This document shows positions 1 through 64,000 of a stretch of DNA of 64,000 nucleotides, in pieces. Position 1 is the stretch's first letter; each line of letters starts with the position of its first letter. The stretch is from Deltaproteobacteria bacterium GWA2_38_16 (GTDB lineage Bacteria; Bdellovibrionota; JACOXK01; 2-02-FULL-40-11): the NCBI GenBank assembly GCA_001797335.1, contig MGPE01000009.1, forward strand, positions 246 to 64,245. Direction: 5' to 3'. The position numbers and the translations under genes were made by a program. The notes beneath the pieces are model-generated. The model was not told the origin of the DNA. It searched no databases and saw only the letters and a list, made by a program, of their open reading frames with translations.

Positions 1-2072
<2,072 letters not shown>

Positions 2073-2100
2073 CCAAGTTCTGGGCTTTTTGTTATAAGGG

Positions 2101-2580
2101 ATGACAAAGGAGGGTATCGTTATGAAAAAGGGCATTTATTTTTCTTTTCTTTTCCTGTTATTTTCTTCTGTTTTGTTTGCTTCTCCAGTTCCGAGTCAAC
2201 TTCAACGACAACTCATGGCAAAAGCATGGAGTGGTTTTTTAACCACGGATTTCGGTGCGGATGGATATAAACAAATCACGCTTAATTTCACTCAAGACGA
2301 AAGTAATAAACTCACTGGAATGATCACCATTTATGGGGTTCAAGTAGGCAATGGTGTTTTTAACCCTTCAGAATTTTTAACGATTGACTACCAACCAATC
2401 AATAGCACTGATGGATTTTTATCTTTAGCTTATTTGGATCCACAAACTCGCGTGGACCGATCAACCTATACGTTAAAAGCAACGTATATTAATGAAGCCA
2501 CTCATATTATTTCTGGACTTTTATATTTGACGACCGTTCAGGGAGAGATCTTCAAAATCGGAACCTTCCGCGTAGAATAA
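2101..2580 (+). CDS. Small secreted hypothetical protein. True start may be the Met at 2122.
   Basis: Signal peptide KKGIYFSFLFLLFSSVLFASPV. No recognisable domain. Confidence 0.5.
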   Translation: MTKEGIVMKKGIYFSFLFLLFSSVLFASPVPSQLQRQLMAKAWSGFLTTDFGADGYKQITLNFTQDESNKLTGMITIYGVQVGNGVFNPSEFLTIDYQPINSTDGFLSLAYLDPQTRVDRSTYTLKATYINEATHIISGLLYLTTVQGEIFKIGTFRVE

Positions 2581-3825
2581 TTATTGATCGACATCTGTAG
2601 TCTGTCGACGAATGAAGGTAGGGATGTCGTATTCATCATCGTCAAACCCCAGTGTTCCCATATCTTTAATCGGTCGACGGGAAGGCTTAGCAGCCGCTGG
2701 GGGTTCTTCTTTTGAAGCACTGGGGGGAGCTACCGTAGTTTGTTGAGGTTGAGCCGGTTTTACACCAAAACGCTCTTCTTGTTTTGGAAGAACTTGAGCA
2801 ATTTTGTCTCTTTCTTCTGCTCTCTTAAAGCCTGTGGCAATCACTGTAACTCTCACATCTTCTTTGAGTGCATTATCAATGACCGCACCAAAAATAATTT
2901 CTGCTTCCTCATGGGCAGCTTGTTGAATGAGAGAAGAAGCTTCATTGACCTCATAGAGGCTAAGCGATGGTCCACCGGTAATGTTGATGATAATACCGGT
3001 AGCCCCATCAATAGTAATATCTTCTAAGAGAGGACTTGAAATGGCCGAGGTCGCTGCTTGAATAGCTCTATTTTCACCCGATCCAACACCGGTTCCCATG
3101 AGCGCCATTCCTTTATTTTGCATAATGGTTCTAATATCGGCAAAATCGAGGTTAATTAGCCCTCGAATATTAATTAAATCTGAAATTCCTTGAACGGCAT
3201 TGAGCAACACTTCATCACATTTTTTAAACGTCTCTAAAAGCGGCATTTGTTGAGTAGCAATAGTTAAAAGTCTTTGATTGGGAATAACAATTAAAGTATC
3301 TACATTTTGCCTAAGCTCTTTAATTCCCGCTTCGGCTTGTCTCATTCTCTTTTTACCTTCAAACGTAAAAGGCTTGGTGACCACTCCTACCGTCAGAGCT
3401 CCCAGGTCTTTGGCAATTTGGGCAATAACCGGTGCTCCTCCGGTCCCTGTTCCTCCTCCCATGCCTGCTGTAACAAACACCATATCTGCCCCTTCCAACA
3501 CTTGAGCAATTTTTGAATGATCTTCCAGCGCGGCATTCTTCCCCACTTCTGGATTAGCTCCAGCCCCCAGTCCCTTCGTTAATCCCATTCCTAATTGTAC
3601 TTTATGAGGAACTTTAGCTGCTTCCAACGCCTGCCGATCCGTATTGGCAATAATAAATTCAACGCCTTCTAATCCTCCACTCACCATGGTTTCAACAGCG
3701 TTACTCCCGCCGCCACCGACACCCATGACTTTAATTTTTGCCCCTAACGTTGGATTATCATCAAATTCAAACATAAGATTTTCTCCTTTGGCCTTTTTTG
3801 CCATTAAAAGATCTCTGCGATCCAT
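2581..3825 (-). CDS. ftsZ: Cell division GTPase FtsZ.
   Basis: GGGGSNAV tubulin signature and [10 protein letters not shown]. Disordered Pro-rich C-terminal linker plus conserved C-terminal peptide DIPTFIRR. Last gene of the dcw cluster. Confidence 0.97.
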
Positions 3826-5030
3826 TCCACCATTCGTGATTTAACTTTATGATAAATATTGTGTTCTCTAATTTTAAACTTGGTATTAGACGTATCTTTA
3901 CTTCCGTAAAGAACAAGCCCCACACCGGTTGCATAAATCGGAGAACTCACAATATCCAGTAATCCTCCAAAGCCTTTTGGAACGCCTTTTTTGACAGGCA
4001 AATCAAATGTCATTTCTGCCAATTCTTGCATTCCATTTAATAATGTTGAACCTCCGGTAATCACAACACCGGACGCTAACAAATCTTCATAACCACTTTT
4101 TACAATTTCTCGTTGTACGAGAGATAAAATTTCTTCCACTCTGGGCTCAATAATTTGAGCAATTTCTTTTTTTGAAAATGTTCGAGATTTTCTTCCACCA
4201 ACGGTTTGTACTTCAATCAGTTCATCTTTTTGCACTAAGGATGTCATGGCACACCCGTATTGAATTTTAAGTTTTTCAGCATCAGGGGTAGGCGTTCTTA
4301 ATCCTACGGCCAGATCATTGGTAATATGATTTCCGCCTAACGATAAAACGGCGGTATGAACAATGCTCCCCCCAGAAAAAATAGCAATATCGGTAGTCCC
4401 CCCTCCGATATCAATGAGAGCTACTCCTAATTCTTTTTCATCGGCTTCTAACACAGCTTCAGAAGAAGCAATTTGTTGAAGAACAATGTCAGAAACATTA
4501 AGACCTGTTCGATTGGCACATTTAATAATATTTTGGGCCGAAGATACTGCTCCAGTCACAATATGAACTTTGGCTTCAAGACGAACACCACTCATCCCTA
4601 AAGGTTCTTTAATACCATCTTGATCATCAATAATATATTCTTGAGGAATAATGTGAATAACTTCGCGATCTAAAGGAATGGCCACCGCTTTTGCAGCGTC
4701 AATGACACGCCGGATATCGGTTTCTTTCACTTCTTTTTCTTTAACAGCCACAATGCCATGGCTATTGAATCCTTTGATATGTCCGCCGGCAATCCCACAA
4801 TAAACAGAACTAATTTCAACTCCTGCCATGAGTTCTGCTTCTTCAACTGCTTTTTTAATGGATTCAACCGTAGAATCGATATTAATGACAACGCCTTTTC
4901 GAAGACCTGTGGAAACTGAGGTCCCAATACCGACAATATCTACACCGATATCTGTTTTTTCACCGACAATTGCACAGATTTTTGTTGTTCCGATATCCAA
5001 CCCAACAATGATCTCGCCTTTTTTGGCCAC
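3804..5030 (-). CDS. ftsA: Cell division protein FtsA, actin-like ATPase.
   Basis: [25 protein letters not shown]-terminus. DIGGGTTD phosphate-2 motif. Sits immediately upstream of ftsZ. Confidence 0.95.
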
Positions 5031-5131
5031 AAAACGTCCTTGCTACAATAAACTACATTACATCTATTTTAATGTACTGCAATAGACACAATACCCCACC
5101 CCATAAAATGGGAATTTTCTATAGATTACAA

Positions 5132-5917
5132 CTATTTCGCAACCTTTACAACAACTTTTTTGGTGAAATTAAGATCAATTAGCGTCGGGGTGACTGTTTT
5201 TTGTGCAAGGTCTTTTAAGACCCTTTCCAGACGAGAAAACTTTTTAAGAAAATCTTCTTTTCCGAGTCTAATTTCAAAAGAAGGCCCCTCAGTAAAAAAA
5301 GTAAATCCTACGCTTTCTTTCCAATGGATTTCAGAAAGACGAATGTCCTTTAAAAAATTATTTTGATGATAAAGAGCCATCACGTCATACGCTTCTAAAA
5401 TCAAACGCTCTTCTTTTTCACTTACTTGAGGCCCACTCACTCCAGAAATAATGGGAAAATCCACATTTTCCCGAGGTCGAATGGGTGCAATTCTTATCCC
5501 TTTTGAATCTAAAAAATATAATTTTCCATAAGATTCATCGGAAGATAAAAGAGCTACTGGTTTTTTTTCTTCTACTTCGATTCTAAGTTTATTGGGAAGC
5601 AGTCGAAACACATGTGCTTTTTCTACCCAGGGATGTTTTTTAACATTAGCCGTTAATGCATTAAGATCAATTTCAAAAATATTTTCTCCTAGTGGAGCGT
5701 GAATTAATCCTTTTATTTCTTCTTCAGAAATATGTTCAGTGGATTGCGCCACCATTTCTTGAAATTTAAAAATAGGTAACCGTTGAATTCGTGGAAGCAT
5801 TTTTTGAGTAACTACCCATCCTCCTCCCACTAAAACAATAAGGAGGATAGCATACACGATAAGTTTTTTTTGAAGACTTCTATCTTTGGGGATTTCTTGT
5901 TTAATCTTTGTGTACAA
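5132..5917 (-). CDS. ftsQ: Cell division protein FtsQ/DivIB. Single TM plus POTRA domain.
   Basis: N-terminal TM helix (LIVYAILLIVLVGGGWVV). Size and position between murB and ftsA. Confidence 0.8.
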   Translation of the reverse strand: MYTKIKQEIPKDRSLQKKLIVYAILLIVLVGGGWVVTQKMLPRIQRLPIFKFQEMVAQSTEHISEEEIKGLIHAPLGENIFEIDLNALTANVKKHPWVEKAHVFRLLPNKLRIEVEEKKPVALLSSDESYGKLYFLDSKGIRIAPIRPRENVDFPIISGVSGPQVSEKEERLILEAYDVMALYHQNNFLKDIRLSEIHWKESVGFTFFTEGPSFEIRLGKEDFLKKFSRLERVLKDLAQKTVTPTLIDLNFTKKVVVKVAK

Positions 5918-6857
5918 TAATCACTTCTTCTTCTAAGGTTACACCATGAACTTCTTTAACTCTCTTTTTAGCATGCTCAATAATAGCCACAATATCTTTG
6001 GCCGCTGCTCCACCCAAATTCACAATAAAATTTCCATGTTTTGTCGAAATTTGTGCATGCCCTACTCGATAGCCTTTCAGTCCCGCATCTTCAATAAGCT
6101 TTCCGGCATAGTACCCTTTGGGATTTTTAAAAACAGATCCACAGTTAGGAAAATTTAAAGGTTGAATGGCTTTTCTTTCGGCAATTACCGTTTTAACCAC
6201 TTCCATCATTTTTTCCTTATCTCCATAATGAAGACGAAGAATAGCTCCCATCATAATCTTATTTTTACAAAAATTTTGAGAACGATATGAAAAATTTTCT
6301 TTCGTTACAAGTTGTTCTTCCAATTCTCCATTGGTATTAATCATAAATATTTTTTCTGTAATATCGCAAAAGCTGCCCCCTTTTGTCCCCGCATTCATAA
6401 AAATACCACCGCCCACTTGTCCAGGAACCCCTGCTAAAAATTCTAACCCAGAAAAACCCTGCTCTATCGACCAAAATAATAGTTTTTGTTTTAAGACGCC
6501 CGCTCCTACTTTCACTAAAATTTTTTCATCATCTTTGTGAATAATTTTTATCTCATCAAACAAAGACAAATTAATCACAACGCCTCGATATCCTTCATCA
6601 GGCATGACGAGGTTGGACCCATCTCCTAAAACAAAATAAGGAATTTTATGTTCATCAATTTTTTTCATGAGCTGAGAAAGCTCTACACTGTTTTTAGGAT
6701 AAATAAATGCATCGGCAGGCCCTCCTACTTTAAAAGAGGTGTGAAGGGCTAAGGGCTCATTCCATAAAATCTTACTTTGAAGCCCACTTAAAATATCCAC
6801 GAGTTTCACCGGTATTGTTTTTTTAAAACTTCTAAAAATTCTAAGCCACTCTTCCAA
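5901..6857 (-). CDS. murB: UDP-N-acetylenolpyruvoylglucosamine reductase MurB.
   Basis: FAD-binding region FKVGGPADAFIYPKN...YFVLGDGSNLV. C-terminal MurB domain. dcw context. Confidence 0.92.
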   Translation of the reverse strand: MEEWLRIFRSFKKTIPVKLVDILSGLQSKILWNEPLALHTSFKVGGPADAFIYPKNSVELSQLMKKIDEHKIPYFVLGDGSNLVMPDEGYRGVVINLSLFDEIKIIHKDDEKILVKVGAGVLKQKLLFWSIEQGFSGLEFLAGVPGQVGGGIFMNAGTKGGSFCDITEKIFMINTNGELEEQLVTKENFSYRSQNFCKNKIMMGAILRLHYGDKEKMMEVVKTVIAERKAIQPLNFPNCGSVFKNPKGYYAGKLIEDAGLKGYRVGHAQISTKHGNFIVNLGGAAAKDIVAIIEHAKKRVKEVHGVTLEEEVIIVHKD

Positions 6858-8185
6858 ATATCTCCAGCCCCTAAGAGTAATACAACATCCTTTGGCCTCA
6901 CATGTTTTTCCAGTTCATGAGAGATATTTCGACGACTTGCTACTAAACAAGCATGTTTATGTTTTTTTCGAAGAAGACGATATAATTTTTCTGAACTCAC
7001 CCCTTTAATGGGTTTTTCTCCAGCTGAATAAATTTCTGTGAGTAATAAAACATCTGCTCTTTGAAAAGCCCCAGAAAACTCTTTCATTAAATCCCGAGTT
7101 CGAGTGTAGCGATGCGGTTGAAAAACAGCCAGCAGTCGTCTTTTAGGCCACACTTTCTTACAGGCTTCAAGCGTGGCTTTAATTTCTGTGGGATGATGCC
7201 CATAATCATCCATGACCGTAATGCCATTCACCTCTCCTCGAATATGAAAGCGCCGCTGTACGCCACTATACGCTAAAATGCCTTTTTTTATTTTTGAAAG
7301 ACTTAACCCTAATTCAAGCCCCATAATAATGCAGGCCAAGGTATTTTTAACGTTATGAATCCCTGGAGCTTTTACTGAAAATCGTCCTAATTTTTTACGT
7401 TTAACATAGACATCAAAGGAACTGGTAATGCCTTTTAATTCAATGTGCCTGGCTTGAAAGTCACATCTTGAACTTATTCCATAGGTAATAATTCTTTTAT
7501 TCACCCGAGGGAGAATAGATAAAATATTTTTTTCATCTCCACAAACAATGCCTACCCCATAAAAAGGTAAACGATTTAAAAATGTTACAAAGGCATCTTT
7601 AATAGCCTCCATATTTTTATAATAGTCCAGGTGATCCGCATCGATATTGGTGACAATGGCAATCGTCGGAGTTAATAAATTAAAAGATCCATCACTTTCA
7701 TCGGCTTCAGCCACCAAAAATTTTCCTTGTCCCAATTTAGCATTGGTCCCCCACTTATTGAGTCTTCCTCCAATCACAACGGTTGGATCCACTTTACACG
7801 TAGCCAAAAGCGTTCCAGAGATTGAAGTCGTTGTTGTTTTTCCGTGAGTGCCAGCAATGGCAATGGCATATTTCATTTTCATAAGCTCTGCCAACATTTC
7901 TGCTCTTGGAATTACAGGAATTTTTAATTTTTTAGCTTTTAAAACTTCAGGATTACTTTTGGATACAGCAGAAGAAATAACAACCACATCAGGTTTTTTA
8001 ATATTCAAAGACCTATGACCTAGATAAATCGTAGCTCCTAATTGATTTAATCTTTTAGTAATTTCTGTAGTGGCAAGATCAGAGCCACTGATTTTATAGC
8101 CCAGGTTTAATAAAACCTCCGCAATCCCACTCATCCCAATCCCACCAATGCCTACAAAATGCACATGCCTAAAGCTTTTCTGCAT
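6806..8185 (-). CDS. murC: UDP-N-acetylmuramate--L-alanine ligase MurC.
   Basis: HFVGIGGIGMSGIAEVL N-terminus and GTHGKTTTTS P-loop. The first Met may be upstream of the real start; the ORF overlaps the murB end. Confidence 0.92.
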   Translation of the reverse strand: MQKSFRHVHFVGIGGIGMSGIAEVLLNLGYKISGSDLATTEITKRLNQLGATIYLGHRSLNIKKPDVVVISSAVSKSNPEVLKAKKLKIPVIPRAEMLAELMKMKYAIAIAGTHGKTTTTSISGTLLATCKVDPTVVIGGRLNKWGTNAKLGQGKFLVAEADESDGSFNLLTPTIAIVTNIDADHLDYYKNMEAIKDAFVTFLNRLPFYGVGIVCGDEKNILSILPRVNKRIITYGISSRCDFQARHIELKGITSSFDVYVKRKKLGRFSVKAPGIHNVKNTLACIIMGLELGLSLSKIKKGILAYSGVQRRFHIRGEVNGITVMDDYGHHPTEIKATLEACKKVWPKRRLLAVFQPHRYTRTRDLMKEFSGAFQRADVLLLTEIYSAGEKPIKGVSSEKLYRLLRKKHKHACLVASRRNISHELEKHVRPKDVVLLLGAGDIWKSGLEFLEVLKKQYR

Positions 8186-8227
8186 AAAATATTCTTTATC
8201 ACATGTTGAGATAGGATTTAAAGAACT

Positions 8228-9280
8228 TTACGCGAGTAATTGATCCACAATGGCTTGGGCGGCGTAGGGATGAGAAAATTGAAGAATGTTTTTTCTCATG
8301 TGGTCAAGTTCTCTAGGATGCTCATAGGCATACTGAATTTCTTTAGCCAATTGCTGGCCATTGAGTTGCCAGTCTAAAAGTACCCGGGTCGCTCCTTTTT
8401 TTTCAAATGCACGAGCATTGGCTTCCTGATGATTATGGGCCGCATAGGGATACGGTACAAAAAGGCATGCTTTTCCTAAGACAGCAAGTTCTGCTACTGA
8501 GGATGCGCCAGCTCGACAAATGACATAATCAGATTGGGCATAAATTCTATCAATGTCGTCAATAAAATCATACACATCTGCTTTCCAATGTTGCTGAAAA
8601 TAAGTGGAAGCTACCCATTTTAAATCTGTTTTTCCGGTTTGATGAATAAGATGAATGCGATTTTTAAGCGTTTCTAAATAGGGGAGTGCTTCTAAGAGCG
8701 CTCGATTTAAGGAATGAGCTCCTTGGCTTCCTCCAAAAATAAAGACAGTAAATTTTTCATGAGGAATACTACTTGTACTCTTAAATTTTCGGACGGGATT
8801 TCCCGTTACAACACTTTTTTGAGAAGGAAAGTAGTGAACGGATTCATCAAAACTAACAAAAATTTTTTGAACCAATAAAGAAAGAATTTTATTGGTTAGC
8901 CCTGGCCTAAAATTTTGTTCTTGAATGGCTCTTTTTTTTCTCAATACCCATGCCATCCATAAAATAGGGAAACTGGCATAGCCTCCCACTCCTAAAATCA
9001 CATCAGGATTAAATTGCCGAATAATAAAAAAAGACTGAATTAAAGAAATAGGAATTAGACAAAGAGTAATAAATTTTTCTAAAGGATTTTTCCCTTTTAA
9101 CCCATCGATAGAAACAAATTTTAAGGGATAATGAAGACTGGGTAATACTTTGGCTTCAATTCCTTTTTTGGTCCCAACAAAAAGAATTTCATGATGGCCA
9201 CGACTTAAAAATTCTTGGGCAATCGCAACTCCTGGGAATAAATGCCCTCCGGTACCACCCCCTGCAATGAGTAACTTCAT
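8228..9280 (-). CDS. murG: Undecaprenyldiphospho-muramoylpentapeptide beta-N-acetylglucosaminyltransferase MurG.
   Basis: MKLLIAGGGTGGHLFPG N-terminus. GT28 fold. dcw context. Confidence 0.93.
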   Translation of the reverse strand: MKLLIAGGGTGGHLFPGVAIAQEFLSRGHHEILFVGTKKGIEAKVLPSLHYPLKFVSIDGLKGKNPLEKFITLCLIPISLIQSFFIIRQFNPDVILGVGGYASFPILWMAWVLRKKRAIQEQNFRPGLTNKILSLLVQKIFVSFDESVHYFPSQKSVVTGNPVRKFKSTSSIPHEKFTVFIFGGSQGAHSLNRALLEALPYLETLKNRIHLIHQTGKTDLKWVASTYFQQHWKADVYDFIDDIDRIYAQSDYVICRAGASSVAELAVLGKACLFVPYPYAAHNHQEANARAFEKKGATRVLLDWQLNGQQLAKEIQYAYEHPRELDHMRKNILQFSHPYAAQAIVDQLLA

Positions 9281-10395
9281 CGATACGTACTCGTTGAAAC
9301 ATCTTGTTGTTGAGCAGAAATATTTAACAATATTCCTACCCCCGCTAAATTACAAATAACAGAAGTACCTCCATAACTTAAAAAAGGAAGCGCTAAACCT
9401 TTTGTTGGAAGAAGCCCCATGACAACAGCAATATTGGTAATGGCTTGAAAACTAATAAGAGAGGTAATCCCCAAGGCTAAATAAGTTCCAAATAAATCGG
9501 GTGCTTTTAAACTAATGCGAATCCCTCGATATAAAAAGAGCACAAAAAGAATAATGACTGCCATGACTCCCATAAAACCCAATTCTTCTCCAATCACCGA
9601 AAAAATAAAATCTGTATGCGCTTCAGGAAGATAAAAAAGTTTTTGGCGCCCATCTCCAAGCCCTAATCCTAAAATATTTCCTGAATAAAATGCTAAAAAA
9701 GATTGAATAATTTGAAATCCCGTATTGGCTGGATCTTCCCAAGGATTTAAAAAAGCTAAAATTCTTTTTTTCCGATAGGGAGTACTCATCATCAGATAAC
9801 ACGCCGTTGGCACTAAAACGATTAGCGCAGAAATAATATATGAAAGACGGGTGCCTGCAGCAAAGAGCATTAAAAAAACAATAAAGGCAATAGAGACCGC
9901 TGTTCCAAAATCCGGTTGAAGAAGAAGAAGCCCCAAAAATAATCCTGTAACGATAAGATGAGGGACAAAACCAATGGCAAATGATTTCATGCTGCCTTCT
10001 TTTTTAGACAGTGAATAAGCCAGATAAAAAATAAGCGCATATTTAGCAAATTCCGATGGTTGAAATCGAAAAAATCCTAAATTTAGCCATCGTCTGGCTC
10101 CTCCTACTCGATGTCCAATGCCAGGAATCAAAAGGGCAATCATTAAGACTAAACAGATAAATAAAAAGGGATAAATGATTTTATAATAAGAATGATAATC
10201 AATGAGTAAAAAAACGATAAGAGCAATAAAGCCTAAAGAAGCAAAGAGAAATTGTTTTTTTAAAAAAAAATAACTGTCATGATAATTTTGGAGGGCATAA
10301 ATAGAACTGGAGCTATAGACCATGACAATACCAGAGAGCACTAAAACAAAAGTAATAACCAACAACCAATAATCAAAAGGAATCTTTCGACTCAT
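9277..10395 (-). CDS. ftsW: Peptidoglycan glycosyltransferase FtsW, SEDS family.
   Basis: About 10 TM helices and SEDS motifs. Sits between murD and murG. Confidence 0.9.
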   Translation of the reverse strand: MSRKIPFDYWLLVITFVLVLSGIVMVYSSSSIYALQNYHDSYFFLKKQFLFASLGFIALIVFLLIDYHSYYKIIYPFLFICLVLMIALLIPGIGHRVGGARRWLNLGFFRFQPSEFAKYALIFYLAYSLSKKEGSMKSFAIGFVPHLIVTGLFLGLLLLQPDFGTAVSIAFIVFLMLFAAGTRLSYIISALIVLVPTACYLMMSTPYRKKRILAFLNPWEDPANTGFQIIQSFLAFYSGNILGLGLGDGRQKLFYLPEAHTDFIFSVIGEELGFMGVMAVIILFVLFLYRGIRISLKAPDLFGTYLALGITSLISFQAITNIAVVMGLLPTKGLALPFLSYGGTSVICNLAGVGILLNISAQQQDVSTSTYR

Positions 10396-11750
10396 TATAA
10401 ATCACGCAAGAGTTCTTTAAACGTATCCCCCCTGTGCTCATAATTTTTAAACATATCGAAACTGGCACATCCTGGGGAAAATAAAATCACATCTCCGGCT
10501 CTAGATTTTTGATACGCCATAAAAATGGCTTCCTCTAACGTTCCCACAATAAAAGTTTCTGTATAATCCCCCACGGCTCGATTAATTTTTTCCTTGGCTT
10601 CCCCTAATAAAATAAGATTTTTTACTTTCTTTTGAACCAAAGGACGCAAGAGCTCAAAGTTGGCGTCTTTGTCTCTGCCTCCCATAATTAAAATTAATGG
10701 TTTATCAAAGCTTTCTAATGATCGAATGACCGAATAGACATTTGTTGCTTTAGAATCATTATAAAAATCCACATAACCTCGAGTTTTGACATATTCTAAC
10801 CGATGCGCCACTCCTTGAAATGAATTTAATGTTTGTTGAATTGATTCTGGAGAACATTTTAAAATTTTAGCAGCTAAAAGAGCAGCCATAAAGTTTTCTT
10901 TATTATGATCCCCTTTTAGTTTTATTTGATCCGTTAGGTATTGCTCATGCCAATCCTTGGTTTTTAAATAAAACCGATTGTCCTTATAATAAATTCCCTC
11001 TTGTCCATGGGCTAAATTCCCTTTAGTAAAATATAAGACTTTAGCTTTGGTTTCTTCGGCATAAGTTCTAATTAAATCATCTTGGGCATTTAAAATTAAA
11101 TAATCTGTCCCTTTTTGATTTTCAAAAATTCTTCCTTTAATTTTTCTATAATTTTCCATAGATCCATGACGATCTAGATGATCAGGCGTTAAATTCAGCA
11201 CAAGAGCAATCTTCGGATGAAAGGTTTCTATGGTTTCTAATTGAAAGCTGCTTACTTCTGAAACCACATATTGATATTCTTCCTTGGTTAATAAAATATT
11301 AGTTAGAGCATTCCCAATATTCCCTCCAACAAATGCTTTTTTCTTTGCATTTTGTAAAAATTGTCCCACCATCATGGTTGTCGTTGTTTTTCCGTTGGTA
11401 CCTGTAATGGCAACAATGGGTTCTTTAATAAAATGATATGCAAATTCAATTTCACTCATGATCTTTTTATTTTTCTTTTTGGCTTGTTCAATGAGAGGAT
11501 TTGTTATCCAAACTCCAGGGCTTACAATAAAAATATCATTAGAAAGTAATGTTTTAATGGGGTGACGTCCCAATTCATATTTTATTTTTTTATACGACCC
11601 TAAGAGTTTTAAATAAGGCTGCAACTCTGTTTTAGTTTTAATATCGGTAACGGTTACCTTAGCCCCACGAGAAGCTAAAAACTGAGCCACCGAAACACCA
11701 CTTCTGGCCAATCCCACAACCACTATTTTTTTTCCTTTTAGTTGGATCAT
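10395..11750 (-). CDS. murD: UDP-N-acetylmuramoylalanine--D-glutamate ligase MurD.
   Basis: KKIVVVGLARSGVSVAQFL N-terminus and GTNGKTTTT P-loop. Confidence 0.93.
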   Translation of the reverse strand: MIQLKGKKIVVVGLARSGVSVAQFLASRGAKVTVTDIKTKTELQPYLKLLGSYKKIKYELGRHPIKTLLSNDIFIVSPGVWITNPLIEQAKKKNKKIMSEIEFAYHFIKEPIVAITGTNGKTTTTMMVGQFLQNAKKKAFVGGNIGNALTNILLTKEEYQYVVSEVSSFQLETIETFHPKIALVLNLTPDHLDRHGSMENYRKIKGRIFENQKGTDYLILNAQDDLIRTYAEETKAKVLYFTKGNLAHGQEGIYYKDNRFYLKTKDWHEQYLTDQIKLKGDHNKENFMAALLAAKILKCSPESIQQTLNSFQGVAHRLEYVKTRGYVDFYNDSKATNVYSVIRSLESFDKPLILIMGGRDKDANFELLRPLVQKKVKNLILLGEAKEKINRAVGDYTETFIVGTLEEAIFMAYQKSRAGDVILFSPGCASFDMFKNYEHRGDTFKELLRDL

Positions 11751-11754
11751 GTGT

Positions 11755-12831
11755 TCACCTTAATTTGAGTGTTGATAATGCAATAATGGCTAAAATAATA
11801 GAAATAATCCAAAATCGAACCACAATTTTAGGCTCTGGCCACCCCAAAAGTTCAAAATGATGGTGAATAGGAGCCATTTTAAAAATACGTTTTTTGGTTA
11901 ATTTAAAGCTCATGACCTGCCCAATGACAGAAATAGCTTCCATAACAAAAATTCCACCGACCAATACCAATAAAATTTCTTGTTTTACCATCACCGCCAC
12001 TGTTCCTAACGCTCCTCCCAATGCCAGTGATCCTACATCTCCCATAAATACGGCTGCCGGATAAGTTGAAAACCATAAAAATCCCAACCCTGCCGTCACC
12101 ATGGCTCCACAAAAAATTGCAAGTTCCCCGGTCCGAGGGATAAACATCACTTGAAGATATTGCGCAATTTTGGCATGGCCTGTCACATAACATAAGAGTA
12201 GAAACGTCCCTGCTACCGTCATTACAGGACCAATAGCTAGCCCATCTAGCCCATCTGTTAAATTCACCGCATTTGAGGTCCCCACAATCACAAACACCAC
12301 AAAGGGAATATAAAACCACCCTAACGGTAAAACGAAATTTTTAAAGAGCGGAAAAGTCAAATCAGAACTAATAGAAACATTTTGGTAGAGAAAAATAGCC
12401 ACCACCAAGGCAAAAATGATTTGGAAAAAAAGTTTTGTTTTCCCAGAAATTCCCTTAGAATTTTTTTGTGCAATTTTTTTGTAATCATCCAAAAATCCAA
12501 TCAGCCCATACCCAACCATAATACCAATGGCACACCAAATATAACTATTGGTTAAATCCGCCCACAAAAGAGTTGAAAAAAGAGTACAAAAAAGAATTAA
12601 AAGCCCTCCCATGGTGGGGGTCCCCTTTTTTATAAAATGACTGGAAGGCCCATCTGTACGAATAGCTTGTTCAAATTGTTTGATCTTTAAAATCTTAATG
12701 AAGGATGGCCCCACAATAAAACTTAAAAAAAGAGCCGTTAGGCCCGCTCCAAAAATACGAAAAGTAATATACTTAAAAACATTAAATGCATTTACATATT
12801 CATAAAGCGGATATAAAAAATGATATAACAT
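11755..12831 (-). CDS. mraY: Phospho-N-acetylmuramoyl-pentapeptide transferase MraY.
   Basis: Polytopic membrane protein with [13 protein letters not shown] and MGDVGS motifs. Confidence 0.95.
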
Positions 12832-14237
12832 TAAGCATCCTTACCAAAAGCTTCGATGAGGGCTACTACCACCTTATCCATACGCATCCCATGAGAGCCT
12901 TTGATTAATACTACTCCTGGATTTTTTATAAGCTCTTGTTTTAATTGAAGAATAAGCTCATTTTGATCTAATGTCCAAAATGATACACCTTTCTTCTTAT
13001 TTTTAACTTCTTTTATAATATACTGAGAAAGCAAACCAAAGGTCAATACATTATCAATGTTATTTTCCTCAATGATTCTACCAATTTCCCGATGATACTC
13101 AATTTCTTTAGCACCCAGCTCCAACATATCCCCCAATACGGCATAGGTTTGTTGATTTTTTGATATTTTTTTAAGCATTTGAATGGCTGCAGTCATTGAA
13201 TTTGGATTTGCATTGTAACTATCATCAATCAGGGTTACTCCCTTTTTTAATCGAATAAAGGTAGAACGACCAGAGGTGGGGATAAAAGATTCCATAGCTT
13301 TTTGAATATGAGAAACACGAATGCCAAAAGATAATGCCACAGTGACAGCCGCCAAAGCATTCATGGCGTTATGTTCTCCTGAAAGTGGAAGATGAAAGGT
13401 AACAGATTCTTTTTTTTGCTTTCCCCACTGACAGGTCATCTCTATTCCTTCTAATCCACACTCTTCTTTAATTTTTCCAAACACATGTGCTTTAGAATCT
13501 TTTAAACTATAGGTTATGACTTCACAGGTTAATTTTTTTTGATAGGGTTTTAAATATGGGTCATCCATATTAATAAATGCTTTTCCTTTTTTGGGGAGTG
13601 CTTCTAAGAGCGCTCCTTTCGCATGGGCAATGGTACTTAAAGATTTCATGGTTAAAAGATGGGCCCTTCCAATATTGGTAATAAGTCCTGCGGTGGGATG
13701 AGCAATTTGACACAGCCTTTTAATTTCAAAGGGAATCGACATCCCCATTTCTAAAAGGGCAAGGGTGTGTGAGGTATTTAACCCAAAAATAGTAAAGGGA
13801 AGCCCAATGAGGTTATTTAAATTTCCCTCGGTTTTTAACACTTTAAATTGAGTTTCCAAAAGATGGGCTATTAAATCCTTGGTGGTTGTTTTTCCATTAG
13901 ATCCGGTAATACCGATGATAGGAATTAAGAATTTTTTTCGATGAAAAAGAGCCAATTGCCCCAATGCTTTTAGGGTATCTGGTACCACAAAAAATATTTT
14001 AGTGGGAAACTCTTTGGGATTATATTTTCCTTTTTGAACAATGGCTGCTTTTACTCCTTTTTCAAAGACTTCTTTTAAAAAAGAATGCCCATCAAATCGT
14101 TCCCCTTGAATAGCAATAAAAATTTGAGAGGGATCAATGGTTTTAGAATGTTGAGAAATACTGTCAAAAGATAAAGCGGTTTTAGGTCCTAAACGTTTGG
14201 CTTTGGTTGCCTTTAGGATTTCTTGAGTTGTAAACAT
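12831..14237 (-). CDS. murF: UDP-MurNAc-tripeptide--D-Ala-D-Ala ligase MurF.
   Basis: [13 protein letters not shown]-loop. Mur ligase middle and C-terminal domains. dcw order. Confidence 0.92.
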
Positions 14238-15691
14238 ATGGCCTCATGTGCAACTTCTCGATCATCAAAATGAATTTTTGTTTTTCCTAAAATTTGGTAA
14301 TCCTCATGCCCTTTTCCAGCGATTAAAATAATATCTTTGGGTTTAGCTAGGGCAATGGCTTTTTGAATGGCACGCTTTCGATCTATTTCCACACTATAAT
14401 TTTTTTGAGTAAATCCTCCTAAAATTTCTTCAATAATTTTTTGTGGCTCTTCAGTTCTAGGATTATCAGAGGTTACAATTACCTGATTGCTAAAATTTTC
14501 GGCGGCTTTAGCCATCAGTGGCCGTTTTTTTCGATCGCGATCTCCTCCGCATCCAAAAACCGTAATAATTCTATTTTTCTTTAACTTTTGAAGGGCTTGG
14601 CCTACGTTTTTTAGCGCATCATCGGTATGTGCATAATCGACCAGCACCAAATAGGGTTGGCCAGCATCTACCCGCTCAAGCCTTCCTGGAACCCTTTTTA
14701 AATTCCACACCCCTTGCTCAATAATTTTTTGAGAAATACCTAAAGCGCTGGCTACTCCTATAACTCCTATAATATTGGATAAATTATGTTCTCCTAAAAG
14801 CTGAGAACGAATAGAAAATATTTTTTCTCCTACCTTTATTTCCGCTTTTAACCCTTCCAAATTAAATTCAAAACTTTTTACAACGATATCAGCCCCCGTA
14901 GAATGAGTGGTAAAGCACTGGGCTACTTGTTTATTTTTTTTAAGTTCTTCATATAATTTTACTCCGTAAGGATCATCGATATTAATAATGGAAGTAGGCA
15001 TTTTTTTTTGACTGTGTTTTAAAAGATCTAAAAATAATCTTTTTTTCGACGAAAAATAATCATTAAAATCCTTATGAAAATCTAAATGATCTTGGGTTAA
15101 ATTGGTAAAAAGCCCCACATTAAAGTGGCTTCCATCCACCCGTTTTAATTTTAAGGCATGAGACGATACTTCCATAACCACGTGCCCTACTCCTTCTTTT
15201 TTCATGTCATAGAGCATTTTTTGAAAATCTAAGGATTCAGGTGTGGTATTAGGAGCAGGGATTTCTTTTCCCCCATATCGGTAATTAACAGTCCCAATGA
15301 CGCCCGGATTAAATCCAGCTTCTTTAAAGATAGATTCTAAAATATAGGTAGAAGTTGTCTTTCCATTCGTCCCCGTCACGCCTACTAACACTAAATTTTT
15401 TGTGGGATGGCCAAAAAATTCACACGATAACAGGGCCAAGGCTTCCCGGGTATCTGGGACAATAATTTGAATAATGCCTGGAGAGATATCTTGTTTTTTT
15501 TGAACCACAACAGCTTTAATACCCTTTTTAACAACATCATTGATATACTGGTGTCCATCGCAAACAAATCCTGGAACAGCCACGTATAAAGAAGAGGGAG
15601 TTACGGTTCTTGAATCTGCCGTTAAATGTTGAATTTCGATATCTTTATTTATTTTAACTTTTAAACTTCGAATAAGTGTAGAAAGTTTCAT
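14213..15691 (-). CDS. murE: UDP-MurNAc-L-Ala-D-Glu--2,6-diaminopimelate ligase MurE.
   Basis: GVTGTNGKTTST P-loop and DNPR motif (VTSDNPRTEEP). Confidence 0.92.
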   Translation of the reverse strand: MKLSTLIRSLKVKINKDIEIQHLTADSRTVTPSSLYVAVPGFVCDGHQYINDVVKKGIKAVVVQKKQDISPGIIQIIVPDTREALALLSCEFFGHPTKNLVLVGVTGTNGKTTSTYILESIFKEAGFNPGVIGTVNYRYGGKEIPAPNTTPESLDFQKMLYDMKKEGVGHVVMEVSSHALKLKRVDGSHFNVGLFTNLTQDHLDFHKDFNDYFSSKKRLFLDLLKHSQKKMPTSIINIDDPYGVKLYEELKKNKQVAQCFTTHSTGADIVVKSFEFNLEGLKAEIKVGEKIFSIRSQLLGEHNLSNIIGVIGVASALGISQKIIEQGVWNLKRVPGRLERVDAGQPYLVLVDYAHTDDALKNVGQALQKLKKNRIITVFGCGGDRDRKKRPLMAKAAENFSNQVIVTSDNPRTEEPQKIIEEILGGFTQKNYSVEIDRKRAIQKAIALAKPKDIILIAGKGHEDYQILGKTKIHFDDREVAHEAICLQLKKS

Positions 15692-17751
15692 TATGGAGAA
15701 TGTGTTTTAAATGTCACACTACATTTTTGTCCTGCTTGTAAAGCACTTCCTACTTTTAAAGACTGTTCTACGGCTACCCCACTGCCTTTAACAGTTAAAA
15801 TAAGCCCTGCTTGGCGTGCAAACTCTAGTACTTCTCGCATGGATTTACCGCGAAGATCTGGCATCTGAGAAGGGTTCTGGTCTACTCTTCGAGACACGCT
15901 ATCAAATTTCCCTGCGAGAAATTTGCGCTCCCTCTCGGACTCGCTCCCCTCAGGGACAAGTCCCTTCGGGACCATGCCCGCTCGTCCTGCGAGAGGGTCT
16001 CTTAGAATAGACCAGAACCCTTCTCTTGTAACAGTATCTTCTTCGGTGCCACCCACCCACCTGCTTGGAAAAAGTCGTAACGTATGCAACGCCACGGATT
16101 TAAATAAGGGCGCAGCCACTTGGCTTGCATAATAATATTTTTTAGGTTCATCGATTAAGACTAAAATCGTAAATTTTTCCCCTTTATGATCAGCCGGGGT
16201 AAATCCCAAAAAAGAAGCTAAAAATTTATTCGGATAATAGCCCCCCCGTTCTAAGTTTGGTTTTTGGGCGGTCCCTGTTTTCCCAGCCACCGCATATTCA
16301 TCTAAAGCGGCCAAATATCCCGTCCCATCTTCTTCTATCACCCTCATAAGTATTGCGGTTAGCTTTTGAGATACCTCCTGGGTAATCACTTGTCTTAAAA
16401 TTTGTGGCTCTGTCTCTTTTATTTCTCCTGTTTCACTTTCAATAATCTTTTTTACCACAAATGGCCGCATGAGTTTTCCACCATTGGCAATAGCCGACAT
16501 AGCAGAAATAAGTTGAATGGGCGTTACAGAAATTCCTTGTCCAAAAGCTATATTGCTTACATCAATTTTTTCCCATGTTTTAAAAGGCCGAATAATGCCA
16601 GATGCCTCACCAGGCACATCAATACCCGTTTTATTTCCAAATCCAAACTCTAATATTTTTCGATGGAATGGAATTTTCCCTAATTGAAGCGCTACTTTTG
16701 CAGCCCCAATGTTACTTGAATATTTAAGAACATCCGCTAAGGTTAGCCATCCATATTTGTGTTTTTGTGCTTCTCGAATAGAATCTTTGCTATTCACCTG
16801 AAAGTGTCCATTTTCACAAAAAAATTGTTCTGAGGGCAAAATTCCTTCTTCTAGAGCTAGCGCTGTTAAAAAAACTTTAAAAGTAGATCCAGGTTCCACA
16901 CTTTCTGTCACCGCTTGATTTTTCCATACAGATTCAGGATATTTTTTAAACTCATTGGGATTAAAATAGGGATACTGGGCTAAAGATAAAATTTCTCCCG
17001 TTATGCTATTTTGAACAATAGCTAATCCCCGACGTGCTTGAAACTTATGAACCTGATTTTCCAGTTCTCTTTCAATAAAAAACTGTAAAGATTTATCTAA
17101 AGATAAAATAAGAGAATTCCCCTCTTGTGCTTCTAAAAACTGAGTTTCATCCACAGAGATGGTTCTTCCCCGGGCATCTCTCATTAAGGCTAAAGATTTT
17201 TTTTGCCCCTGAAGAATAGCATCGTACCCATATTCCAAGCCTTCGATTCCTTGCGAATCAATCCCTGTCATTCCTAAAAGTTGTCCCGCCAATTCTTGAT
17301 TATTATAAAATCGCTGATACTCATAAATAATGCCCACGCCTTCCAAAGGGTGTTGAGTCAGTTTCGCCGTCACAGAATCATTCACTAACCGATCAATCCA
17401 CACAAAAGATTTTTTAGATTTTAACTTTGAATAGATTTTAGAATAAGAAATCCCCGTAAGATGACTTAATTTTTGAGCCATCTGTTTAGAATTTCGAATC
17501 GTTTTAGGATTAGCAAAAATGGAGCCCACCTTGCGACTCATGGCCAACTCATTCATATTCCGATCGTAAATAACCCCTCTTTTAGGAAAAAGGGTAATGG
17601 CAGCGCGATATTGACGTGAGGCTAATTCCAAAAGCCTTTGATTGGGAACCATTTGAAGTTGCAGAGCTCGTCCAACGATAAAAAGAAAGAAAAAGATCCC
17701 AATAAAAAAAATAATGAGTACTCGAAATCGTAAAAATCCCAAATGAATCAT
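15691..17751 (-). CDS. ftsI: Class B penicillin-binding protein FtsI (PBP3) with a C-terminal PASTA domain. A roughly 55-aa low-complexity insertion is encoded by the embedded palindromic element.
   Basis: N-terminal TM. Transpeptidase motifs STFK, SSN and KTGT. C-terminal PASTA-like segment MPDLRGKSMREVLEFARQAGLILTVKGSGVAVEQS. Confidence 0.9.
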   Translation of the reverse strand: MIHLGFLRFRVLIIFFIGIFFFLFIVGRALQLQMVPNQRLLELASRQYRAAITLFPKRGVIYDRNMNELAMSRKVGSIFANPKTIRNSKQMAQKLSHLTGISYSKIYSKLKSKKSFVWIDRLVNDSVTAKLTQHPLEGVGIIYEYQRFYNNQELAGQLLGMTGIDSQGIEGLEYGYDAILQGQKKSLALMRDARGRTISVDETQFLEAQEGNSLILSLDKSLQFFIERELENQVHKFQARRGLAIVQNSITGEILSLAQYPYFNPNEFKKYPESVWKNQAVTESVEPGSTFKVFLTALALEEGILPSEQFFCENGHFQVNSKDSIREAQKHKYGWLTLADVLKYSSNIGAAKVALQLGKIPFHRKILEFGFGNKTGIDVPGEASGIIRPFKTWEKIDVSNIAFGQGISVTPIQLISAMSAIANGGKLMRPFVVKKIIESETGEIKETEPQILRQVITQEVSQKLTAILMRVIEEDGTGYLAALDEYAVAGKTGTAQKPNLERGGYYPNKFLASFLGFTPADHKGEKFTILVLIDEPKKYYYASQVAAPLFKSVALHTLRLFPSRWVGGTEEDTVTREGFWSILRDPLAGRAGMVPKGLVPEGSESERERKFLAGKFDSVSRRVDQNPSQMPDLRGKSMREVLEFARQAGLILTVKGSGVAVEQSLKVGSALQAGQKCSVTFKTHSP
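15862..16028. repeat. GC-rich, nested-palindromic element inserted in frame inside ftsI. RPE/MITE-like. Terminal imperfect inverted repeats GAGAAGGGTTCTGGTCTA / TAGACCAGAACCCTTCTC.
   Basis: Inverted repeats at 15866-15883 and 16008-16025. Internal direct repeat CCTGCGAGA (15911-15919, 15987-15995). GUCCC-UUC-GGGAC hairpin at about 15957-15970. Local GC far above the flanking coding sequence. Reading frame preserved. Confidence 0.65.
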
Positions 17752-17761
17752 AGATGAAAAA

Positions 17762-18118
17762 TCATTTCATATAAATGACTTGATGTTGTGATGGATCTTT
17801 TAATTTTAACTGATTTTTTGCCAAATAAGAAAGCCTGGAAGGAGACATTAGAGTCGCCAGTTCCACTTTAAACCGTTCATTTTTTAAATAGAGCCTTTTT
17901 TCTTCTTTAGAAGCTTCTAAAATAGCGTAATTTAATCTCACCACTTCAAGTCTACTCCATACATAAAATAATACTGTTCCAGTTAAAAGAATCCCCAGCA
18001 TCATCAGCGTTCCTAGCCCTCGCAATAAAGCTTTTTTATCAGTAATCACCGGACGTTTTTGAGAAAGTAAAAAATGTTGCTGCTGATTTCGCCTTTTTAT
18101 TTTTTGTGGTCTCATCAC
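17762..18118 (-). CDS. ftsL: Cell division protein FtsL.
   Basis: Small bitopic protein (TM LGTLMMLGILLTGTVLFYVW) with a coiled-coil periplasmic part. Sits between rsmH and ftsI. Confidence 0.8.
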   Translation of the reverse strand: MMRPQKIKRRNQQQHFLLSQKRPVITDKKALLRGLGTLMMLGILLTGTVLFYVWSRLEVVRLNYAILEASKEEKRLYLKNERFKVELATLMSPSRLSYLAKNQLKLKDPSQHQVIYMK

Positions 18119-19038
18119 TTAACTCTTTCAATCACTCTTAATTTTGCACTCCGAGATCTTGGATTTTTCCTAATTTCTTCATCAGATGGTACAGCTGGTT
18201 TTTGAGTGATGCGTTTTCCAACAGGCTTTTTTCCACACACACACTTTGGAAAATCCGAAGGACAAGTACACGGATTTTCAAAACTATAAAAGGTTTGTTT
18301 TACAATTCTATCTTCCAAAGAATGAAAACTAATAACACCTAGCCTTCCTCCCTCTTTCAAACACTGAAAAATATCTTTTAAGGCTTGATCCAATCCCTCT
18401 AATTCTTCATTGACAGCGATTCGAAGCGCTTGAAAGACACGGGTTGCCGGGTGGATCGATTGCCCCCATCGAGGGGAAATTTCACAAATCAAATTTGAAA
18501 GCTGAAGGGTTGTTTGAATAGGGTCCTTTTTTCGTCTTTGACAAATGGCTTTTGCAATTTGACGACTTAATCTTTCTTCTCCAAATTGAAAAAAAATATC
18601 TGCTAATTTTTCTTCTGAAAGTGTATTTACAATATCAAAAGCTTTTTCTTTTTGGGAGCTATCCATCCTCATATCCAAAGGGCCTTCTTGCTGAAAACTA
18701 AATCCTCTCTCACTATCCGCCAATTGAAAAGAAGAAAAACCTAAATCCAGTAAAGCTCCCTGAAATTTTTGTACTGGAAATTTTTTCTTCATCGTCATAA
18801 TATCTTTAAAATTTCCTTTATAGAGATACAGTCTCTTATTAAGTTCTTCTTTAAATTTTTTTTTTACTTCTTCTAATGCTTTTTTATCCCGATCAATGCC
18901 AATCACTCTAATAGAAGGGGCTATTTTTAAAATTGCTTTTGTATGTCCCCCCAGCCCTACCGTTCCATCCAAATAAATACCTTTTTCTTTAACTCCCAAT
19001 AATTGAATCACTTCATTCACTAAGACTGGCTCATGCAT
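18115..19038 (-). CDS. rsmH: 16S rRNA (cytosine1402-N4)-methyltransferase RsmH (MraW).
   Basis: MHEPVLVNEVIQLL...DGTVGLGGHTKAIL SAM-binding motif and C-terminal RSRSAKLRV. First gene of the dcw cluster here; no mraZ upstream. Confidence 0.93.
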   Translation of the reverse strand: MHEPVLVNEVIQLLGVKEKGIYLDGTVGLGGHTKAILKIAPSIRVIGIDRDKKALEEVKKKFKEELNKRLYLYKGNFKDIMTMKKKFPVQKFQGALLDLGFSSFQLADSERGFSFQQEGPLDMRMDSSQKEKAFDIVNTLSEEKLADIFFQFGEERLSRQIAKAICQRRKKDPIQTTLQLSNLICEISPRWGQSIHPATRVFQALRIAVNEELEGLDQALKDIFQCLKEGGRLGVISFHSLEDRIVKQTFYSFENPCTCPSDFPKCVCGKKPVGKRITQKPAVPSDEEIRKNPRSRSAKLRVIERVK

Positions 19039-19088
19039 TTCATTGAAATCATATCACTTTTCGGCATATTCTCCAAAATTCTTTAACG

Positions 19089-19113
19089 TGTCATCCCCAC
19101 GAAAGCGAGGATC
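19089..19113 (-). repeat. Degenerate copy, in reverse orientation, of the REP-like hairpin family GGATYCCCGC-N4-5-GCGGGGATGAC.
   Basis: GTCATCCCCACGAAAGCGAGGATCT is the reverse complement of the consensus with two G-to-A changes. Located in the rsmH upstream intergenic region. Confidence 0.5.
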
Positions 19114-19169
19114 TCTCACTAGAATCTATATATAGTGTATATTAAATTTTATAACGCAAGATATAGCAC

Positions 19170-20873
19170 TTGATTGCAACTTTTCTTCACGATACAGCTA
19201 TGATTACATCTATGAAAATCGCGTATATCTATGATGCTATTTACCCTTATATAAAAATTCTTCCTTGCCTAAAAAAAGATATTTCTCCTTTTCTCTCAGG
19301 CTTATTTGGAGCTATCTTAGGAGGTTCATTTTTTCTATTACTATTTGATTTTTCTTTATTAAATCCCTTGAATATCGAGTGGCTGATGGGCGATCAAGGA
19401 GACATAACACAATCTTTTCTGGGGTGGCATTTCTTTAGAAATAGTGAATGGACATTTCCACTAGGCAAGATTTTGCAATACAATTTTCCGCAAGGTACTT
19501 CAATTGGTTTCACTGATTCAATACCTTTTTTAGCTTTATTATTTAAGACTATGAATCCACTCCTTTCAGATTCGTTTCAATATCTAGGTCCTTGGTTGTT
19601 CTTTTGTTATATTTTACAAGGCTTCACATCTGCTTTGCTCATTAGGGCTCATTGTAAAAATGTCGTGCTCATAATTCTGGGAACTCTTTTTTTTGTTATA
19701 AATCCAGTACTCCTTAATAGAATAGGTCATGTAGCGCTAGTTGGACATTGGATTTTATTAGCGGCTTTATGGTTTTATTCATCTTTAAAAACCTTCCAAA
19801 CAAAAAAATATTTTTCTTTTTGGTTGATTCTCTTCTTCTTTAGCTGTGGAACACACCCCTATTTAACTATTATGGTATTTTGCTTATTCTTAGCCCATAA
19901 TTTTCATCTTAAAATCATTGATAAAAATTATTTAATAAAACAACTACTTTTGAATCATGTTTTTTTTATTTTCATAATTTTGATTCTATGGTGGAATTTT
20001 GGCTATTTCTCTCGAGGATATGGCGTTTCAAATTATACAGCTGAAGGTTATGGCTATTTTTCACTAAATCTAAATGCATTGTTTAATTTTCATTCTTCAT
20101 CTCTCTTTAAGGGATTACCTTACGCAACAAAAGGTCAGTACGAGGGCTTCAGTTACTTAGGTCTGGGCGGCATTATTTTATGCATATTATCTTTTCTAGC
20201 TCTCATTTCAAAACCAGGGCTAAAACAATATCTAAAGAAACATTCTCCTTTAATTGCAGTTTGTATCATTCTAACCTTATATGCCCTAAGTCACAAAATC
20301 ACATTTGGAGATAAAGTCTTAATAAACATCCCCTTACCCTCTTTTCTAGGTGATTTTTTTTCGATATTTAGAAGCAGCGGCCGTTTTTTTTGGGTTCCTT
20401 ATTATATACTTCTTACAATACCTTTTTTTATTTTAGCGGAAAGACTTAAATTGAGCTTTATGATTTTAATTCTAATTTTTACACTATGTCTGCAAGTTCT
20501 AGACTTGAAACAACTCTATCAGCAAAAAACATTTACTAAAAGATGGAGCTACACATTAGTGTCCCATGAATGGGAAACATTGGCTAAACAATATGAACAT
20601 ATTGTGCTCTTGCCCCCGAGAAAATGTGCTCATCCACCACAAATTCCAATACATGATCTTATTTTTTTTTCTGCCAAAAATCGTTTTTCACTTAATACAG
20701 GTCTTTATGCCCACCCATATATTGATTCTGAATATTGTAATTCACTGGTTCAATTAATTACAAATCACACTTTTGATTCAAAGACTCTTTATATTCCTGT
20801 TCCGAGATTATTAAGATTTCTTGACTTAAATTGTACAAAAATAGATGCCATATTAGTATGTAGAAAAATTTGA
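19170..20873 (+). CDS. Polytopic integral membrane protein, more than 10 TM helices, with a C-terminal soluble region. Likely glycan-polymer related. The real start may be the Met at 19210.
   Basis: Many hydrophobic helices. Its first residues, MKIAYIYDAIYPYIK, duplicate the N-terminus of the adjacent GT4 gene at 20933. Sits in the glycan locus. Confidence 0.6.
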   Translation: MIATFLHDTAMITSMKIAYIYDAIYPYIKILPCLKKDISPFLSGLFGAILGGSFFLLLFDFSLLNPLNIEWLMGDQGDITQSFLGWHFFRNSEWTFPLGKILQYNFPQGTSIGFTDSIPFLALLFKTMNPLLSDSFQYLGPWLFFCYILQGFTSALLIRAHCKNVVLIILGTLFFVINPVLLNRIGHVALVGHWILLAALWFYSSLKTFQTKKYFSFWLILFFFSCGTHPYLTIMVFCLFLAHNFHLKIIDKNYLIKQLLLNHVFFIFIILILWWNFGYFSRGYGVSNYTAEGYGYFSLNLNALFNFHSSSLFKGLPYATKGQYEGFSYLGLGGIILCILSFLALISKPGLKQYLKKHSPLIAVCIILTLYALSHKITFGDKVLINIPLPSFLGDFFSIFRSSGRFFWVPYYILLTIPFFILAERLKLSFMILILIFTLCLQVLDLKQLYQQKTFTKRWSYTLVSHEWETLAKQYEHIVLLPPRKCAHPPQIPIHDLIFFSAKNRFSLNTGLYAHPYIDSEYCNSLVQLITNHTFDSKTLYIPVPRLLRFLDLNCTKIDAILVCRKI

Positions 20874-20932
20874 TATTTCTTTAGACAATAAATTGCATTG
20901 ATGAATCATCATGCCATTATTATAGTTAGCCC

Positions 20933-21919
20933 ATGAAAATAGCATATATCTATGATGCCATTTATCCCTATATTAAAGGGGGAGTTGAAAAAAGAATTTA
21001 TGGTGAAGCACAAAAACAAGCAGGGCTTGGAAATGAAGTTCATATCTATGGCTACCAATATTGGGAAAGCCCCTCTGTAAAAAAAGAAAATAATATTACT
21101 TATCATGGCTTAATTAAAGCACCTCCCTTGGCCACAAAAACAGGAAAAAGAAGCTTAAAAGGATTATTTTCTTACAATTATTTTTTGGTCTACTCTCTTT
21201 TAAAAAATAACTACGATACAATTGAATGCCAAAACATTCCCTATCTTCCCATTTTTATTTGCTTCTTCATTAGTTTTATTAAAAAAACAAGAATCCAGGT
21301 TGTTTGGCATGAAATTTTGGGACATCATTGGTTTTCTTTTTATCCCATACTTGGATTTTTGGGGTTTTTAATAGAAAAAATGGCTTTAACTTTACCTTTA
21401 GAACACATCGCCATTTCAAACTTTATATTCCAAAAAATTCCCTCAAAAAATAAAAAATTAATCTCTTTTTACCCAAATCAAGATGAAATTTTTCATGCCC
21501 CTACTCTAAATGACCATTTTGATATCATCTTTGCTGGACGATTTGTTCGCCACAAACAACCAGAACTTCTGATTCAAACCCTGGACATGTTAGCTCAGAA
21601 AAATTTTTATCCTAAAACACTTTTTATTGGCGAAGGTCCTTTAAAGTCTCAGGTTCAAGCTGTAGCTCAAGAAAAGAAATTAAAAAATGTTCAATTTATT
21701 AATTTTGTGCCTAATATTTATTCTTATCTTAAATCCACAAAGCTTCTGGTTCTACCTTCTTTAAGAGAAGGATGTAGCTTTTTAACACTGGAAAGCCAAG
21801 CCTGTAATGCAAAAGTTATTACCATCGATGCACCCCTTAACGCTGCCAAAACACTCACCCCCTATGTGTGTAAAAATAGCCCTCAAGATCTCGCTACAAA
21901 AATTATGGAAAATTATTAA
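20933..21919 (+). CDS. Glycosyltransferase family 4 (GT-B, GT1-like).
   Basis: MKIAYIYDAIYPYIKGGVEKRIY N-terminus. C-terminal FAGRFVRHKQPELLI...LVLPSLREGCSFLTLESQACNAKVI motif typical of GT4. Confidence 0.8.
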   Translation: MKIAYIYDAIYPYIKGGVEKRIYGEAQKQAGLGNEVHIYGYQYWESPSVKKENNITYHGLIKAPPLATKTGKRSLKGLFSYNYFLVYSLLKNNYDTIECQNIPYLPIFICFFISFIKKTRIQVVWHEILGHHWFSFYPILGFLGFLIEKMALTLPLEHIAISNFIFQKIPSKNKKLISFYPNQDEIFHAPTLNDHFDIIFAGRFVRHKQPELLIQTLDMLAQKNFYPKTLFIGEGPLKSQVQAVAQEKKLKNVQFINFVPNIYSYLKSTKLLVLPSLREGCSFLTLESQACNAKVITIDAPLNAAKTLTPYVCKNSPQDLATKIMENY

Positions 21920-23184
21920 TGTTCACACTATTTTCCATAAAAAAACTAATAATAAACATTGTGCTATGCTCGACCACTTTCTTATTTATTTTTTGCTTAA
22001 TTGAAACGACACTACATATATTTAAATATCCAAAATATGCTTATGAAAACGTTCAACAAGAAAGAGTCAAGCTTATTCAAACAATACTCAACTTAAAAAA
22101 GAATGGACTTAAAGCCTATCCTCGCTTATCCCCAGAGTTTATTCGATCACAATCTCAAAAAGAAGATGAACTATTTTTATCTAATATCGGAAATGTTTTT
22201 ATTATTGGTAATGAAGAAGATGATGGTCGACTTATCACTAAAACAGATAAATATGGTTTTAGAAATCCAGTAGATATATATGATAAGCACTCAAATTTTG
22301 ATATTTTCTTATTAGGAGAATCCCATACAGCTGGAGATGAGGTTCCAGATGGATACACACCATCAGATCTGCTTCGTAAAAAAATAAATTACTTAGTTTA
22401 TAATGCAGGCATGGGTGGATCTGGCCTATTACATCAAATGGCCATTTTTTTAAAATATGGTTTACCTAAAAAACCAAAAAATGTTGTCCTTACCATCGTA
22501 GAAGGACTAACATTAAATAGAGGTTACAAAGAACTATCTGATAATCATCTCGTTCATTGGATCAATAACTTTAAACCGGATTATAGCAATATAGATCTAT
22601 CTATAGATTCAAATAAAAAAGATCACCTCTTGAAAGATGCAACCTTGGAATTATCTTCAAACTACGAATTATCTTTATTAACTCACACTAACAATGATCC
22701 CCCTCATTTAAGATTACCCTCACATTGGCCTTATTTGCACAATTCATTTAGAATATTTAGATTTCTAAATTTATATTTTGCTAAGTCTAGTGAATTTGAA
22801 GGATATCCGGCATGCCTCAAAATACAAGAGGGGAAAAAATTAATTTCAGGCATATTTCATAATATAAAAACAATGGTTTCTACTTATGACGGCCATTTTA
22901 CAGTTGTATATCTCCCCAGTTCAAGATGGTTATATCCAAAAAACCAATGGCCAGAATGTGAGAGAGAAATGATTTCTTCCACATCTAAAGAAATGGATAT
23001 TATGTATTTGGATCTTGTGGAAAAATTTTCCAATCTAAATAATCCAAAAGATCTCTATGCCCACGTACATTTTTTTATACATCTCAATAATAGCTATGGG
23101 CACCTAAATCGTGCTGGTTATGATTTCGCAACAAACCAACTTATTTCTTTTTTAAGTTCCAATCCCAATTCAAAAAAACAATAA
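21919..23184 (+). CDS. Membrane-anchored hypothetical protein, possibly an SGNH/DUF1574-like fold.
   Basis: N-terminal TM helix. ...LLGESHTAGDEV segment. No firm family assignment. Confidence 0.45.
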   Translation: MFTLFSIKKLIINIVLCSTTFLFIFCLIETTLHIFKYPKYAYENVQQERVKLIQTILNLKKNGLKAYPRLSPEFIRSQSQKEDELFLSNIGNVFIIGNEEDDGRLITKTDKYGFRNPVDIYDKHSNFDIFLLGESHTAGDEVPDGYTPSDLLRKKINYLVYNAGMGGSGLLHQMAIFLKYGLPKKPKNVVLTIVEGLTLNRGYKELSDNHLVHWINNFKPDYSNIDLSIDSNKKDHLLKDATLELSSNYELSLLTHTNNDPPHLRLPSHWPYLHNSFRIFRFLNLYFAKSSEFEGYPACLKIQEGKKLISGIFHNIKTMVSTYDGHFTVVYLPSSRWLYPKNQWPECEREMISSTSKEMDIMYLDLVEKFSNLNNPKDLYAHVHFFIHLNNSYGHLNRAGYDFATNQLISFLSSNPNSKKQ

Positions 23185-23195
23185 CCTATTTTTCA

Positions 23196-23927
23196 CTAAA
23201 ATCTTAAATTATTAATCAACTGAATTTTATCCCTATCTACATATAAAATTTTATTACACATACTATTAATTAAATTAATATCATGCGAAACAAATAAGAT
23301 AGTTTTGTGATTACGATATGAATTCATGATTTCTAAAATACATTTTTTTTGAAAATTTTCATCTCCAACAGCCAATACTTCATCAGCAATCAAAATGTCA
23401 TAATCTACATGGATTGCTACAGAAAATGCTAAGCGCATAACCATACCTGATGAGTAATACTTAATCTTTGTATCGATAAACTTTCCAATTTCAGAAAAAT
23501 CTACCATTTTAAGAAAATGTTTCTGAATTTCTCTTTTTTTCATCCCCAAAATAGCCCCATAAAGAAATACATTTTCTCTTCCAGTAAGCTCAGGATGAAA
23601 TCCCGCTCCTAATTCTAAAAGAGGAGAAATCTTACCTTTTACAAATATTCTACCTTGATTTGGTTTTAAAATATTACATATTAATTTTAAAATTGTACTC
23701 TTTCCACAACCATTGGGACCAGTAATTCCAACAAAATCTCCTTTAAAAATAGAAAAATTAAGATCCGTAAACACATTATAAACCTGGGAATTTTTCTTTT
23801 TAAGAAATTTCGGAAAAGAAACAATCATTTCTTGAAATGTTAAATTTTTCTCAAAGTTTACTTTAAAAAATTTTTCAACTGACTCAAATTTAATAATAGA
23901 TTCTTGCATTTTATGCTCTTTCAACAA
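23196..23927 (-). CDS. ABC transporter ATP-binding protein of a polysaccharide/O-antigen exporter, Wzt/KpsT/TagH-like.
   Basis: Walker A GPNGCGKST. ABC signature YSSGMVMRL. Walker B ILIADEVLAVGD. Paired with the ABC-2 permease upstream. Confidence 0.88.
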   Translation of the reverse strand: MLKEHKMQESIIKFESVEKFFKVNFEKNLTFQEMIVSFPKFLKKKNSQVYNVFTDLNFSIFKGDFVGITGPNGCGKSTILKLICNILKPNQGRIFVKGKISPLLELGAGFHPELTGRENVFLYGAILGMKKREIQKHFLKMVDFSEIGKFIDTKIKYYSSGMVMRLAFSVAIHVDYDILIADEVLAVGDENFQKKCILEIMNSYRNHKTILFVSHDINLINSMCNKILYVDRDKIQLINNLRF

Positions 23928-24687
23928 ATTCCCATTCTTTTCTTTTAAAAAGGAAATATGAAATATACATGACTAAGAAAGAAAAAAAGCACACATAGAA
24001 CACATGGCCATTAAACTCAAAATTATTAAAAATAATAACTTGATGATAAAGATGGATGATTAAAGCAAATGGATTTAATAAATATAAGGTTCGATATTTT
24101 TGTGGAACTGCTTCAAGATGATATGCGATAGGGCACAGAAAAAACAAGAACTGAAAAACAACATTTAATATTAAGGGAACGTCCTTCAAATAAACCATTA
24201 ACATACTAAATAAAAAAGAACTTCCTAGGATTAAAAAAAACTGGACCATCATTAAAAATGGTAAAATAAAATAATAACTTGAAATATGAATATGAGTAAA
24301 ACAAATAATTGCTATTAACAGTATTGTCATAGAAATTAAGAAATGAATAAATTGACCTACTGCTATTGCAATGGGGAAAATCTCTCGCGGAAAGTACACT
24401 TTGTTAAGCAAGTGAAAATTATGAACTATTGATTCCGATGAATTGGTAATTGCAGTTGTGAAAAAAATCCAAGGGATAAGACCGCTTAATAAATAAATGA
24501 CATAGTGATCAATTTGAACCTTAAAAACATATTTAAAAACAAACGTATAGGTAACAACAAGACTTAAAGGATGTAAAATAGTCCAAAAGAATCCAAGATA
24601 TGAAGATTTATAACGATCCTTTAGATCTCTAACAACAAAACCTTCGATAACACCATAATATGAAATAATATTTTCAAATAATTGCAT
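23911..24687 (-). CDS. ABC-2 type polysaccharide export permease, Wzm/KpsM-like.
   Basis: Six TM helices. Overlaps the ATPase gene. Typical Wzm size. Confidence 0.8.
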   Translation of the reverse strand: MQLFENIISYYGVIEGFVVRDLKDRYKSSYLGFFWTILHPLSLVVTYTFVFKYVFKVQIDHYVIYLLSGLIPWIFFTTAITNSSESIVHNFHLLNKVYFPREIFPIAIAVGQFIHFLISMTILLIAIICFTHIHISSYYFILPFLMMVQFFLILGSSFLFSMLMVYLKDVPLILNVVFQFLFFLCPIAYHLEAVPQKYRTLYLLNPFALIIHLYHQVIIFNNFEFNGHVFYVCFFSFLVMYISYFLFKRKEWEFVERA

Positions 24688-24731
24688 TTTAAATACAAGA
24701 TTTTAAAGAATAAACAAAATTTTCTCTGCAC

Positions 24732-25031
24732 CTACATAGGCTTGTATTGTAAATTTAACCTATCTACCACACGAACATAAATGGGCATAACAGTTTTAGA
24801 AAGATACCGATTTCGCTGAAAAAAGAAAAATAAAGAAAGAGCAAATTTATTTTTTTTTAGAGCATAAAATAAATGCTGACGACTTGTCAAACTCATCTCT
24901 TGATAAGATTTAGTAGAGGCATCTATTCGCTCTTGTAATGTCTCAATGGTCTGAATCATATTTTGCTGCATATAAACCAGTTTTTCTTCATAATATTTAA
25001 CTTTTTTCTCTAGTTCTTCAATAGTTGCCAT
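24732..25031 (-). CDS. Small coiled-coil hypothetical protein.
   Basis: Heptad-rich N-terminus (EELEKKVKYYEEKLVYMQQNMIQTIETLQERID). Overlaps the upstream gene end by about 20 nt. Uncertain. Confidence 0.3.
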   Translation of the reverse strand: MATIEELEKKVKYYEEKLVYMQQNMIQTIETLQERIDASTKSYQEMSLTSRQHLFYALKKNKFALSLFFFFQRNRYLSKTVMPIYVRVVDRLNLQYKPM

Positions 25032-27277
25032 ATTTTATTCCTTTCTTCGCAATAAATCATGTTAACTTGTGGATTAACATATGAAACCACCGTTGCAATG
25101 TTACTTGTAACATGCATCAGATAATGACTTTTTGCCAAGAGTAACATATCTATTATAACTTGTTCTGCTAAACGAGTATCCCAATTATTGGGATCTAATG
25201 CCAACCTATGCTGAATTTGATGCCCATCGCATAATTGTTCTTCTCTGGATAATAAAGAAAAATGAGCATCTTGCTCAAGCGTTGTTCGAGGCACTACACT
25301 TACAAAAGTAAGATTTCTACCAAAGTGTTTTTGAAAAAGCTGAATAGTAGCCTCATGATCAGTAGCGAGAAAAACCACACAATTATTATTTGAAAAATCT
25401 TTAGCTTTTATAAGTCTATGAATTTTATCAATATATAAATTAACATCAGGCATGGTTTTATTAATCTGCTCCATGGCATGACTGGGATGGCGAACATGTG
25501 CTGCTATGACAATCTTATTGGTAAAATATTGCTGAGAAAAACATTCCACCTCATTCAAAATACTTTCTCTAATTCTAACATATTTTCTAAAATAAAAATG
25601 GTACCAATTGCGCCATTCTTGAAAATCTTTTCTCTTATACAACTCATACGCCTGGATATATGTTAATAAAGGTTCTCGTTTCTCATTAAAATCATCCACT
25701 AAAACTCCATCTGCATAAAGCCCTTCATCAGAATTATATACATCTTCACTTATATCTACAAAAGGAAGTGGTTTAAATAATTTTAGCCAAATATTTCCAT
25801 CTTCAGGCTTTCCATAACAAAAACTTTTTATTCCTTGTCCGTAAATTTTTTTGATTTGAGTAGGTCGCCAGTCAGGCAATACAATAGCTTTGGGATCTTC
25901 GTATAACTCCCAGACAAGATAAGACATAAATCTATTAAATAAAGAGAAAAAACCTCCATCATGTCCTGGAATAATTACTTTTTTGGGTTTATTTGTAATT
26001 TTCTTGCAATTTTCTCTAGAATGACTTTCCTGAATATCATAAATTTTAGTTTTTCCCTGGAGAAATAAATATTTTGAATACAGTTTTTTATTATTAGTTA
26101 CAAGTTTATCATCATCAATTCTATTGTGTTCCCCAAGTTCTATGGTGCATGGAGCAATAAGAGTCAGGTATTTTCTCTTTAAAAATTTATAAGAAAAATT
26201 TTTTGCCCATTCTTTTCGTTGCGCGATTAAATCATCTTTATAAAGAGCATGACGATTTTGATAACATACCTTTAAAGTAGAAATAATATCATCCAGAAAG
26301 GGTTTAAATTGAACTCCACTATATGTACCAAAAGACAGATGCTTACAATGAATTTGAGAATAATAAGCCGATACAGGAATATCACACACTACGGGTTGTA
26401 CTATTCCAGATTGACAAATTTCTTCTTGAGCAAATGCATGCGCAACAAGGAGAGGCTTGCCCAAGGCCAATGCTTCTCGAGGAATAATTGAATAACCCTC
26501 CCCACCACCTAAAGCAACATAACAATCAATGGAATCTAAATCATCATAATACTCTTCTTTTCGATTATAGTGCCCCGTTGAAATAGAAATGCTGGATGTT
26601 TTACTAAATTTTTTATTAGAGAAATATTTTTGATAATAACTTTGCTCCAAATATCCTGAAAAACGCAGCGTTAGCTGGACATGCGCGCTATCAAGTGGAA
26701 ATGCTTTTAAAAAAGCTTCTGTCAGTAAATGAAAATTTTTTCTTTCCTCTAAAAAACCAATTGATCCAAAAGTAAATTTTTTAGAAAAAAATCTTGGTTT
26801 TCTATCTATAAGCACCGCTAAATCTAGTGCCAAAGGTAAATAAAAAATTGGTTTTGAAATACCAGAATTTTTAAATATCGGGATAAGACACTCGGAAGGT
26901 ACAAGTACGGCGTCAAAATAGTTTTCTATAATAGCTACCCATTCGGAAGGTATTTTTGTGGATTCAAAGACACAATAGGCTAGTTTTATAACGGAATCTG
27001 GAATTTTTGTATAATTAGCATCGCCGATACCATTCCATAAGACGTCTGTGAAAATAGATATACCTTCTTTCAATGAATAACTATGCAAGTTTTGTGAAGA
27101 AATAATATTTACATTTTTAGGAAGCCCTTTCAGATTACTTTCAGGCCGGGTATTAATGAAGTTTAACTTGTTAATAAATTGATCATTAGTAGAAATTAAA
27201 TCAATAAAAGATCTACTATGCTGGCCAATACTGGTTATAGCATCAAACTTTCCAACTACATTGATACAATAATCCAT
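25010..27277 (-). CDS. Large multidomain glycosyltransferase, GT4-like domain plus a second C-terminal transferase-like domain.
   Basis: VALGGGEGYSIIPREALALGKPLL (GT4 E-x7-E region) in the N-terminal half. Long C-terminal extension. Adjacent to the Wzm/Wzt exporter. Confidence 0.6.
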   Translation of the reverse strand: MDYCINVVGKFDAITSIGQHSRSFIDLISTNDQFINKLNFINTRPESNLKGLPKNVNIISSQNLHSYSLKEGISIFTDVLWNGIGDANYTKIPDSVIKLAYCVFESTKIPSEWVAIIENYFDAVLVPSECLIPIFKNSGISKPIFYLPLALDLAVLIDRKPRFFSKKFTFGSIGFLEERKNFHLLTEAFLKAFPLDSAHVQLTLRFSGYLEQSYYQKYFSNKKFSKTSSISISTGHYNRKEEYYDDLDSIDCYVALGGGEGYSIIPREALALGKPLLVAHAFAQEEICQSGIVQPVVCDIPVSAYYSQIHCKHLSFGTYSGVQFKPFLDDIISTLKVCYQNRHALYKDDLIAQRKEWAKNFSYKFLKRKYLTLIAPCTIELGEHNRIDDDKLVTNNKKLYSKYLFLQGKTKIYDIQESHSRENCKKITNKPKKVIIPGHDGGFFSLFNRFMSYLVWELYEDPKAIVLPDWRPTQIKKIYGQGIKSFCYGKPEDGNIWLKLFKPLPFVDISEDVYNSDEGLYADGVLVDDFNEKREPLLTYIQAYELYKRKDFQEWRNWYHFYFRKYVRIRESILNEVECFSQQYFTNKIVIAAHVRHPSHAMEQINKTMPDVNLYIDKIHRLIKAKDFSNNNCVVFLATDHEATIQLFQKHFGRNLTFVSVVPRTTLEQDAHFSLLSREEQLCDGHQIQHRLALDPNNWDTRLAEQVIIDMLLLAKSHYLMHVTSNIATVVSYVNPQVNMIYCEERNKIWQLLKN

Positions 27278-27300
27278 ATTATATCACATCTAACTAATCA

Positions 27301-28290
27301 TCATAACATATTCTTAAAATATAATAATATACGTCCTATGCCTTCTTCTAAATTTATACTTGGACTAAAACCTAATTCTTTTTGAAGCGCCACATCCCCG
27401 CCTCTCGCAAATACACCTTCAGGCATTTCTGACATTCCTGAAATAATTGGATCATGGTATCCTAATAATTTTATCACCACTTTTGAAAAGTGGACAAAAG
27501 ACGTTAAAATACCCGTTGATAGATTTATAGCTCTTCCATTATTTATTTTATCTTTTGTAATCAAGATACCTCTCACACAGTCATCAATATGAATAAAATC
27601 CCTCATCTGATAACCAGATCCCCAAACTTTAAATAATTTTTGTTGCTTGTTTTGAAGCTCCAATGCACGCAAACATAATGAAGGTACTGGATATGACCAA
27701 TCTTGATCTTCCCCATATCCAGAAAAAGGTCTATAGATCACACTCTTTAAATCATGCCTTTCATAAGCCAAGTGGGCTAGAAATTCTCCTGTTAACTTAG
27801 CCCAACCATAGGTTAAATCAGGAACACCAATAGTTTGAGAAAAATTAATATCATCTTCTTTTAAAAGACGAAAATTATCTTTCTCTTGAAGTTTTATTGG
27901 ATAGGCTGCGCTTGAGCTAAAATAAATAGTTTTTGGAATTTTATTTTGTTTAGCCCATTGCCAATAAGCCGAATCTATAGACAAATCCTCGGCTATGGCC
28001 AACGGATTTTTTTCTATCATCATTCTTCCACCCACAACAGCCGCTAAATGATACACCTCATCAAAGTATTCATTAGCGCATTGTACAAAAAAATTCCGAC
28101 AATCCTCTTGATAAAAAACAAAATTATGAAAATCGAGTGGATTAAATTGATACCATCCTTCTTGAGGATGCTTCCCTCCACATTCTTTCATCAAATTATC
28201 TACACAAACAACATCATAACCTTTTTCCAAAAAAATCTTACAAAAGCGCCGTCCAACAAATCCTGCACCCCCTGTTATAAGAACTCTCAT
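27301..28290 (-). CDS. NAD-dependent epimerase/dehydratase, extended SDR (nucleotide-sugar modifying).
   Basis: MRVLITGGAGFVGRRF Rossmann motif and a YxxxK-containing core. Confidence 0.85.
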   Translation of the reverse strand: MRVLITGGAGFVGRRFCKIFLEKGYDVVCVDNLMKECGGKHPQEGWYQFNPLDFHNFVFYQEDCRNFFVQCANEYFDEVYHLAAVVGGRMMIEKNPLAIAEDLSIDSAYWQWAKQNKIPKTIYFSSSAAYPIKLQEKDNFRLLKEDDINFSQTIGVPDLTYGWAKLTGEFLAHLAYERHDLKSVIYRPFSGYGEDQDWSYPVPSLCLRALELQNKQQKLFKVWGSGYQMRDFIHIDDCVRGILITKDKINNGRAINLSTGILTSFVHFSKVVIKLLGYHDPIISGMSEMPEGVFARGGDVALQKELGFSPSINLEEGIGRILLYFKNML

Positions 28291-29432
28291 GATTGTACTA
28301 CCTTTTCATAAATTTTTACGGTCTGCAAAGCACAATTTTCCCAAGAAAATTGTTTTGCTCTTATATACCCTTTTTCAATTAAACGTTGACGAAGGCTAGA
28401 ATCATTTAAAACTTGCCACATTCCATCTGCTATATCTTCCACATCCTCTGGATCTACAAAATAAGCGGCATCCCCTGAAATTTCTTTTGGGGCACTACAA
28501 TTTGAAGCTACCACAGGAGTTCCACATGACATTGCTTCTAAAAGTGGCAAACCAAAGCCTTCTATCAGTGAAGGAAAGACAAAAAGAGAAGCCTTTTCAT
28601 AAAAAGACTTAAGTTGTGAAAATGAAGGATTTTCAATAAACATAATATGCTGTTTCAAACCTAATTCTTTAACTTTTTCTATAATTTTAGAATAATAAGT
28701 TCCCTTCATGCCTACAAGATAAAGAAGATGCCCTAAGCCTTTTTTATTTACAAGAAAATGATATGCTTGAATAAGACGAATCAAATTCTTATGGGAAGCG
28801 GTTCTTCCTACCCACAAAATATAACTTTGAGACATAGAGGGTAAAAATTTCGGGGGACTCAACATAAAAGATGGGAGACCATTATAAATTACTTTAATTT
28901 TTCCCTCCGGAATTCTTATGTGCTCTAAGATATCTGTTTTAGAAGTTTCTGAAACGGTAATCACATAGGAGGATTGCATTGCTCCTCTTCTAATAGCTCC
29001 TTGCCAAAATTTTCTATCATAAAACGCTGTAACTGAAGAAGCTGCTTTAAAAGAAATGGCATCATGAACAGTAATTACAAAAGGACAGGGCACAAATAAA
29101 ACTCCCTGATTTGCTGGAAAATGTAATACATCGATATTAAATTGTTTTAAAAATGAATAAAAAAAAAGATTTCTCCAAAGTAGGGTCAACTTCAAATATT
29201 GATGAGAAACGGGGCATTTAACATAACAAAAATTTGGTGCAGAAACCCCATAGTAGTCTCCTGCATCATGATGAACAAAAATCGTATATTGGTTTTGTTG
29301 ATCAATAGCAGCTAAGGCAGAAATAAGTTCTTTTGTATATATCTGGAGGCCTCCTGTATCACCAATCCTCATTCCTAAAGTATCAATCCCGATATGCATA
29401 CAGTAAAGCCATAGCAGAGAGCAAGAAAACAC
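28287..29432 (-). CDS. Glycosyltransferase family 4. The likely real start is the internal MHIGIDTLG at about 29399.
   Basis: C-terminal ...ASLFVFPSLIEGFGLPLLEAMSCGTPVVASN GT4 motif. MHIGID resembles the canonical GT4 start MRIGID. Confidence 0.8.
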   Translation of the reverse strand: MFSCSLLWLYCMHIGIDTLGMRIGDTGGLQIYTKELISALAAIDQQNQYTIFVHHDAGDYYGVSAPNFCYVKCPVSHQYLKLTLLWRNLFFYSFLKQFNIDVLHFPANQGVLFVPCPFVITVHDAISFKAASSVTAFYDRKFWQGAIRRGAMQSSYVITVSETSKTDILEHIRIPEGKIKVIYNGLPSFMLSPPKFLPSMSQSYILWVGRTASHKNLIRLIQAYHFLVNKKGLGHLLYLVGMKGTYYSKIIEKVKELGLKQHIMFIENPSFSQLKSFYEKASLFVFPSLIEGFGLPLLEAMSCGTPVVASNCSAPKEISGDAAYFVDPEDVEDIADGMWQVLNDSSLRQRLIEKGYIRAKQFSWENCALQTVKIYEKVVQS

Positions 29433-29433
29433 C
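29387..29433. repeat. Left copy of a roughly 47-bp direct repeat flanking the AAA ATPase gene. It spans the GT4 start region.
   Basis: CCCGATATGCATACAGTAAAGCCATAGCAGAGAGCAAGAAAACACCC versus the copy at 30707-30753. About 83% identity. Confidence 0.6.
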
Positions 29434-29447
29434 CAAGATGAAAATAA

Positions 29448-30629
29448 TTAAAAAATATGCCCTTTAAAAAGTTTTTCTAAAAATGTTAAAATGGGCAACA
29501 CTTGTAAATCATGATAGGTTAAGATTTCTTTTCCCATATATACTCCATAAGCCTTAATGATATTAATCCCTTTTCGTCCCTGTAGAGATAAGATAGGCTT
29601 AAACCATTCTGATTTCCACTTTTTACTATATTTTACTTCAATACAGATAATTTCAGCTGGTTTATTTATCTTTTGTTTTGTTAATTCTATAATAAAATCA
29701 ATTTCACTCCCTTGAGTTGTCCGATAAAAAAAAAGTCCCCGATGTTTCTTACTATATTCATTATAAACTCTAAGTTCATGAAAAAAAATTGTCTCTAATG
29801 CCGTACCTGCCCATATTTCATCCATCGGTTCATACACAAGGTTTGAAGCTGCCCGGGCAACACCAGGATCAAACCAGTAAAACTTAGAATGTGTTACTTC
29901 GCGAACTTTAAGATTCGGTCTATAGGAAGATAAAAAATGTCCCAAAAGAGTATCACTTAATATGCCAAAATAATTATCTACATTACTCCTTGAAATCATT
30001 GCATCTCGTGAAATATTAGAGGCATTGATCTGCTGACCATTGAGTTTACCTGCCACTTCTAAAAATCTTAAAAATGGGTCTAGTTTTCTCACTACCCCTT
30101 CTTCTTTAATTTCTTCTTTTATATAGGTATGAACATAGGTCTGTAAGGTTTCAGCTGCATCTTCTGGATAAAGATGTACAAGGGGTAATAAACCATATTG
30201 AATGGCTCGACCAAGATTATATTGATGACCTAATTCACCGTAAGAAAATTGTTCCATATTTTTTGTCAGTGCACGTCCAGCCAATAAATTAGCTCCCTCT
30301 CGCTTCAGTTTACGGGCAGACGAACCACTTAAAGCAAATTTTAAATGCCGCTCTTCCATAAGGCGATGTACCTCATCCAAGAGGCGAGGCACTTTTTGTA
30401 CTTCATCGATCCATATCCATTCAGGAGGATTATTCCCAATAAGAGATTCTAATTCCTCAGGATGAGCACTAAGACGAACTTGAAGGTCTGTTTTCAATAA
30501 ATCAAATCTTTGAGCATTCAACAAAGCGTGGTCAAGCCAGGTACTTTTTCCTACTCCCCTGGGACCAAATAAAAAAAAGGACCTATTGGGCACTGTCAAA
30601 AGACGAGAGATAGAATGCAGTTTCTTCAT
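29448..30629 (-). CDS. AAA-family ATPase of the DUF4143 type (AAA_14 + DUF4143 architecture).
   Basis: Walker A LFGPRGVGKST and Walker B IWIDEVQ. Typical architecture of the widespread stand-alone ATPase family. Flanked by direct repeats. Has its own palindromic upstream region. Confidence 0.75.
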   Translation of the reverse strand: MKKLHSISRLLTVPNRSFFLFGPRGVGKSTWLDHALLNAQRFDLLKTDLQVRLSAHPEELESLIGNNPPEWIWIDEVQKVPRLLDEVHRLMEERHLKFALSGSSARKLKREGANLLAGRALTKNMEQFSYGELGHQYNLGRAIQYGLLPLVHLYPEDAAETLQTYVHTYIKEEIKEEGVVRKLDPFLRFLEVAGKLNGQQINASNISRDAMISRSNVDNYFGILSDTLLGHFLSSYRPNLKVREVTHSKFYWFDPGVARAASNLVYEPMDEIWAGTALETIFFHELRVYNEYSKKHRGLFFYRTTQGSEIDFIIELTKQKINKPAEIICIEVKYSKKWKSEWFKPILSLQGRKGINIIKAYGVYMGKEILTYHDLQVLPILTFLEKLFKGHIF

Positions 30630-30630
30630 A

Positions 30631-30664
30631 ATTGCATTTTAACATTATAATATAAAAATGCAAT
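30631..30664. promoter_or_regulatory. Palindrome ATTGCATTTT-N14-AAAATGCAAT directly upstream of the AAA ATPase gene. The spacer contains TATAAT. Candidate promoter/operator.
   Basis: Perfect 10-bp inverted repeat read directly. A third half-site, AAAATGCATT, follows at about 30686. Confidence 0.4.
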
Positions 30665-30851
30665 GCAAATTTACATCATAGCATAAAAATGCATTAACCC
30701 TTGTTCCGATACGCATAGGGTAAGGCGATAGCAGAGAGCGAGAAAACACCCAAAACAAAAGTAAAGAGAATAAGTCGAAAGGTAAACCTTTCCCTAGGAT
30801 AAACATAAATAGCCTTAACAAACCAAAGATTAAAAATGTTATCATCTGCAT
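30645..30851 (-). pseudogene. Remnant duplicate of the GT4 5' end (MRIGT...) within the right-hand direct repeat. Not a functional gene.
   Basis: Encodes ...PMRIGTRVNAF, matching the GT4 start MHIGIDTLG of the left repeat copy. Overlaps the 3' end of the 510-aa membrane protein gene. Confidence 0.4.
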
Positions 30852-32226
30852 TTTTATCTAACACTTCTTTTAAAGCCGTTTTATCAATAATTTCTGTATT
30901 TCTGGCATATAATTTTTTCAAACTATCCTCTGAAACATGCCTCCATTCAAATGTTTTCATCCGTTTCAAAAAATAGGGAATCCCCTTCCCTAATTGATAA
31001 ATCGCATTTAATTTTGGATCGTTATAGTAACGAACCGCGTCTAGCTTATGATAAAAATATTGGGGTAAATCATACCTATAATTAGTCATATGTACATAAT
31101 AAGTATAGCCTACTAATACTCCAACCATTTGAAATAGTATCCCTATAGACACCAAAATAGAGCAGATATATTTAATATATCGATTTAAAAAATTAAAGCT
31201 CTCTGCAAGAAATAATAAACAAAAAGGAATTATGACCAATAAATATCTGGGTCCCCAGACAGGATCTCCAGCAAAAAAACGAACATTGGCATAAAAAATA
31301 ATATAGCTTGTACTTAGCAAGAAAATCGTCATAGCTTCCGTTTTAAATTTTTTATAGAAAAAGGGGAATAAAAAAACGCTCAAAAGTAAAATAGGATTAA
31401 AAATAAAAATACTTTTCCCAGGACTCAATAAAAGTCCTCGTAAACCATTTAAAAATGGTTTTAAAGAAACCATTTCAAAATAGGCATTCGCCCACCAAGA
31501 AAAATTGGCCCATGTAATAGAAAGTTTAAAAAATAAAAAAATAATGATGGGCATCAAAATAAAAGCCGGATATATAAATACTTTTTTAACATCGGCTTTT
31601 GTTTGAATGAGCAAAAAAATCCATGCTGGTAGTGTGAGTACAAACGTATATCGGGTTATAAATCCTAGAATCATCATCATTAAAGAAATATAAAAATAAC
31701 GATACAACTTTAATTTTTGAAATTTTAAGAGAAAATAAAATGTGGCCAATGCAAAAAAACCTTCCTGAACAGCATCATGCATGGATTTTGAATACACCCA
31801 CACCATCGTTGAAAAAGCCAAGATAAAGGTCATTGTAAAACTTATTTTTTTAGAATAATTGAGGAGCAGTAAAAGATTAAAAAAGAAAAGACATAGGCCT
31901 GCCGCAAAAAAAGCATTTAAAAAAGTACTAAAAAAGTGCCCTCCGTGTAAAATACCAGGCCCTAACCAATTTCCTAAAGCATAAAGAGGAATAAATCCAA
32001 ATACCTGTCCCCAATGCATATTTGGAAATTGAGATAATCTAATCAGATCTTGCTCATGATATCCTGTATAACGAAAACCTTCTTGAAAATCAGGAGGACT
32101 TTTAATAACTAAAGATTGAGCTTGTTTATAACGCACCCATCCATCTAGACAATCAAAATCACCCGCAGCTGTTAAAAGAAAACAAGAAAGCAAGAAAAGA
32201 AATAAGATAAGGTTACGTAACATCAA
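30694..32226 (-). CDS. Polytopic membrane protein. Possible GT-C type glycosyltransferase (ArnT/PMT-like) or polymerase.
   Basis: More than 10 predicted TM helices. Located in the glycan locus. No strong motif identified. Confidence 0.5.
   Translation of the reverse strand: MMLRNLILFLFLLSCFLLTAAGDFDCLDGWVRYKQAQSLVIKSPPDFQEGFRYTGYHEQDLIRLSQFPNMHWGQVFGFIPLYALGNWLGPGILHGGHFFSTFLNAFFAAGLCLFFFNLLLLLNYSKKISFTMTFILAFSTMVWVYSKSMHDAVQEGFFALATFYFLLKFQKLKLYRYFYISLMMMILGFITRYTFVLTLPAWIFLLIQTKADVKKVFIYPAFILMPIIIFLFFKLSITWANFSWWANAYFEMVSLKPFLNGLRGLLLSPGKSIFIFNPILLLSVFLFPFFYKKFKTEAMTIFLLSTSYIIFYANVRFFAGDPVWGPRYLLVIIPFCLLFLAESFNFLNRYIKYICSILVSIGILFQMVGVLVGYTYYVHMTNYRYDLPQYFYHKLDAVRYYNDPKLNAIYQLGKGIPYFLKRMKTFEWRHVSEDSLKKLYARNTEIIDKTALKEVLDKNADDNIFNLWFVKAIYVYPRERFTFRLILFTFVLGVFSLSAIALPYAYRNKG
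30707..30753. repeat. Right copy of the roughly 47-bp direct repeat flanking the AAA ATPase gene. It lies in the 3' end of the membrane protein gene.
   Basis: TCCGATACGCATAGGGTAAGGCGATAGCAGAGAGCGAGAAAACACCC. Confidence 0.6.
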
Positions 32227-32263
32227 AAAAATTTAACCTAAAACCAAGAACCTTAACTAAGCG

Positions 32264-33163
32264 TTAGGGATTATTCCCTGGAGCAGGATTATCCGGATTA
32301 GCAGCTCCTTCGGTTGTACCACCAGCTTGTATGTCTTGAGCAGCACTCGTCCCCGACGAAATCGCTGCAGCTACTTGAGTGCTATCTGCCGCACCAGCTG
32401 GGTTAGTACTGGGACTTGTTGTTTCAGTTGCGGTTTGAGCCGTCGTCGCAGGAGTAGCAAGAGGTGCAGTAGGCGTTGCAATGCTAGGAATCTTATTCTC
32501 AGGTGGTGCAGTAATAGTTACTGTTGTTATAGTATTTCCTTTTTCATCAACAATCGCAGCCATTCCATTTTGAACTCTTTCAGGATTTAAAAATGCGCTA
32601 TCTGAGGGTTTATATACAGTGATATATCCATCATAACTATTCACTTTTACGCTCCCCATTGCGAGGTGCTCGGTTATAACATCAGATCCTCGCACACCTA
32701 CGGTTACCGCAGGTGTTACAACCCGTATTTCATCTCCTGTTTTTAATCCCTTGGCTAAGGTTCTTAAAATTCCTTGGGTATGCTGAACCACGACTTTTTT
32801 ATTTCCAGCCTTATCAACAATGGCCTTATCAATTTTAAACTTAGAATTTTCATAAATAAAAAAAGCCAATTGCTCTTTTGATTTTTTGCCTTCATCTAAA
32901 AGCACTCGGACAGCACTATTAGGACCGGTTGTAATCCAATCATCATAAAACAAGGGGTCATTGAGTTTTAGAATAACTGTTTTAGCTTCTCTCGTATATT
33001 TTAGTTCATTGACCTTTCCCGAAACTTCAATCACCTTACCCGCTGGGACCAAGGCTCCATGGAGTTGGTACTGATGATAGAGAAGTGTGGGTATGGTAAA
33101 TAACACCACCAACATAAAGATAACTGTATAGTGAATTTTCCCAAATTGATTAAGTTTTTTCAT
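32264..33163 (-). CDS. Membrane-anchored periplasmic protein with a FecR-like beta domain and a Pro/Thr/Ala-rich low-complexity C-terminal tail.
   Basis: N-terminal TM (TVIFMLVVLFTIPTLLY). Middle beta-rich domain. C-terminal ATPTAPLATPATTAQTATETTSPSTNPAGAAD tail. Confidence 0.5.
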   Translation of the reverse strand: MKKLNQFGKIHYTVIFMLVVLFTIPTLLYHQYQLHGALVPAGKVIEVSGKVNELKYTREAKTVILKLNDPLFYDDWITTGPNSAVRVLLDEGKKSKEQLAFFIYENSKFKIDKAIVDKAGNKKVVVQHTQGILRTLAKGLKTGDEIRVVTPAVTVGVRGSDVITEHLAMGSVKVNSYDGYITVYKPSDSAFLNPERVQNGMAAIVDEKGNTITTVTITAPPENKIPSIATPTAPLATPATTAQTATETTSPSTNPAGAADSTQVAAAISSGTSAAQDIQAGGTTEGAANPDNPAPGNNP

Positions 33164-33175
33164 GATCGATCCTCC

Positions 33176-34543
33176 CTAAAAGTTGTAAAACACGTTGGTT
33201 GAAACCGTAAATAAATTATAAGAAGTTGTAGCGGGCTCAGCTGTATTTCTAGCCACCGTAGTATTGAAAGATGCTCCCACCAAGTTATCAAATACCCTCA
33301 CCACCGTTAACCCATAATTTTGCCCAAAATCACGTCTGGCATTGGCATGATTAAAGAATTTCTTCAGTGCCAATTGGCTGGTTAAATTGACATTGGTTCT
33401 AAACCAAAAGGGGAAATTAGTATTGAGATGAAAGGCATGGGTATCTGAATCATAGTTTTTTCCTTCTGCACTAAAGTAAGCATAGTGGTATCCCCCATTC
33501 CAGTGCATTCCTAAGGCATGTACCCCTTCACTTAATCCCCCACTGTATTTAAACCCATCTCTGGAATTAGGTCCTCGGCCTTCTTTATAGTCTTCATAAT
33601 CATAAATGGCATCAATCGTTGTATCCCATCTGGAAGAACAGATAAATTGGATAGAAGGACTAAAAGTATATGCATTTGAAATTTGATCAAAAAATCCTTT
33701 ATTTACGGTACCCGTATTATTAGAAACTGTTTCAACCCCAGAAAAAGCAACATCGTACCCCAAAGGCAAAGAAAGATAGAAAGGGGTATTTTTCCAGGTT
33801 CCTGGAATTTTAACCGCGGAAGCTATTTTATATTTATACGTATCATAGGCTCTGTGATCTGACGTTAGGTTAAAGTTACTAAATAAAGTATTGCTAAAAG
33901 TAAAAACCGATCGATTTCCCAAAAAAGTGGCGTAATTAGGTTCTAATAAAATGTTTACAGCATGACCTTGCTGTTCCCTAACATTAGTATCATTCACAGC
34001 ACCACTGAGAGGATGAAGAGGAACGTTGTTACTAAACATATATCCTAAAGAACTAAACATAGAAAATTTCTTTTCTTTTAAATTTTTGGTCCGATTTAAG
34101 AAGAGTTTTGAAAGCTCTGTTATGCCGCTTTGAAATCCGACATCCGTAGCAACAGCTTTTTGAAGATGATCTTGGGCTAAAGCTTTATTCCTTTTGGCAT
34201 AATAACAAAGACCTGTATAATAATGAAGTTCTTGAGAAAGTTTCGTTTGACCATTTAAACTCTTCGATTTTTCAAAAGAGTCTAAGGCACTGTCCCATTG
34301 ACCCATTTGATAAAACCCCAATCCTTTATGAAAATAGGCTTTGGCTTGGGCATCTTTATCTGTAAATTTTTTGGCTGCTTTTCCATAGTAACCAGCAGCA
34401 TCATCAAATTTTCCAGCTTGCCAAGCTTCATCTCCTTTTTTCATGAATTCATCGCCGGTTATTTCCTTTGAGGCCGCTAACGCGGTGGACATTGAAAAAG
34501 CCATTAAAAACAAAATAACAAAATAAGATAAAGTTTTATTCAT
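33176..34543 (-). CDS. Secreted TPR-repeat protein fused to a putative C-terminal outer-membrane beta-barrel. Candidate polysaccharide export or scaffold component.
   Basis: Signal peptide. TPR-like helices (WQAGKFDDAAGYYGKAAKKF..., YYTGLCYYAKRNKALAQDHLQKA). Aromatic/Gly-rich C-terminal half ending ...NVFYNF. Confidence 0.55.
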   Translation of the reverse strand: MNKTLSYFVILFLMAFSMSTALAASKEITGDEFMKKGDEAWQAGKFDDAAGYYGKAAKKFTDKDAQAKAYFHKGLGFYQMGQWDSALDSFEKSKSLNGQTKLSQELHYYTGLCYYAKRNKALAQDHLQKAVATDVGFQSGITELSKLFLNRTKNLKEKKFSMFSSLGYMFSNNVPLHPLSGAVNDTNVREQQGHAVNILLEPNYATFLGNRSVFTFSNTLFSNFNLTSDHRAYDTYKYKIASAVKIPGTWKNTPFYLSLPLGYDVAFSGVETVSNNTGTVNKGFFDQISNAYTFSPSIQFICSSRWDTTIDAIYDYEDYKEGRGPNSRDGFKYSGGLSEGVHALGMHWNGGYHYAYFSAEGKNYDSDTHAFHLNTNFPFWFRTNVNLTSQLALKKFFNHANARRDFGQNYGLTVVRVFDNLVGASFNTTVARNTAEPATTSYNLFTVSTNVFYNF

Positions 34544-34563
34544 AAGATTAGCCCCCTTATTAT

Positions 34564-34588
34564 GGATTCCCGCCTTCGCGGGAATGAC
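34564..34588 (+). repeat. REP-like hairpin, copy A: GGATTCCCGCCTTCGCGGGAATGAC.
   Basis: Stem TCCCGC/GCGGGA with CTTC loop. Family consensus. Confidence 0.6.
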
Positions 34589-34681
34589 CTGTACGAAAGA
34601 GTGTAAAGGATTTTGGAAAACAAAGTCAACAATAATTGAACAATAATTTGCAAAAAACGTAATGATATTATAGTTTTTTCT

Positions 34682-34707
34682 GGATCCCCGCTCTTGGCGG
34701 GGATGAC
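34682..34707 (+). repeat. REP-like hairpin, copy B: GGATCCCCGCTCTTGGCGGGGATGAC. It directly abuts the ATG of the gene at 34708.
   Basis: Stem CCCCGC/GCGGGG. Ends 1 nt before the start codon. Confidence 0.6.
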
Positions 34708-35520
34708 ATGAAAAAATATTCTCTATTTCTGATCTACTTCATCCTTTTTAATACCGCCCTGGCCGAAGATCGCTGGTCGTATACTTTTTTACCCAATAAA
34801 GGGCGGCTTTTCCCAGGGCTTGTCTCAGACCCCTGGGAAACACAGTGGGCTCTTATTGCATTGAATCGCTACCGACAACATGGAAAGATTGGAGTGGTTG
34901 TTCCCCTCTATAGGGCCCGGAGTGACAAGAAAATAGTACAAATAGGAGTGGATCTTTTAAGTTTTAACCAAACCCGCTATAGAATCCAAGAAGGAGGTGG
35001 ATTTTCTTTAGAAACAACCGATACTAAATTTGGAATCCACACAGAGTATCAAAAAACCCCATGGAATGGGAGAATTGGTCTAGAACATATCAGTGCACAT
35101 CTGGCTGATGGGCTTTTGTGGCCAACCGTTAAAAAAACCAAACAATATTATAGTAGAGAATTTATACAGCTAAATATTTCTTATGATTTTTTGTGGATAC
35201 GTCCCTATTTTGGATTCTTTCAAGCCTTTCACCAAAACTATCCCCCCGATGAAAAACTCTCTACCACCTTTCAGGTGGGGGGAGAACTTTTTTGGCCCTT
35301 ATCCAAAAAAATTTCTTACTTTATTGCACCTGATTGGAAAGCTGGCACAGAATATGATTTTTTTATAAATCAAAGTTACTCTACCGGTTTTCGAATTCAG
35401 GGAGAATATCCCCAGCCTTTCCGGATTTTATTTAACTTTTATGACGGCTATGACCCTAGAGGTGAATTTGCCAATTCACGAACGCGTTTTTGGGGATTTG
35501 GGTTTCAATACTTTATTTAA
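34708..35520 (+). CDS. Secreted hypothetical protein, possibly an outer-membrane beta-barrel.
   Basis: Signal peptide MKKYSLFLIYFILFNTALA. Aromatic-rich sequence ending GFGFQYFI. Confidence 0.5.
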   Translation: MKKYSLFLIYFILFNTALAEDRWSYTFLPNKGRLFPGLVSDPWETQWALIALNRYRQHGKIGVVVPLYRARSDKKIVQIGVDLLSFNQTRYRIQEGGGFSLETTDTKFGIHTEYQKTPWNGRIGLEHISAHLADGLLWPTVKKTKQYYSREFIQLNISYDFLWIRPYFGFFQAFHQNYPPDEKLSTTFQVGGELFWPLSKKISYFIAPDWKAGTEYDFFINQSYSTGFRIQGEYPQPFRILFNFYDGYDPRGEFANSRTRFWGFGFQYFI

Positions 35521-36519
35521 CTGAGTTTGAATATCATCTGTATATAAAACCAAAGGATCAATTTCTAGCGCCTTCTTAAAAAATTCTTGCGCCTTTGCAT
35601 CATTTTTTAAAGCCTTATAATTTTTGCCTAAATAATAATACACTTCTGCTAAATCCACATGAATTCCAGAAGGAGATTTCTCTAAAGCAGAAGTTAAAGT
35701 TAAAATAGAATCTTCAAATTTTTCTTCTTTATATAAAAACATCCCTTTTAAATGAGGCAAATAAAAATCTAACCAAATTTGTTTTTCTTCAGGTTTATCA
35801 GAATCTTCAACAATACGTTTAGCTTTATCCAAAAGTCTTAAGACTTCTCCATTATTTTTGTCACTATATAAATATAAATAAGCCAATTCTATAAAGGCTT
35901 GTTCATCATCTGGATTATTCTTCATAATTTCTCGGTAACTCTCTTCGGCTTTTACAAATTGTTTTTGAGCCAGATCTTCTTTTTTTAATAGTTTATAGGC
36001 AATCCCAAGATAAAGCTCTACCGAAGGCTCAGCATCTTGAAATTCATCTGCTTTTTGAAAATGTTCTATGGCGTTTTGAAATTTCCCCTGCCAGAGATAT
36101 GCCAATGCTGCATTCATATAGGACTTCCAGTAGTCAGGTTTTTCATTGATCAAAAGAAGCGCCAAATTTTGGGCATCTTTGTACCGTCCGGTAGCCAAAT
36201 AGCAATAATTTAAAGAAAGCTTTCTCCAAAACTGCATTTTTTGGGAATTTAAAAGTTCTCCCGTTTCAAATCCAATAATGGCATCTTCATATTTTCCATT
36301 TAAGTAGGATTGATAGGCATTATCATAGAGATTATCCACTGTTTTTTCTAAAGTAAGTGTTTGAGAAATTTCTTTCACCACCACATCTTCTTCCTCTAAC
36401 CCTTTTTGGCCATTTTCACCATTTTCAGAAGAAGGAAGAGCTTCTGGTTCAGGTTTAGAAACGGTGGCGCAACTAACTGCGAGGAAACACACAAAAAAAA
36501 CTTGTAAAATCAACGACAT
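35476..36519 (-). CDS. TPR-repeat lipoprotein. The start is probably the Met giving MSLILQVFFVCFLAVSC; the ORF track extends further upstream.
   Basis: Lipobox LAVSC. Multiple TPR motifs (AIIGFETGELL, ALAYLWQGKFQNAIEHFQKA, ...ALKNDAKAQEFFKKALEIDP). Confidence 0.7.
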   Translation of the reverse strand: MSLILQVFFVCFLAVSCATVSKPEPEALPSSENGENGQKGLEEEDVVVKEISQTLTLEKTVDNLYDNAYQSYLNGKYEDAIIGFETGELLNSQKMQFWRKLSLNYCYLATGRYKDAQNLALLLINEKPDYWKSYMNAALAYLWQGKFQNAIEHFQKADEFQDAEPSVELYLGIAYKLLKKEDLAQKQFVKAEESYREIMKNNPDDEQAFIELAYLYLYSDKNNGEVLRLLDKAKRIVEDSDKPEEKQIWLDFYLPHLKGMFLYKEEKFEDSILTLTSALEKSPSGIHVDLAEVYYYLGKNYKALKNDAKAQEFFKKALEIDPLVLYTDDIQTQLNKVLKPKSPKTRS

Positions 36520-36545
36520 TGATAAAGACTGTAGCAAATAAAAAC

Positions 36546-37478
36546 ATGATTGTCTACCGGACATCAAAAGATTTTCCAAAAACATTACCAAAACCCATTG
36601 TGGCTATTGGAAATTTTGATGGCGTGCACCTAGGACATAAAGAAATTTTTAGTGACGTTGTTAAAAAAGCATCGATGATTCAAGGCACTTCTGTTGTTTA
36701 TACTCTTTACCCCCATCCCTCTTGTATTATTCATCCAGAAACCTGCGAACCACAAATTAATTCTATCGAAGAACGCCTGACCCTTATTGAAAATCAAGGG
36801 ATTGATATAACGGTAGTTGAAAATTTTAATCGGGAATTTTCAGAAAAAACAGCCCAAGATTTTTTTAAAGAAATTATTTTAACTCACTTAAAAACAAAAA
36901 TTCTCTATGTAGGATATAATTTTTTCTTTGGGAAAGGAAGAAGCGGCAATACAGAGCTTTTAAAAAAATGGTGTGATAAAGAAAATATTGAACTCCATAT
37001 TACCTCCCCTTTTAAAATCGAAGAAGAAGTGGTGAGTTCTTCCAAAATTAGAATGTTCATTAAAGAAGGTGAAGTCAAAAAAGCCCAAGAGTTTTTAGGC
37101 CGCCATTATTTTATTCAAGGAGTTACTGTAAAAGGAGAAGGGCGGGGGAAAAAATTAGGAATTCCCACCGCTAACATTGAAACTCATGCAGAGCTCATTC
37201 CTAAAATTGGGGTTTATATAACGCTTACAGAATATAAAAATATTCTTTACCCCAGTGTGACAAACGTCGGCCATGCACCGACCTTTTTGGAAAAAAGTCC
37301 CTTTTCCATTGAAACCCACATGATGGATTTTCATCACACACTTTATGGAGAATCCTTGATTATTCATTTTGTCGATTGGATCCGTCCGATTAAAAAATTT
37401 GATTCTCCCAAGCATTTAGTAGCGCAAATAAAATGTGATATTGAAACCGCTCAAAAACATTTTAAAAAAATTTCATGA
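36546..37478 (+). CDS. ribF: Bifunctional riboflavin kinase / FMN adenylyltransferase RibF.
   Basis: AIGNFDGVHLGHKEIF nucleotidyltransferase motif and C-terminal riboflavin kinase domain (GEGRGKKLGIPTANI). Start chosen at MIVYRT; the ORF track extends to 36519. Confidence 0.9.
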   Translation: MIVYRTSKDFPKTLPKPIVAIGNFDGVHLGHKEIFSDVVKKASMIQGTSVVYTLYPHPSCIIHPETCEPQINSIEERLTLIENQGIDITVVENFNREFSEKTAQDFFKEIILTHLKTKILYVGYNFFFGKGRSGNTELLKKWCDKENIELHITSPFKIEEEVVSSSKIRMFIKEGEVKKAQEFLGRHYFIQGVTVKGEGRGKKLGIPTANIETHAELIPKIGVYITLTEYKNILYPSVTNVGHAPTFLEKSPFSIETHMMDFHHTLYGESLIIHFVDWIRPIKKFDSPKHLVAQIKCDIETAQKHFKKIS

Positions 37479-38605
37479 ATAAAACTGTTTCCGTTGTCAT
37501 GCCTTGCCTAAACGAAGCCTCTACCGTTGGCCCGTGCGTTTCAAGTACTCGCGAGATTTTAAATAAACACCAACTCCAAGGAGAAATTATTGTCGTGGAT
37601 AATGGTTCCACGGATGACTCTGCTGTTATTGCACAAAAATGTGGAGCTTCTGTTATTTTTGAACCTATTCAAGGGTATGGCTCTGCCTATTTGAAAGGCT
37701 TACAGGCTATAAAAGGTGATTTTATTGTCATGGGAGATAGCGATGGCACCTATGATTTTCGTGAAATTCCAAAACTCATTGAACCTCTTTATAAAGGATA
37801 CGATATGGTCATTGGTTCTAGAACGAAGGGGAATATCCAACCCGGGGCCATGCCCTGGCTCCACAGATATTTGGGCACCCCTCTTCTTTCAAGGTTACTT
37901 AACTTTTTTTATAAATTGAACCTGTCCGATATTAATTCTGGAATGCGGGCCTTTACAAAATCTGCCTACCAAAAAATGTCTCTAACGTCATCTGGGATGG
38001 AATTTGCTTCAGAAATGCTCATTAAAGCAAGACACGTTCATTTAAAAATTGCAGAGGTTCCCATTGCTTATTCTGTTAGAAAAGGGAAATCAAAACTAAA
38101 TTCTTTTAGTGATGGATGGCGTCATTTAAGTCTCATCTTGGCCTATAGTTCCACCCGACGATTTATGCTTCCGGGATTTTTATGTTTAATGGGAGGAACC
38201 GCTATCTCTGGCCTATTGGCACTGGGGCCTCTTAAAATCGGCACTTTTAAATTTGACTACCATTATATGATGGCAGCAACACTCACTACTATTTTAAGTT
38301 TTCAAATATTGAGTTTTTTATTCCTAGCTAAAACTTTTTTGGCCAAGAAACATCAATCTTCCCAAGATGTTCTTTTTCATGTTATCCACCGCTTTATTTC
38401 TCTTCACGGAATAAAAAGCAGTATGATCAGTATAAGCGTAGGTTTTTTGCTGGGACTATCTATTATATATAGCTGGGTTCACACCCATTTTGGAGAACTC
38501 AATAAGGTACGAACAGGGTTACTCTGCTTTACTTTTTTAATTATGGGACTTCAGCTTTTATTTGCTACGCTCTTTCTAAAAATAATAGATTCTAGAGATA
38601 GTTGA
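37475..38605 (+). CDS. GT2 family glycosyltransferase with a C-terminal multi-TM domain. Polyprenyl-phosphate sugar transferase-like (ArnC/GtrB/DPM1-like).
   Basis: VSVVMPCLNE...VVDNGSTDDS...GDSDGTY (GT2 DxD region) followed by 4-5 TM helices. Confidence 0.8.
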   Translation: MNKTVSVVMPCLNEASTVGPCVSSTREILNKHQLQGEIIVVDNGSTDDSAVIAQKCGASVIFEPIQGYGSAYLKGLQAIKGDFIVMGDSDGTYDFREIPKLIEPLYKGYDMVIGSRTKGNIQPGAMPWLHRYLGTPLLSRLLNFFYKLNLSDINSGMRAFTKSAYQKMSLTSSGMEFASEMLIKARHVHLKIAEVPIAYSVRKGKSKLNSFSDGWRHLSLILAYSSTRRFMLPGFLCLMGGTAISGLLALGPLKIGTFKFDYHYMMAATLTTILSFQILSFLFLAKTFLAKKHQSSQDVLFHVIHRFISLHGIKSSMISISVGFLLGLSIIYSWVHTHFGELNKVRTGLLCFTFLIMGLQLLFATLFLKIIDSRDS

Positions 38606-38712
38606 CAAAAAGTGTCACCGCAGTTACCATTATAGATAAGTGATATCAGTACGTAAGTGGAAAATGTTAATGACAGAATAAAAAATATAGTAATTACAAG
38701 AAGTTAGAACAT

Positions 38713-40365
38713 ATGGGAATGCCGGAAAAGCGGGGGGAACTTCTCGCTAAAAACATTCAGTTAAAAAGTGTCTTACCTCAGCTCAAAGCTAAGGAAAATA
38801 CGCTATGGTTTATGTTTTTAAGGGCTGTGGTTAATACCCTTTTACTCACCATCACCCTTATCTACCAAATTAAAGATAGCTCCGTCATTCGCCCTCAGGA
38901 TCTTTTACCCATCTATTCCCTCATTGGTTTTACCTATTTCATTACCATCGCAGGCACTCTTCTTATGCCTAAAATAAAAGATCTCACTTACTTTATTTCG
39001 AGCCAAATTGCCTATGACGTTTTATTTATTACGGCCCTTATTTATATTACCGGCACCCAAGAAGCCGTCTTTACCTTTCTTTATCTTTTTACCATTGCCT
39101 TTTCTTCTATCTTGTATCTTAAAACTGGCTCTCTTTACACCGCCGCTTTTAGCAGCATTTGTTTTAGTACGCTTCTTATTTTAGATCCCATTGAAAATAG
39201 AGAAAAGCATTTGATGACCTTATTTTTTAATAATGTTGCTTTCTTTTTAGTGGCTCTGTTAAGCGGCTATCTTTCAGACCAATTTAAAACCTTTCGCATG
39301 AGACTTAAAGAAGAAGAAGAAAGTGTAAAAGAATTAGAAGATCTCAATAAAATCATTATTGACAATATGACCAGTGGCCTTTTAACCACGGACCTTCAAA
39401 ATAATATTATTTATTTTAATCAGGCAGCTGAAAAAATAACAGGCCTTCATTTTTCTACGATTTATAAAAAGAATATTTTTGATATTTTCCCTGATCTTAA
39501 AAAACACTGGATTAAAAAAGCCCCCTCTAAAAAAGAAGTTCCTGTGCGAAAAATTTTTCATTTCAAAAATGCTTCTACGATAGAACTGACGTTGGGCTTT
39601 GCACTTTCCGATTTAAAAGATGCTTATAATCAAAAGTGCGGGAATATCCTTATATTTGAAGATCTCACCAAAACCATTGAAATGGAACAACACGTACAAC
39701 GCACCGATAAATTAGCAGCTATTGGAAAATTAGCGGCTGGCATTGCCCACGAAATTAGAAACCCCCTGGCTTCGGTCAGTGGATCTATTGAAATGTTGAG
39801 CCGTGAAATTGAGGTAAAAGACGAAAATAAAAAACTCATGAATATTATTTTAAAAGAAACAGACCGGCTTAATTCTTTGGTTAACGAATTTTTAGACTAT
39901 GTGAGACCTTCTGAAAAAAAACAAACCCTCTTTAAAATTAATCACATTATTGAAGACACCCTGATGGCTTTTTCCATGGATAAGCAAGCTTCAAAACACA
40001 TTGAGATGAAATTTACTCCTGAAAATAAAAATCTAGAAATTAAAGGCGATAAAGAAAAAATAAAACAAATTTTTTGGAATTTATTCTTAAATGCAGCGCA
40101 AGCCATGCCAGAAGGTGGGAAAATCAATATTCGAAGTTATGCACAGGATGAACAGCTCTATATTGATATTGAAGACACCGGAGAAGGCATTGATGAAGAA
40201 AATATTAAAAAAATTTTTGATCCCTTTTTTACAACAAAGCCCAAAGGAACGGGGCTTGGACTTTCGATGGTTCATAAAATCATCGAAGCCCATCAAGGAA
40301 GAATCAGCGTTAATTCAAAAGTGGGCAAAGGAACCACGTTTACGTTGATTTTTCCATTAACTTAA
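38713..40365 (+). CDS. Sensor histidine kinase with an N-terminal polytopic membrane domain, PAS, HisKA and HATPase domains. PilS/NtrB-like.
   Basis: About 6 TM helices. H-box IAHEIRNPLASVSG. N, G1 and G2 boxes (DTGEGI, GTGLGLS). Confidence 0.85.
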   Translation: MGMPEKRGELLAKNIQLKSVLPQLKAKENTLWFMFLRAVVNTLLLTITLIYQIKDSSVIRPQDLLPIYSLIGFTYFITIAGTLLMPKIKDLTYFISSQIAYDVLFITALIYITGTQEAVFTFLYLFTIAFSSILYLKTGSLYTAAFSSICFSTLLILDPIENREKHLMTLFFNNVAFFLVALLSGYLSDQFKTFRMRLKEEEESVKELEDLNKIIIDNMTSGLLTTDLQNNIIYFNQAAEKITGLHFSTIYKKNIFDIFPDLKKHWIKKAPSKKEVPVRKIFHFKNASTIELTLGFALSDLKDAYNQKCGNILIFEDLTKTIEMEQHVQRTDKLAAIGKLAAGIAHEIRNPLASVSGSIEMLSREIEVKDENKKLMNIILKETDRLNSLVNEFLDYVRPSEKKQTLFKINHIIEDTLMAFSMDKQASKHIEMKFTPENKNLEIKGDKEKIKQIFWNLFLNAAQAMPEGGKINIRSYAQDEQLYIDIEDTGEGIDEENIKKIFDPFFTTKPKGTGLGLSMVHKIIEAHQGRISVNSKVGKGTTFTLIFPLT

Positions 40366-40381
40366 GAAGGAGGAACGTACC

Positions 40382-41773
40382 ATGGACGATCACAAACCTA
40401 AAATTCTCGTCGTAGATGATGAGGAAAGCTTAAGGGAATTTTTGGAAATTATGCTAAAACGAGAGGGCTATGACATTGCTACCGCCCCCGATGGAGATCA
40501 GGCCATTAAGCTTTTAACGAAAAAAAGCTTTGATATGGTCATTACTGATCTTCAAATGCCTAAAATTCACGGCATGCAGGTTTTAGCCAAAGCCAAAGAA
40601 ATTGACCCAGAACTCGTGGTTTTGGTTATTACGGCTTTTGGCTCCACAGAATCGGCTGTTGAAGCCATGAAACTAGGTGCTTATGACTACATCACCAAAC
40701 CTTTTAAAATAGATGAAATTAAACTCATCATTAAAAAGGCATTGGAAAAAAGGATCTTAGCCAGAGAAAATATTTTCTTAAAGAAAGAATTGGGTGCAAA
40801 GTTTAACTTTGGAAATTTGGTAGGAAGTGCCCAATCCATGCTTAAGATCTATGATTTAATCCAGCGGGTGTGTGAAACCAAAACCAATGTGCTCATTACC
40901 GGCGAAAGCGGAACCGGAAAAGAGCTCGTGGCTAAAGCCATTCATTATAATGGCCCTTTAAAAGATAAGCCCTTTGTAACGGTAAACTGTGGAGCCATTC
41001 CAGAAAACCTCATGGAAAGTGAAATGTTTGGGCATAAAAAAGGCTCCTTTACTGGCGCTATTTCCGATAAACTCGGCCTTTTTGAAGTAGCCAACAATGG
41101 AACTATTTTCTTAGATGAGATTGGAGAATTACCGCTTCATATTCAAGTAAAACTGCTTCGAGTTTTGCAAGATAAAACCTTTCGAAAAGTCGGAGGCACA
41201 GAAGACATTACGGTGAATGTCCGCATTATGGCAGCTACGAATAAAGAACTTGGACAGGAAGTATCTAAAGGCAATTTTAGAGAAGATCTCTACTATAGGC
41301 TCAATGTCATTCACATCCAACTTCCCCCGCTTCGCGAGAGGAAAGAAGATGTCTCTATTTTAGCTCAACACTTTTTAGAAAAGTTCAATAAGCAGCTTGG
41401 GAAAGACATTAAGAAAATTTCTAAAGAAGCCATGGATGCTCTGAGCCAGTACGATTATCCTGGAAATGTGAGAGAACTTGAGAATATTATTGAGCGAACG
41501 GTATCTTTGGAAAGAGGAGCGGCTATTTTGCCAGAAAGTTTGCCACCGGTTATTTTTCATCCGGGTGCATTGTTAAGCAGGCGAGCTTCTCATTCAGACT
41601 TATCGGTGACAACCGATGGAGTTAATCTAGAAGAAATTGTGGGAAATCTGGAGAAAGATCTTATTGAAAAAGCATTGAAAAAAGCCGGAGGGGTAAAGAA
41701 AAAAGCAGCTAAGCTTTTAGGCATTAGCTTTAGATCGATGCGATACCGACTTGAAAAATATGGAATGGAGTAA
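40382..41773 (+). CDS. Sigma-54-dependent response regulator, NtrC/PilR family (REC + AAA+ + HTH).
   Basis: REC with ILVVDDE and D-53 region. Walker A GESGTGKE. GSFTGA (GAFTGA-type) motif. ESELFGH-like MESEMFGH. C-terminal Fis-type HTH. Confidence 0.9.
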   Translation: MDDHKPKILVVDDEESLREFLEIMLKREGYDIATAPDGDQAIKLLTKKSFDMVITDLQMPKIHGMQVLAKAKEIDPELVVLVITAFGSTESAVEAMKLGAYDYITKPFKIDEIKLIIKKALEKRILARENIFLKKELGAKFNFGNLVGSAQSMLKIYDLIQRVCETKTNVLITGESGTGKELVAKAIHYNGPLKDKPFVTVNCGAIPENLMESEMFGHKKGSFTGAISDKLGLFEVANNGTIFLDEIGELPLHIQVKLLRVLQDKTFRKVGGTEDITVNVRIMAATNKELGQEVSKGNFREDLYYRLNVIHIQLPPLRERKEDVSILAQHFLEKFNKQLGKDIKKISKEAMDALSQYDYPGNVRELENIIERTVSLERGAAILPESLPPVIFHPGALLSRRASHSDLSVTTDGVNLEEIVGNLEKDLIEKALKKAGGVKKKAAKLLGISFRSMRYRLEKYGME

Positions 41774-42521
41774 TTTCTTCTATTTGATGTTTGGGGCACT
41801 CCTTGGAAGTTTTTTAAATGTTTGTATCGTTCGTCTTCCAAAAGAAGAATCCATTATTTGGCCTTCTTCTCATTGTAGACACTGTAACAAAACACTTCCG
41901 TGGTATGATCTCATCCCTATTTTAAGTTATCTCTATCTTTTGGGACGGTGCCAATTTTGTAAGGAAAAAATTTCTGTTGAATACCCCCTCATAGAACTCA
42001 TCACAGCTTTTCTTGCGCTTTGGGTATTTCATGAATTTGGATTTAGGACGCAGGGATTTGCATACCTTATTTTTGTCTCAGCACTTCTGGTTACAACTGT
42101 CATTGATATTCACTATCGTATTATTCCAGATTCTATCAGTATCGGAGGAACGATTTTAGGATTTCTCCTCTCCTTTCATTTTTTACAAATTTCTTATATA
42201 GACTCCAGTCTGGGTATTTTACTGGGAGGAGGCGTTTTATTTATTATTGCGTATCTATATCTCAAATTTACTGGACGAGAAGGTATGGGAGGAGGAGATA
42301 TTAAATTAGCCGCCATGATAGGTGCTTTTTTAGGATATAAATTTGTCTTTTTAGTGCTCTTTATTAGCTCAATTGCAGGATCTTTGGTGGGGATTGGCCT
42401 TATCCTTATACAAAGACAAGATTTAAAATCGGCGTTACCTTTTGGTCCTTTTTTAGCCGTAGGAGCTCTTTCTTCTCTTTTTTACGGAGAGCCACTCCTC
42501 TATTGGTTAGGATATTTTTAG
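41751..42521 (+). CDS. pilD: Prepilin peptidase (type IV leader peptidase / N-methyltransferase), PilD/A24 family.
   Basis: Cys tetrad CRHC...CQFC. Polytopic membrane region and acidic catalytic residues. Follows the PilSR-like pair. Confidence 0.8.
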   Translation: MKNMEWSNFFYLMFGALLGSFLNVCIVRLPKEESIIWPSSHCRHCNKTLPWYDLIPILSYLYLLGRCQFCKEKISVEYPLIELITAFLALWVFHEFGFRTQGFAYLIFVSALLVTTVIDIHYRIIPDSISIGGTILGFLLSFHFLQISYIDSSLGILLGGGVLFIIAYLYLKFTGREGMGGGDIKLAAMIGAFLGYKFVFLVLFISSIAGSLVGIGLILIQRQDLKSALPFGPFLAVGALSSLFYGEPLLYWLGYF

Positions 42522-43267
42522 TCTCTCATATGAAACACGCTCCTGCTTCCCAATACCATCTTAAAGACCGCCAAGAGTTTTATGATAAAACATTTAAAAC
42601 CAAAGACATTCAAGATCACCCTTCTAATTACCGCTCCATTTTAAAAATACTAGAGATCCTTCGCTATGCTCAGGATGACCATTTTAAGTTTTTAGATATT
42701 TCCTGTGGCAGCGGAAGACTACTTCAAGAAATAAAAGATCTCACGCTTAAAACCTTTGGAGGAGATTTTTCAAAAACTGCCTTGGATCTTGCTAAAGCAC
42801 GCTGCCCAAAAACAAATTTTATCCTTTTTAATGGTGAAAAACTCCCTTTCAAAAATGATACCTTCTATATGGCTACAAACTGTGGTTCCCTTGAACATTA
42901 TGAACATCCCCAGATGGGAATAAGTGAAATGTCTCGTGTTCTTAAAAAGGGGGGAAAAGCGTTGATTATTGTTCCCAATAGTTTTCAATGGAGACATATT
43001 GTAGAAGTATTTTGGCGAGGCGGGCTAAAAGATTCTTGGCAAACGTATGATTTACATCTTACGAAAAGCGATTGGATAAAACTTATTCAAGAAAATGGTC
43101 TAAAAGTTTTAAAAACGTATAAATTTGAAGATGTCCCAGAGCTCATTCAATGGAACAAGGGACAGATTAAACTAAAATCTTTTAAAAAATTCCTGCGAGA
43201 TCTTTTGGCAAAATACCTATTTCCACTTAATTTTACGAAACAATTCATGTTTTTGTGTGCTAAATAG
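42503..43267 (+). CDS. Class I SAM-dependent methyltransferase.
   Basis: Motif I FLDISCGSGRLL and post-I/II acidic residues. Confidence 0.75.
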   Translation: MVRIFLVSHMKHAPASQYHLKDRQEFYDKTFKTKDIQDHPSNYRSILKILEILRYAQDDHFKFLDISCGSGRLLQEIKDLTLKTFGGDFSKTALDLAKARCPKTNFILFNGEKLPFKNDTFYMATNCGSLEHYEHPQMGISEMSRVLKKGGKALIIVPNSFQWRHIVEVFWRGGLKDSWQTYDLHLTKSDWIKLIQENGLKVLKTYKFEDVPELIQWNKGQIKLKSFKKFLRDLLAKYLFPLNFTKQFMFLCAK

Positions 43268-43276
43268 GACTTCTTA

Positions 43277-43365
43277 GACAGGAGATGTCTTCCTAGTATT
43301 TCTGAGGTAAAGCGCAGGCCTTCGGGGCCGAGCCACGAAGAAATACTAGGAAGACATCTCCTGTC
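43277..43365. repeat. 27-bp perfect inverted repeat, GACAGGAGATGTCTTCCTAGTATTTCT / AGAAATACTAGGAAGACATCTCCTGTC, with a 35-nt spacer containing a GGCC-UUCGG-GGCC sub-hairpin. MITE-like element and/or bidirectional terminator between convergent genes.
   Basis: Read directly. Fills the 108-bp gap between two convergent stop codons. Confidence 0.7.
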
Positions 43366-43375
43366 CTGATGTTTA

Positions 43376-44200
43376 TTAGTCTTGAATTAAGCTTTCATTA
43401 ATGGTGATTTTGGCGTTCTTTTTGAGTTTAGAAAAAAATCCTTCGTAAATTTCCTTTTGTTTTTGCACACGAATTTGATTCTCAAGCCTTCTCTTATCTG
43501 CACTTTTAAAATCGCGCACCCCGGTGAGTTTAATAATATGATAGCCATATTTGGTTCTCACCAGATCACTCACATCCCCTACTTTTTTAAGCTTAAAAGC
43601 AACTTCAGAAAATTCTGGAACCATACTGTCCCTCGTAAAAAAATCCAAATCTCCTCCATTTTTAGCCGAGGGACCTTCAGAATATTTTTTAGCAAGCTCC
43701 GTAAAATCTTCCCCTTTTTTAATTTTATCCAAAATCTCTTGTGCTTTTTTCTTTATCTCTTCTTCTTTTTTGGCATCGGCATTGGCTTCTAACTTAAATA
43801 AAATATGACTGGCCCGAATTTCTGGACTTTCTTTAAAAGATTTTTTTAAATCTCTATCTGAAATTTTAATTTTATCAAATTGCCCATAGACTTCTTTTTC
43901 TAAAAGATGCTGAGATAAAAGTACTTTATAGTCGTATTTCATTTTTTCTTCATTGGAAACACCTTGCTTCATAGCTTCTTGAGAAGAAACTTCTAAATCA
44001 ATTAGATTTTTTAAAAATTCTTTTTTGGGCATTTTAAATTTAAACCGCTCCACATACCAATTATATCGCTGATTAAATTGCTCAAGCGTAATGGCTTGCC
44101 CATTCACTTCTGCAACTACTTGAGTGGGTTTAGCCGCTTGAGCAGAACTCATCGCCCCTATTAGAAATAATCCCAAAATATAGTGAAATCTATTTTTCAT
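43376..44200 (-). CDS. Parvulin-type peptidyl-prolyl cis-trans isomerase with SurA/PrsA-like N-terminal chaperone region.
   Basis: Signal peptide. PpiC domain ...ASHILFKL...GGDLDFFTRDSMVPEF...YGYHIIKL. Confidence 0.8.
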   Translation of the reverse strand: MKNRFHYILGLFLIGAMSSAQAAKPTQVVAEVNGQAITLEQFNQRYNWYVERFKFKMPKKEFLKNLIDLEVSSQEAMKQGVSNEEKMKYDYKVLLSQHLLEKEVYGQFDKIKISDRDLKKSFKESPEIRASHILFKLEANADAKKEEEIKKKAQEILDKIKKGEDFTELAKKYSEGPSAKNGGDLDFFTRDSMVPEFSEVAFKLKKVGDVSDLVRTKYGYHIIKLTGVRDFKSADKRRLENQIRVQKQKEIYEGFFSKLKKNAKITINESLIQD

Positions 44201-45522
44201 GTTTCATGCTCCTTCGACATCAACCTATTAAACCTAAGGCTTAAAAGCAATCCCTTTAGTCCTGTCGATATAGAAATGGCCCACCAAATGGAAGACACAC
44301 CAAAACCACACATATTTACAAAAAAATATGCCAGCGGATATCGCCCCAGAGTGAGGGGAATAGAAATAAGCATATAAGGACGCGTTTTCCCTATTCCATT
44401 AAAAGCCCCTTCAAAAATCATCTCCCATCCTAAAAAAAGTTCTAAAATTCCAATGATTCTTAAATACGAAGCGCCGAACGAGATCACCTGGGGATCATTG
44501 GCGCCAAAACGTACTAAAAATTCTGGAATGAGAAGAAACATCAGGCTTAAAGGAATAATGACCGCGGTAATTAAAAATCGCCCTTCATAAGCAATACGTT
44601 TCACCATTTCAAAATCTCGTCTACCCGTGTTTTGTCCCACTAAGGTTGAAACAGCGGTTGAAAATCCACCTGCAGCAAAATAGGCAAAGCCTTCTACCCG
44701 ATGTGCTACCGTCACTCCAGCTAAAGGCTCCATCCCAAAACGAGTAATAATCGTAGACAGTAGGGGATAAACCATAGACCAAATGACTCGTGCAGAGGCA
44801 GTTGGAATTCCAATACTTAAAATTTTATAAAAATATGTTGTGCTAAACGTAAAAAATGTTTTTAAAGAATCAATATAGTTTTTTCGTCTTAAAAACCAAA
44901 AACGCAAAAAGAGACTTAAAAAGAAACTTAAAACTGTAGCAAAAGAAGCCCCACTCACTCCCCATTTAGGAAAAGGTCCCCACCCAAAAATAAAAAAGGG
45001 ATCTAAAATCGCATTTAAAACCAAGGCCACAGATAAAATTCCCACGGCTGTTTTTGAATCTCCATGGGCATAAAAAATTTGCCCCGTAAGCATAAAAATA
45101 TAAAAAATAGGAAGTCCCAAAATAATGACTTTAAAATAATTATACCCTGCCTGAAAGGCCGAGGGATTAAGCCCCATCCAAAGAAGTAGTGAAGGAGTTA
45201 CACAAAATAAAAGGAGCATTAAAAAAAGTGCAATGAAAAGACTCAACTGAATGGCTTCTCTGGCCACATCAAATGCCATTTTTTGATTTTTAGCCCCAAC
45301 CGCTTGAGAGATAAGACTGCTGCATCCCACATAAGTGACTCCCATAAAGGATCCCAAGGCCCAATCTAAAAATCCAGCAGATGCCACTCCAGCTACCGTA
45401 TCTGTGCCCAAGGAAGAAATCCAAAAAATATCGATAATATCAAATAGTAAAAATCCTAAATTGCCAATAAATACAGGAATAGCAATTCGAATCATTTCTT
45501 TATGTAATTCTTTATTGGTCAT
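44197..45522 (-). CDS. MATE family efflux transporter.
   Basis: 12-TM topology and size of about 440 aa, with typical MATE duplicated halves. Confidence 0.8.
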   Translation of the reverse strand: MTNKELHKEMIRIAIPVFIGNLGFLLFDIIDIFWISSLGTDTVAGVASAGFLDWALGSFMGVTYVGCSSLISQAVGAKNQKMAFDVAREAIQLSLFIALFLMLLLFCVTPSLLLWMGLNPSAFQAGYNYFKVIILGLPIFYIFMLTGQIFYAHGDSKTAVGILSVALVLNAILDPFFIFGWGPFPKWGVSGASFATVLSFFLSLFLRFWFLRRKNYIDSLKTFFTFSTTYFYKILSIGIPTASARVIWSMVYPLLSTIITRFGMEPLAGVTVAHRVEGFAYFAAGGFSTAVSTLVGQNTGRRDFEMVKRIAYEGRFLITAVIIPLSLMFLLIPEFLVRFGANDPQVISFGASYLRIIGILELFLGWEMIFEGAFNGIGKTRPYMLISIPLTLGRYPLAYFFVNMCGFGVSSIWWAISISTGLKGLLLSLRFNRLMSKEHET

Positions 45523-45525
45523 GGA

Positions 45526-48500
45526 TTAAATAACACTCGTTAAGTTTCTAACGAAGGGCAGAATATGTTTCCAGTCCTCTAGATATGCAACAAATTTATT
45601 ATCCACTTTTAATTGATAGTGCTTTGGATCTTTTTTAATGAAGGTAAGTAAAACTTGAGGATCTAATGGGGTTGTCTCAGAAAATGTTAGCACCGCTTTT
45701 TGATTTCCAAAATCAAGAGCTTTTACATGTAATTTTTTTAAATAAAACTTGATCGCCATCAGTTCAAAGAGATTATATACTTGGGAAGGAAGTTCACCAA
45801 AGCGATCTTTCATTTCTGCTTCAATATCTTGAAGTTCTTCTTCAGATTCCAGAGAGGCCAACTGTCGATAAAAAGAAATTTTATCTCCCATTTCTGAAAT
45901 ATAATCTTGGGGTATATAAGCAGCAATTTTAATATTCATTTCAGGCTCAATAGCTTCTTTGATGTCTTCTCCCTTTAATTCCCGAACGGTTTCTTCTAAA
46001 AGATCCGTATAAAGTTCAAATCCAATAGCTGAAATCATACCGGACTGATCTTTTCCTAAAATATTTCCTCCACCTCTAATTTCTAAATCGTGACTGGCAA
46101 TTTTAAATCCAGATCCCAGTTCCGAGGCTCCTTGAATTACTTGAAGACGTTTCTTGGCATCGTCCGATAATCGCCCTTCTTCCGGAATTAAAAGATACGC
46201 ATAGGCTCGTTCTCGTGAGCGCCCTACTCTGCCTCGAAGTTGATAGAGCTGTGCCAACCCAAAAGTATCGGCTCGATCAATAATAATGGTATTGGCAGAT
46301 GGAATATCAATTCCACTCCCAACAATGGTAGTACAGACTAATACTTGAAATTCTTTATTTAAAAAATCGAGCATGATTTTTTCAATTGATGATTCTTTCA
46401 TTTGCCCATGCGCAAAATGAATTTTGGCCTCCGGGACGAGCTTTTGAAGATGTTTGGTCACACCCGCAATGGTTTCTACCCGATTATGAATAAAAAAGAC
46501 TTGCCCTCCTCGATGAATCTCTTGAAGCAGGGCTTCTCGAATGGTTTCATCATTAAACTGCGTCAAATAGGTTCGAATAGAAAGCCGATCTTGCGGAGGG
46601 GTATTAATAATACTGATATCTCGAATTCCCAATAGTGCCATGTGAAGAGTCCGAGGAATGGGGGTGGCTGAAAGTGTTAAAACATCCAGTGTTTTTTTTA
46701 TTTTTTTAATTTTTTCTTTATGTACCACTCCAAAACGCTGCTCTTCATCGATAATAAGAAGTCCCAAATCAAAAAATTCCACATCAGAAGATAAAAGTCT
46801 GTGGGTTCCAATAATAATATCGACTTCTCCCTTTTTTAATTTTTGAACGGTTTTAAGTTGTTCTTTTTTATTTTTAAATCGGCTTAATGCATCAACCGTC
46901 ACCGGAAATTGTTCCAGGCGCTTCATAAATACACGATGGTGTTGATCTACAAGCAACGTCGTGGGTGCTAAAACAGCTACTTGTTTTTTATCCATCACCG
47001 CTTTAAAAGCCGCTCGGATGGCCACTTCTGTTTTTCCATATCCCACATCGCCACAAATAATTCGATCCATGGGTTTAGAAGAACACATGTCAGAAAGTAC
47101 TTCTTCAATGGCTTTAAACTGATCAGTCGTTTCTTCATACGGAAAGGTGGCTTCTAACTCATGAAAATAAGAATCTGCTGGGCCAAACGAAAAACCATTA
47201 TACGTTTTTCGCGTGGCATAAATATTTAAAAGTTCATGAGCAATTTCTTGAATCCCTTGTTTTACTTTTTTCTTTGTCTTAATCCATTCCTTGCCGCCCA
47301 GTTTATCTAAATTAACTTTATTTTTATCTGCACCCGAATAACGATTAACGACATTAAGCCGATGCACTGGTAAATACAGTTTATCCCCTCCAGCATATTC
47401 AATAACCATGTAATCGCTTTCATGTTCATCAATTTTAAGACGAGTCAACCCTTGGTAAAGCCCAATCCCATGATCCACATGAACCAGGGGATCCCCAACG
47501 ATAAGTTCAGCTAAATTGGTAACAAAGGGGGCTTTTTTAGAAATGGAAATTTTAGGAATTTTCTTTCTCTCTCCAAAAATTTCTTCTTCCGCTATAAACA
47601 TTATTTTTTCTTCTTCAAATCGAAATCCCTTGGAAAGAATTCCAGACACCAACACCACATCGTACATTAAAAAAGATTGATCTTGCTTTGCTTGAGCTAT
47701 GGATTCCATCGAAAACACACTCTTTAATTCAAAAAATCTAAGCCCATAATGCTCCATAAGTTCTCGAAAGCGTTTTCGTTGTACCTGAGTATGTGCCACA
47801 AAGAAGATGGCCCATCCTTCTTGTCTTAAAGATTTTAATTTGACAGCCAAAGGATGAAGAATTTCAAGACTGGTTATTTTAAGACGTTTTAAATCGTGGC
47901 GAATGTCATCATTGTCCTGGGTTTTTAACGCAAGGACCGAAGATTTTCCTTCTAAAAATTCTAAAGGAGAAATATTCCAATACGGTTGAGGTAAAATCTT
48001 CTTCGCCCACTCTTCAGAGGGCACATAAAACTCTGCTACTTTACAAGATATGCGTCCTTGCTCAATGGCCTTTTCATAGTCCAACTGACATTCTTTCTCA
48101 AATTCTTCTAAGTTTTTTTGAATGGCAGTTTTATCAAGATAAACCACATTAAAAGAATCTGAAAAATAATCTAAAAAATGATCTGTTTTTGAGTAGAAAA
48201 AAGGAAGATAGTAATCAACCCCTGGAAAATAAACACGATGTTCTAAATACTCTACAATCTGATCCCGTTTTAGCTTAGCCACTCCCATTTCATCCGCACT
48301 TTGTTTCACTCGATCCATGGCCAACTGTTGAGTGGTTTTGGTATAAATAATTTCTCGAACGGGAATAATAGAAACTTGAGAAACTTCCTCTTCAGATCGC
48401 TGAGAGGAAGCATCAAACAACCGAATGGTTTCAATAATATCGCCTAAAAACTCTAGTCGAAAAGGATTTTGGGTTAAAGGCGGGAAAATATCTACAATTC

Positions 48501-48984
48501 CCCCACGCACTGAAAACGTCCCCCGATCTTCTACGGTTGTTACCCGGCTATACCCACTTTCTATGAGTTTTAAAAACAATTGATCTCGGTTTATTTCTTC
48601 TTCTTTTTTTAAAAAGACCGTTTGCTCCATCAGCATTTCTTGGGGGATTAATCGCTGAGACAAAGCCTCAATCGTGGTCACCACACACATGTCTTTACGT
48701 TGAAGCAATCGATATAAAATTTCTAGCCGGGCAATGACGATATCTGGATGGGGTGAAAAAGTATCAAAGGGATGAGGTTCCCAGGCTGGGAAATAACCCA
48801 CTTCTTCTTTACGCTGCGGAGAAAAAAATAAAAAATCCGCTACAAGTTCTTCAGCCTGTATAGAAGAATTGGCAATGATTAAAAGCGCTTTTTTTCTGTC
48901 ATCCCGAGACGAAGACGAGGGATCTCTTAGAAATTTGGAGAGCCAATAAGATACACTTCCCCCCTTTAATCCACTAACAACCAC
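45526..48984 (-). CDS. mfd: Transcription-repair coupling factor Mfd.
   Basis: 1152 aa. SF2 helicase motifs GDVGYGKTEVA, DEEQRFG and QLRGRVGR. UvrB-homology N-terminal region. TRG and C-terminal domain. Confidence 0.95.
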   Translation of the reverse strand: MVVSGLKGGSVSYWLSKFLRDPSSSSRDDRKKALLIIANSSIQAEELVADFLFFSPQRKEEVGYFPAWEPHPFDTFSPHPDIVIARLEILYRLLQRKDMCVVTTIEALSQRLIPQEMLMEQTVFLKKEEEINRDQLFLKLIESGYSRVTTVEDRGTFSVRGGIVDIFPPLTQNPFRLEFLGDIIETIRLFDASSQRSEEEVSQVSIIPVREIIYTKTTQQLAMDRVKQSADEMGVAKLKRDQIVEYLEHRVYFPGVDYYLPFFYSKTDHFLDYFSDSFNVVYLDKTAIQKNLEEFEKECQLDYEKAIEQGRISCKVAEFYVPSEEWAKKILPQPYWNISPLEFLEGKSSVLALKTQDNDDIRHDLKRLKITSLEILHPLAVKLKSLRQEGWAIFFVAHTQVQRKRFRELMEHYGLRFFELKSVFSMESIAQAKQDQSFLMYDVVLVSGILSKGFRFEEEKIMFIAEEEIFGERKKIPKISISKKAPFVTNLAELIVGDPLVHVDHGIGLYQGLTRLKIDEHESDYMVIEYAGGDKLYLPVHRLNVVNRYSGADKNKVNLDKLGGKEWIKTKKKVKQGIQEIAHELLNIYATRKTYNGFSFGPADSYFHELEATFPYEETTDQFKAIEEVLSDMCSSKPMDRIICGDVGYGKTEVAIRAAFKAVMDKKQVAVLAPTTLLVDQHHRVFMKRLEQFPVTVDALSRFKNKKEQLKTVQKLKKGEVDIIIGTHRLLSSDVEFFDLGLLIIDEEQRFGVVHKEKIKKIKKTLDVLTLSATPIPRTLHMALLGIRDISIINTPPQDRLSIRTYLTQFNDETIREALLQEIHRGGQVFFIHNRVETIAGVTKHLQKLVPEAKIHFAHGQMKESSIEKIMLDFLNKEFQVLVCTTIVGSGIDIPSANTIIIDRADTFGLAQLYQLRGRVGRSRERAYAYLLIPEEGRLSDDAKKRLQVIQGASELGSGFKIASHDLEIRGGGNILGKDQSGMISAIGFELYTDLLEETVRELKGEDIKEAIEPEMNIKIAAYIPQDYISEMGDKISFYRQLASLESEEELQDIEAEMKDRFGELPSQVYNLFELMAIKFYLKKLHVKALDFGNQKAVLTFSETTPLDPQVLLTFIKKDPKHYQLKVDNKFVAYLEDWKHILPFVRNLTSVI

Positions 48985-49060
48985 CCCTGCCGTATCTTTT
49001 TTGTTCTCCAGATAAGTTCATTTTTAACAAAATTGGCCGTAGTTATCCAGTTGAAAGTTA

Positions 49061-49090
49061 TTGACTCGGACTCCCCTTCTATCTGATAAT
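49061..49090 (+). promoter_or_regulatory. Candidate sigma70 promoter, TTGACT-N17-TGATAAT, for the DsbA-like gene.
   Basis: Hexamers read directly, with an extended -10 TG. Confidence 0.35.
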
Positions 49091-49100
49091 GTTTTTTACT

Positions 49101-50141
49101 ATGAAAAAAACACTCTTTATTTTCTCTTTCCTATGGTTTCTTTCCTCTCACCTGTCTTTGGCAGAGGAAGCGACAAAAACCGATGCTTCTTGTGAAGGCA
49201 CTCCTGAAAAGGTAGTCGCCGAAGTCTATGGACGAAAAATCACCGAAGCCGAAGTTCAAAAGGAATTAAGCATTGATCTTTATGAACTTCAAAAAAATAT
49301 TTATAGCCTAAAGAAACGAAAACTCGATGAAATGATCGGCAATATTGTCTTAGAAAAAGAAGCCGCCCGTAAAAAAATCTCTGTCCAAGACCTTCTTGAA
49401 AAAGAAGTTCAACGAAATATTAAAAAAGTATCTGATAAAGATATTGATAAATTTTATAACCAACAAAAAGAATATTTAAAAGGCACCAAAGAACAATACT
49501 CTGAAAGAATTAAAAGTTTTCTGCAAAATGAACGCTATAATGAAGCACTCCAAAAATACTTAGACCGGTTAAAAAATCAAGCCAGAGCTAAAGTATATTT
49601 AGATAAACCCGAACGTCCTAGAATTGCTTTAAATCTTACCCCTGCACCCTTGTATGGAAAAGAAAATGCTAAAGTAAAAATAGTAGAATTTTCTGATTTT
49701 GAATGCCCTTTTTGCAGTGGGTTAGTCAAAACTTTAGATAAAGTGCTCAAAAAATATGGGCATACCGTAAACTTAACTTTTAAAGCCTTCCCTTTGAGTC
49801 GTCATCCCAATGCACCGCTGGCGCATCAGGCTTCTTTGTGTGCACATGACCAAGAAAAGTTTTGGCCTTATCATGATAAACTTTTTGAAAACCAACAGGC
49901 TTTGGATCGTACCAATCTTGAAAAACATGCAGAGTCCCTAAAGCTCGATATGACTAAATTTAAGCAATGCTTAGATAGTGGAGAAAAATTTGCCAAAGTC
50001 CAAAAAGAGATGTTGGAAGCTCAAGAAGCCGGGGTGAGATCCACTCCCACACTTTTTGTAAATGGAAAAATTTTAGTAGGCAATCTCCCTCAAGAAGCCA
50101 TTGAAGAAGTCATTAATGAAGAACTCGCCGCAAAGAAATAA
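49101..50141 (+). CDS. Secreted DsbA-family thiol:disulfide oxidoreductase with an N-terminal coiled-coil/SurA-N-like region. The ORF track start at 49089 is two Mets upstream.
   Basis: Signal peptide MKKTLFIFSFLWFLSSHLSLA. Thioredoxin-fold active site CPFC (FSDFECPFCSG). Confidence 0.8.
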   Translation: MKKTLFIFSFLWFLSSHLSLAEEATKTDASCEGTPEKVVAEVYGRKITEAEVQKELSIDLYELQKNIYSLKKRKLDEMIGNIVLEKEAARKKISVQDLLEKEVQRNIKKVSDKDIDKFYNQQKEYLKGTKEQYSERIKSFLQNERYNEALQKYLDRLKNQARAKVYLDKPERPRIALNLTPAPLYGKENAKVKIVEFSDFECPFCSGLVKTLDKVLKKYGHTVNLTFKAFPLSRHPNAPLAHQASLCAHDQEKFWPYHDKLFENQQALDRTNLEKHAESLKLDMTKFKQCLDSGEKFAKVQKEMLEAQEAGVRSTPTLFVNGKILVGNLPQEAIEEVINEELAAKK

Positions 50142-50191
50142 ACACCCCAACCATACTTGACTAGTCTGTCTAGGTATGAGATACTACTGTC

Positions 50192-50452
50192 ATGGCCAGA
50201 AATTATTCTATTTATGAAGCTAAAGCACACTTAAGTAAGCTGCTTCGCATTGTAAAGCAGGGGCATACGGTAACCGTATCTGAACGAGGAAAACCGATTG
50301 CAAAAGTTATTCCCATTTCTGAGGGAGAATCTGCTCTCAAGCGACTTAAAAATCTAGAAGAATGTGGCCTACTCATTCGCGCCAAATCCAAAACGTTTCC
50401 TAAGGGGACCAAAGTTTTAGGTGGCCTCGAAAGATTCCTGGAAGATCGATGA
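50192..50452 (+). CDS. Type II antitoxin, Phd/YefM family.
   Basis: MARNYSIYEAKAHLSKLLRIVKQGHTVTVSERGKPIAKVIPI matches the Phd/YefM N-terminal pattern. 4-nt overlap (ATGA) with the downstream PIN toxin. Confidence 0.8.
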   Translation: MARNYSIYEAKAHLSKLLRIVKQGHTVTVSERGKPIAKVIPISEGESALKRLKNLEECGLLIRAKSKTFPKGTKVLGGLERFLEDR

Positions 50453-50838
50453 ACGTCCTCTATTGTGATAGCTCAGCCATCGTCTGCCTTTTACTCGAAG
50501 AAGAAGCCCATGCTACCTATCGTCAATATCTTAAAAAGGCAGATGAAATTATCAGCTCCAATTTGATTGAGGCTGAAATTCTAGCAGTTGCAACCCGAGA
50601 AAAAATAAATCCATCGAAAGCTTCCCTATTTATTGAACCTATCACCATGATTACACCTGATCGAAGCCTTGCACTGGAGTATCAACAAATTTTTAAAATA
50701 GACTATTGTAGAGGCGCAGATGCTTATCATTTAGCCTGTGCATTATATTTAGATCCTCGCGCCAAAGAACTTCTTTTCTTAACAGCAGATCAACGTCAAA
50801 AAAAAATTGCACATAAGTTGGGTTTTCAAACCATTTAG
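50449..50838 (+). CDS. vapC: Type II toxin VapC (PIN-domain ribonuclease).
   Basis: PIN acidic residues: D in YCDSS, E in IEAEIL, D in GADAYHLA, D in TADQ. About 130 aa. Confidence 0.8.
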   Translation: MNVLYCDSSAIVCLLLEEEAHATYRQYLKKADEIISSNLIEAEILAVATREKINPSKASLFIEPITMITPDRSLALEYQQIFKIDYCRGADAYHLACALYLDPRAKELLFLTADQRQKKIAHKLGFQTI

Positions 50839-51779
50839 TCCGCACGCCTCATTAAATAAGCAAAAATAGCATCGGTTAAATGATAGCGAAAAGAGGATGG
50901 GGTATTGCTAGATGGCGATTCTAAGACCGTATCGGCATGATCGGCATCTATAATTCCCAAATCTGTTCCCACATTTAATAGTTTTTGCCGCTGAACTGTT
51001 ACCATTCCATCATTGTCACCAAAAGTATCTAAATATTTTGCTCCCCAACCAATTCCAATAGACATCCCTACTTTTTGGCTGGTTCGTAAAAAATAAATAG
51101 GGACGGGATGCCTGGCTAAAGCATCAATAACCTCTTTAGAAAAAATTCGATCAGACTCGTACGTGGTTAGGGATTTTAACCCTTCTTCCCCAAAAGGGAA
51201 AAAATTAACCAAAGAATTTTTCTCTTCGGCTCGGGAAGGATCCCCCATAAAAAAATCAGCTATTTCACTTCCAAAAGCAGCTTGAATCGTAAGCACAGCG
51301 GCTATCATCTGAGAAGTTTTTTGAGGTTCATGATACAGCATCTTTAAAACTTCCGGCCCTCCCTTGCTATGAGCCATCATGATGAGTTTTTTATGATGTC
51401 TTTCATAAATTTCTTGGCTTTGTTTGAGAAGAATTCCTGCATTTTCTTCAACAGAATTGCTTGAACTGGGTCTTAAAATATAGACTTCCTCACCGGGAAC
51501 ATATTCTTTTAATCGATCACGATTATCTCCAAAATATCGGCCCATCCAACCGGCTCCTTCATTTAAAAAGCCAGTCACAAATATCCACACATAACGCTGA
51601 CTAATTTCCTTATCTTCTTCCGTAATTTCTAAAGATCCTTTTTGGGCATTTTCATATAATTTTTGAAAGTCAGGCGTTTTTTCTTGTGCCACCAAAGTCA
51701 CACTTAAAAGCAATATAAAAATACACACGAATTTATTCATCCCGGGCATCTTACTTTTAGTGAACTTCATTGACAACAT
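50835..51779 (-). CDS. Secreted alpha/beta hydrolase. Putative lipase/esterase, LCAT/PGAP1-like.
   Basis: Signal peptide. GxSxG-type nucleophile elbow AHSKGG. Later Asp and His candidates. Confidence 0.55.
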   Translation of the reverse strand: MLSMKFTKSKMPGMNKFVCIFILLLSVTLVAQEKTPDFQKLYENAQKGSLEITEEDKEISQRYVWIFVTGFLNEGAGWMGRYFGDNRDRLKEYVPGEEVYILRPSSSNSVEENAGILLKQSQEIYERHHKKLIMMAHSKGGPEVLKMLYHEPQKTSQMIAAVLTIQAAFGSEIADFFMGDPSRAEEKNSLVNFFPFGEEGLKSLTTYESDRIFSKEVIDALARHPVPIYFLRTSQKVGMSIGIGWGAKYLDTFGDNDGMVTVQRQKLLNVGTDLGIIDADHADTVLESPSSNTPSSFRYHLTDAIFAYLMRRAD

Positions 51780-51824
51780 TTTTTACTTACGTTACATCCG
51801 GAGGAAGAGGCCAAAGAAATACCC

Positions 51825-52256
51825 ATGTATACGCAATTTACAACCATTCTTCTCTTCTTAATCATTGGTGCTTGTATGGTTCCTCTTATTCTTTTGGTAG
51901 GCCGATATCTCCGCCCGGCCAATCCGGATCCTAAAAAACTATCTACCTATGAGTGCGGGGAACTTCCTAAAGGAAACTCTTGGGTTCAATTTAATTTACG
52001 ATTTTATGTGATCGCCATTTTATTTTTGATTTTTGATGTTGAAATTGCCTTTATGTTTCCAGTGGCTGTAACATTTCGTCAATGGGTTACTTCTTCTCAA
52101 GCCAAAGGAGTGCTCATTTTTAGTGAAATTATTCTTTTTATTGCTATTTTACTAATTGGATTTGTCTACGCCTGGACAAAAGGCGATTTTGAATGGATTA
52201 AGGGTTTACAAAAAAAACAAATAGATCCCCGCTTTCGCGGGGATGACTTAAAATGA
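51825..52256 (+). CDS. nuoA: NADH-quinone oxidoreductase subunit A (ND3).
   Basis: YECGELPKG...LRFYVIAILFLIFDVEIAFMFP signature. The C-terminal residues DPRFRGDDLK are encoded by a REP-like element. Confidence 0.9.
   Translation: MYTQFTTILLFLIIGACMVPLILLVGRYLRPANPDPKKLSTYECGELPKGNSWVQFNLRFYVIAILFLIFDVEIAFMFPVAVTFRQWVTSSQAKGVLIFSEIILFIAILLIGFVYAWTKGDFEWIKGLQKKQIDPRFRGDDLK
52223..52247 (+). repeat. REP-like hairpin, copy C: AGATCCCCGCTTTCGCGGGGATGAC. It overlaps the nuoA 3' end and lies 5 nt before the nuoH ATG.
   Basis: Stem CCCCGC/GCGGGG with TTTC loop. Same family as the copies at 34564, 34682 and 19089. Confidence 0.6.
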
Positions 52257-53359
52257 CATCACTTCCTGAATTTTTAAAAGAATTATTTGAATCTTGGCCT
52301 CTCCTAGGAATCTTACCGGTTTGGTTTTATAGTATTGTGGCTATTTTTGGTCTTCTTTTTCTCTTTTTATTTCCCTTTGCCGGAGTGGCTGTTTACGTTG
52401 AACGAAAAATTGCAGGAGATATTCAAGCCCGCATTGGTCCCAATGTGGTTGGCCCCTATGGAATCTTGCAGTGGATTGCCGATGCATTAAAACTTCTTCT
52501 TAAAGAAGATATTATTCCTACCAACGCTGATAAAAAACTTTTTATTCTTTCTCCCATGCTTATTTTTATAAGTGGTGCCTGTGCCTATGCCGTTATTCCT
52601 TTTGCTGATAATGTTATTTTGGCCAATCTCAATATTGGTATCTTTTATCTCCTGGCTATTACCTCTATGGTTACTTTGGGACTTATCTTAGGAGGATGGG
52701 CATCCAATAACAAATGGTCTCTCTTGGGGGGACTTCGAGCCGCTGCCCAGGTAGTTTCTTATGAAATCCCTGTTGCTTTAAGTATTTTAACCGTTGTTTT
52801 GGTCACGGGAACTTTGGACATGGCTCAAATTGTAAAAATGCAAGGCCCTTTTTACTGGAATATTTTTCATAACCCCTTCTTATTTATTTCAGCCTGTATC
52901 TATTATATAGCAGCTCTGGCAGAAGCTAATCGAACCCCTTTTGATATCCCAGAAGCAGATTCGGAACTGGTTTCAGGCTATAATACTGAATATAGTGGCA
53001 TGCGATTTGCCATCTTTTTTCTCATTGAATACGCTGAGTGCTTTATTATTTGTGCGGTTGCAACCACTCTCTTTTTAGGAGGGTGGCATCTTCCCTTTTT
53101 TGATCTTTCCTCCTTAACCTTGGGACTTCGAATTCCTCTTCAAATCATGGTCTTTATGACAAAATCTATTCTACTACTCCTTACGATGATGTGGATTCGT
53201 TGGACATTACCTCGGTATCGGGTGGATCAGCTGATGAAACTTTGTTGGGAAGTGTTTGTTCCCTTTTCTTTTGCCTGTCTTATTGGAACTGCCTTTTGGA
53301 TGGTGCTATTTAAAGGAAAAGGAATTCCTGAACTTATTTTGGGATTATTTGTATCATGA
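52253..53359 (+). CDS. nuoH: NADH-quinone oxidoreductase subunit H (ND1).
   Basis: VERKIAGDIQARIGPNVVGPYGILQ and the conserved TM loops of NuoH. Confidence 0.93.
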   Translation: MTSLPEFLKELFESWPLLGILPVWFYSIVAIFGLLFLFLFPFAGVAVYVERKIAGDIQARIGPNVVGPYGILQWIADALKLLLKEDIIPTNADKKLFILSPMLIFISGACAYAVIPFADNVILANLNIGIFYLLAITSMVTLGLILGGWASNNKWSLLGGLRAAAQVVSYEIPVALSILTVVLVTGTLDMAQIVKMQGPFYWNIFHNPFLFISACIYYIAALAEANRTPFDIPEADSELVSGYNTEYSGMRFAIFFLIEYAECFIICAVATTLFLGGWHLPFFDLSSLTLGLRIPLQIMVFMTKSILLLLTMMWIRWTLPRYRVDQLMKLCWEVFVPFSFACLIGTAFWMVLFKGKGIPELILGLFVS

Positions 53360-53850
53360 CTTCATACGATAGTTTATTTTATGTATTTGCCGCTGTGACT
53401 ATCATTCCAGCCATTGTCACTGTTTTTCATCCCAATATCCTCTATGCTGCCTTGTCTTTATTTGGTTCTTTTTTTGGCGTTGCAGGAATTTATGTACTTT
53501 TAGGAGCAGATTTTATCGCTGCCACTCAAGTTTTAATTTATGTAGGGGGCATTCTAGTTCTTATTTTATTTGCCGTTATGCTTTCTAAAAATATTTATGG
53601 AATGACCTTTCAAGATGAAAAAAAGAAAAAAATACTCCCTACCCTCTTTGGTATATTGCTCTTGGGATTTCTCATTAAACTCATTACAACGGTTCACTGG
53701 AACACAACTCTTTCAGAAGAAGGTCCCCTTCCCACGACTGCAGCTTTAGGAAATTTACTATTAACAGAGTATCTACTGCCATTTGAACTGGCTTCTGTTT
53801 TATTGTTAGCGGCTTTAATTGGAGCCATCATTTTAGCGAGGAGCAAATGA
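53356..53850 (+). CDS. nuoJ: NADH-quinone oxidoreductase subunit J (ND6).
   Basis: Size, TM pattern and position between nuoH and nuoK. The nuoI gene normally found between nuoH and nuoJ is absent. Confidence 0.85.
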   Translation: MTSYDSLFYVFAAVTIIPAIVTVFHPNILYAALSLFGSFFGVAGIYVLLGADFIAATQVLIYVGGILVLILFAVMLSKNIYGMTFQDEKKKKILPTLFGILLLGFLIKLITTVHWNTTLSEEGPLPTTAALGNLLLTEYLLPFELASVLLLAALIGAIILARSK

Positions 53851-54155
53851 CCGTCGAACTACACCACTACTTAATTTTATCTTCTATCTTGTTTGTACTT
53901 GGTATTATTGGGATTATTTCTCGGAAAAATTCTATTGGAATTTTGATGGGCATTGAACTCGTGATGAATGCCTGTGGAATTAACTTTGTGGCCTTTTCAA
54001 AATACATTGCTTCTGACTTTTCAGGACAAATTTTTGCCTTATTCATTTTTGTCATTGCCGCTGCAGAAGTGGTCGTAGCATTGGCCATTGTGCTAAGAAT
54101 TTACCAAAATAAAGCAACCATCGATATTGAAGAGGTTAAAGATTTAAAATGCTAG
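53847..54155 (+). CDS. nuoK: NADH-quinone oxidoreductase subunit K (ND4L).
   Basis: About 100 aa, three TM helices, with GIELVMNA-type motif. Confidence 0.9.
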   Translation: MTVELHHYLILSSILFVLGIIGIISRKNSIGILMGIELVMNACGINFVAFSKYIASDFSGQIFALFIFVIAAAEVVVALAIVLRIYQNKATIDIEEVKDLKC

Positions 54156-56143
54156 ATCCTTTTATTGTAAAACTTTTCCCAACTTTAGACCCTATGCTTG
54201 TTATTATTTCGGCCATTCTTTTTTCTCCTTTGGTAGGTTTTGTAATTCAATTTTTTATGGGGGAAAAGCTCTTTCGAAAAGGCGATTGGGTATCTCTAGG
54301 CGCTATTTTTATTTCTTGGGTTTTAACTCTCTTTTTATTTTCAGATTTTGTACACTCCCAAAACGCCCATTTTAAGTGGGTCATGTCTTGGCCATGGATT
54401 GCTTTACCCAGTTTTTCTTTAGGAATGGGAATCCTTTTAGACAGCACTACTATTCTCATGCTTTTGGTCATTACAACGGTAAGCTTTCTCGTTCATCTTT
54501 ATTCCACCGGATACATGCAGGGGGATCCCAGATATAGTCGTTTTTTTGCTTATCTTTCTTTCTTTTCTTTTTCGATGATTGGGCTTGTGCTTTCAGATAA
54601 TCTTTTTGCTCTTTATGTTTTCTGGGAATTGGTTGGACTTTCTTCTTATCTTCTCATTGGTTTTTGGTTTGAAAAACCTTCTGCTGCCAATGCCAGTAAA
54701 AAAGCATTTATTGTCACGCGCGTTGGGGATGTAGGAATGTTTATTGGAATTTTAATTATCTTTTTTCAAACCAATGGACTTTTAAAATTTGAAGATATTT
54801 TTTCTTTTCTTTCCAAAAGTTCTTTTAACGGTGAATTTTTGGGTCTTTCTCTTCTAACGTTGGCGGGACTATGCATTTTTATGGGTGCTGTTGGAAAATC
54901 GGCCCAATTTCCCCTTCACATTTGGCTCCCAGATGCCATGGAAGGCCCCACGCCTGTTTCTGCTCTGATTCATGCGGCTACAATGGTGGCAGCAGGAGTT
55001 TATCTGGTTACCCGCATGTTTCCTTTTTTTACCCCAGAAGCTTTAACCTGCATTGCCTATGTAGGCGCCTTTACCGCTATTTTTTCAGCTACGATGGCCT
55101 TAACCCATAACGATATTAAAAAAGTATTGGCTTATTCGACGGTCAGTCAGCTGGGATATATGATGATGGGCCTAGGTGTTGGGGCAACCATAGCCGGATT
55201 TTTTCATTTGGTCACACATGCTGCTTTTAAAGCATGCCTCTTTTTATGTTCAGGAAGTGTTATTCATGCACTTCACACGCAGGATTTAAGAGAAATGGGG
55301 GGACTTCGCAAAAAAATGCCCATTACATTTGTCACCATGCTCATTGCTACATTGGCCATTTCAGGCGTTCCTCTTTTTTCTGGCTTTGTTAGTAAAGACA
55401 TGATTTTGGGAGGAACACTTTCTTTTGTCTCCAATCATCCAAATCACTTTTTAATCCCCATTTTTGGATTTTCCGCTGCGGCTTTAACGGCCTTTTACAT
55501 GTTTAGACTTATTTTTATGACTTTCTTTGGCACCGCTCGCGACTCCAAAAAATTTGAACATGCACATGAAAGCCCTTTTAATATGACGCTTCCTTTAATT
55601 ATTTTAAGTCTTTCATCTTTTGCCATTGTATTTACGCCCCTTCATTTTTGGATTGAACAAGAAGAAATACCTGAAAACATACATCATCTGGCCACCGTTC
55701 TTTCTCTTTTTGTGGCTGGAAGTGGCATTTTACTTTCATATCTTATGTATATGAAAAAAGTTTTAAACCCTGACACTCTGGCTCAACGTTTTAAATATAT
55801 CTATAACACCCTCATCCACCTTTATTGGATTGATGAACTCTATGAATGGGCTATTTTAAATAATGTCGTTCGTCTGAATAATCTTTTAGCTCATTTTGAT
55901 AACCGAGTTATTGATCAAGTGATGGTGGATGGCTGGGCTCCCGTGACCATTCAAACATCAAGAGGTTCTGGCAATTTTGATAATCGAGTTATTGATGAGC
56001 TCTTAGTCGATGGGACAGGACAAATGGTGGGAGCTTCAGGGAAACAAACGGTAAAAATTCAAACTGGGAAAGTGCAACAATATATTTTGGTAGGACTAGG
56101 GTCTGTCTGTGTATTATTAATTCTACTAACGCTTATTTTATGA
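54149..56143 (+). CDS. nuoL: NADH-quinone oxidoreductase subunit L (ND5), with a long C-terminal extension.
   Basis: WLPDAMEGPTPVSALIHAATMVAAGVYL antiporter-like core. 664 aa. C-terminal tandem FDNRVID-x4-VDG motifs. Confidence 0.93.
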   Translation: MLDPFIVKLFPTLDPMLVIISAILFSPLVGFVIQFFMGEKLFRKGDWVSLGAIFISWVLTLFLFSDFVHSQNAHFKWVMSWPWIALPSFSLGMGILLDSTTILMLLVITTVSFLVHLYSTGYMQGDPRYSRFFAYLSFFSFSMIGLVLSDNLFALYVFWELVGLSSYLLIGFWFEKPSAANASKKAFIVTRVGDVGMFIGILIIFFQTNGLLKFEDIFSFLSKSSFNGEFLGLSLLTLAGLCIFMGAVGKSAQFPLHIWLPDAMEGPTPVSALIHAATMVAAGVYLVTRMFPFFTPEALTCIAYVGAFTAIFSATMALTHNDIKKVLAYSTVSQLGYMMMGLGVGATIAGFFHLVTHAAFKACLFLCSGSVIHALHTQDLREMGGLRKKMPITFVTMLIATLAISGVPLFSGFVSKDMILGGTLSFVSNHPNHFLIPIFGFSAAALTAFYMFRLIFMTFFGTARDSKKFEHAHESPFNMTLPLIILSLSSFAIVFTPLHFWIEQEEIPENIHHLATVLSLFVAGSGILLSYLMYMKKVLNPDTLAQRFKYIYNTLIHLYWIDELYEWAILNNVVRLNNLLAHFDNRVIDQVMVDGWAPVTIQTSRGSGNFDNRVIDELLVDGTGQMVGASGKQTVKIQTGKVQQYILVGLGSVCVLLILLTLIL

Positions 56144-56153
56144 GGAGAGATAT

Positions 56154-57707
56154 ATGACATTGCCAAATATCATCATGGATCATTTACTGACAGGAATCGT
56201 CTTTTTACCTGTTATAGGAATATTAATTATCTTACTGCTCCCCAGCAATCGTCCTTCTCTCATCCGCTGGACATCAGCAGCATTCACGTTTCTCCCCTTA
56301 TGCATCGCTGCAGAACTTTTTTTACTTTTTAATCGCAATGAAGCTGGCTTTCAATTTGTAGAAAAATTTTCTTGGATCCCCACTTTTAATATCCATTATT
56401 ATATCGGAACCGATGGTCTTTCCATCACCATGCTTTTATTGACAGCACTTCTTTCTTTCCTTTGTGTTTTTGCCTCGTGGGGTATTACTCAAGGTGTAAA
56501 AGGCTACTTTACAATGTTTCTTCTCTTAGAAGCCGGCATGATGGGTGTGTTTGTTGCCCTTGATTTTTTCCTTTTTTATATTTTTTGGGAACTCATGCTT
56601 TTGCCTATGTATTTTCTCATTGGCATTTGGGGAGGTCCTAAAAAAGAATATGCTGCTATTAAATTCTTTTTATATACCCTCTTTGGTTCTGTCTTAATGC
56701 TCGTTGTCATGTTAGCCTTTTATTTTTACTCTGATCCGCATACGTTTGATTTAGTAGAACTGGCTAGGCCTGGAATCTTAAAAATAAAAGATTTAACCAT
56801 TTTTGGATTGCCTATCACCATTGCTCTTTTTAAAAAGATTTTATTTATTCTTCTTTTTATTGGCTTTGCGATTAAAGTCCCTATTTTCCCTTTTCATACA
56901 TGGTTACCGCTGGCCCACGTAGAAGCTCCTACTCCGATTTCAGTAATTCTTGCCGGAGTGCTTTTAAAAATGGGTGCTTATGGACTGCTTCGAATTAGTT
57001 TTCCTATTTTACCCCAAGAAACCTATTGGTTTTCTTATGCCTTGGCCATTTTAGGACTTATTAATATTGTTTATGGTGCTTTTTGTGCGATGGCTCAAAT
57101 TACGCTTCCTCAAGAAAAAGGAGGCAATGATTGGAAAAAACTCATTGCCTATTCTTCCATTAACCACATGGGCTACGTGCTTTTAGGAATGGCCGCCTTT
57201 ACCGTTGAAGGAATCAATGGGGCTGTCTTTCAAATGTTTAACCACGGCATTACTACCGGCATGCTCTTTCTATTAGTAGGCGTCATTTACGATCGTGTTC
57301 ACCATAGACGCATTGATGGATTTGGTGGGCTTCGAGTTAAAGCTCCTATTTACACATCGATTGTTGCTCTGGCTTTTTTTGCTTCTTTAGGACTTCCTGG
57401 CCTTTCAAGTTTTATTTCAGAAGCGTTGGTCTTTTTAGGATCTTTTAAAGTCTATCCATCTCTCACCATTCTAGCCACGATTGGTATTCTCATTAATGCT
57501 GCTTTTTTCCTGTGGGTTTTACAAAAAATATTCTTAGGGCCTCTGAATACTACGTATAAAGATCTCTCTGATATTAATTTTAGAGAGCTCGTTACCCTAG
57601 TTCCTTTAGCCGTATTGGTCATTTTTTTAGGGGTTTTTCCGATGCCTATTTTAGATTTAATGAAAATAACTTTAGATAAACTTTTAACCGTTATTCAATC
57701 TGTGTAA
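56154..57707 (+). CDS. nuoM: NADH-quinone oxidoreductase subunit M (ND4).
   Basis: Antiporter-like core (WLPLAHVEAPTPISVILAGVLLKMGAYG). Confidence 0.93.
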   Translation: MTLPNIIMDHLLTGIVFLPVIGILIILLLPSNRPSLIRWTSAAFTFLPLCIAAELFLLFNRNEAGFQFVEKFSWIPTFNIHYYIGTDGLSITMLLLTALLSFLCVFASWGITQGVKGYFTMFLLLEAGMMGVFVALDFFLFYIFWELMLLPMYFLIGIWGGPKKEYAAIKFFLYTLFGSVLMLVVMLAFYFYSDPHTFDLVELARPGILKIKDLTIFGLPITIALFKKILFILLFIGFAIKVPIFPFHTWLPLAHVEAPTPISVILAGVLLKMGAYGLLRISFPILPQETYWFSYALAILGLINIVYGAFCAMAQITLPQEKGGNDWKKLIAYSSINHMGYVLLGMAAFTVEGINGAVFQMFNHGITTGMLFLLVGVIYDRVHHRRIDGFGGLRVKAPIYTSIVALAFFASLGLPGLSSFISEALVFLGSFKVYPSLTILATIGILINAAFFLWVLQKIFLGPLNTTYKDLSDINFRELVTLVPLAVLVIFLGVFPMPILDLMKITLDKLLTVIQSV

Positions 57708-57710
57708 ATA

Positions 57711-59186
57711 ATGAGTAATTTAACCTCTAGTTTAATGCTCTATTCTAGCGAAATCATCTTAACGTTGACGCTCTCTTTTGTCTTAATCATCCACATGATT
57801 TCTCGGAATAATTTTCTGACATTTTTAACGGCTCTGGTGGGACTTGCTGCTGCAGCTCTTGCAGTGGGAACGTTATATAGCTATGCCCCTCAATTTTATT
57901 TTTCAAATCACTTAAGCCACGATCCTTTTAGTCTCTTTTTTAAACTCTTTTTCATTGTTGCTACTTTTTTTACGTTTCTTTTTAGCTACCGTTCCTATGA
58001 AATTGACTCCAATAGAACCGCTGAATTTTATCTTCTCACCCTTTCTGTTACCCTAGGCATGTGCACGCTGGTTTCTTCTTTAAATCTACTCACTCTTTAT
58101 CTTTCCTTAGAACTCGTAAGTATTGTTTCTTATGCCCTGGCTGGATTTAGAAAAGAACACCCCGCATCTAATGAAGCAGCCATTAAATATCTTTTATATG
58201 GAGCGTTTGCATCGGGGACCATGCTTTTTGGGATGTCTTTATTATATGGACTCACAGGCTCTTTAAATATTTATTCTATTAATGCTACCTTATCGACCGC
58301 CTTTTTAGATCCTTTGGTTTTATATTCAGTACTTTTGATGATTCTTTTTGGATTTGGATTTAAAATTTCCATGGCTCCCTTCCATATGTGGGCTCCGGAT
58401 GTGTATCATGGAGCGCCCACCCCAACGGCCGCTTTTTTTACCGTAGCCCCCAAGGCTGCCGGATTTGCTGTCTTCATTCGCTTTTTTTATACCGTTTTTG
58501 CCAACATGGGAACTACTCCCAATCAGTGGGATGAACTGACTAATCTCAATTGGGCACTTATTCTTTCTATTTTATCTGCCATTACGATGACCATTGGAAA
58601 TTTAAGTGCTCTTCGGCAAAAAAATGCCAAACGAATGTTGGCGTATTCCAGTATTGCACACGCAGGATATATGCTCATGGGATTTATTGTTTTAAATAAA
58701 CAAGGGCTTTCTTCCGTCTTATTTTATCTAGCTATTTATTTTTTCATGAATTTTGGTGCTTTTTTTGCCGTAGGATTAGCTTCTAACAAATTTAAAAATG
58801 AAGAAATTTCTAGTTTTAAAGGATTGGGGTGGACATCTCCCTTATTGGGAGTTTCTTTGGCCATATTTTTATTTTCTTTAACAGGCATTCCGCCTTTTGG
58901 CGGATTTATTGGGAAAGTATATTTATTTTCAGCACTGGTTCATAAAGAGTTATATTGGCTACTCCTTATTGCTATTTTAAATACCGTCATCTCGCTTTAT
59001 TACTATACGTATTTGGTCCGAGAAATGTTTTTACAAAAATCTAAGGATTCCGAAAGTGTAGCGCTTACCCCCCTTCATACAATAGCGCTACTTCTTTTGG
59101 TTATTCCAACCCTTGTCTTTGGCATTTACTGGGAACCTTTATTAGCCTTTGTCTCCCACTCACTTCAATTTATCGTCACTCCGTAA
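57711..59186 (+). CDS. nuoN: NADH-quinone oxidoreductase subunit N (ND2).
   Basis: MAPFHMWAPDVYHGAPTPTAAFF and AYSSIAHAGYML motifs. Confidence 0.92.
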   Translation: MSNLTSSLMLYSSEIILTLTLSFVLIIHMISRNNFLTFLTALVGLAAAALAVGTLYSYAPQFYFSNHLSHDPFSLFFKLFFIVATFFTFLFSYRSYEIDSNRTAEFYLLTLSVTLGMCTLVSSLNLLTLYLSLELVSIVSYALAGFRKEHPASNEAAIKYLLYGAFASGTMLFGMSLLYGLTGSLNIYSINATLSTAFLDPLVLYSVLLMILFGFGFKISMAPFHMWAPDVYHGAPTPTAAFFTVAPKAAGFAVFIRFFYTVFANMGTTPNQWDELTNLNWALILSILSAITMTIGNLSALRQKNAKRMLAYSSIAHAGYMLMGFIVLNKQGLSSVLFYLAIYFFMNFGAFFAVGLASNKFKNEEISSFKGLGWTSPLLGVSLAIFLFSLTGIPPFGGFIGKVYLFSALVHKELYWLLLIAILNTVISLYYYTYLVREMFLQKSKDSESVALTPLHTIALLLLVIPTLVFGIYWEPLLAFVSHSLQFIVTP

Positions 59187-59203
59187 AATTATATCCCCTT
59201 TAG

Positions 59204-59236
59204 GTGTTTCAAAAGCTTGAAACACTTTGTTATTTT
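59204..59236 (+). terminator. Rho-independent terminator of the nuo operon: 9-bp perfect stem GTGTTTCAA/TTGAAACAC, loop AAGC, then TTTGTTATTTT.
   Basis: Read directly, 18 nt after the nuoN stop. Confidence 0.65.
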
Positions 59237-59282
59237 ACCCTATTGAGTTTCTGAAACTTCCCTGTTATAGCCTTTCCCAACC

Positions 59283-60053
59283 ATGAATGACCAAAGAGCT
59301 ATACAAAGTGTACTTCAGTCGAAACTGACAGAGTTTCAATTAAAAAACACTGCCTTTTCACTTCGTGCTTTTTCAAATAGGCTTGGAATGAGCCCAGGGG
59401 CCGTTTCTCAAATTTTGAATGGAAAAAGATTTGTTTCTAAAAAGATAGCCCAAAAAATTTGTGATAAACTTCTCTTAGATCCTCAAGAAAAATCAGAGAT
59501 TGTTGGGCTTTTTCCTGAACAAAAAAAAGAACTCTTAAATAATACTGCTTTAGAACCCAATTATCTTCAACTTCAGTCAGACCAGTTTCGAGTGATTTCA
59601 GATTGGTATTATTTGGCCATTCTCTCTTTAATGAAAACCCGAGGGTTTAAACAAAGCCCACAATGGATATCTAAACGTCTTGGCATATCCCAGAAAGAAG
59701 CCAAAGAGGCCATGACCCGATTAAAAAGATTGGGGCTCATTGAGAAAGATAAAAAGGGTGGGTTAAAGCGTTCCGTTCCACGTTATCGAACCTCTGATGA
59801 CACAAAAGATGTATCTGTACAAAAATCTCATTTTCAAAGCTTGGAACTCGCACAAAAGTCATTAACAACGGATCCCGTTCAAGAAAGAGATTTTACTTCA
59901 ATCACCATGGCCATTAATTCTAAGAAATTGGCTGAAGCAAAAGTTTTGATTCGAAAATTTCAAGATGAATTAAGTGGTCTTTTAGAAGATTCCACCCCTG
60001 ATCAAGTGTATCGATTATGTGTTCAACTTTTTCCATTAAGTCAAGGGAGGTAA
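59283..60053 (+). CDS. Helix-turn-helix DNA-binding protein. From memory it resembles the TIGR02147-type family (N-terminal XRE-like HTH plus a second winged-helix-like segment).
   Basis: LRAFSNRLGMSPGAVSQILNGKR HTH, and DWYYLAILSLMKTRGFKQSPQWISKRLGIS. Its stop codon lies inside the RBS of the first paralog gene. Confidence 0.6.
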   Translation: MNDQRAIQSVLQSKLTEFQLKNTAFSLRAFSNRLGMSPGAVSQILNGKRFVSKKIAQKICDKLLLDPQEKSEIVGLFPEQKKELLNNTALEPNYLQLQSDQFRVISDWYYLAILSLMKTRGFKQSPQWISKRLGISQKEAKEAMTRLKRLGLIEKDKKGGLKRSVPRYRTSDDTKDVSVQKSHFQSLELAQKSLTTDPVQERDFTSITMAINSKKLAEAKVLIRKFQDELSGLLEDSTPDQVYRLCVQLFPLSQGR

Positions 60054-60058
60054 ATAAT

Positions 60059-61690
60059 ATGCGTAACTTATTCTATATCGGACTTTTAATGGCAGGGCTC
60101 ATCTCACCCACTTTTGCTGGAGATAAAGTAGGAAATGGGGGAGATGTCGTGGTTTGCCGGAATACAGTAAATGAAGTTACTTCGATTGAAGCCTTAGATA
60201 TTTATGAAGGGAGAGTGCGCTGGACTATCGAACTTGATTTGGGAGATGCTTCTTTGTCTCCTCTTCAAAAAGTGGAATTGGCTCTTTCAAGGTTAGGGCG
60301 AATTTCGTCTATCCGAGCAGAGAGGTATTTAGAAAAAGCCAAGCAGTTTGACGCTAACGCTCTCTTTTTAGATAATACCGAGCTTCCAGATATTTCTGAT
60401 TCTAACCATTTAATTTTTCCAAAAGGCTGTAAAGTCGAACAAATTATTGTCCAACGAACTCCTCATTTTTCAGATGATAGACGATATTTGGTCAGTAATG
60501 ATCTTTGGAAACAACTAGACTCTACAAATAAAGCTGCTCTTATACTTCATGAAATTATTTATGAAGAAGCATTAGAATTTGGGCATCAAGATTCTGTCCC
60601 TACCCGTTATTTTAATGCTCATCTCATGTCCCATCGATTTGAAACTTTTACGCCAAAAGAAATGGCTGCTTTTTTTAAGACAATTGATTTTAAGAAATTT
60701 GATTATCAAGGTTTTATTTATGCTTCTTCTAGACTTGAATGCCATCACCAATTCATCAAAGAAGAGATGTGGCCCATTCAATTTTTTGATAATGGCATGG
60801 TTGTTAAAAGTGGCTGTATTTTAAGTGGCTCTATCGAAGTTCAAGGACAAAAAGCAAATGTGGCAGGATTTATTTCTTTTCATGATAACGGACAGCCTCA
60901 TTCTTTCATGGCCAGTTCTCCCGATCCACAAAAACCACTCATGGTCAGAATTAATGAAAAAGATTATGCCCCATATGATGGGGGAGAAATCCAGCTCTAT
61001 CAAGATAGTAGTTTGAAAGCGGTCGTTTTGGCCTTAGATGATAAAAATGGATTAGTTTTTGAATCCACCAATTATTCTTTGAATACAGTCGCAGTCGATA
61101 ATCCATGGGGAAAGGGGAGTCGTCCCTTAACTGTAATCCTTTATCCGAATGGGGGCATAAGTAGCCTGATAGCCATAGAACCAGATAGGCATTATCCCAA
61201 ACAAATTAAAGGATGGGGAATGAGTCGAGGTCAAAGGATATATATTAGATCAAATCGTGTTGATTTTTTTTCAGATGAAACTGTAAAAATGGCAACCATC
61301 TCTTATGAAACACCTTTAACTTTTACGATTGATGAGCATCAGTTGAAATTTGCAGGGTATGTAGAGCTCTACGAAACAGGGGAATTAAAAAGTGGTATTT
61401 TCATTGCAGAACCTCAGAAATCGTTCTGGGGAAATACGTACTTTGAAAAAATAGCGATTCCTTTTTTGGTCGGAGATCAAAAAACTAAATTTTGGCTAAA
61501 AAAAGAAACAAATGATTGGTTTGAAGGAAGATATATTCACTTTTATCCTGGATATAAAGTTAAACAAGGAATGTTAGCGCAGTCCGCAACATTTAAAACT
61601 ACGGATGGGCAAACAATCGTTGTTCAAGAAGGACAGATAGTATCTTTAGATGAACAAGGACGATTATTACAGGGGCAAAGTGAATACTAA
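60059..61690 (+). CDS. Secreted paralog 1 of a tandem family. Conserved signal peptide plus GDKVGNGGD leader, with a C-terminal region of MORN_2/YwqK-like repeats. The ORF track begins at an upstream Met at 60017.
   Basis: RBS GGGAGG 8 nt upstream. MRNLFYIGLLMAGLISPTFA|GDKVGNGGDVVVCR. Repeated Y/F-x-NG-x-(L/V)KSG motifs (FFDNGMVVKSG, FHDNGQPHSF, LYPNGGISS, LYETGELKSG). Confidence 0.75.
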   Translation: MRNLFYIGLLMAGLISPTFAGDKVGNGGDVVVCRNTVNEVTSIEALDIYEGRVRWTIELDLGDASLSPLQKVELALSRLGRISSIRAERYLEKAKQFDANALFLDNTELPDISDSNHLIFPKGCKVEQIIVQRTPHFSDDRRYLVSNDLWKQLDSTNKAALILHEIIYEEALEFGHQDSVPTRYFNAHLMSHRFETFTPKEMAAFFKTIDFKKFDYQGFIYASSRLECHHQFIKEEMWPIQFFDNGMVVKSGCILSGSIEVQGQKANVAGFISFHDNGQPHSFMASSPDPQKPLMVRINEKDYAPYDGGEIQLYQDSSLKAVVLALDDKNGLVFESTNYSLNTVAVDNPWGKGSRPLTVILYPNGGISSLIAIEPDRHYPKQIKGWGMSRGQRIYIRSNRVDFFSDETVKMATISYETPLTFTIDEHQLKFAGYVELYETGELKSGIFIAEPQKSFWGNTYFEKIAIPFLVGDQKTKFWLKKETNDWFEGRYIHFYPGYKVKQGMLAQSATFKTTDGQTIVVQEGQIVSLDEQGRLLQGQSEY

Positions 61691-61717
61691 TTATTCTTTG
61701 CAAAGGAGGTAAATAAT

Positions 61718-62926
61718 ATGCGTAACTTATTCTATAGTGGACTTTTAATAATGAGCCTGCTCTCACCCACTTTTGCTGGAGATAAAGTAGGCAATGGGGG
61801 AGGCGCTGTTGTTTGTAGAAGTTTGACTGATAACAGCGTTTTTTCTTCAGAATTACTTGATTTATGGGAAGGTAAAGAATTCCTTGATCTTTCCATACCA
61901 GAATCATCAAAAGAGGTGAATGAACAGCATTTGTCTGCATTAGAGGTAATAAGAAATGTAGGAAAACCAGAGAAAAAGTTGTCTGACAAAAATCTTCTTA
62001 ATTCTATAAGTGATTTCACAGAAAGAATTTATTTAGATATTTTAGAGGCCACTCGTCATATCGATAATTCAACAAGCGATCTGCCTTTGGATATGGGTAT
62101 CAATTTAACCAATGATATTTATGCAGTCTACTATAAGAAGACATTACGAAGTATGAGCACGCCGAACCTTCGATGTGGATTAGAGATGGTGGCATATTAT
62201 AGGCCAGATGGCACTTTAGAGAGAGACACTGAAATCTATGACCATTTTACGTTAACCAGTAAAGCCGCTTTAAAAACACACGAATCTATTTACAAGGCAG
62301 CCCGAGAATTTTCAACCTTTGCTCATGGAAAGAAAAAAGTTTTAAATGATTCAAGAGACGTTAGAGAACTTGTTGCGTATTTATATTCTCAAGAACCAGA
62401 CCAGGGTAAAATTTTAAATAGTCTTCACGCTCTCTTCGGTTATCGCCCAACTGAGCAGAAATATGTTGATGTTAAACCCGATGATCATCAAGAAACAAAT
62501 CTCAGGATCTCAATTCTTACATCCAAAAGTCTCGAAAAAGGGGGATTTATAGATAGTTTTATAGATCGAGAAAGTTTAAGGGGAGTCCAACTCGGTTACA
62601 ATGCTTATTTATATGATGAAACACGCTCAAATCCTGTTAAAATTTCTGGGGCAACATTAGATTCAAAACAGAATCCAAAAGAACGCTTTTTGTTGTCTCA
62701 AAACATACAGGACTTACGTCATAAAATAATCTATATTGAGGGTTTTTTCTCACCTCGTCGTAATGCAACTGAGTACCTGAGAGAAGACTCGATAGAAATG
62801 ACCGTTGCGGTAAAACTTGAATTATTGGGTAACAATGATGTCGTTTTGGCGGAGAGGTCTGGCACATTAATCTTTTCAACAAATACGCTTGAACCCTTTG
62901 TCATGCTTTTCTGTGAACTATATTGA
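61718..62926 (+). CDS. Secreted paralog 2. Same leader as paralog 1, divergent body.
   Basis: AAGGAGGTAAATAATATGCGTAACTTATTCTATA 5' region near-identical to paralogs 1 and 3. MRNLFYSGLLIMSLLSPTFAGDKVGNGGGAVVCR. Shared internal motif AALKTHESIYKAAREF versus AALILHEIIYEEALEF in paralog 1. Confidence 0.75.
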   Translation: MRNLFYSGLLIMSLLSPTFAGDKVGNGGGAVVCRSLTDNSVFSSELLDLWEGKEFLDLSIPESSKEVNEQHLSALEVIRNVGKPEKKLSDKNLLNSISDFTERIYLDILEATRHIDNSTSDLPLDMGINLTNDIYAVYYKKTLRSMSTPNLRCGLEMVAYYRPDGTLERDTEIYDHFTLTSKAALKTHESIYKAAREFSTFAHGKKKVLNDSRDVRELVAYLYSQEPDQGKILNSLHALFGYRPTEQKYVDVKPDDHQETNLRISILTSKSLEKGGFIDSFIDRESLRGVQLGYNAYLYDETRSNPVKISGATLDSKQNPKERFLLSQNIQDLRHKIIYIEGFFSPRRNATEYLREDSIEMTVAVKLELLGNNDVVLAERSGTLIFSTNTLEPFVMLFCELY

Positions 62927-62942
62927 AGAGGAGGTAAATAAT

Positions 62943-64000
62943 ATGCGTAACTTATTTTATATAGGACTTTTAATAATGGGCCTCATCTCACCCACCTTTG
63001 CGGGAGATAAAGTGGGAAATGGGGGGGATGGCACGGCTTTGGAATTTAAGCATATAGCAATGGATTTGTATGATTACTTTAAAACTCTCCCTCCAGCTAT
63101 GTTACCTGAAAAAATGCAAGATATAGACCTTCTTGTATTTAAAAACTTTATAGATAATCTCAATGTTACTTCCAAGGCGCAATTTGATCCACCCCATGAA
63201 AATTTCACTGCTATGAATTTTAGTTACCCTCATGAAACAGATTTGGAAGGAGGACAAATTATTATCAATAGAAGTCGGTGGAGTGAAGAAACTCAAAAGA
63301 AAGCTGTTGTTTTGCATGAATTATTGGGATTGATGGGGAAAGATAGAAAATACGACGTGTCTCATGAGTTTGTAAATACCATCGTAGATAATGAAGCAGC
63401 CTTTTCTCAGATCTATGATCTTATACAGGGGATAAGATCAGCACACGGATTTTTTGAAACGGCCATGAGTTATTTTCAAAGTGTGCATAGCGGTAAAGCA
63501 TCGGAACTTACTCATCAATTGATGTGGACACATCCAAACAAAACGGCCATGAGTGAAATGCCAAAGAGAGAGGCCTTAGAAATGATCGAGCTATTTCAAG
63601 GTGGAGCTAGAGAGTATAAAACTTTTTATGAACAGTCATTTCAATTACAACATAGTATTTTGAGTTTGGCTTTAACCCTAATAGATTTAGAGGTATATCC
63701 AGAAATTCAAGCTGCTAAAAAAGCGTTGATTTGGGATGAAACTGTTGTTCCTGACCTTTTTTCTAGATGGGATAATGGAATGCAACTATACCTTAATCAA
63801 TTTAACAATACAGTCAGTGATACCGTTATGATTGATGTCAGACAATATACCCATGATCTTTGGGAATGGGTTCACTTGATCCATGAAATAAGAAATAGAG
63901 TGATGTCTTATTCAAAGCTTGTGACCGAGTTATATAATAGCCTTCCTGTTATAGAAAGTCGTCTTTATAAAACTGCTATTTTAAGTGGAGAATATCCAAA
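62943..64000 (+). CDS. Secreted paralog 3. Partial: it continues beyond the window end.
   Basis: Same RBS and leader (MRNLFYIGLLIMGLISPTFAGDKVGNGGDG). Open frame verified by eye to position 64000. Contains AVVLHELLGLMG. Not in the ORF track because no stop falls within the window. Confidence 0.7.
   Translation, partial: MRNLFYIGLLIMGLISPTFAGDKVGNGGDGTALEFKHIAMDLYDYFKTLPPAMLPEKMQDIDLLVFKNFIDNLNVTSKAQFDPPHENFTAMNFSYPHETDLEGGQIIINRSRWSEETQKKAVVLHELLGLMGKDRKYDVSHEFVNTIVDNEAAFSQIYDLIQGIRSAHGFFETAMSYFQSVHSGKASELTHQLMWTHPNKTAMSEMPKREALEMIELFQGGAREYKTFYEQSFQLQHSILSLALTLIDLEVYPEIQAAKKALIWDETVVPDLFSRWDNGMQLYLNQFNNTVSDTVMIDVRQYTHDLWEWVHLIHEIRNRVMSYSKLVTELYNSLPVIESRLYKTAILSGEYP

Follow-up and report, generated by a model that had tools for sequence, protein, structure and literature searches.

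A shared 101-nt leader module, probably kept uniform by gene conversion, heads four divergent secreted-protein genes behind a DUF4423 regulator

Several bacteria are known to place a conserved gene start in front of divergent protein-coding sequences. In Borrelia burgdorferi, the erp genes (ospE/ospF/elp, with their "upstream homology box") have an upstream region, a leader polypeptide and first mature residues that are conserved across genes. The remaining parts of the open reading frames are diverse and are reshuffled by recombination. The Erp proteins are lipoproteins encoded on multicopy prophage plasmids, and the block common to their genes includes the promoter and operator. The vsp genes of Mycoplasma bovis and the vlp genes of M. 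hyorhinis are clustered and have almost the same 5' region and signal peptide, but their mature parts diverge. They encode repeat-rich lipoproteins, and their expression is switched by site-specific inversion or promoter slippage. The locus described here would add a clean chromosomal, non-lipoprotein example, in which a start module kept by conversion is found on unrelated-looking secreted-protein genes.

The locus lies in a stretch of 64,000 nt (the window) from "Deltaproteobacteria bacterium GWA2_38_16", an uncultured groundwater bacterium whose genome is an incomplete metagenome bin. A sequence-only reading of the window had noticed an array of genes with starts at 60059, 61718 and 62943 and gaps of 27 and 16 nt, and these coordinates were confirmed. 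The features of the array are as follows.

59206–59257, no strand: two GTTTC-Nx-GAAAC palindromes (59206–59223 and 59247–59257) in the 96 bp that separate nuoN from the regulator gene
59283–60053, plus strand: transcription regulator of the TIGR02147 family, 256 aa, with an XRE-type HTH at the N-terminus and a DUF4423 domain at the C-terminus
60046–60146, plus strand: leader module copy 1 (the reference for direct-repeat family D1), with the upstream sequence AGGAGGTAAATAAT and then ATG
60059–61690, plus strand: P1, 543 aa, with a predicted signal peptide, a GG-Cys-HExxY N-domain and a C-terminal part
61705–61805, plus strand: leader module copy 2, with 87% identity to copy 1 across 101 nt
61718–62926, plus strand: P2, 402 aa, with a predicted signal peptide, a GG-Cys-HExxY N-domain and a C-terminal domain
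62930–63030, plus strand: leader module copy 3, 89% identical to copy 1, with a run of seven G at 63021–63027
62943–64000, plus strand, running off the window: P3, 476 aa when complete (full gene at 11226–12656 of the longer contig, L001)

A fourth leader-bearing gene, for the 430-aa protein P4, follows just past the window end on the longer contig. The gaps from the regulator gene through P1, P2, P3 and P4 are 5, 27, 16 and 1 nt, and the neighbours of the locus are nuo genes and a GT87 glycosyltransferase gene. The regulator (59283–60053) matches DUF4423 (PF14394; E = 5.7e-51, 173 bits, cut-off 30) and HTH_3 (27 bits, cut-off 23) in Pfam, and TIGR02147 (128.4 bits, cut-off 50) in NCBIfam. Its stop codon had been placed within the first ribosome-binding site; the TAA at 60051–60053 does abut GGAGG (60046–60050) on its 3' side and falls inside leader copy 1. 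A terminator-like hairpin occurs upstream of the regulator gene (L001 7485–7510, window 59202–59227), and none occurs on the plus strand within the array. The regulator gene and P1–P4 presumably form a single transcription unit. Two of only three GTTTC-Nx-GAAAC matches in the 64-kb window fall in the nuoN–regulator gap, with about one expected per window, and other loci have their own palindromes upstream of their regulators. From its sequence, the element at 59206–59257 is a candidate operator. The palindrome at 59206–59223 also has the score of a terminator-like hairpin, which would serve the nuo operon.

The genes of the array are united by the module with which each of them begins. A repeat search of the locus returned one family of 101-nt direct repeats (copies 87–98% identical) and no other meaningful repeat. 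In the module, a strong Shine-Dalgarno sequence and a spacer of 8 nt, which has TAA in two frames, precede the ATG; a predicted signal peptide of 20 residues and GDKVGNGG follow, the last of these covering the first 8–9 mature residues. The 23-nt core that encodes GDKVGNGG occurs three times in the window against an expectation of zero (100 shuffles). With the genes in register and counted in bins of 15 nt, identity is 13–15 nt per bin between −15 and about +75 and is still 10–13 nt in the bin from +75 to +89. Beyond about +90, it falls to 1–10 of 15 nt, mostly 2–5. The near-identical 5' block of about 105 nt with divergent bodies, as first described, was thus recovered as a 101-nt repeat followed by background identity. 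Further copies had been thought likely. One was found, in P4, but there is no open-ended series: exactly four genes carry the module, and no further copy is present on the longer contig. The search for more leader copies covered proteins already in public databases. By inspection, the putative signal peptide reads MRN / LFYIGLLMAGLISP / TFA-GD, with a positive n-region, a classic hydrophobic core, a small-x-small cleavage site of the signal-peptidase I type (TFA-G) and no lipobox Cys. A double-glycine (bacteriocin-type) leader was considered and rejected, given the hydrophobic core, the TFA-G site and the lack of a transporter in the locus.

The bodies behind the module differ in how far they can be placed. 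P1 and P2 carry, directly after the signal peptide, a domain of about 170 aa that belongs to a large family of proteins. At least 5,856 cluster representatives (50% identity) match at E <= 1e-3, and a stricter E <= 1e-10 leaves 4,254. The family has no model in Pfam or NCBIfam, both of which were searched, and its source records say "hypothetical protein"; the view that no named family could be assigned held for all the bodies in these profile searches. All 21 genome loci of the family come from Bdellovibrio, Pseudobdellovibrionaceae, Bacteriovorax or Silvanigrella, and with every named locus there, the family is centred on the Bdellovibrionota. Among 151 members, 12 residues are invariant, including G8, G9, C14, D28, E31, D94, C105, H140, E141, S156 and R160, and E108, Y144 (the Tyr of HExxY) and R148 are 95–96% conserved. 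The GG motif is 100% conserved, at a median precursor position of 29.5, and the two invariant Cys probably form a disulfide. The family profile A4 (170 positions) was built from 13 sequences that include P1 (motif HEIIY) and P2 (HESIY), so their scores (E = 2e-54 and 3e-60, 13 of 14 listed family positions each) partly reflect this. L8b, an independent member, scores 3e-45 with 13 of 14 positions.

The C-terminal part of P1 (about 350 aa) is rich in beta-strands, and its structure model (pLDDT 31) is unusable; the C-terminal domain of P2 (about 170 aa) received no assignment. MORN_2/YwqK-like repeats had been proposed for P1. They were not confirmed, as P1 has no Pfam match to MORN_2 (PF07661, cut-off 29.6 bits) at E <= 1, and two P1-like homologues reach sub-threshold scores (P0149, 15.5 bits, E = 0.02; P0140, 11.8 bits). 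A relationship to MORN_2 may still hold because the motif hxhY/FxNGxh recurs by eye.

Of the three paralogs that the sequence-only reading had listed, P1 and P2 are demonstrably related by the family HMM, but the relationship of P3, and likewise of P4, is not demonstrable. In both proteins, only AGDKVGNGG aligns to A4, and a forced alignment gives 2 of 14 listed positions, no better than a shuffled sequence. P3 carries the leader, lacks the Cys pair and has the motif KKAVVLHELLG; its body has no detectable relatives. P4 has no relatives in 5.8 billion proteins except leader matches. When compared with the family by hhalign, P4 matches at the HE helix (31 columns) with a probability of 53.8%, against 5% for P3. 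Of the motif islands first described as common to all, VVCR was found in P1 and P2 only, and HE is present in P3 as HELLG and in P4 as HESLH. Homology of P3 and P4 to the family is unproven because only the leader and the HE motif are in common. Either they have diverged extremely from the family, or they are unrelated bodies with an acquired module.

The conservation of the leader extends to synonymous positions, as had been claimed. Identical degenerate amino acids were compared, with the expectation taken from the codon usage of the window. The leaders have 16–25 identical codons against 9.5–12 expected (z = 2.8–5.7), whereas the bodies of P1 and P2 have 19 of 50 against 23 expected, so the excess is confined to the leader. 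The four leaders match one another at 86–98 of 101 nt, but they match the leader of the P2 ortholog in a related locus, L007, at only 79–81 of 101 nt. The leaders cluster by genome, not by orthology. All four also read SPTFAG, in contrast to SSSLAG or SSGFAG in the leaders of relatives. The junction behind the regulator leads into P1 in the window and into the P2 ortholog in L007; in both L031 and L032, the regulator has almost the same 3' end and is followed by a different body, P0159. L007 and L031 are short contigs (2.9 and 1.4 kb) that end near the leader, and both may belong to a single genome as separate loci, with no allelic replacement between them. In L008, a regulator is followed by three GNGG genes with nucleotide identities of 59–72% in the leaders and 39–47% in the bodies. 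No recombinant or intermediate was seen.

We infer from these sequence comparisons that gene conversion, not recent duplication, accounts for the 5' module on the four genes. The gene conversion or cassette-style origin first suggested for the 5' end is supported by the leader-only synonymous excess, the old divergence of the P1 and P2 bodies, the genome-wise clustering of the leaders and the different bodies behind one junction in relatives. Non-reciprocal homologous recombination among the four copies would keep the module uniform, and selection for a common translation start and export signal would probably help. The gene bodies would evolve independently of the module, which would be a likely junction for the gain, loss or swap of genes behind the regulator because the direct repeat heads every gene. 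The reading as a whole, that is, one operon with a conversion-homogenised module, independent bodies and a zincin-like family in P1 and P2, is considered probable.

A more far-reaching reading, which we hold to be unlikely, makes the 101-nt block a portable cassette head, for expression and export, of unrelated or rapidly renewed open reading frames, and its GG tag a sorting or maturation signal. Such a head would supply stops in two frames, a Shine-Dalgarno sequence, a start, a signal peptide and the tag D-x-V-G-N-G-G, and open reading frames would be plugged into a DUF4423-controlled secretion operon. The Gly-Gly would be read by dedicated machinery, outside the enzyme fold, and by analogy it may be likened to the 5-residue sorting sequence of the Borrelia Erp proteins. 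In its favour, GG shows no exception among the family members and is invariably placed right behind the signal peptide. The tag persists on bodies without the rest of the family (P3, P4, L8c and the L015 lipoprotein), and the GG motif is missing from the internal second domain copy in the fused protein P0039. If the tag were a sorting signal, it would mean an unrecognised export or maturation step in such bacteria.

Direct selection on nucleotides could also keep the 101-nt block, through mRNA structure, a site for an sRNA or regulator, or a translation-initiation element, and recombination would then be unneeded. The strong Shine-Dalgarno sequence and the fixed spacer belong to the block, and the folds predicted for P1, P3 and P4 include a hairpin in which CAUCUC.CCC pairs with GGG.GAGAUG. 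However, the fold energies of the leaders are no better than those of shuffled sequences (z = −0.84, 0.58, −0.23 and 0.58), and the hairpin arm is not retained in P2 or in the L007 ortholog. Additionally, the leader has no Rfam match and lacks the candidate operator palindromes, and selection alone leaves the SPTFAG of all four leaders unexplained against the forms in relatives. Direct selection and conversion are not mutually exclusive, and selection as the full explanation is judged to be quite improbable.

A very recent tandem duplication is already contradicted and is given a very slim chance. The bodies would have diverged extremely fast through diversifying selection, and the leader would be unchanged for want of time. 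The tandem arrangement fits, as does the fast evolution of secreted proteins, since the regulator and its counterpart in L007 share about 83% identity and P2 is only 55% identical overall to its ortholog P0002. Nevertheless, P1 and P2 are far closer to proteins of other organisms than to one another. The closest relatives of leaderless P1 are P0140 (49% identity) and P0149 (42%), both with the P1 architecture, and those of the leaderless P2 N-domain are P0002 (64%) and P0008 (41%). At E <= 1e-3, leaderless P1 and P2 miss each other among 153 and 146 matches, respectively, so that for each some 150 proteins of other organisms are nearer relatives. In distant metagenomes, the P1 architecture is seen again beside its own regulator, the P1–P2 bodies lack synonymous similarity, and P4 is without relatives apart from leader matches. 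At the sequence level, P1 and P2 are shown to be old, separate branches of one family.

The suggestion of a polymorphic effector family found no support. A polymorphic toxin locus would have a constant trafficking N-terminus, variable toxins and immunity genes. A constant N-terminus with variable remainders, the tandem array and the predator-related lineage are in line with it. The constant part, however, is only a Sec signal peptide with 8–9 residues, there are no small immunity-type open reading frames, and the gaps of 27, 16 and 1 nt leave no room for them. Pfam and NCBIfam searches gave no toxin, Rhs, CDI, T6SS or T7SS marker, and most loci of the family consist of a single gene and a regulator. 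For lack of immunity-type genes and with so short a shared part, this alternative is extremely doubtful. Finally, a collapsed or chimeric repeat in the metagenome bin has a negligible probability. Right at the P1 leader, Ns occur in one assembly and a deletion of 11 nt in another (which may be assembly faults, the six assemblies being otherwise identical in the array), and the L007 and L031 contigs break near the leader. However, P2 is found on 22 contigs, and over 7.3 kb of the array no base differs among four independent assemblies (ENA and three NCBI or ENA bins), which agree on the arrangement. The four copies also differ mutually at fixed positions. An integron- or shufflon-type cassette array was also rejected, there being no integrase or recombinase neighbour and no inverted repeats flanking the genes.

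The family of P1 and P2 deserves attention in its own right. It comprises thousands of clusters, is nameless in Pfam and NCBIfam, is centred on predators and has a conserved residue set like that of an active site. The AlphaFold2 model of the P1 N-domain has a pLDDT of 86. The best weak fold matches in three libraries are zincin-like metallopeptidases (the minigluzincins selecase, jannalysin and abylysin; SprT/Spartan; M35 aspzincins such as deuterolysin). Foldseek found a weak best match to selecase in the PDB, and in BFVD the best match was a "Metallopeptidase domain protein" (probability 0.97, E = 0.03), followed by SprT-like proteins. Pfam PhageMetallopep has a sub-threshold match on the HE helix of P0019, and a Cys-less GGGG lipoprotein adjoining another DUF4423 regulator has HELSH, a canonical HExxH. 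In common with zincins, the model has a beta-sheet, then a long helix with H-E and then a second helix. Unlike zincins, the family shows HExxY, with Tyr in 95% of the 151 members, lacks a second His and has its own invariant set of GG, C, D, E, D, C, S and R, and its proteins gave no sequence match in Pfam or the PDB. Among P1–P4, HExxH is found only in P4. A standard zinc site is therefore not predicted for the core family, which has one His in the motif. The fold searches point weakly but consistently to a zincin-like fold, and P1 and P2 may be secreted or periplasmic hydrolase-like enzymes with their expression under the control of the adjacent regulator.

The pairing of the family with DUF4423/TIGR02147 regulators is near-obligate. 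A DUF4423 gene is directly adjacent in 27 of 29 distinct loci (24/26 and 3/3), the two others are cut by contig ends, and seven of the adjacent regulators exceed the Pfam cut-off. A local transcription factor is usually arranged in this way, tightly paired with one neighbour gene. In a literature search, no paper on what these regulators do or control was found, and the pairing appears to be undescribed so far. One of them, Bd3700, is listed as up-regulated during growth in prey (PMC12546842). The pairing offers a first concrete candidate target for such regulators and a tractable pair for work in Bdellovibrio.

Compared with the described systems, the array has no recombinase, inverted repeats or phase-variable promoter of the kind that allows Mycoplasma-type switching. 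Unlike the Borrelia Erp genes, the genes here are chromosomal, lie in one putative tandem operon and lack a lipobox, and their common block begins at the ribosome-binding site. The proteins are unrelated to Erp and have no known host-interaction role, and the regulator is of the DUF4423 type rather than BpaB, BpuR or EbfC. Nevertheless, as in Borrelia, a common start module with the first 8–9 mature residues precedes divergent bodies under what would be one regulator. By analogy, the closest counterpart of the array is the Borrelia Erp leader module.

The presence of three consecutive genes with starts at 60059, 61718 and 62943 and a near-invariant start block was confirmed by ORF reading and alignment. 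More copies had been expected past the window's end, and a longer contig extending beyond it (L001) supplied one further copy; the leader-bearing genes in L001 number exactly four. The genes, here termed P1 to P4, follow a DUF4423/TIGR02147 regulator, with gaps of 27 nt between P1 and P2 and 16 nt between P2 and P3. The features are listed below, together with two small secreted ORFs, one behind this array and one behind the P2 ortholog at a locus in a relative (L007).

59283–60053: regulator ORF, stopping on TAA (60051–60053) right behind GGAGG (60046–60050)
Start 60059: P1, 543 aa
Start 61718: P2, 402 aa
Start 62943: P3, cut at the window's end, 476 aa in L001
Start 1 nt past the P3 stop in L001: P4, 430 aa
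L001 14056–14499: 147-aa secreted ORF, signal peptide unrelated to that of the leader
L007 1719–2270: 183-aa secreted ORF after the P2 ortholog, signal peptide unrelated

By alignment, the near-invariant block opens at AGGAGGTAAATAATATG in the three gene starts. This leader covers the ribosome-binding site, the signal peptide and the mature N-terminus GDKVGNGG. A repeat search of the locus returned a single family of four 101-nt direct repeats (100, 87, 89 and 98% identity); no other repeat of note turned up. The 23-nt core that codes for GDKVGNGG occurs three times in the 64 kb, versus none in 100 shuffles. When the leader copies are compared in register in 15-nt bins, 13–15 of 15 positions are identical from −15 to about +75; the next bin holds 10–13 identical positions, and those beyond hold 1–10, mostly 2–5. 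The conservation reaches synonymous positions, as the sequence-only reading had proposed. Within the first 29 codons, 16–25 identical codons were counted among identical degenerate amino acids, versus 9.5–12 expected from the window's own codon usage (z = 2.8–5.7). In the alignable body of P1 and P2, identical codons amount to 19 of 50, versus 23 expected. Since the synonymous excess is present in the leader and missing from the body, the similarity of the gene starts is not one of amino acids only.

Searched without their leaders, the N-domains of P1 and P2 find different relatives. P1 matches P0140 (49%), P0149 (42%) and roughly 150 further proteins of other organisms, P2 not being among them; P2 matches P0002, its ortholog in L007 (64%), P0008 (41%) and others, again without P1. 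With closer relatives elsewhere and no mutual match, P1 and P2 represent separate, long-diverged branches of one family. Even so, the two leaders agree at 87 of 101 nt, and those of P1 and P4 at 98 of 101. The leader of the P2 ortholog is equally far from all four (79–81 of 101), and right past it the sequence turns identical to that of P2. The leaders therefore cluster according to genome rather than orthology, a hallmark of concerted evolution. A weaker form of this pattern is seen in L008 (GCA_964507905.1), where three D-E-V-G-N-G-G genes lie behind a DUF4423 regulator; their leaders are 59–72% identical in nucleotides versus 39–47% for their bodies. The leader-only synonymous excess, the old split between P1 and P2 and the grouping of leaders by genome support the earlier proposal of gene conversion, which very probably acted on the leader. 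The combined account overall is considered likely.

The body directly behind the regulator is P1 in the window. In L007, an orthologous regulator, with about 83% identity to that of the window (estimated by reading the sequences), directly precedes the P2 ortholog, with the unrelated 183-aa protein next in line. In L031 and L032, the body behind the regulator is a third one, P0159 (356 aa), whose leader is the same module in that lineage's version, LLVFGLISSGFAG. The last ~170 nt of this regulator are near-identical to those of the L007 regulator, and the upstream part is different. The L007 and L031/L032 arrangements may reflect allelic replacement, or else two loci within a single genome; under either alternative, the recombining unit is the junction of the regulator's 3' end and the leader. 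A metagenome scan for leader DNA gave just one further copy, a P0159 variant. The start of the module, AGGAGGTAAATAATATG (window 60046–60061; L001 12645–12660), holds TAA in two reading frames, the first being the regulator's stop and the second that of P3. Upstream genes can therefore end within the next gene's ribosome-binding site, and the module is a convenient portable junction.

The exact P2 sequence is present on 22 public contigs (in assemblies such as GCA_001798085.1), L001 and the window are base-identical across their shared 4.7 kb, and the array is identical in four independent assemblies. Because the assemblies are identical there, strain comparison gave no population signal in the array. 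In L005 (near 8341–8351), 11 nt (TATGCGTAACT) are missing, so that the P1 start codon is gone, and in L006, N runs lie near 8309–8354 and 8998–9035, at the P1 leader and within P1. Both probably reflect trouble in assembling the repeat, and they may otherwise represent a real knockout variant. Seven consecutive G occupy the GNGG codons of the P3 leader (63021–63027), versus at most five in the other copies. This run is a possible slippage site, and no variation of its length was found among the assemblies.

P1 and P2 are members of an unnamed secreted family, designated here GG-Cys-HExxY. That no named family could be assigned held up against databases: Pfam and NCBIfam gave no match for P1–P4, for mainstream family members or for the downstream ORFs, including the 147-aa and 183-aa proteins, and a PDB sequence search with the family profile gave no match. 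MORN_2 repeats, which had been read in P1, were not confirmed, as Pfam gives none in this protein; two P1-like homologues have sub-threshold MORN_2 matches, and a P1 C-terminal structure model from a three-sequence alignment was unusable (pLDDT 31). Word-indexed searches found only a dozen relatives, which define a ~170-aa domain right behind the signal peptide. An exhaustive HMMER profile search matched the representatives of 5,856 clusters at E ≤ 1e-3; tightening the threshold to E ≤ 1e-10 leaves 4,254. Source records label the members hypothetical proteins. In a genome-locus scan that used closer family members, all 21 loci from species-representative genomes belong to Bdellovibrionota (Bdellovibrio, Pseudobdellovibrionaceae, Bacteriovorax, Silvanigrella).

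Conservation counted over 151 diverse members is complete or 99% for 12 residues (among them G8, G9, C14, D28, E31, D94, C105, H140, E141, S156 and R160), and 95–96% for E108, Y144 and R148. The GG motif has a median precursor position of 29.5. We infer that the family would be an enzyme with a disulfide. A fold search with the confident AF2 model of the P1 N-domain (pLDDT 86, pTM 0.86) found no strong structural neighbour, and zincin-like metallopeptidases top every list. Selecase comes first in Foldseek against PDB; against BFVD, a "Metallopeptidase domain protein" (probability 0.97) is followed by SprT-like proteins. The related protein P0019 has a sub-threshold PhageMetallopep match on the HE helix, and canonical HExxH is carried both by P4 and by a Cys-less GGGG lipoprotein of L015. 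With rather better than even confidence, the domain is predicted to be zincin-like with a variant HExxY motif.

Two unusual arrangements were also observed. In a Bacteriovoracaceae protein (P0039; L035 8001–9290), two family domains are fused, the second without GG and with HD replacing HE. In L015 (8175–9227, − strand, and 9356–10174, + strand), a second DUF4423 regulator is paired with the Cys-less lipoprotein, which starts GGVDGGGG, carries HELSH and has sub-threshold Peptidase_M48 and DUF3810 matches.

The bodies of P3 and P4 are a separate matter. With HMM filters off, AGDKVGNGG alone aligns to the family profile, and forced alignment recovered the invariant residues no more often than in shuffled sequence. 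In hhalign to the family, P4 reached 54% probability at the HE helix and P3 5%. A search for P4 homologues among 5.8 billion proteins found none save via the leader. Visual comparison shows a likeness to the family pattern in P3 (GQIIINRSRWSEETQKKAVVLHELL) and P4 (LP..D..C..E..HESLH..R), which is not counted as evidence. HMM, forced alignment, hhalign and BLAST all leave it unproven that P3 and P4 are homologous to the family. They may be paralogs that have diverged to an extreme degree; alternatively, unrelated bodies may have taken up the module.

A DUF4423 gene, divergent or co-directional, is the immediate neighbour in 24 of 26 distinct family loci, the other two being cut by contig ends. 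All seven neighbouring regulators checked pass the Pfam cut-off. In three further loci (those of P1-like P0140 and P0149 and of two-domain P0039), the regulator lies upstream with a 4-nt overlap. The regulator and the family gene are a conserved two-gene module. An ImmA/ImmR-type protease–repressor pair was dropped because the zincin-like protein is exported and the regulator is cytoplasmic. A literature search returned nothing on DUF4423 function or on the GG-Cys-HExxY family, and the family and its pairing appear undescribed. The sole DUF4423 mention found concerns Bd3700, a DUF4423 regulator which one paper lists as up-regulated while the bacterium grows in prey (PMC12546842).

The 96-bp gap before the regulator contains two GTTTC-Nx-GAAAC palindromes (59206–59223 and 59247–59257), which make up two of the three occurrences in the 64-kb window and are candidate operators. 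The first palindrome, which lies after nuoN, scores in addition as a terminator-like hairpin for the nuo operon. Other loci have their own, different palindromes in the same place, for example ATGTAGATTTATAATCTACAT in L009 and L010. The upstream palindromes are absent from the leader, and an operator within it was rejected. An RNA element as the cause of leader conservation was likewise rejected: in RNA folding predictions, the four leaders gain no stability over shuffles, with z-scores that are not significant, and Rfam has no match for the leader. A leader hairpin shared by P1, P3 and P4 is missing from P2 and L007. No + strand terminator-like site was found inside the array, which suggests a single transcript from the regulator through P4.

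Downstream of P4 lie, in order, the 147-aa ORF, a GT87 glycosyltransferase gene on the opposite strand and a second nuoA-H-J-K-L-M-N cluster. Two nuo clusters (window 51825–59186; L001 15958–21209) flank the regulator, the array and the GT87 gene. Both hold these membrane-arm genes only, and the copies have diverged to 37–45% amino-acid identity. In one relative, at L009 (11351–20987), the regulator–target pair adjoins a conjugative type IV secretion cluster (TrbC, TraC/VirB4, CagX, TrbI, TraG).

A double-glycine bacteriocin leader, an integron or shufflon and a polymorphic toxin were considered and dropped. The array is a clean example, through which a large protein family without a name comes to light, and it offers an initial candidate target for regulators of the uncharacterised DUF4423 family in predatory bacteria. 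The shared leader is a variation on a known kind of phenomenon and no new principle. The closest analogue by mode of working, with a common start module and divergent remainders, is Borrelia erp, in which a conserved upstream region, the leader polypeptide and the first residues of the mature protein, which form a sorting sequence, precede varied remainders with many independent origins and frequent recombination (PMC10016077). In contrast to erp, the proteins described here have no lipobox, their genes form a chromosomal tandem operon, the common block begins at the ribosome-binding site, and neither the proteins nor the regulator correspond to those of erp.
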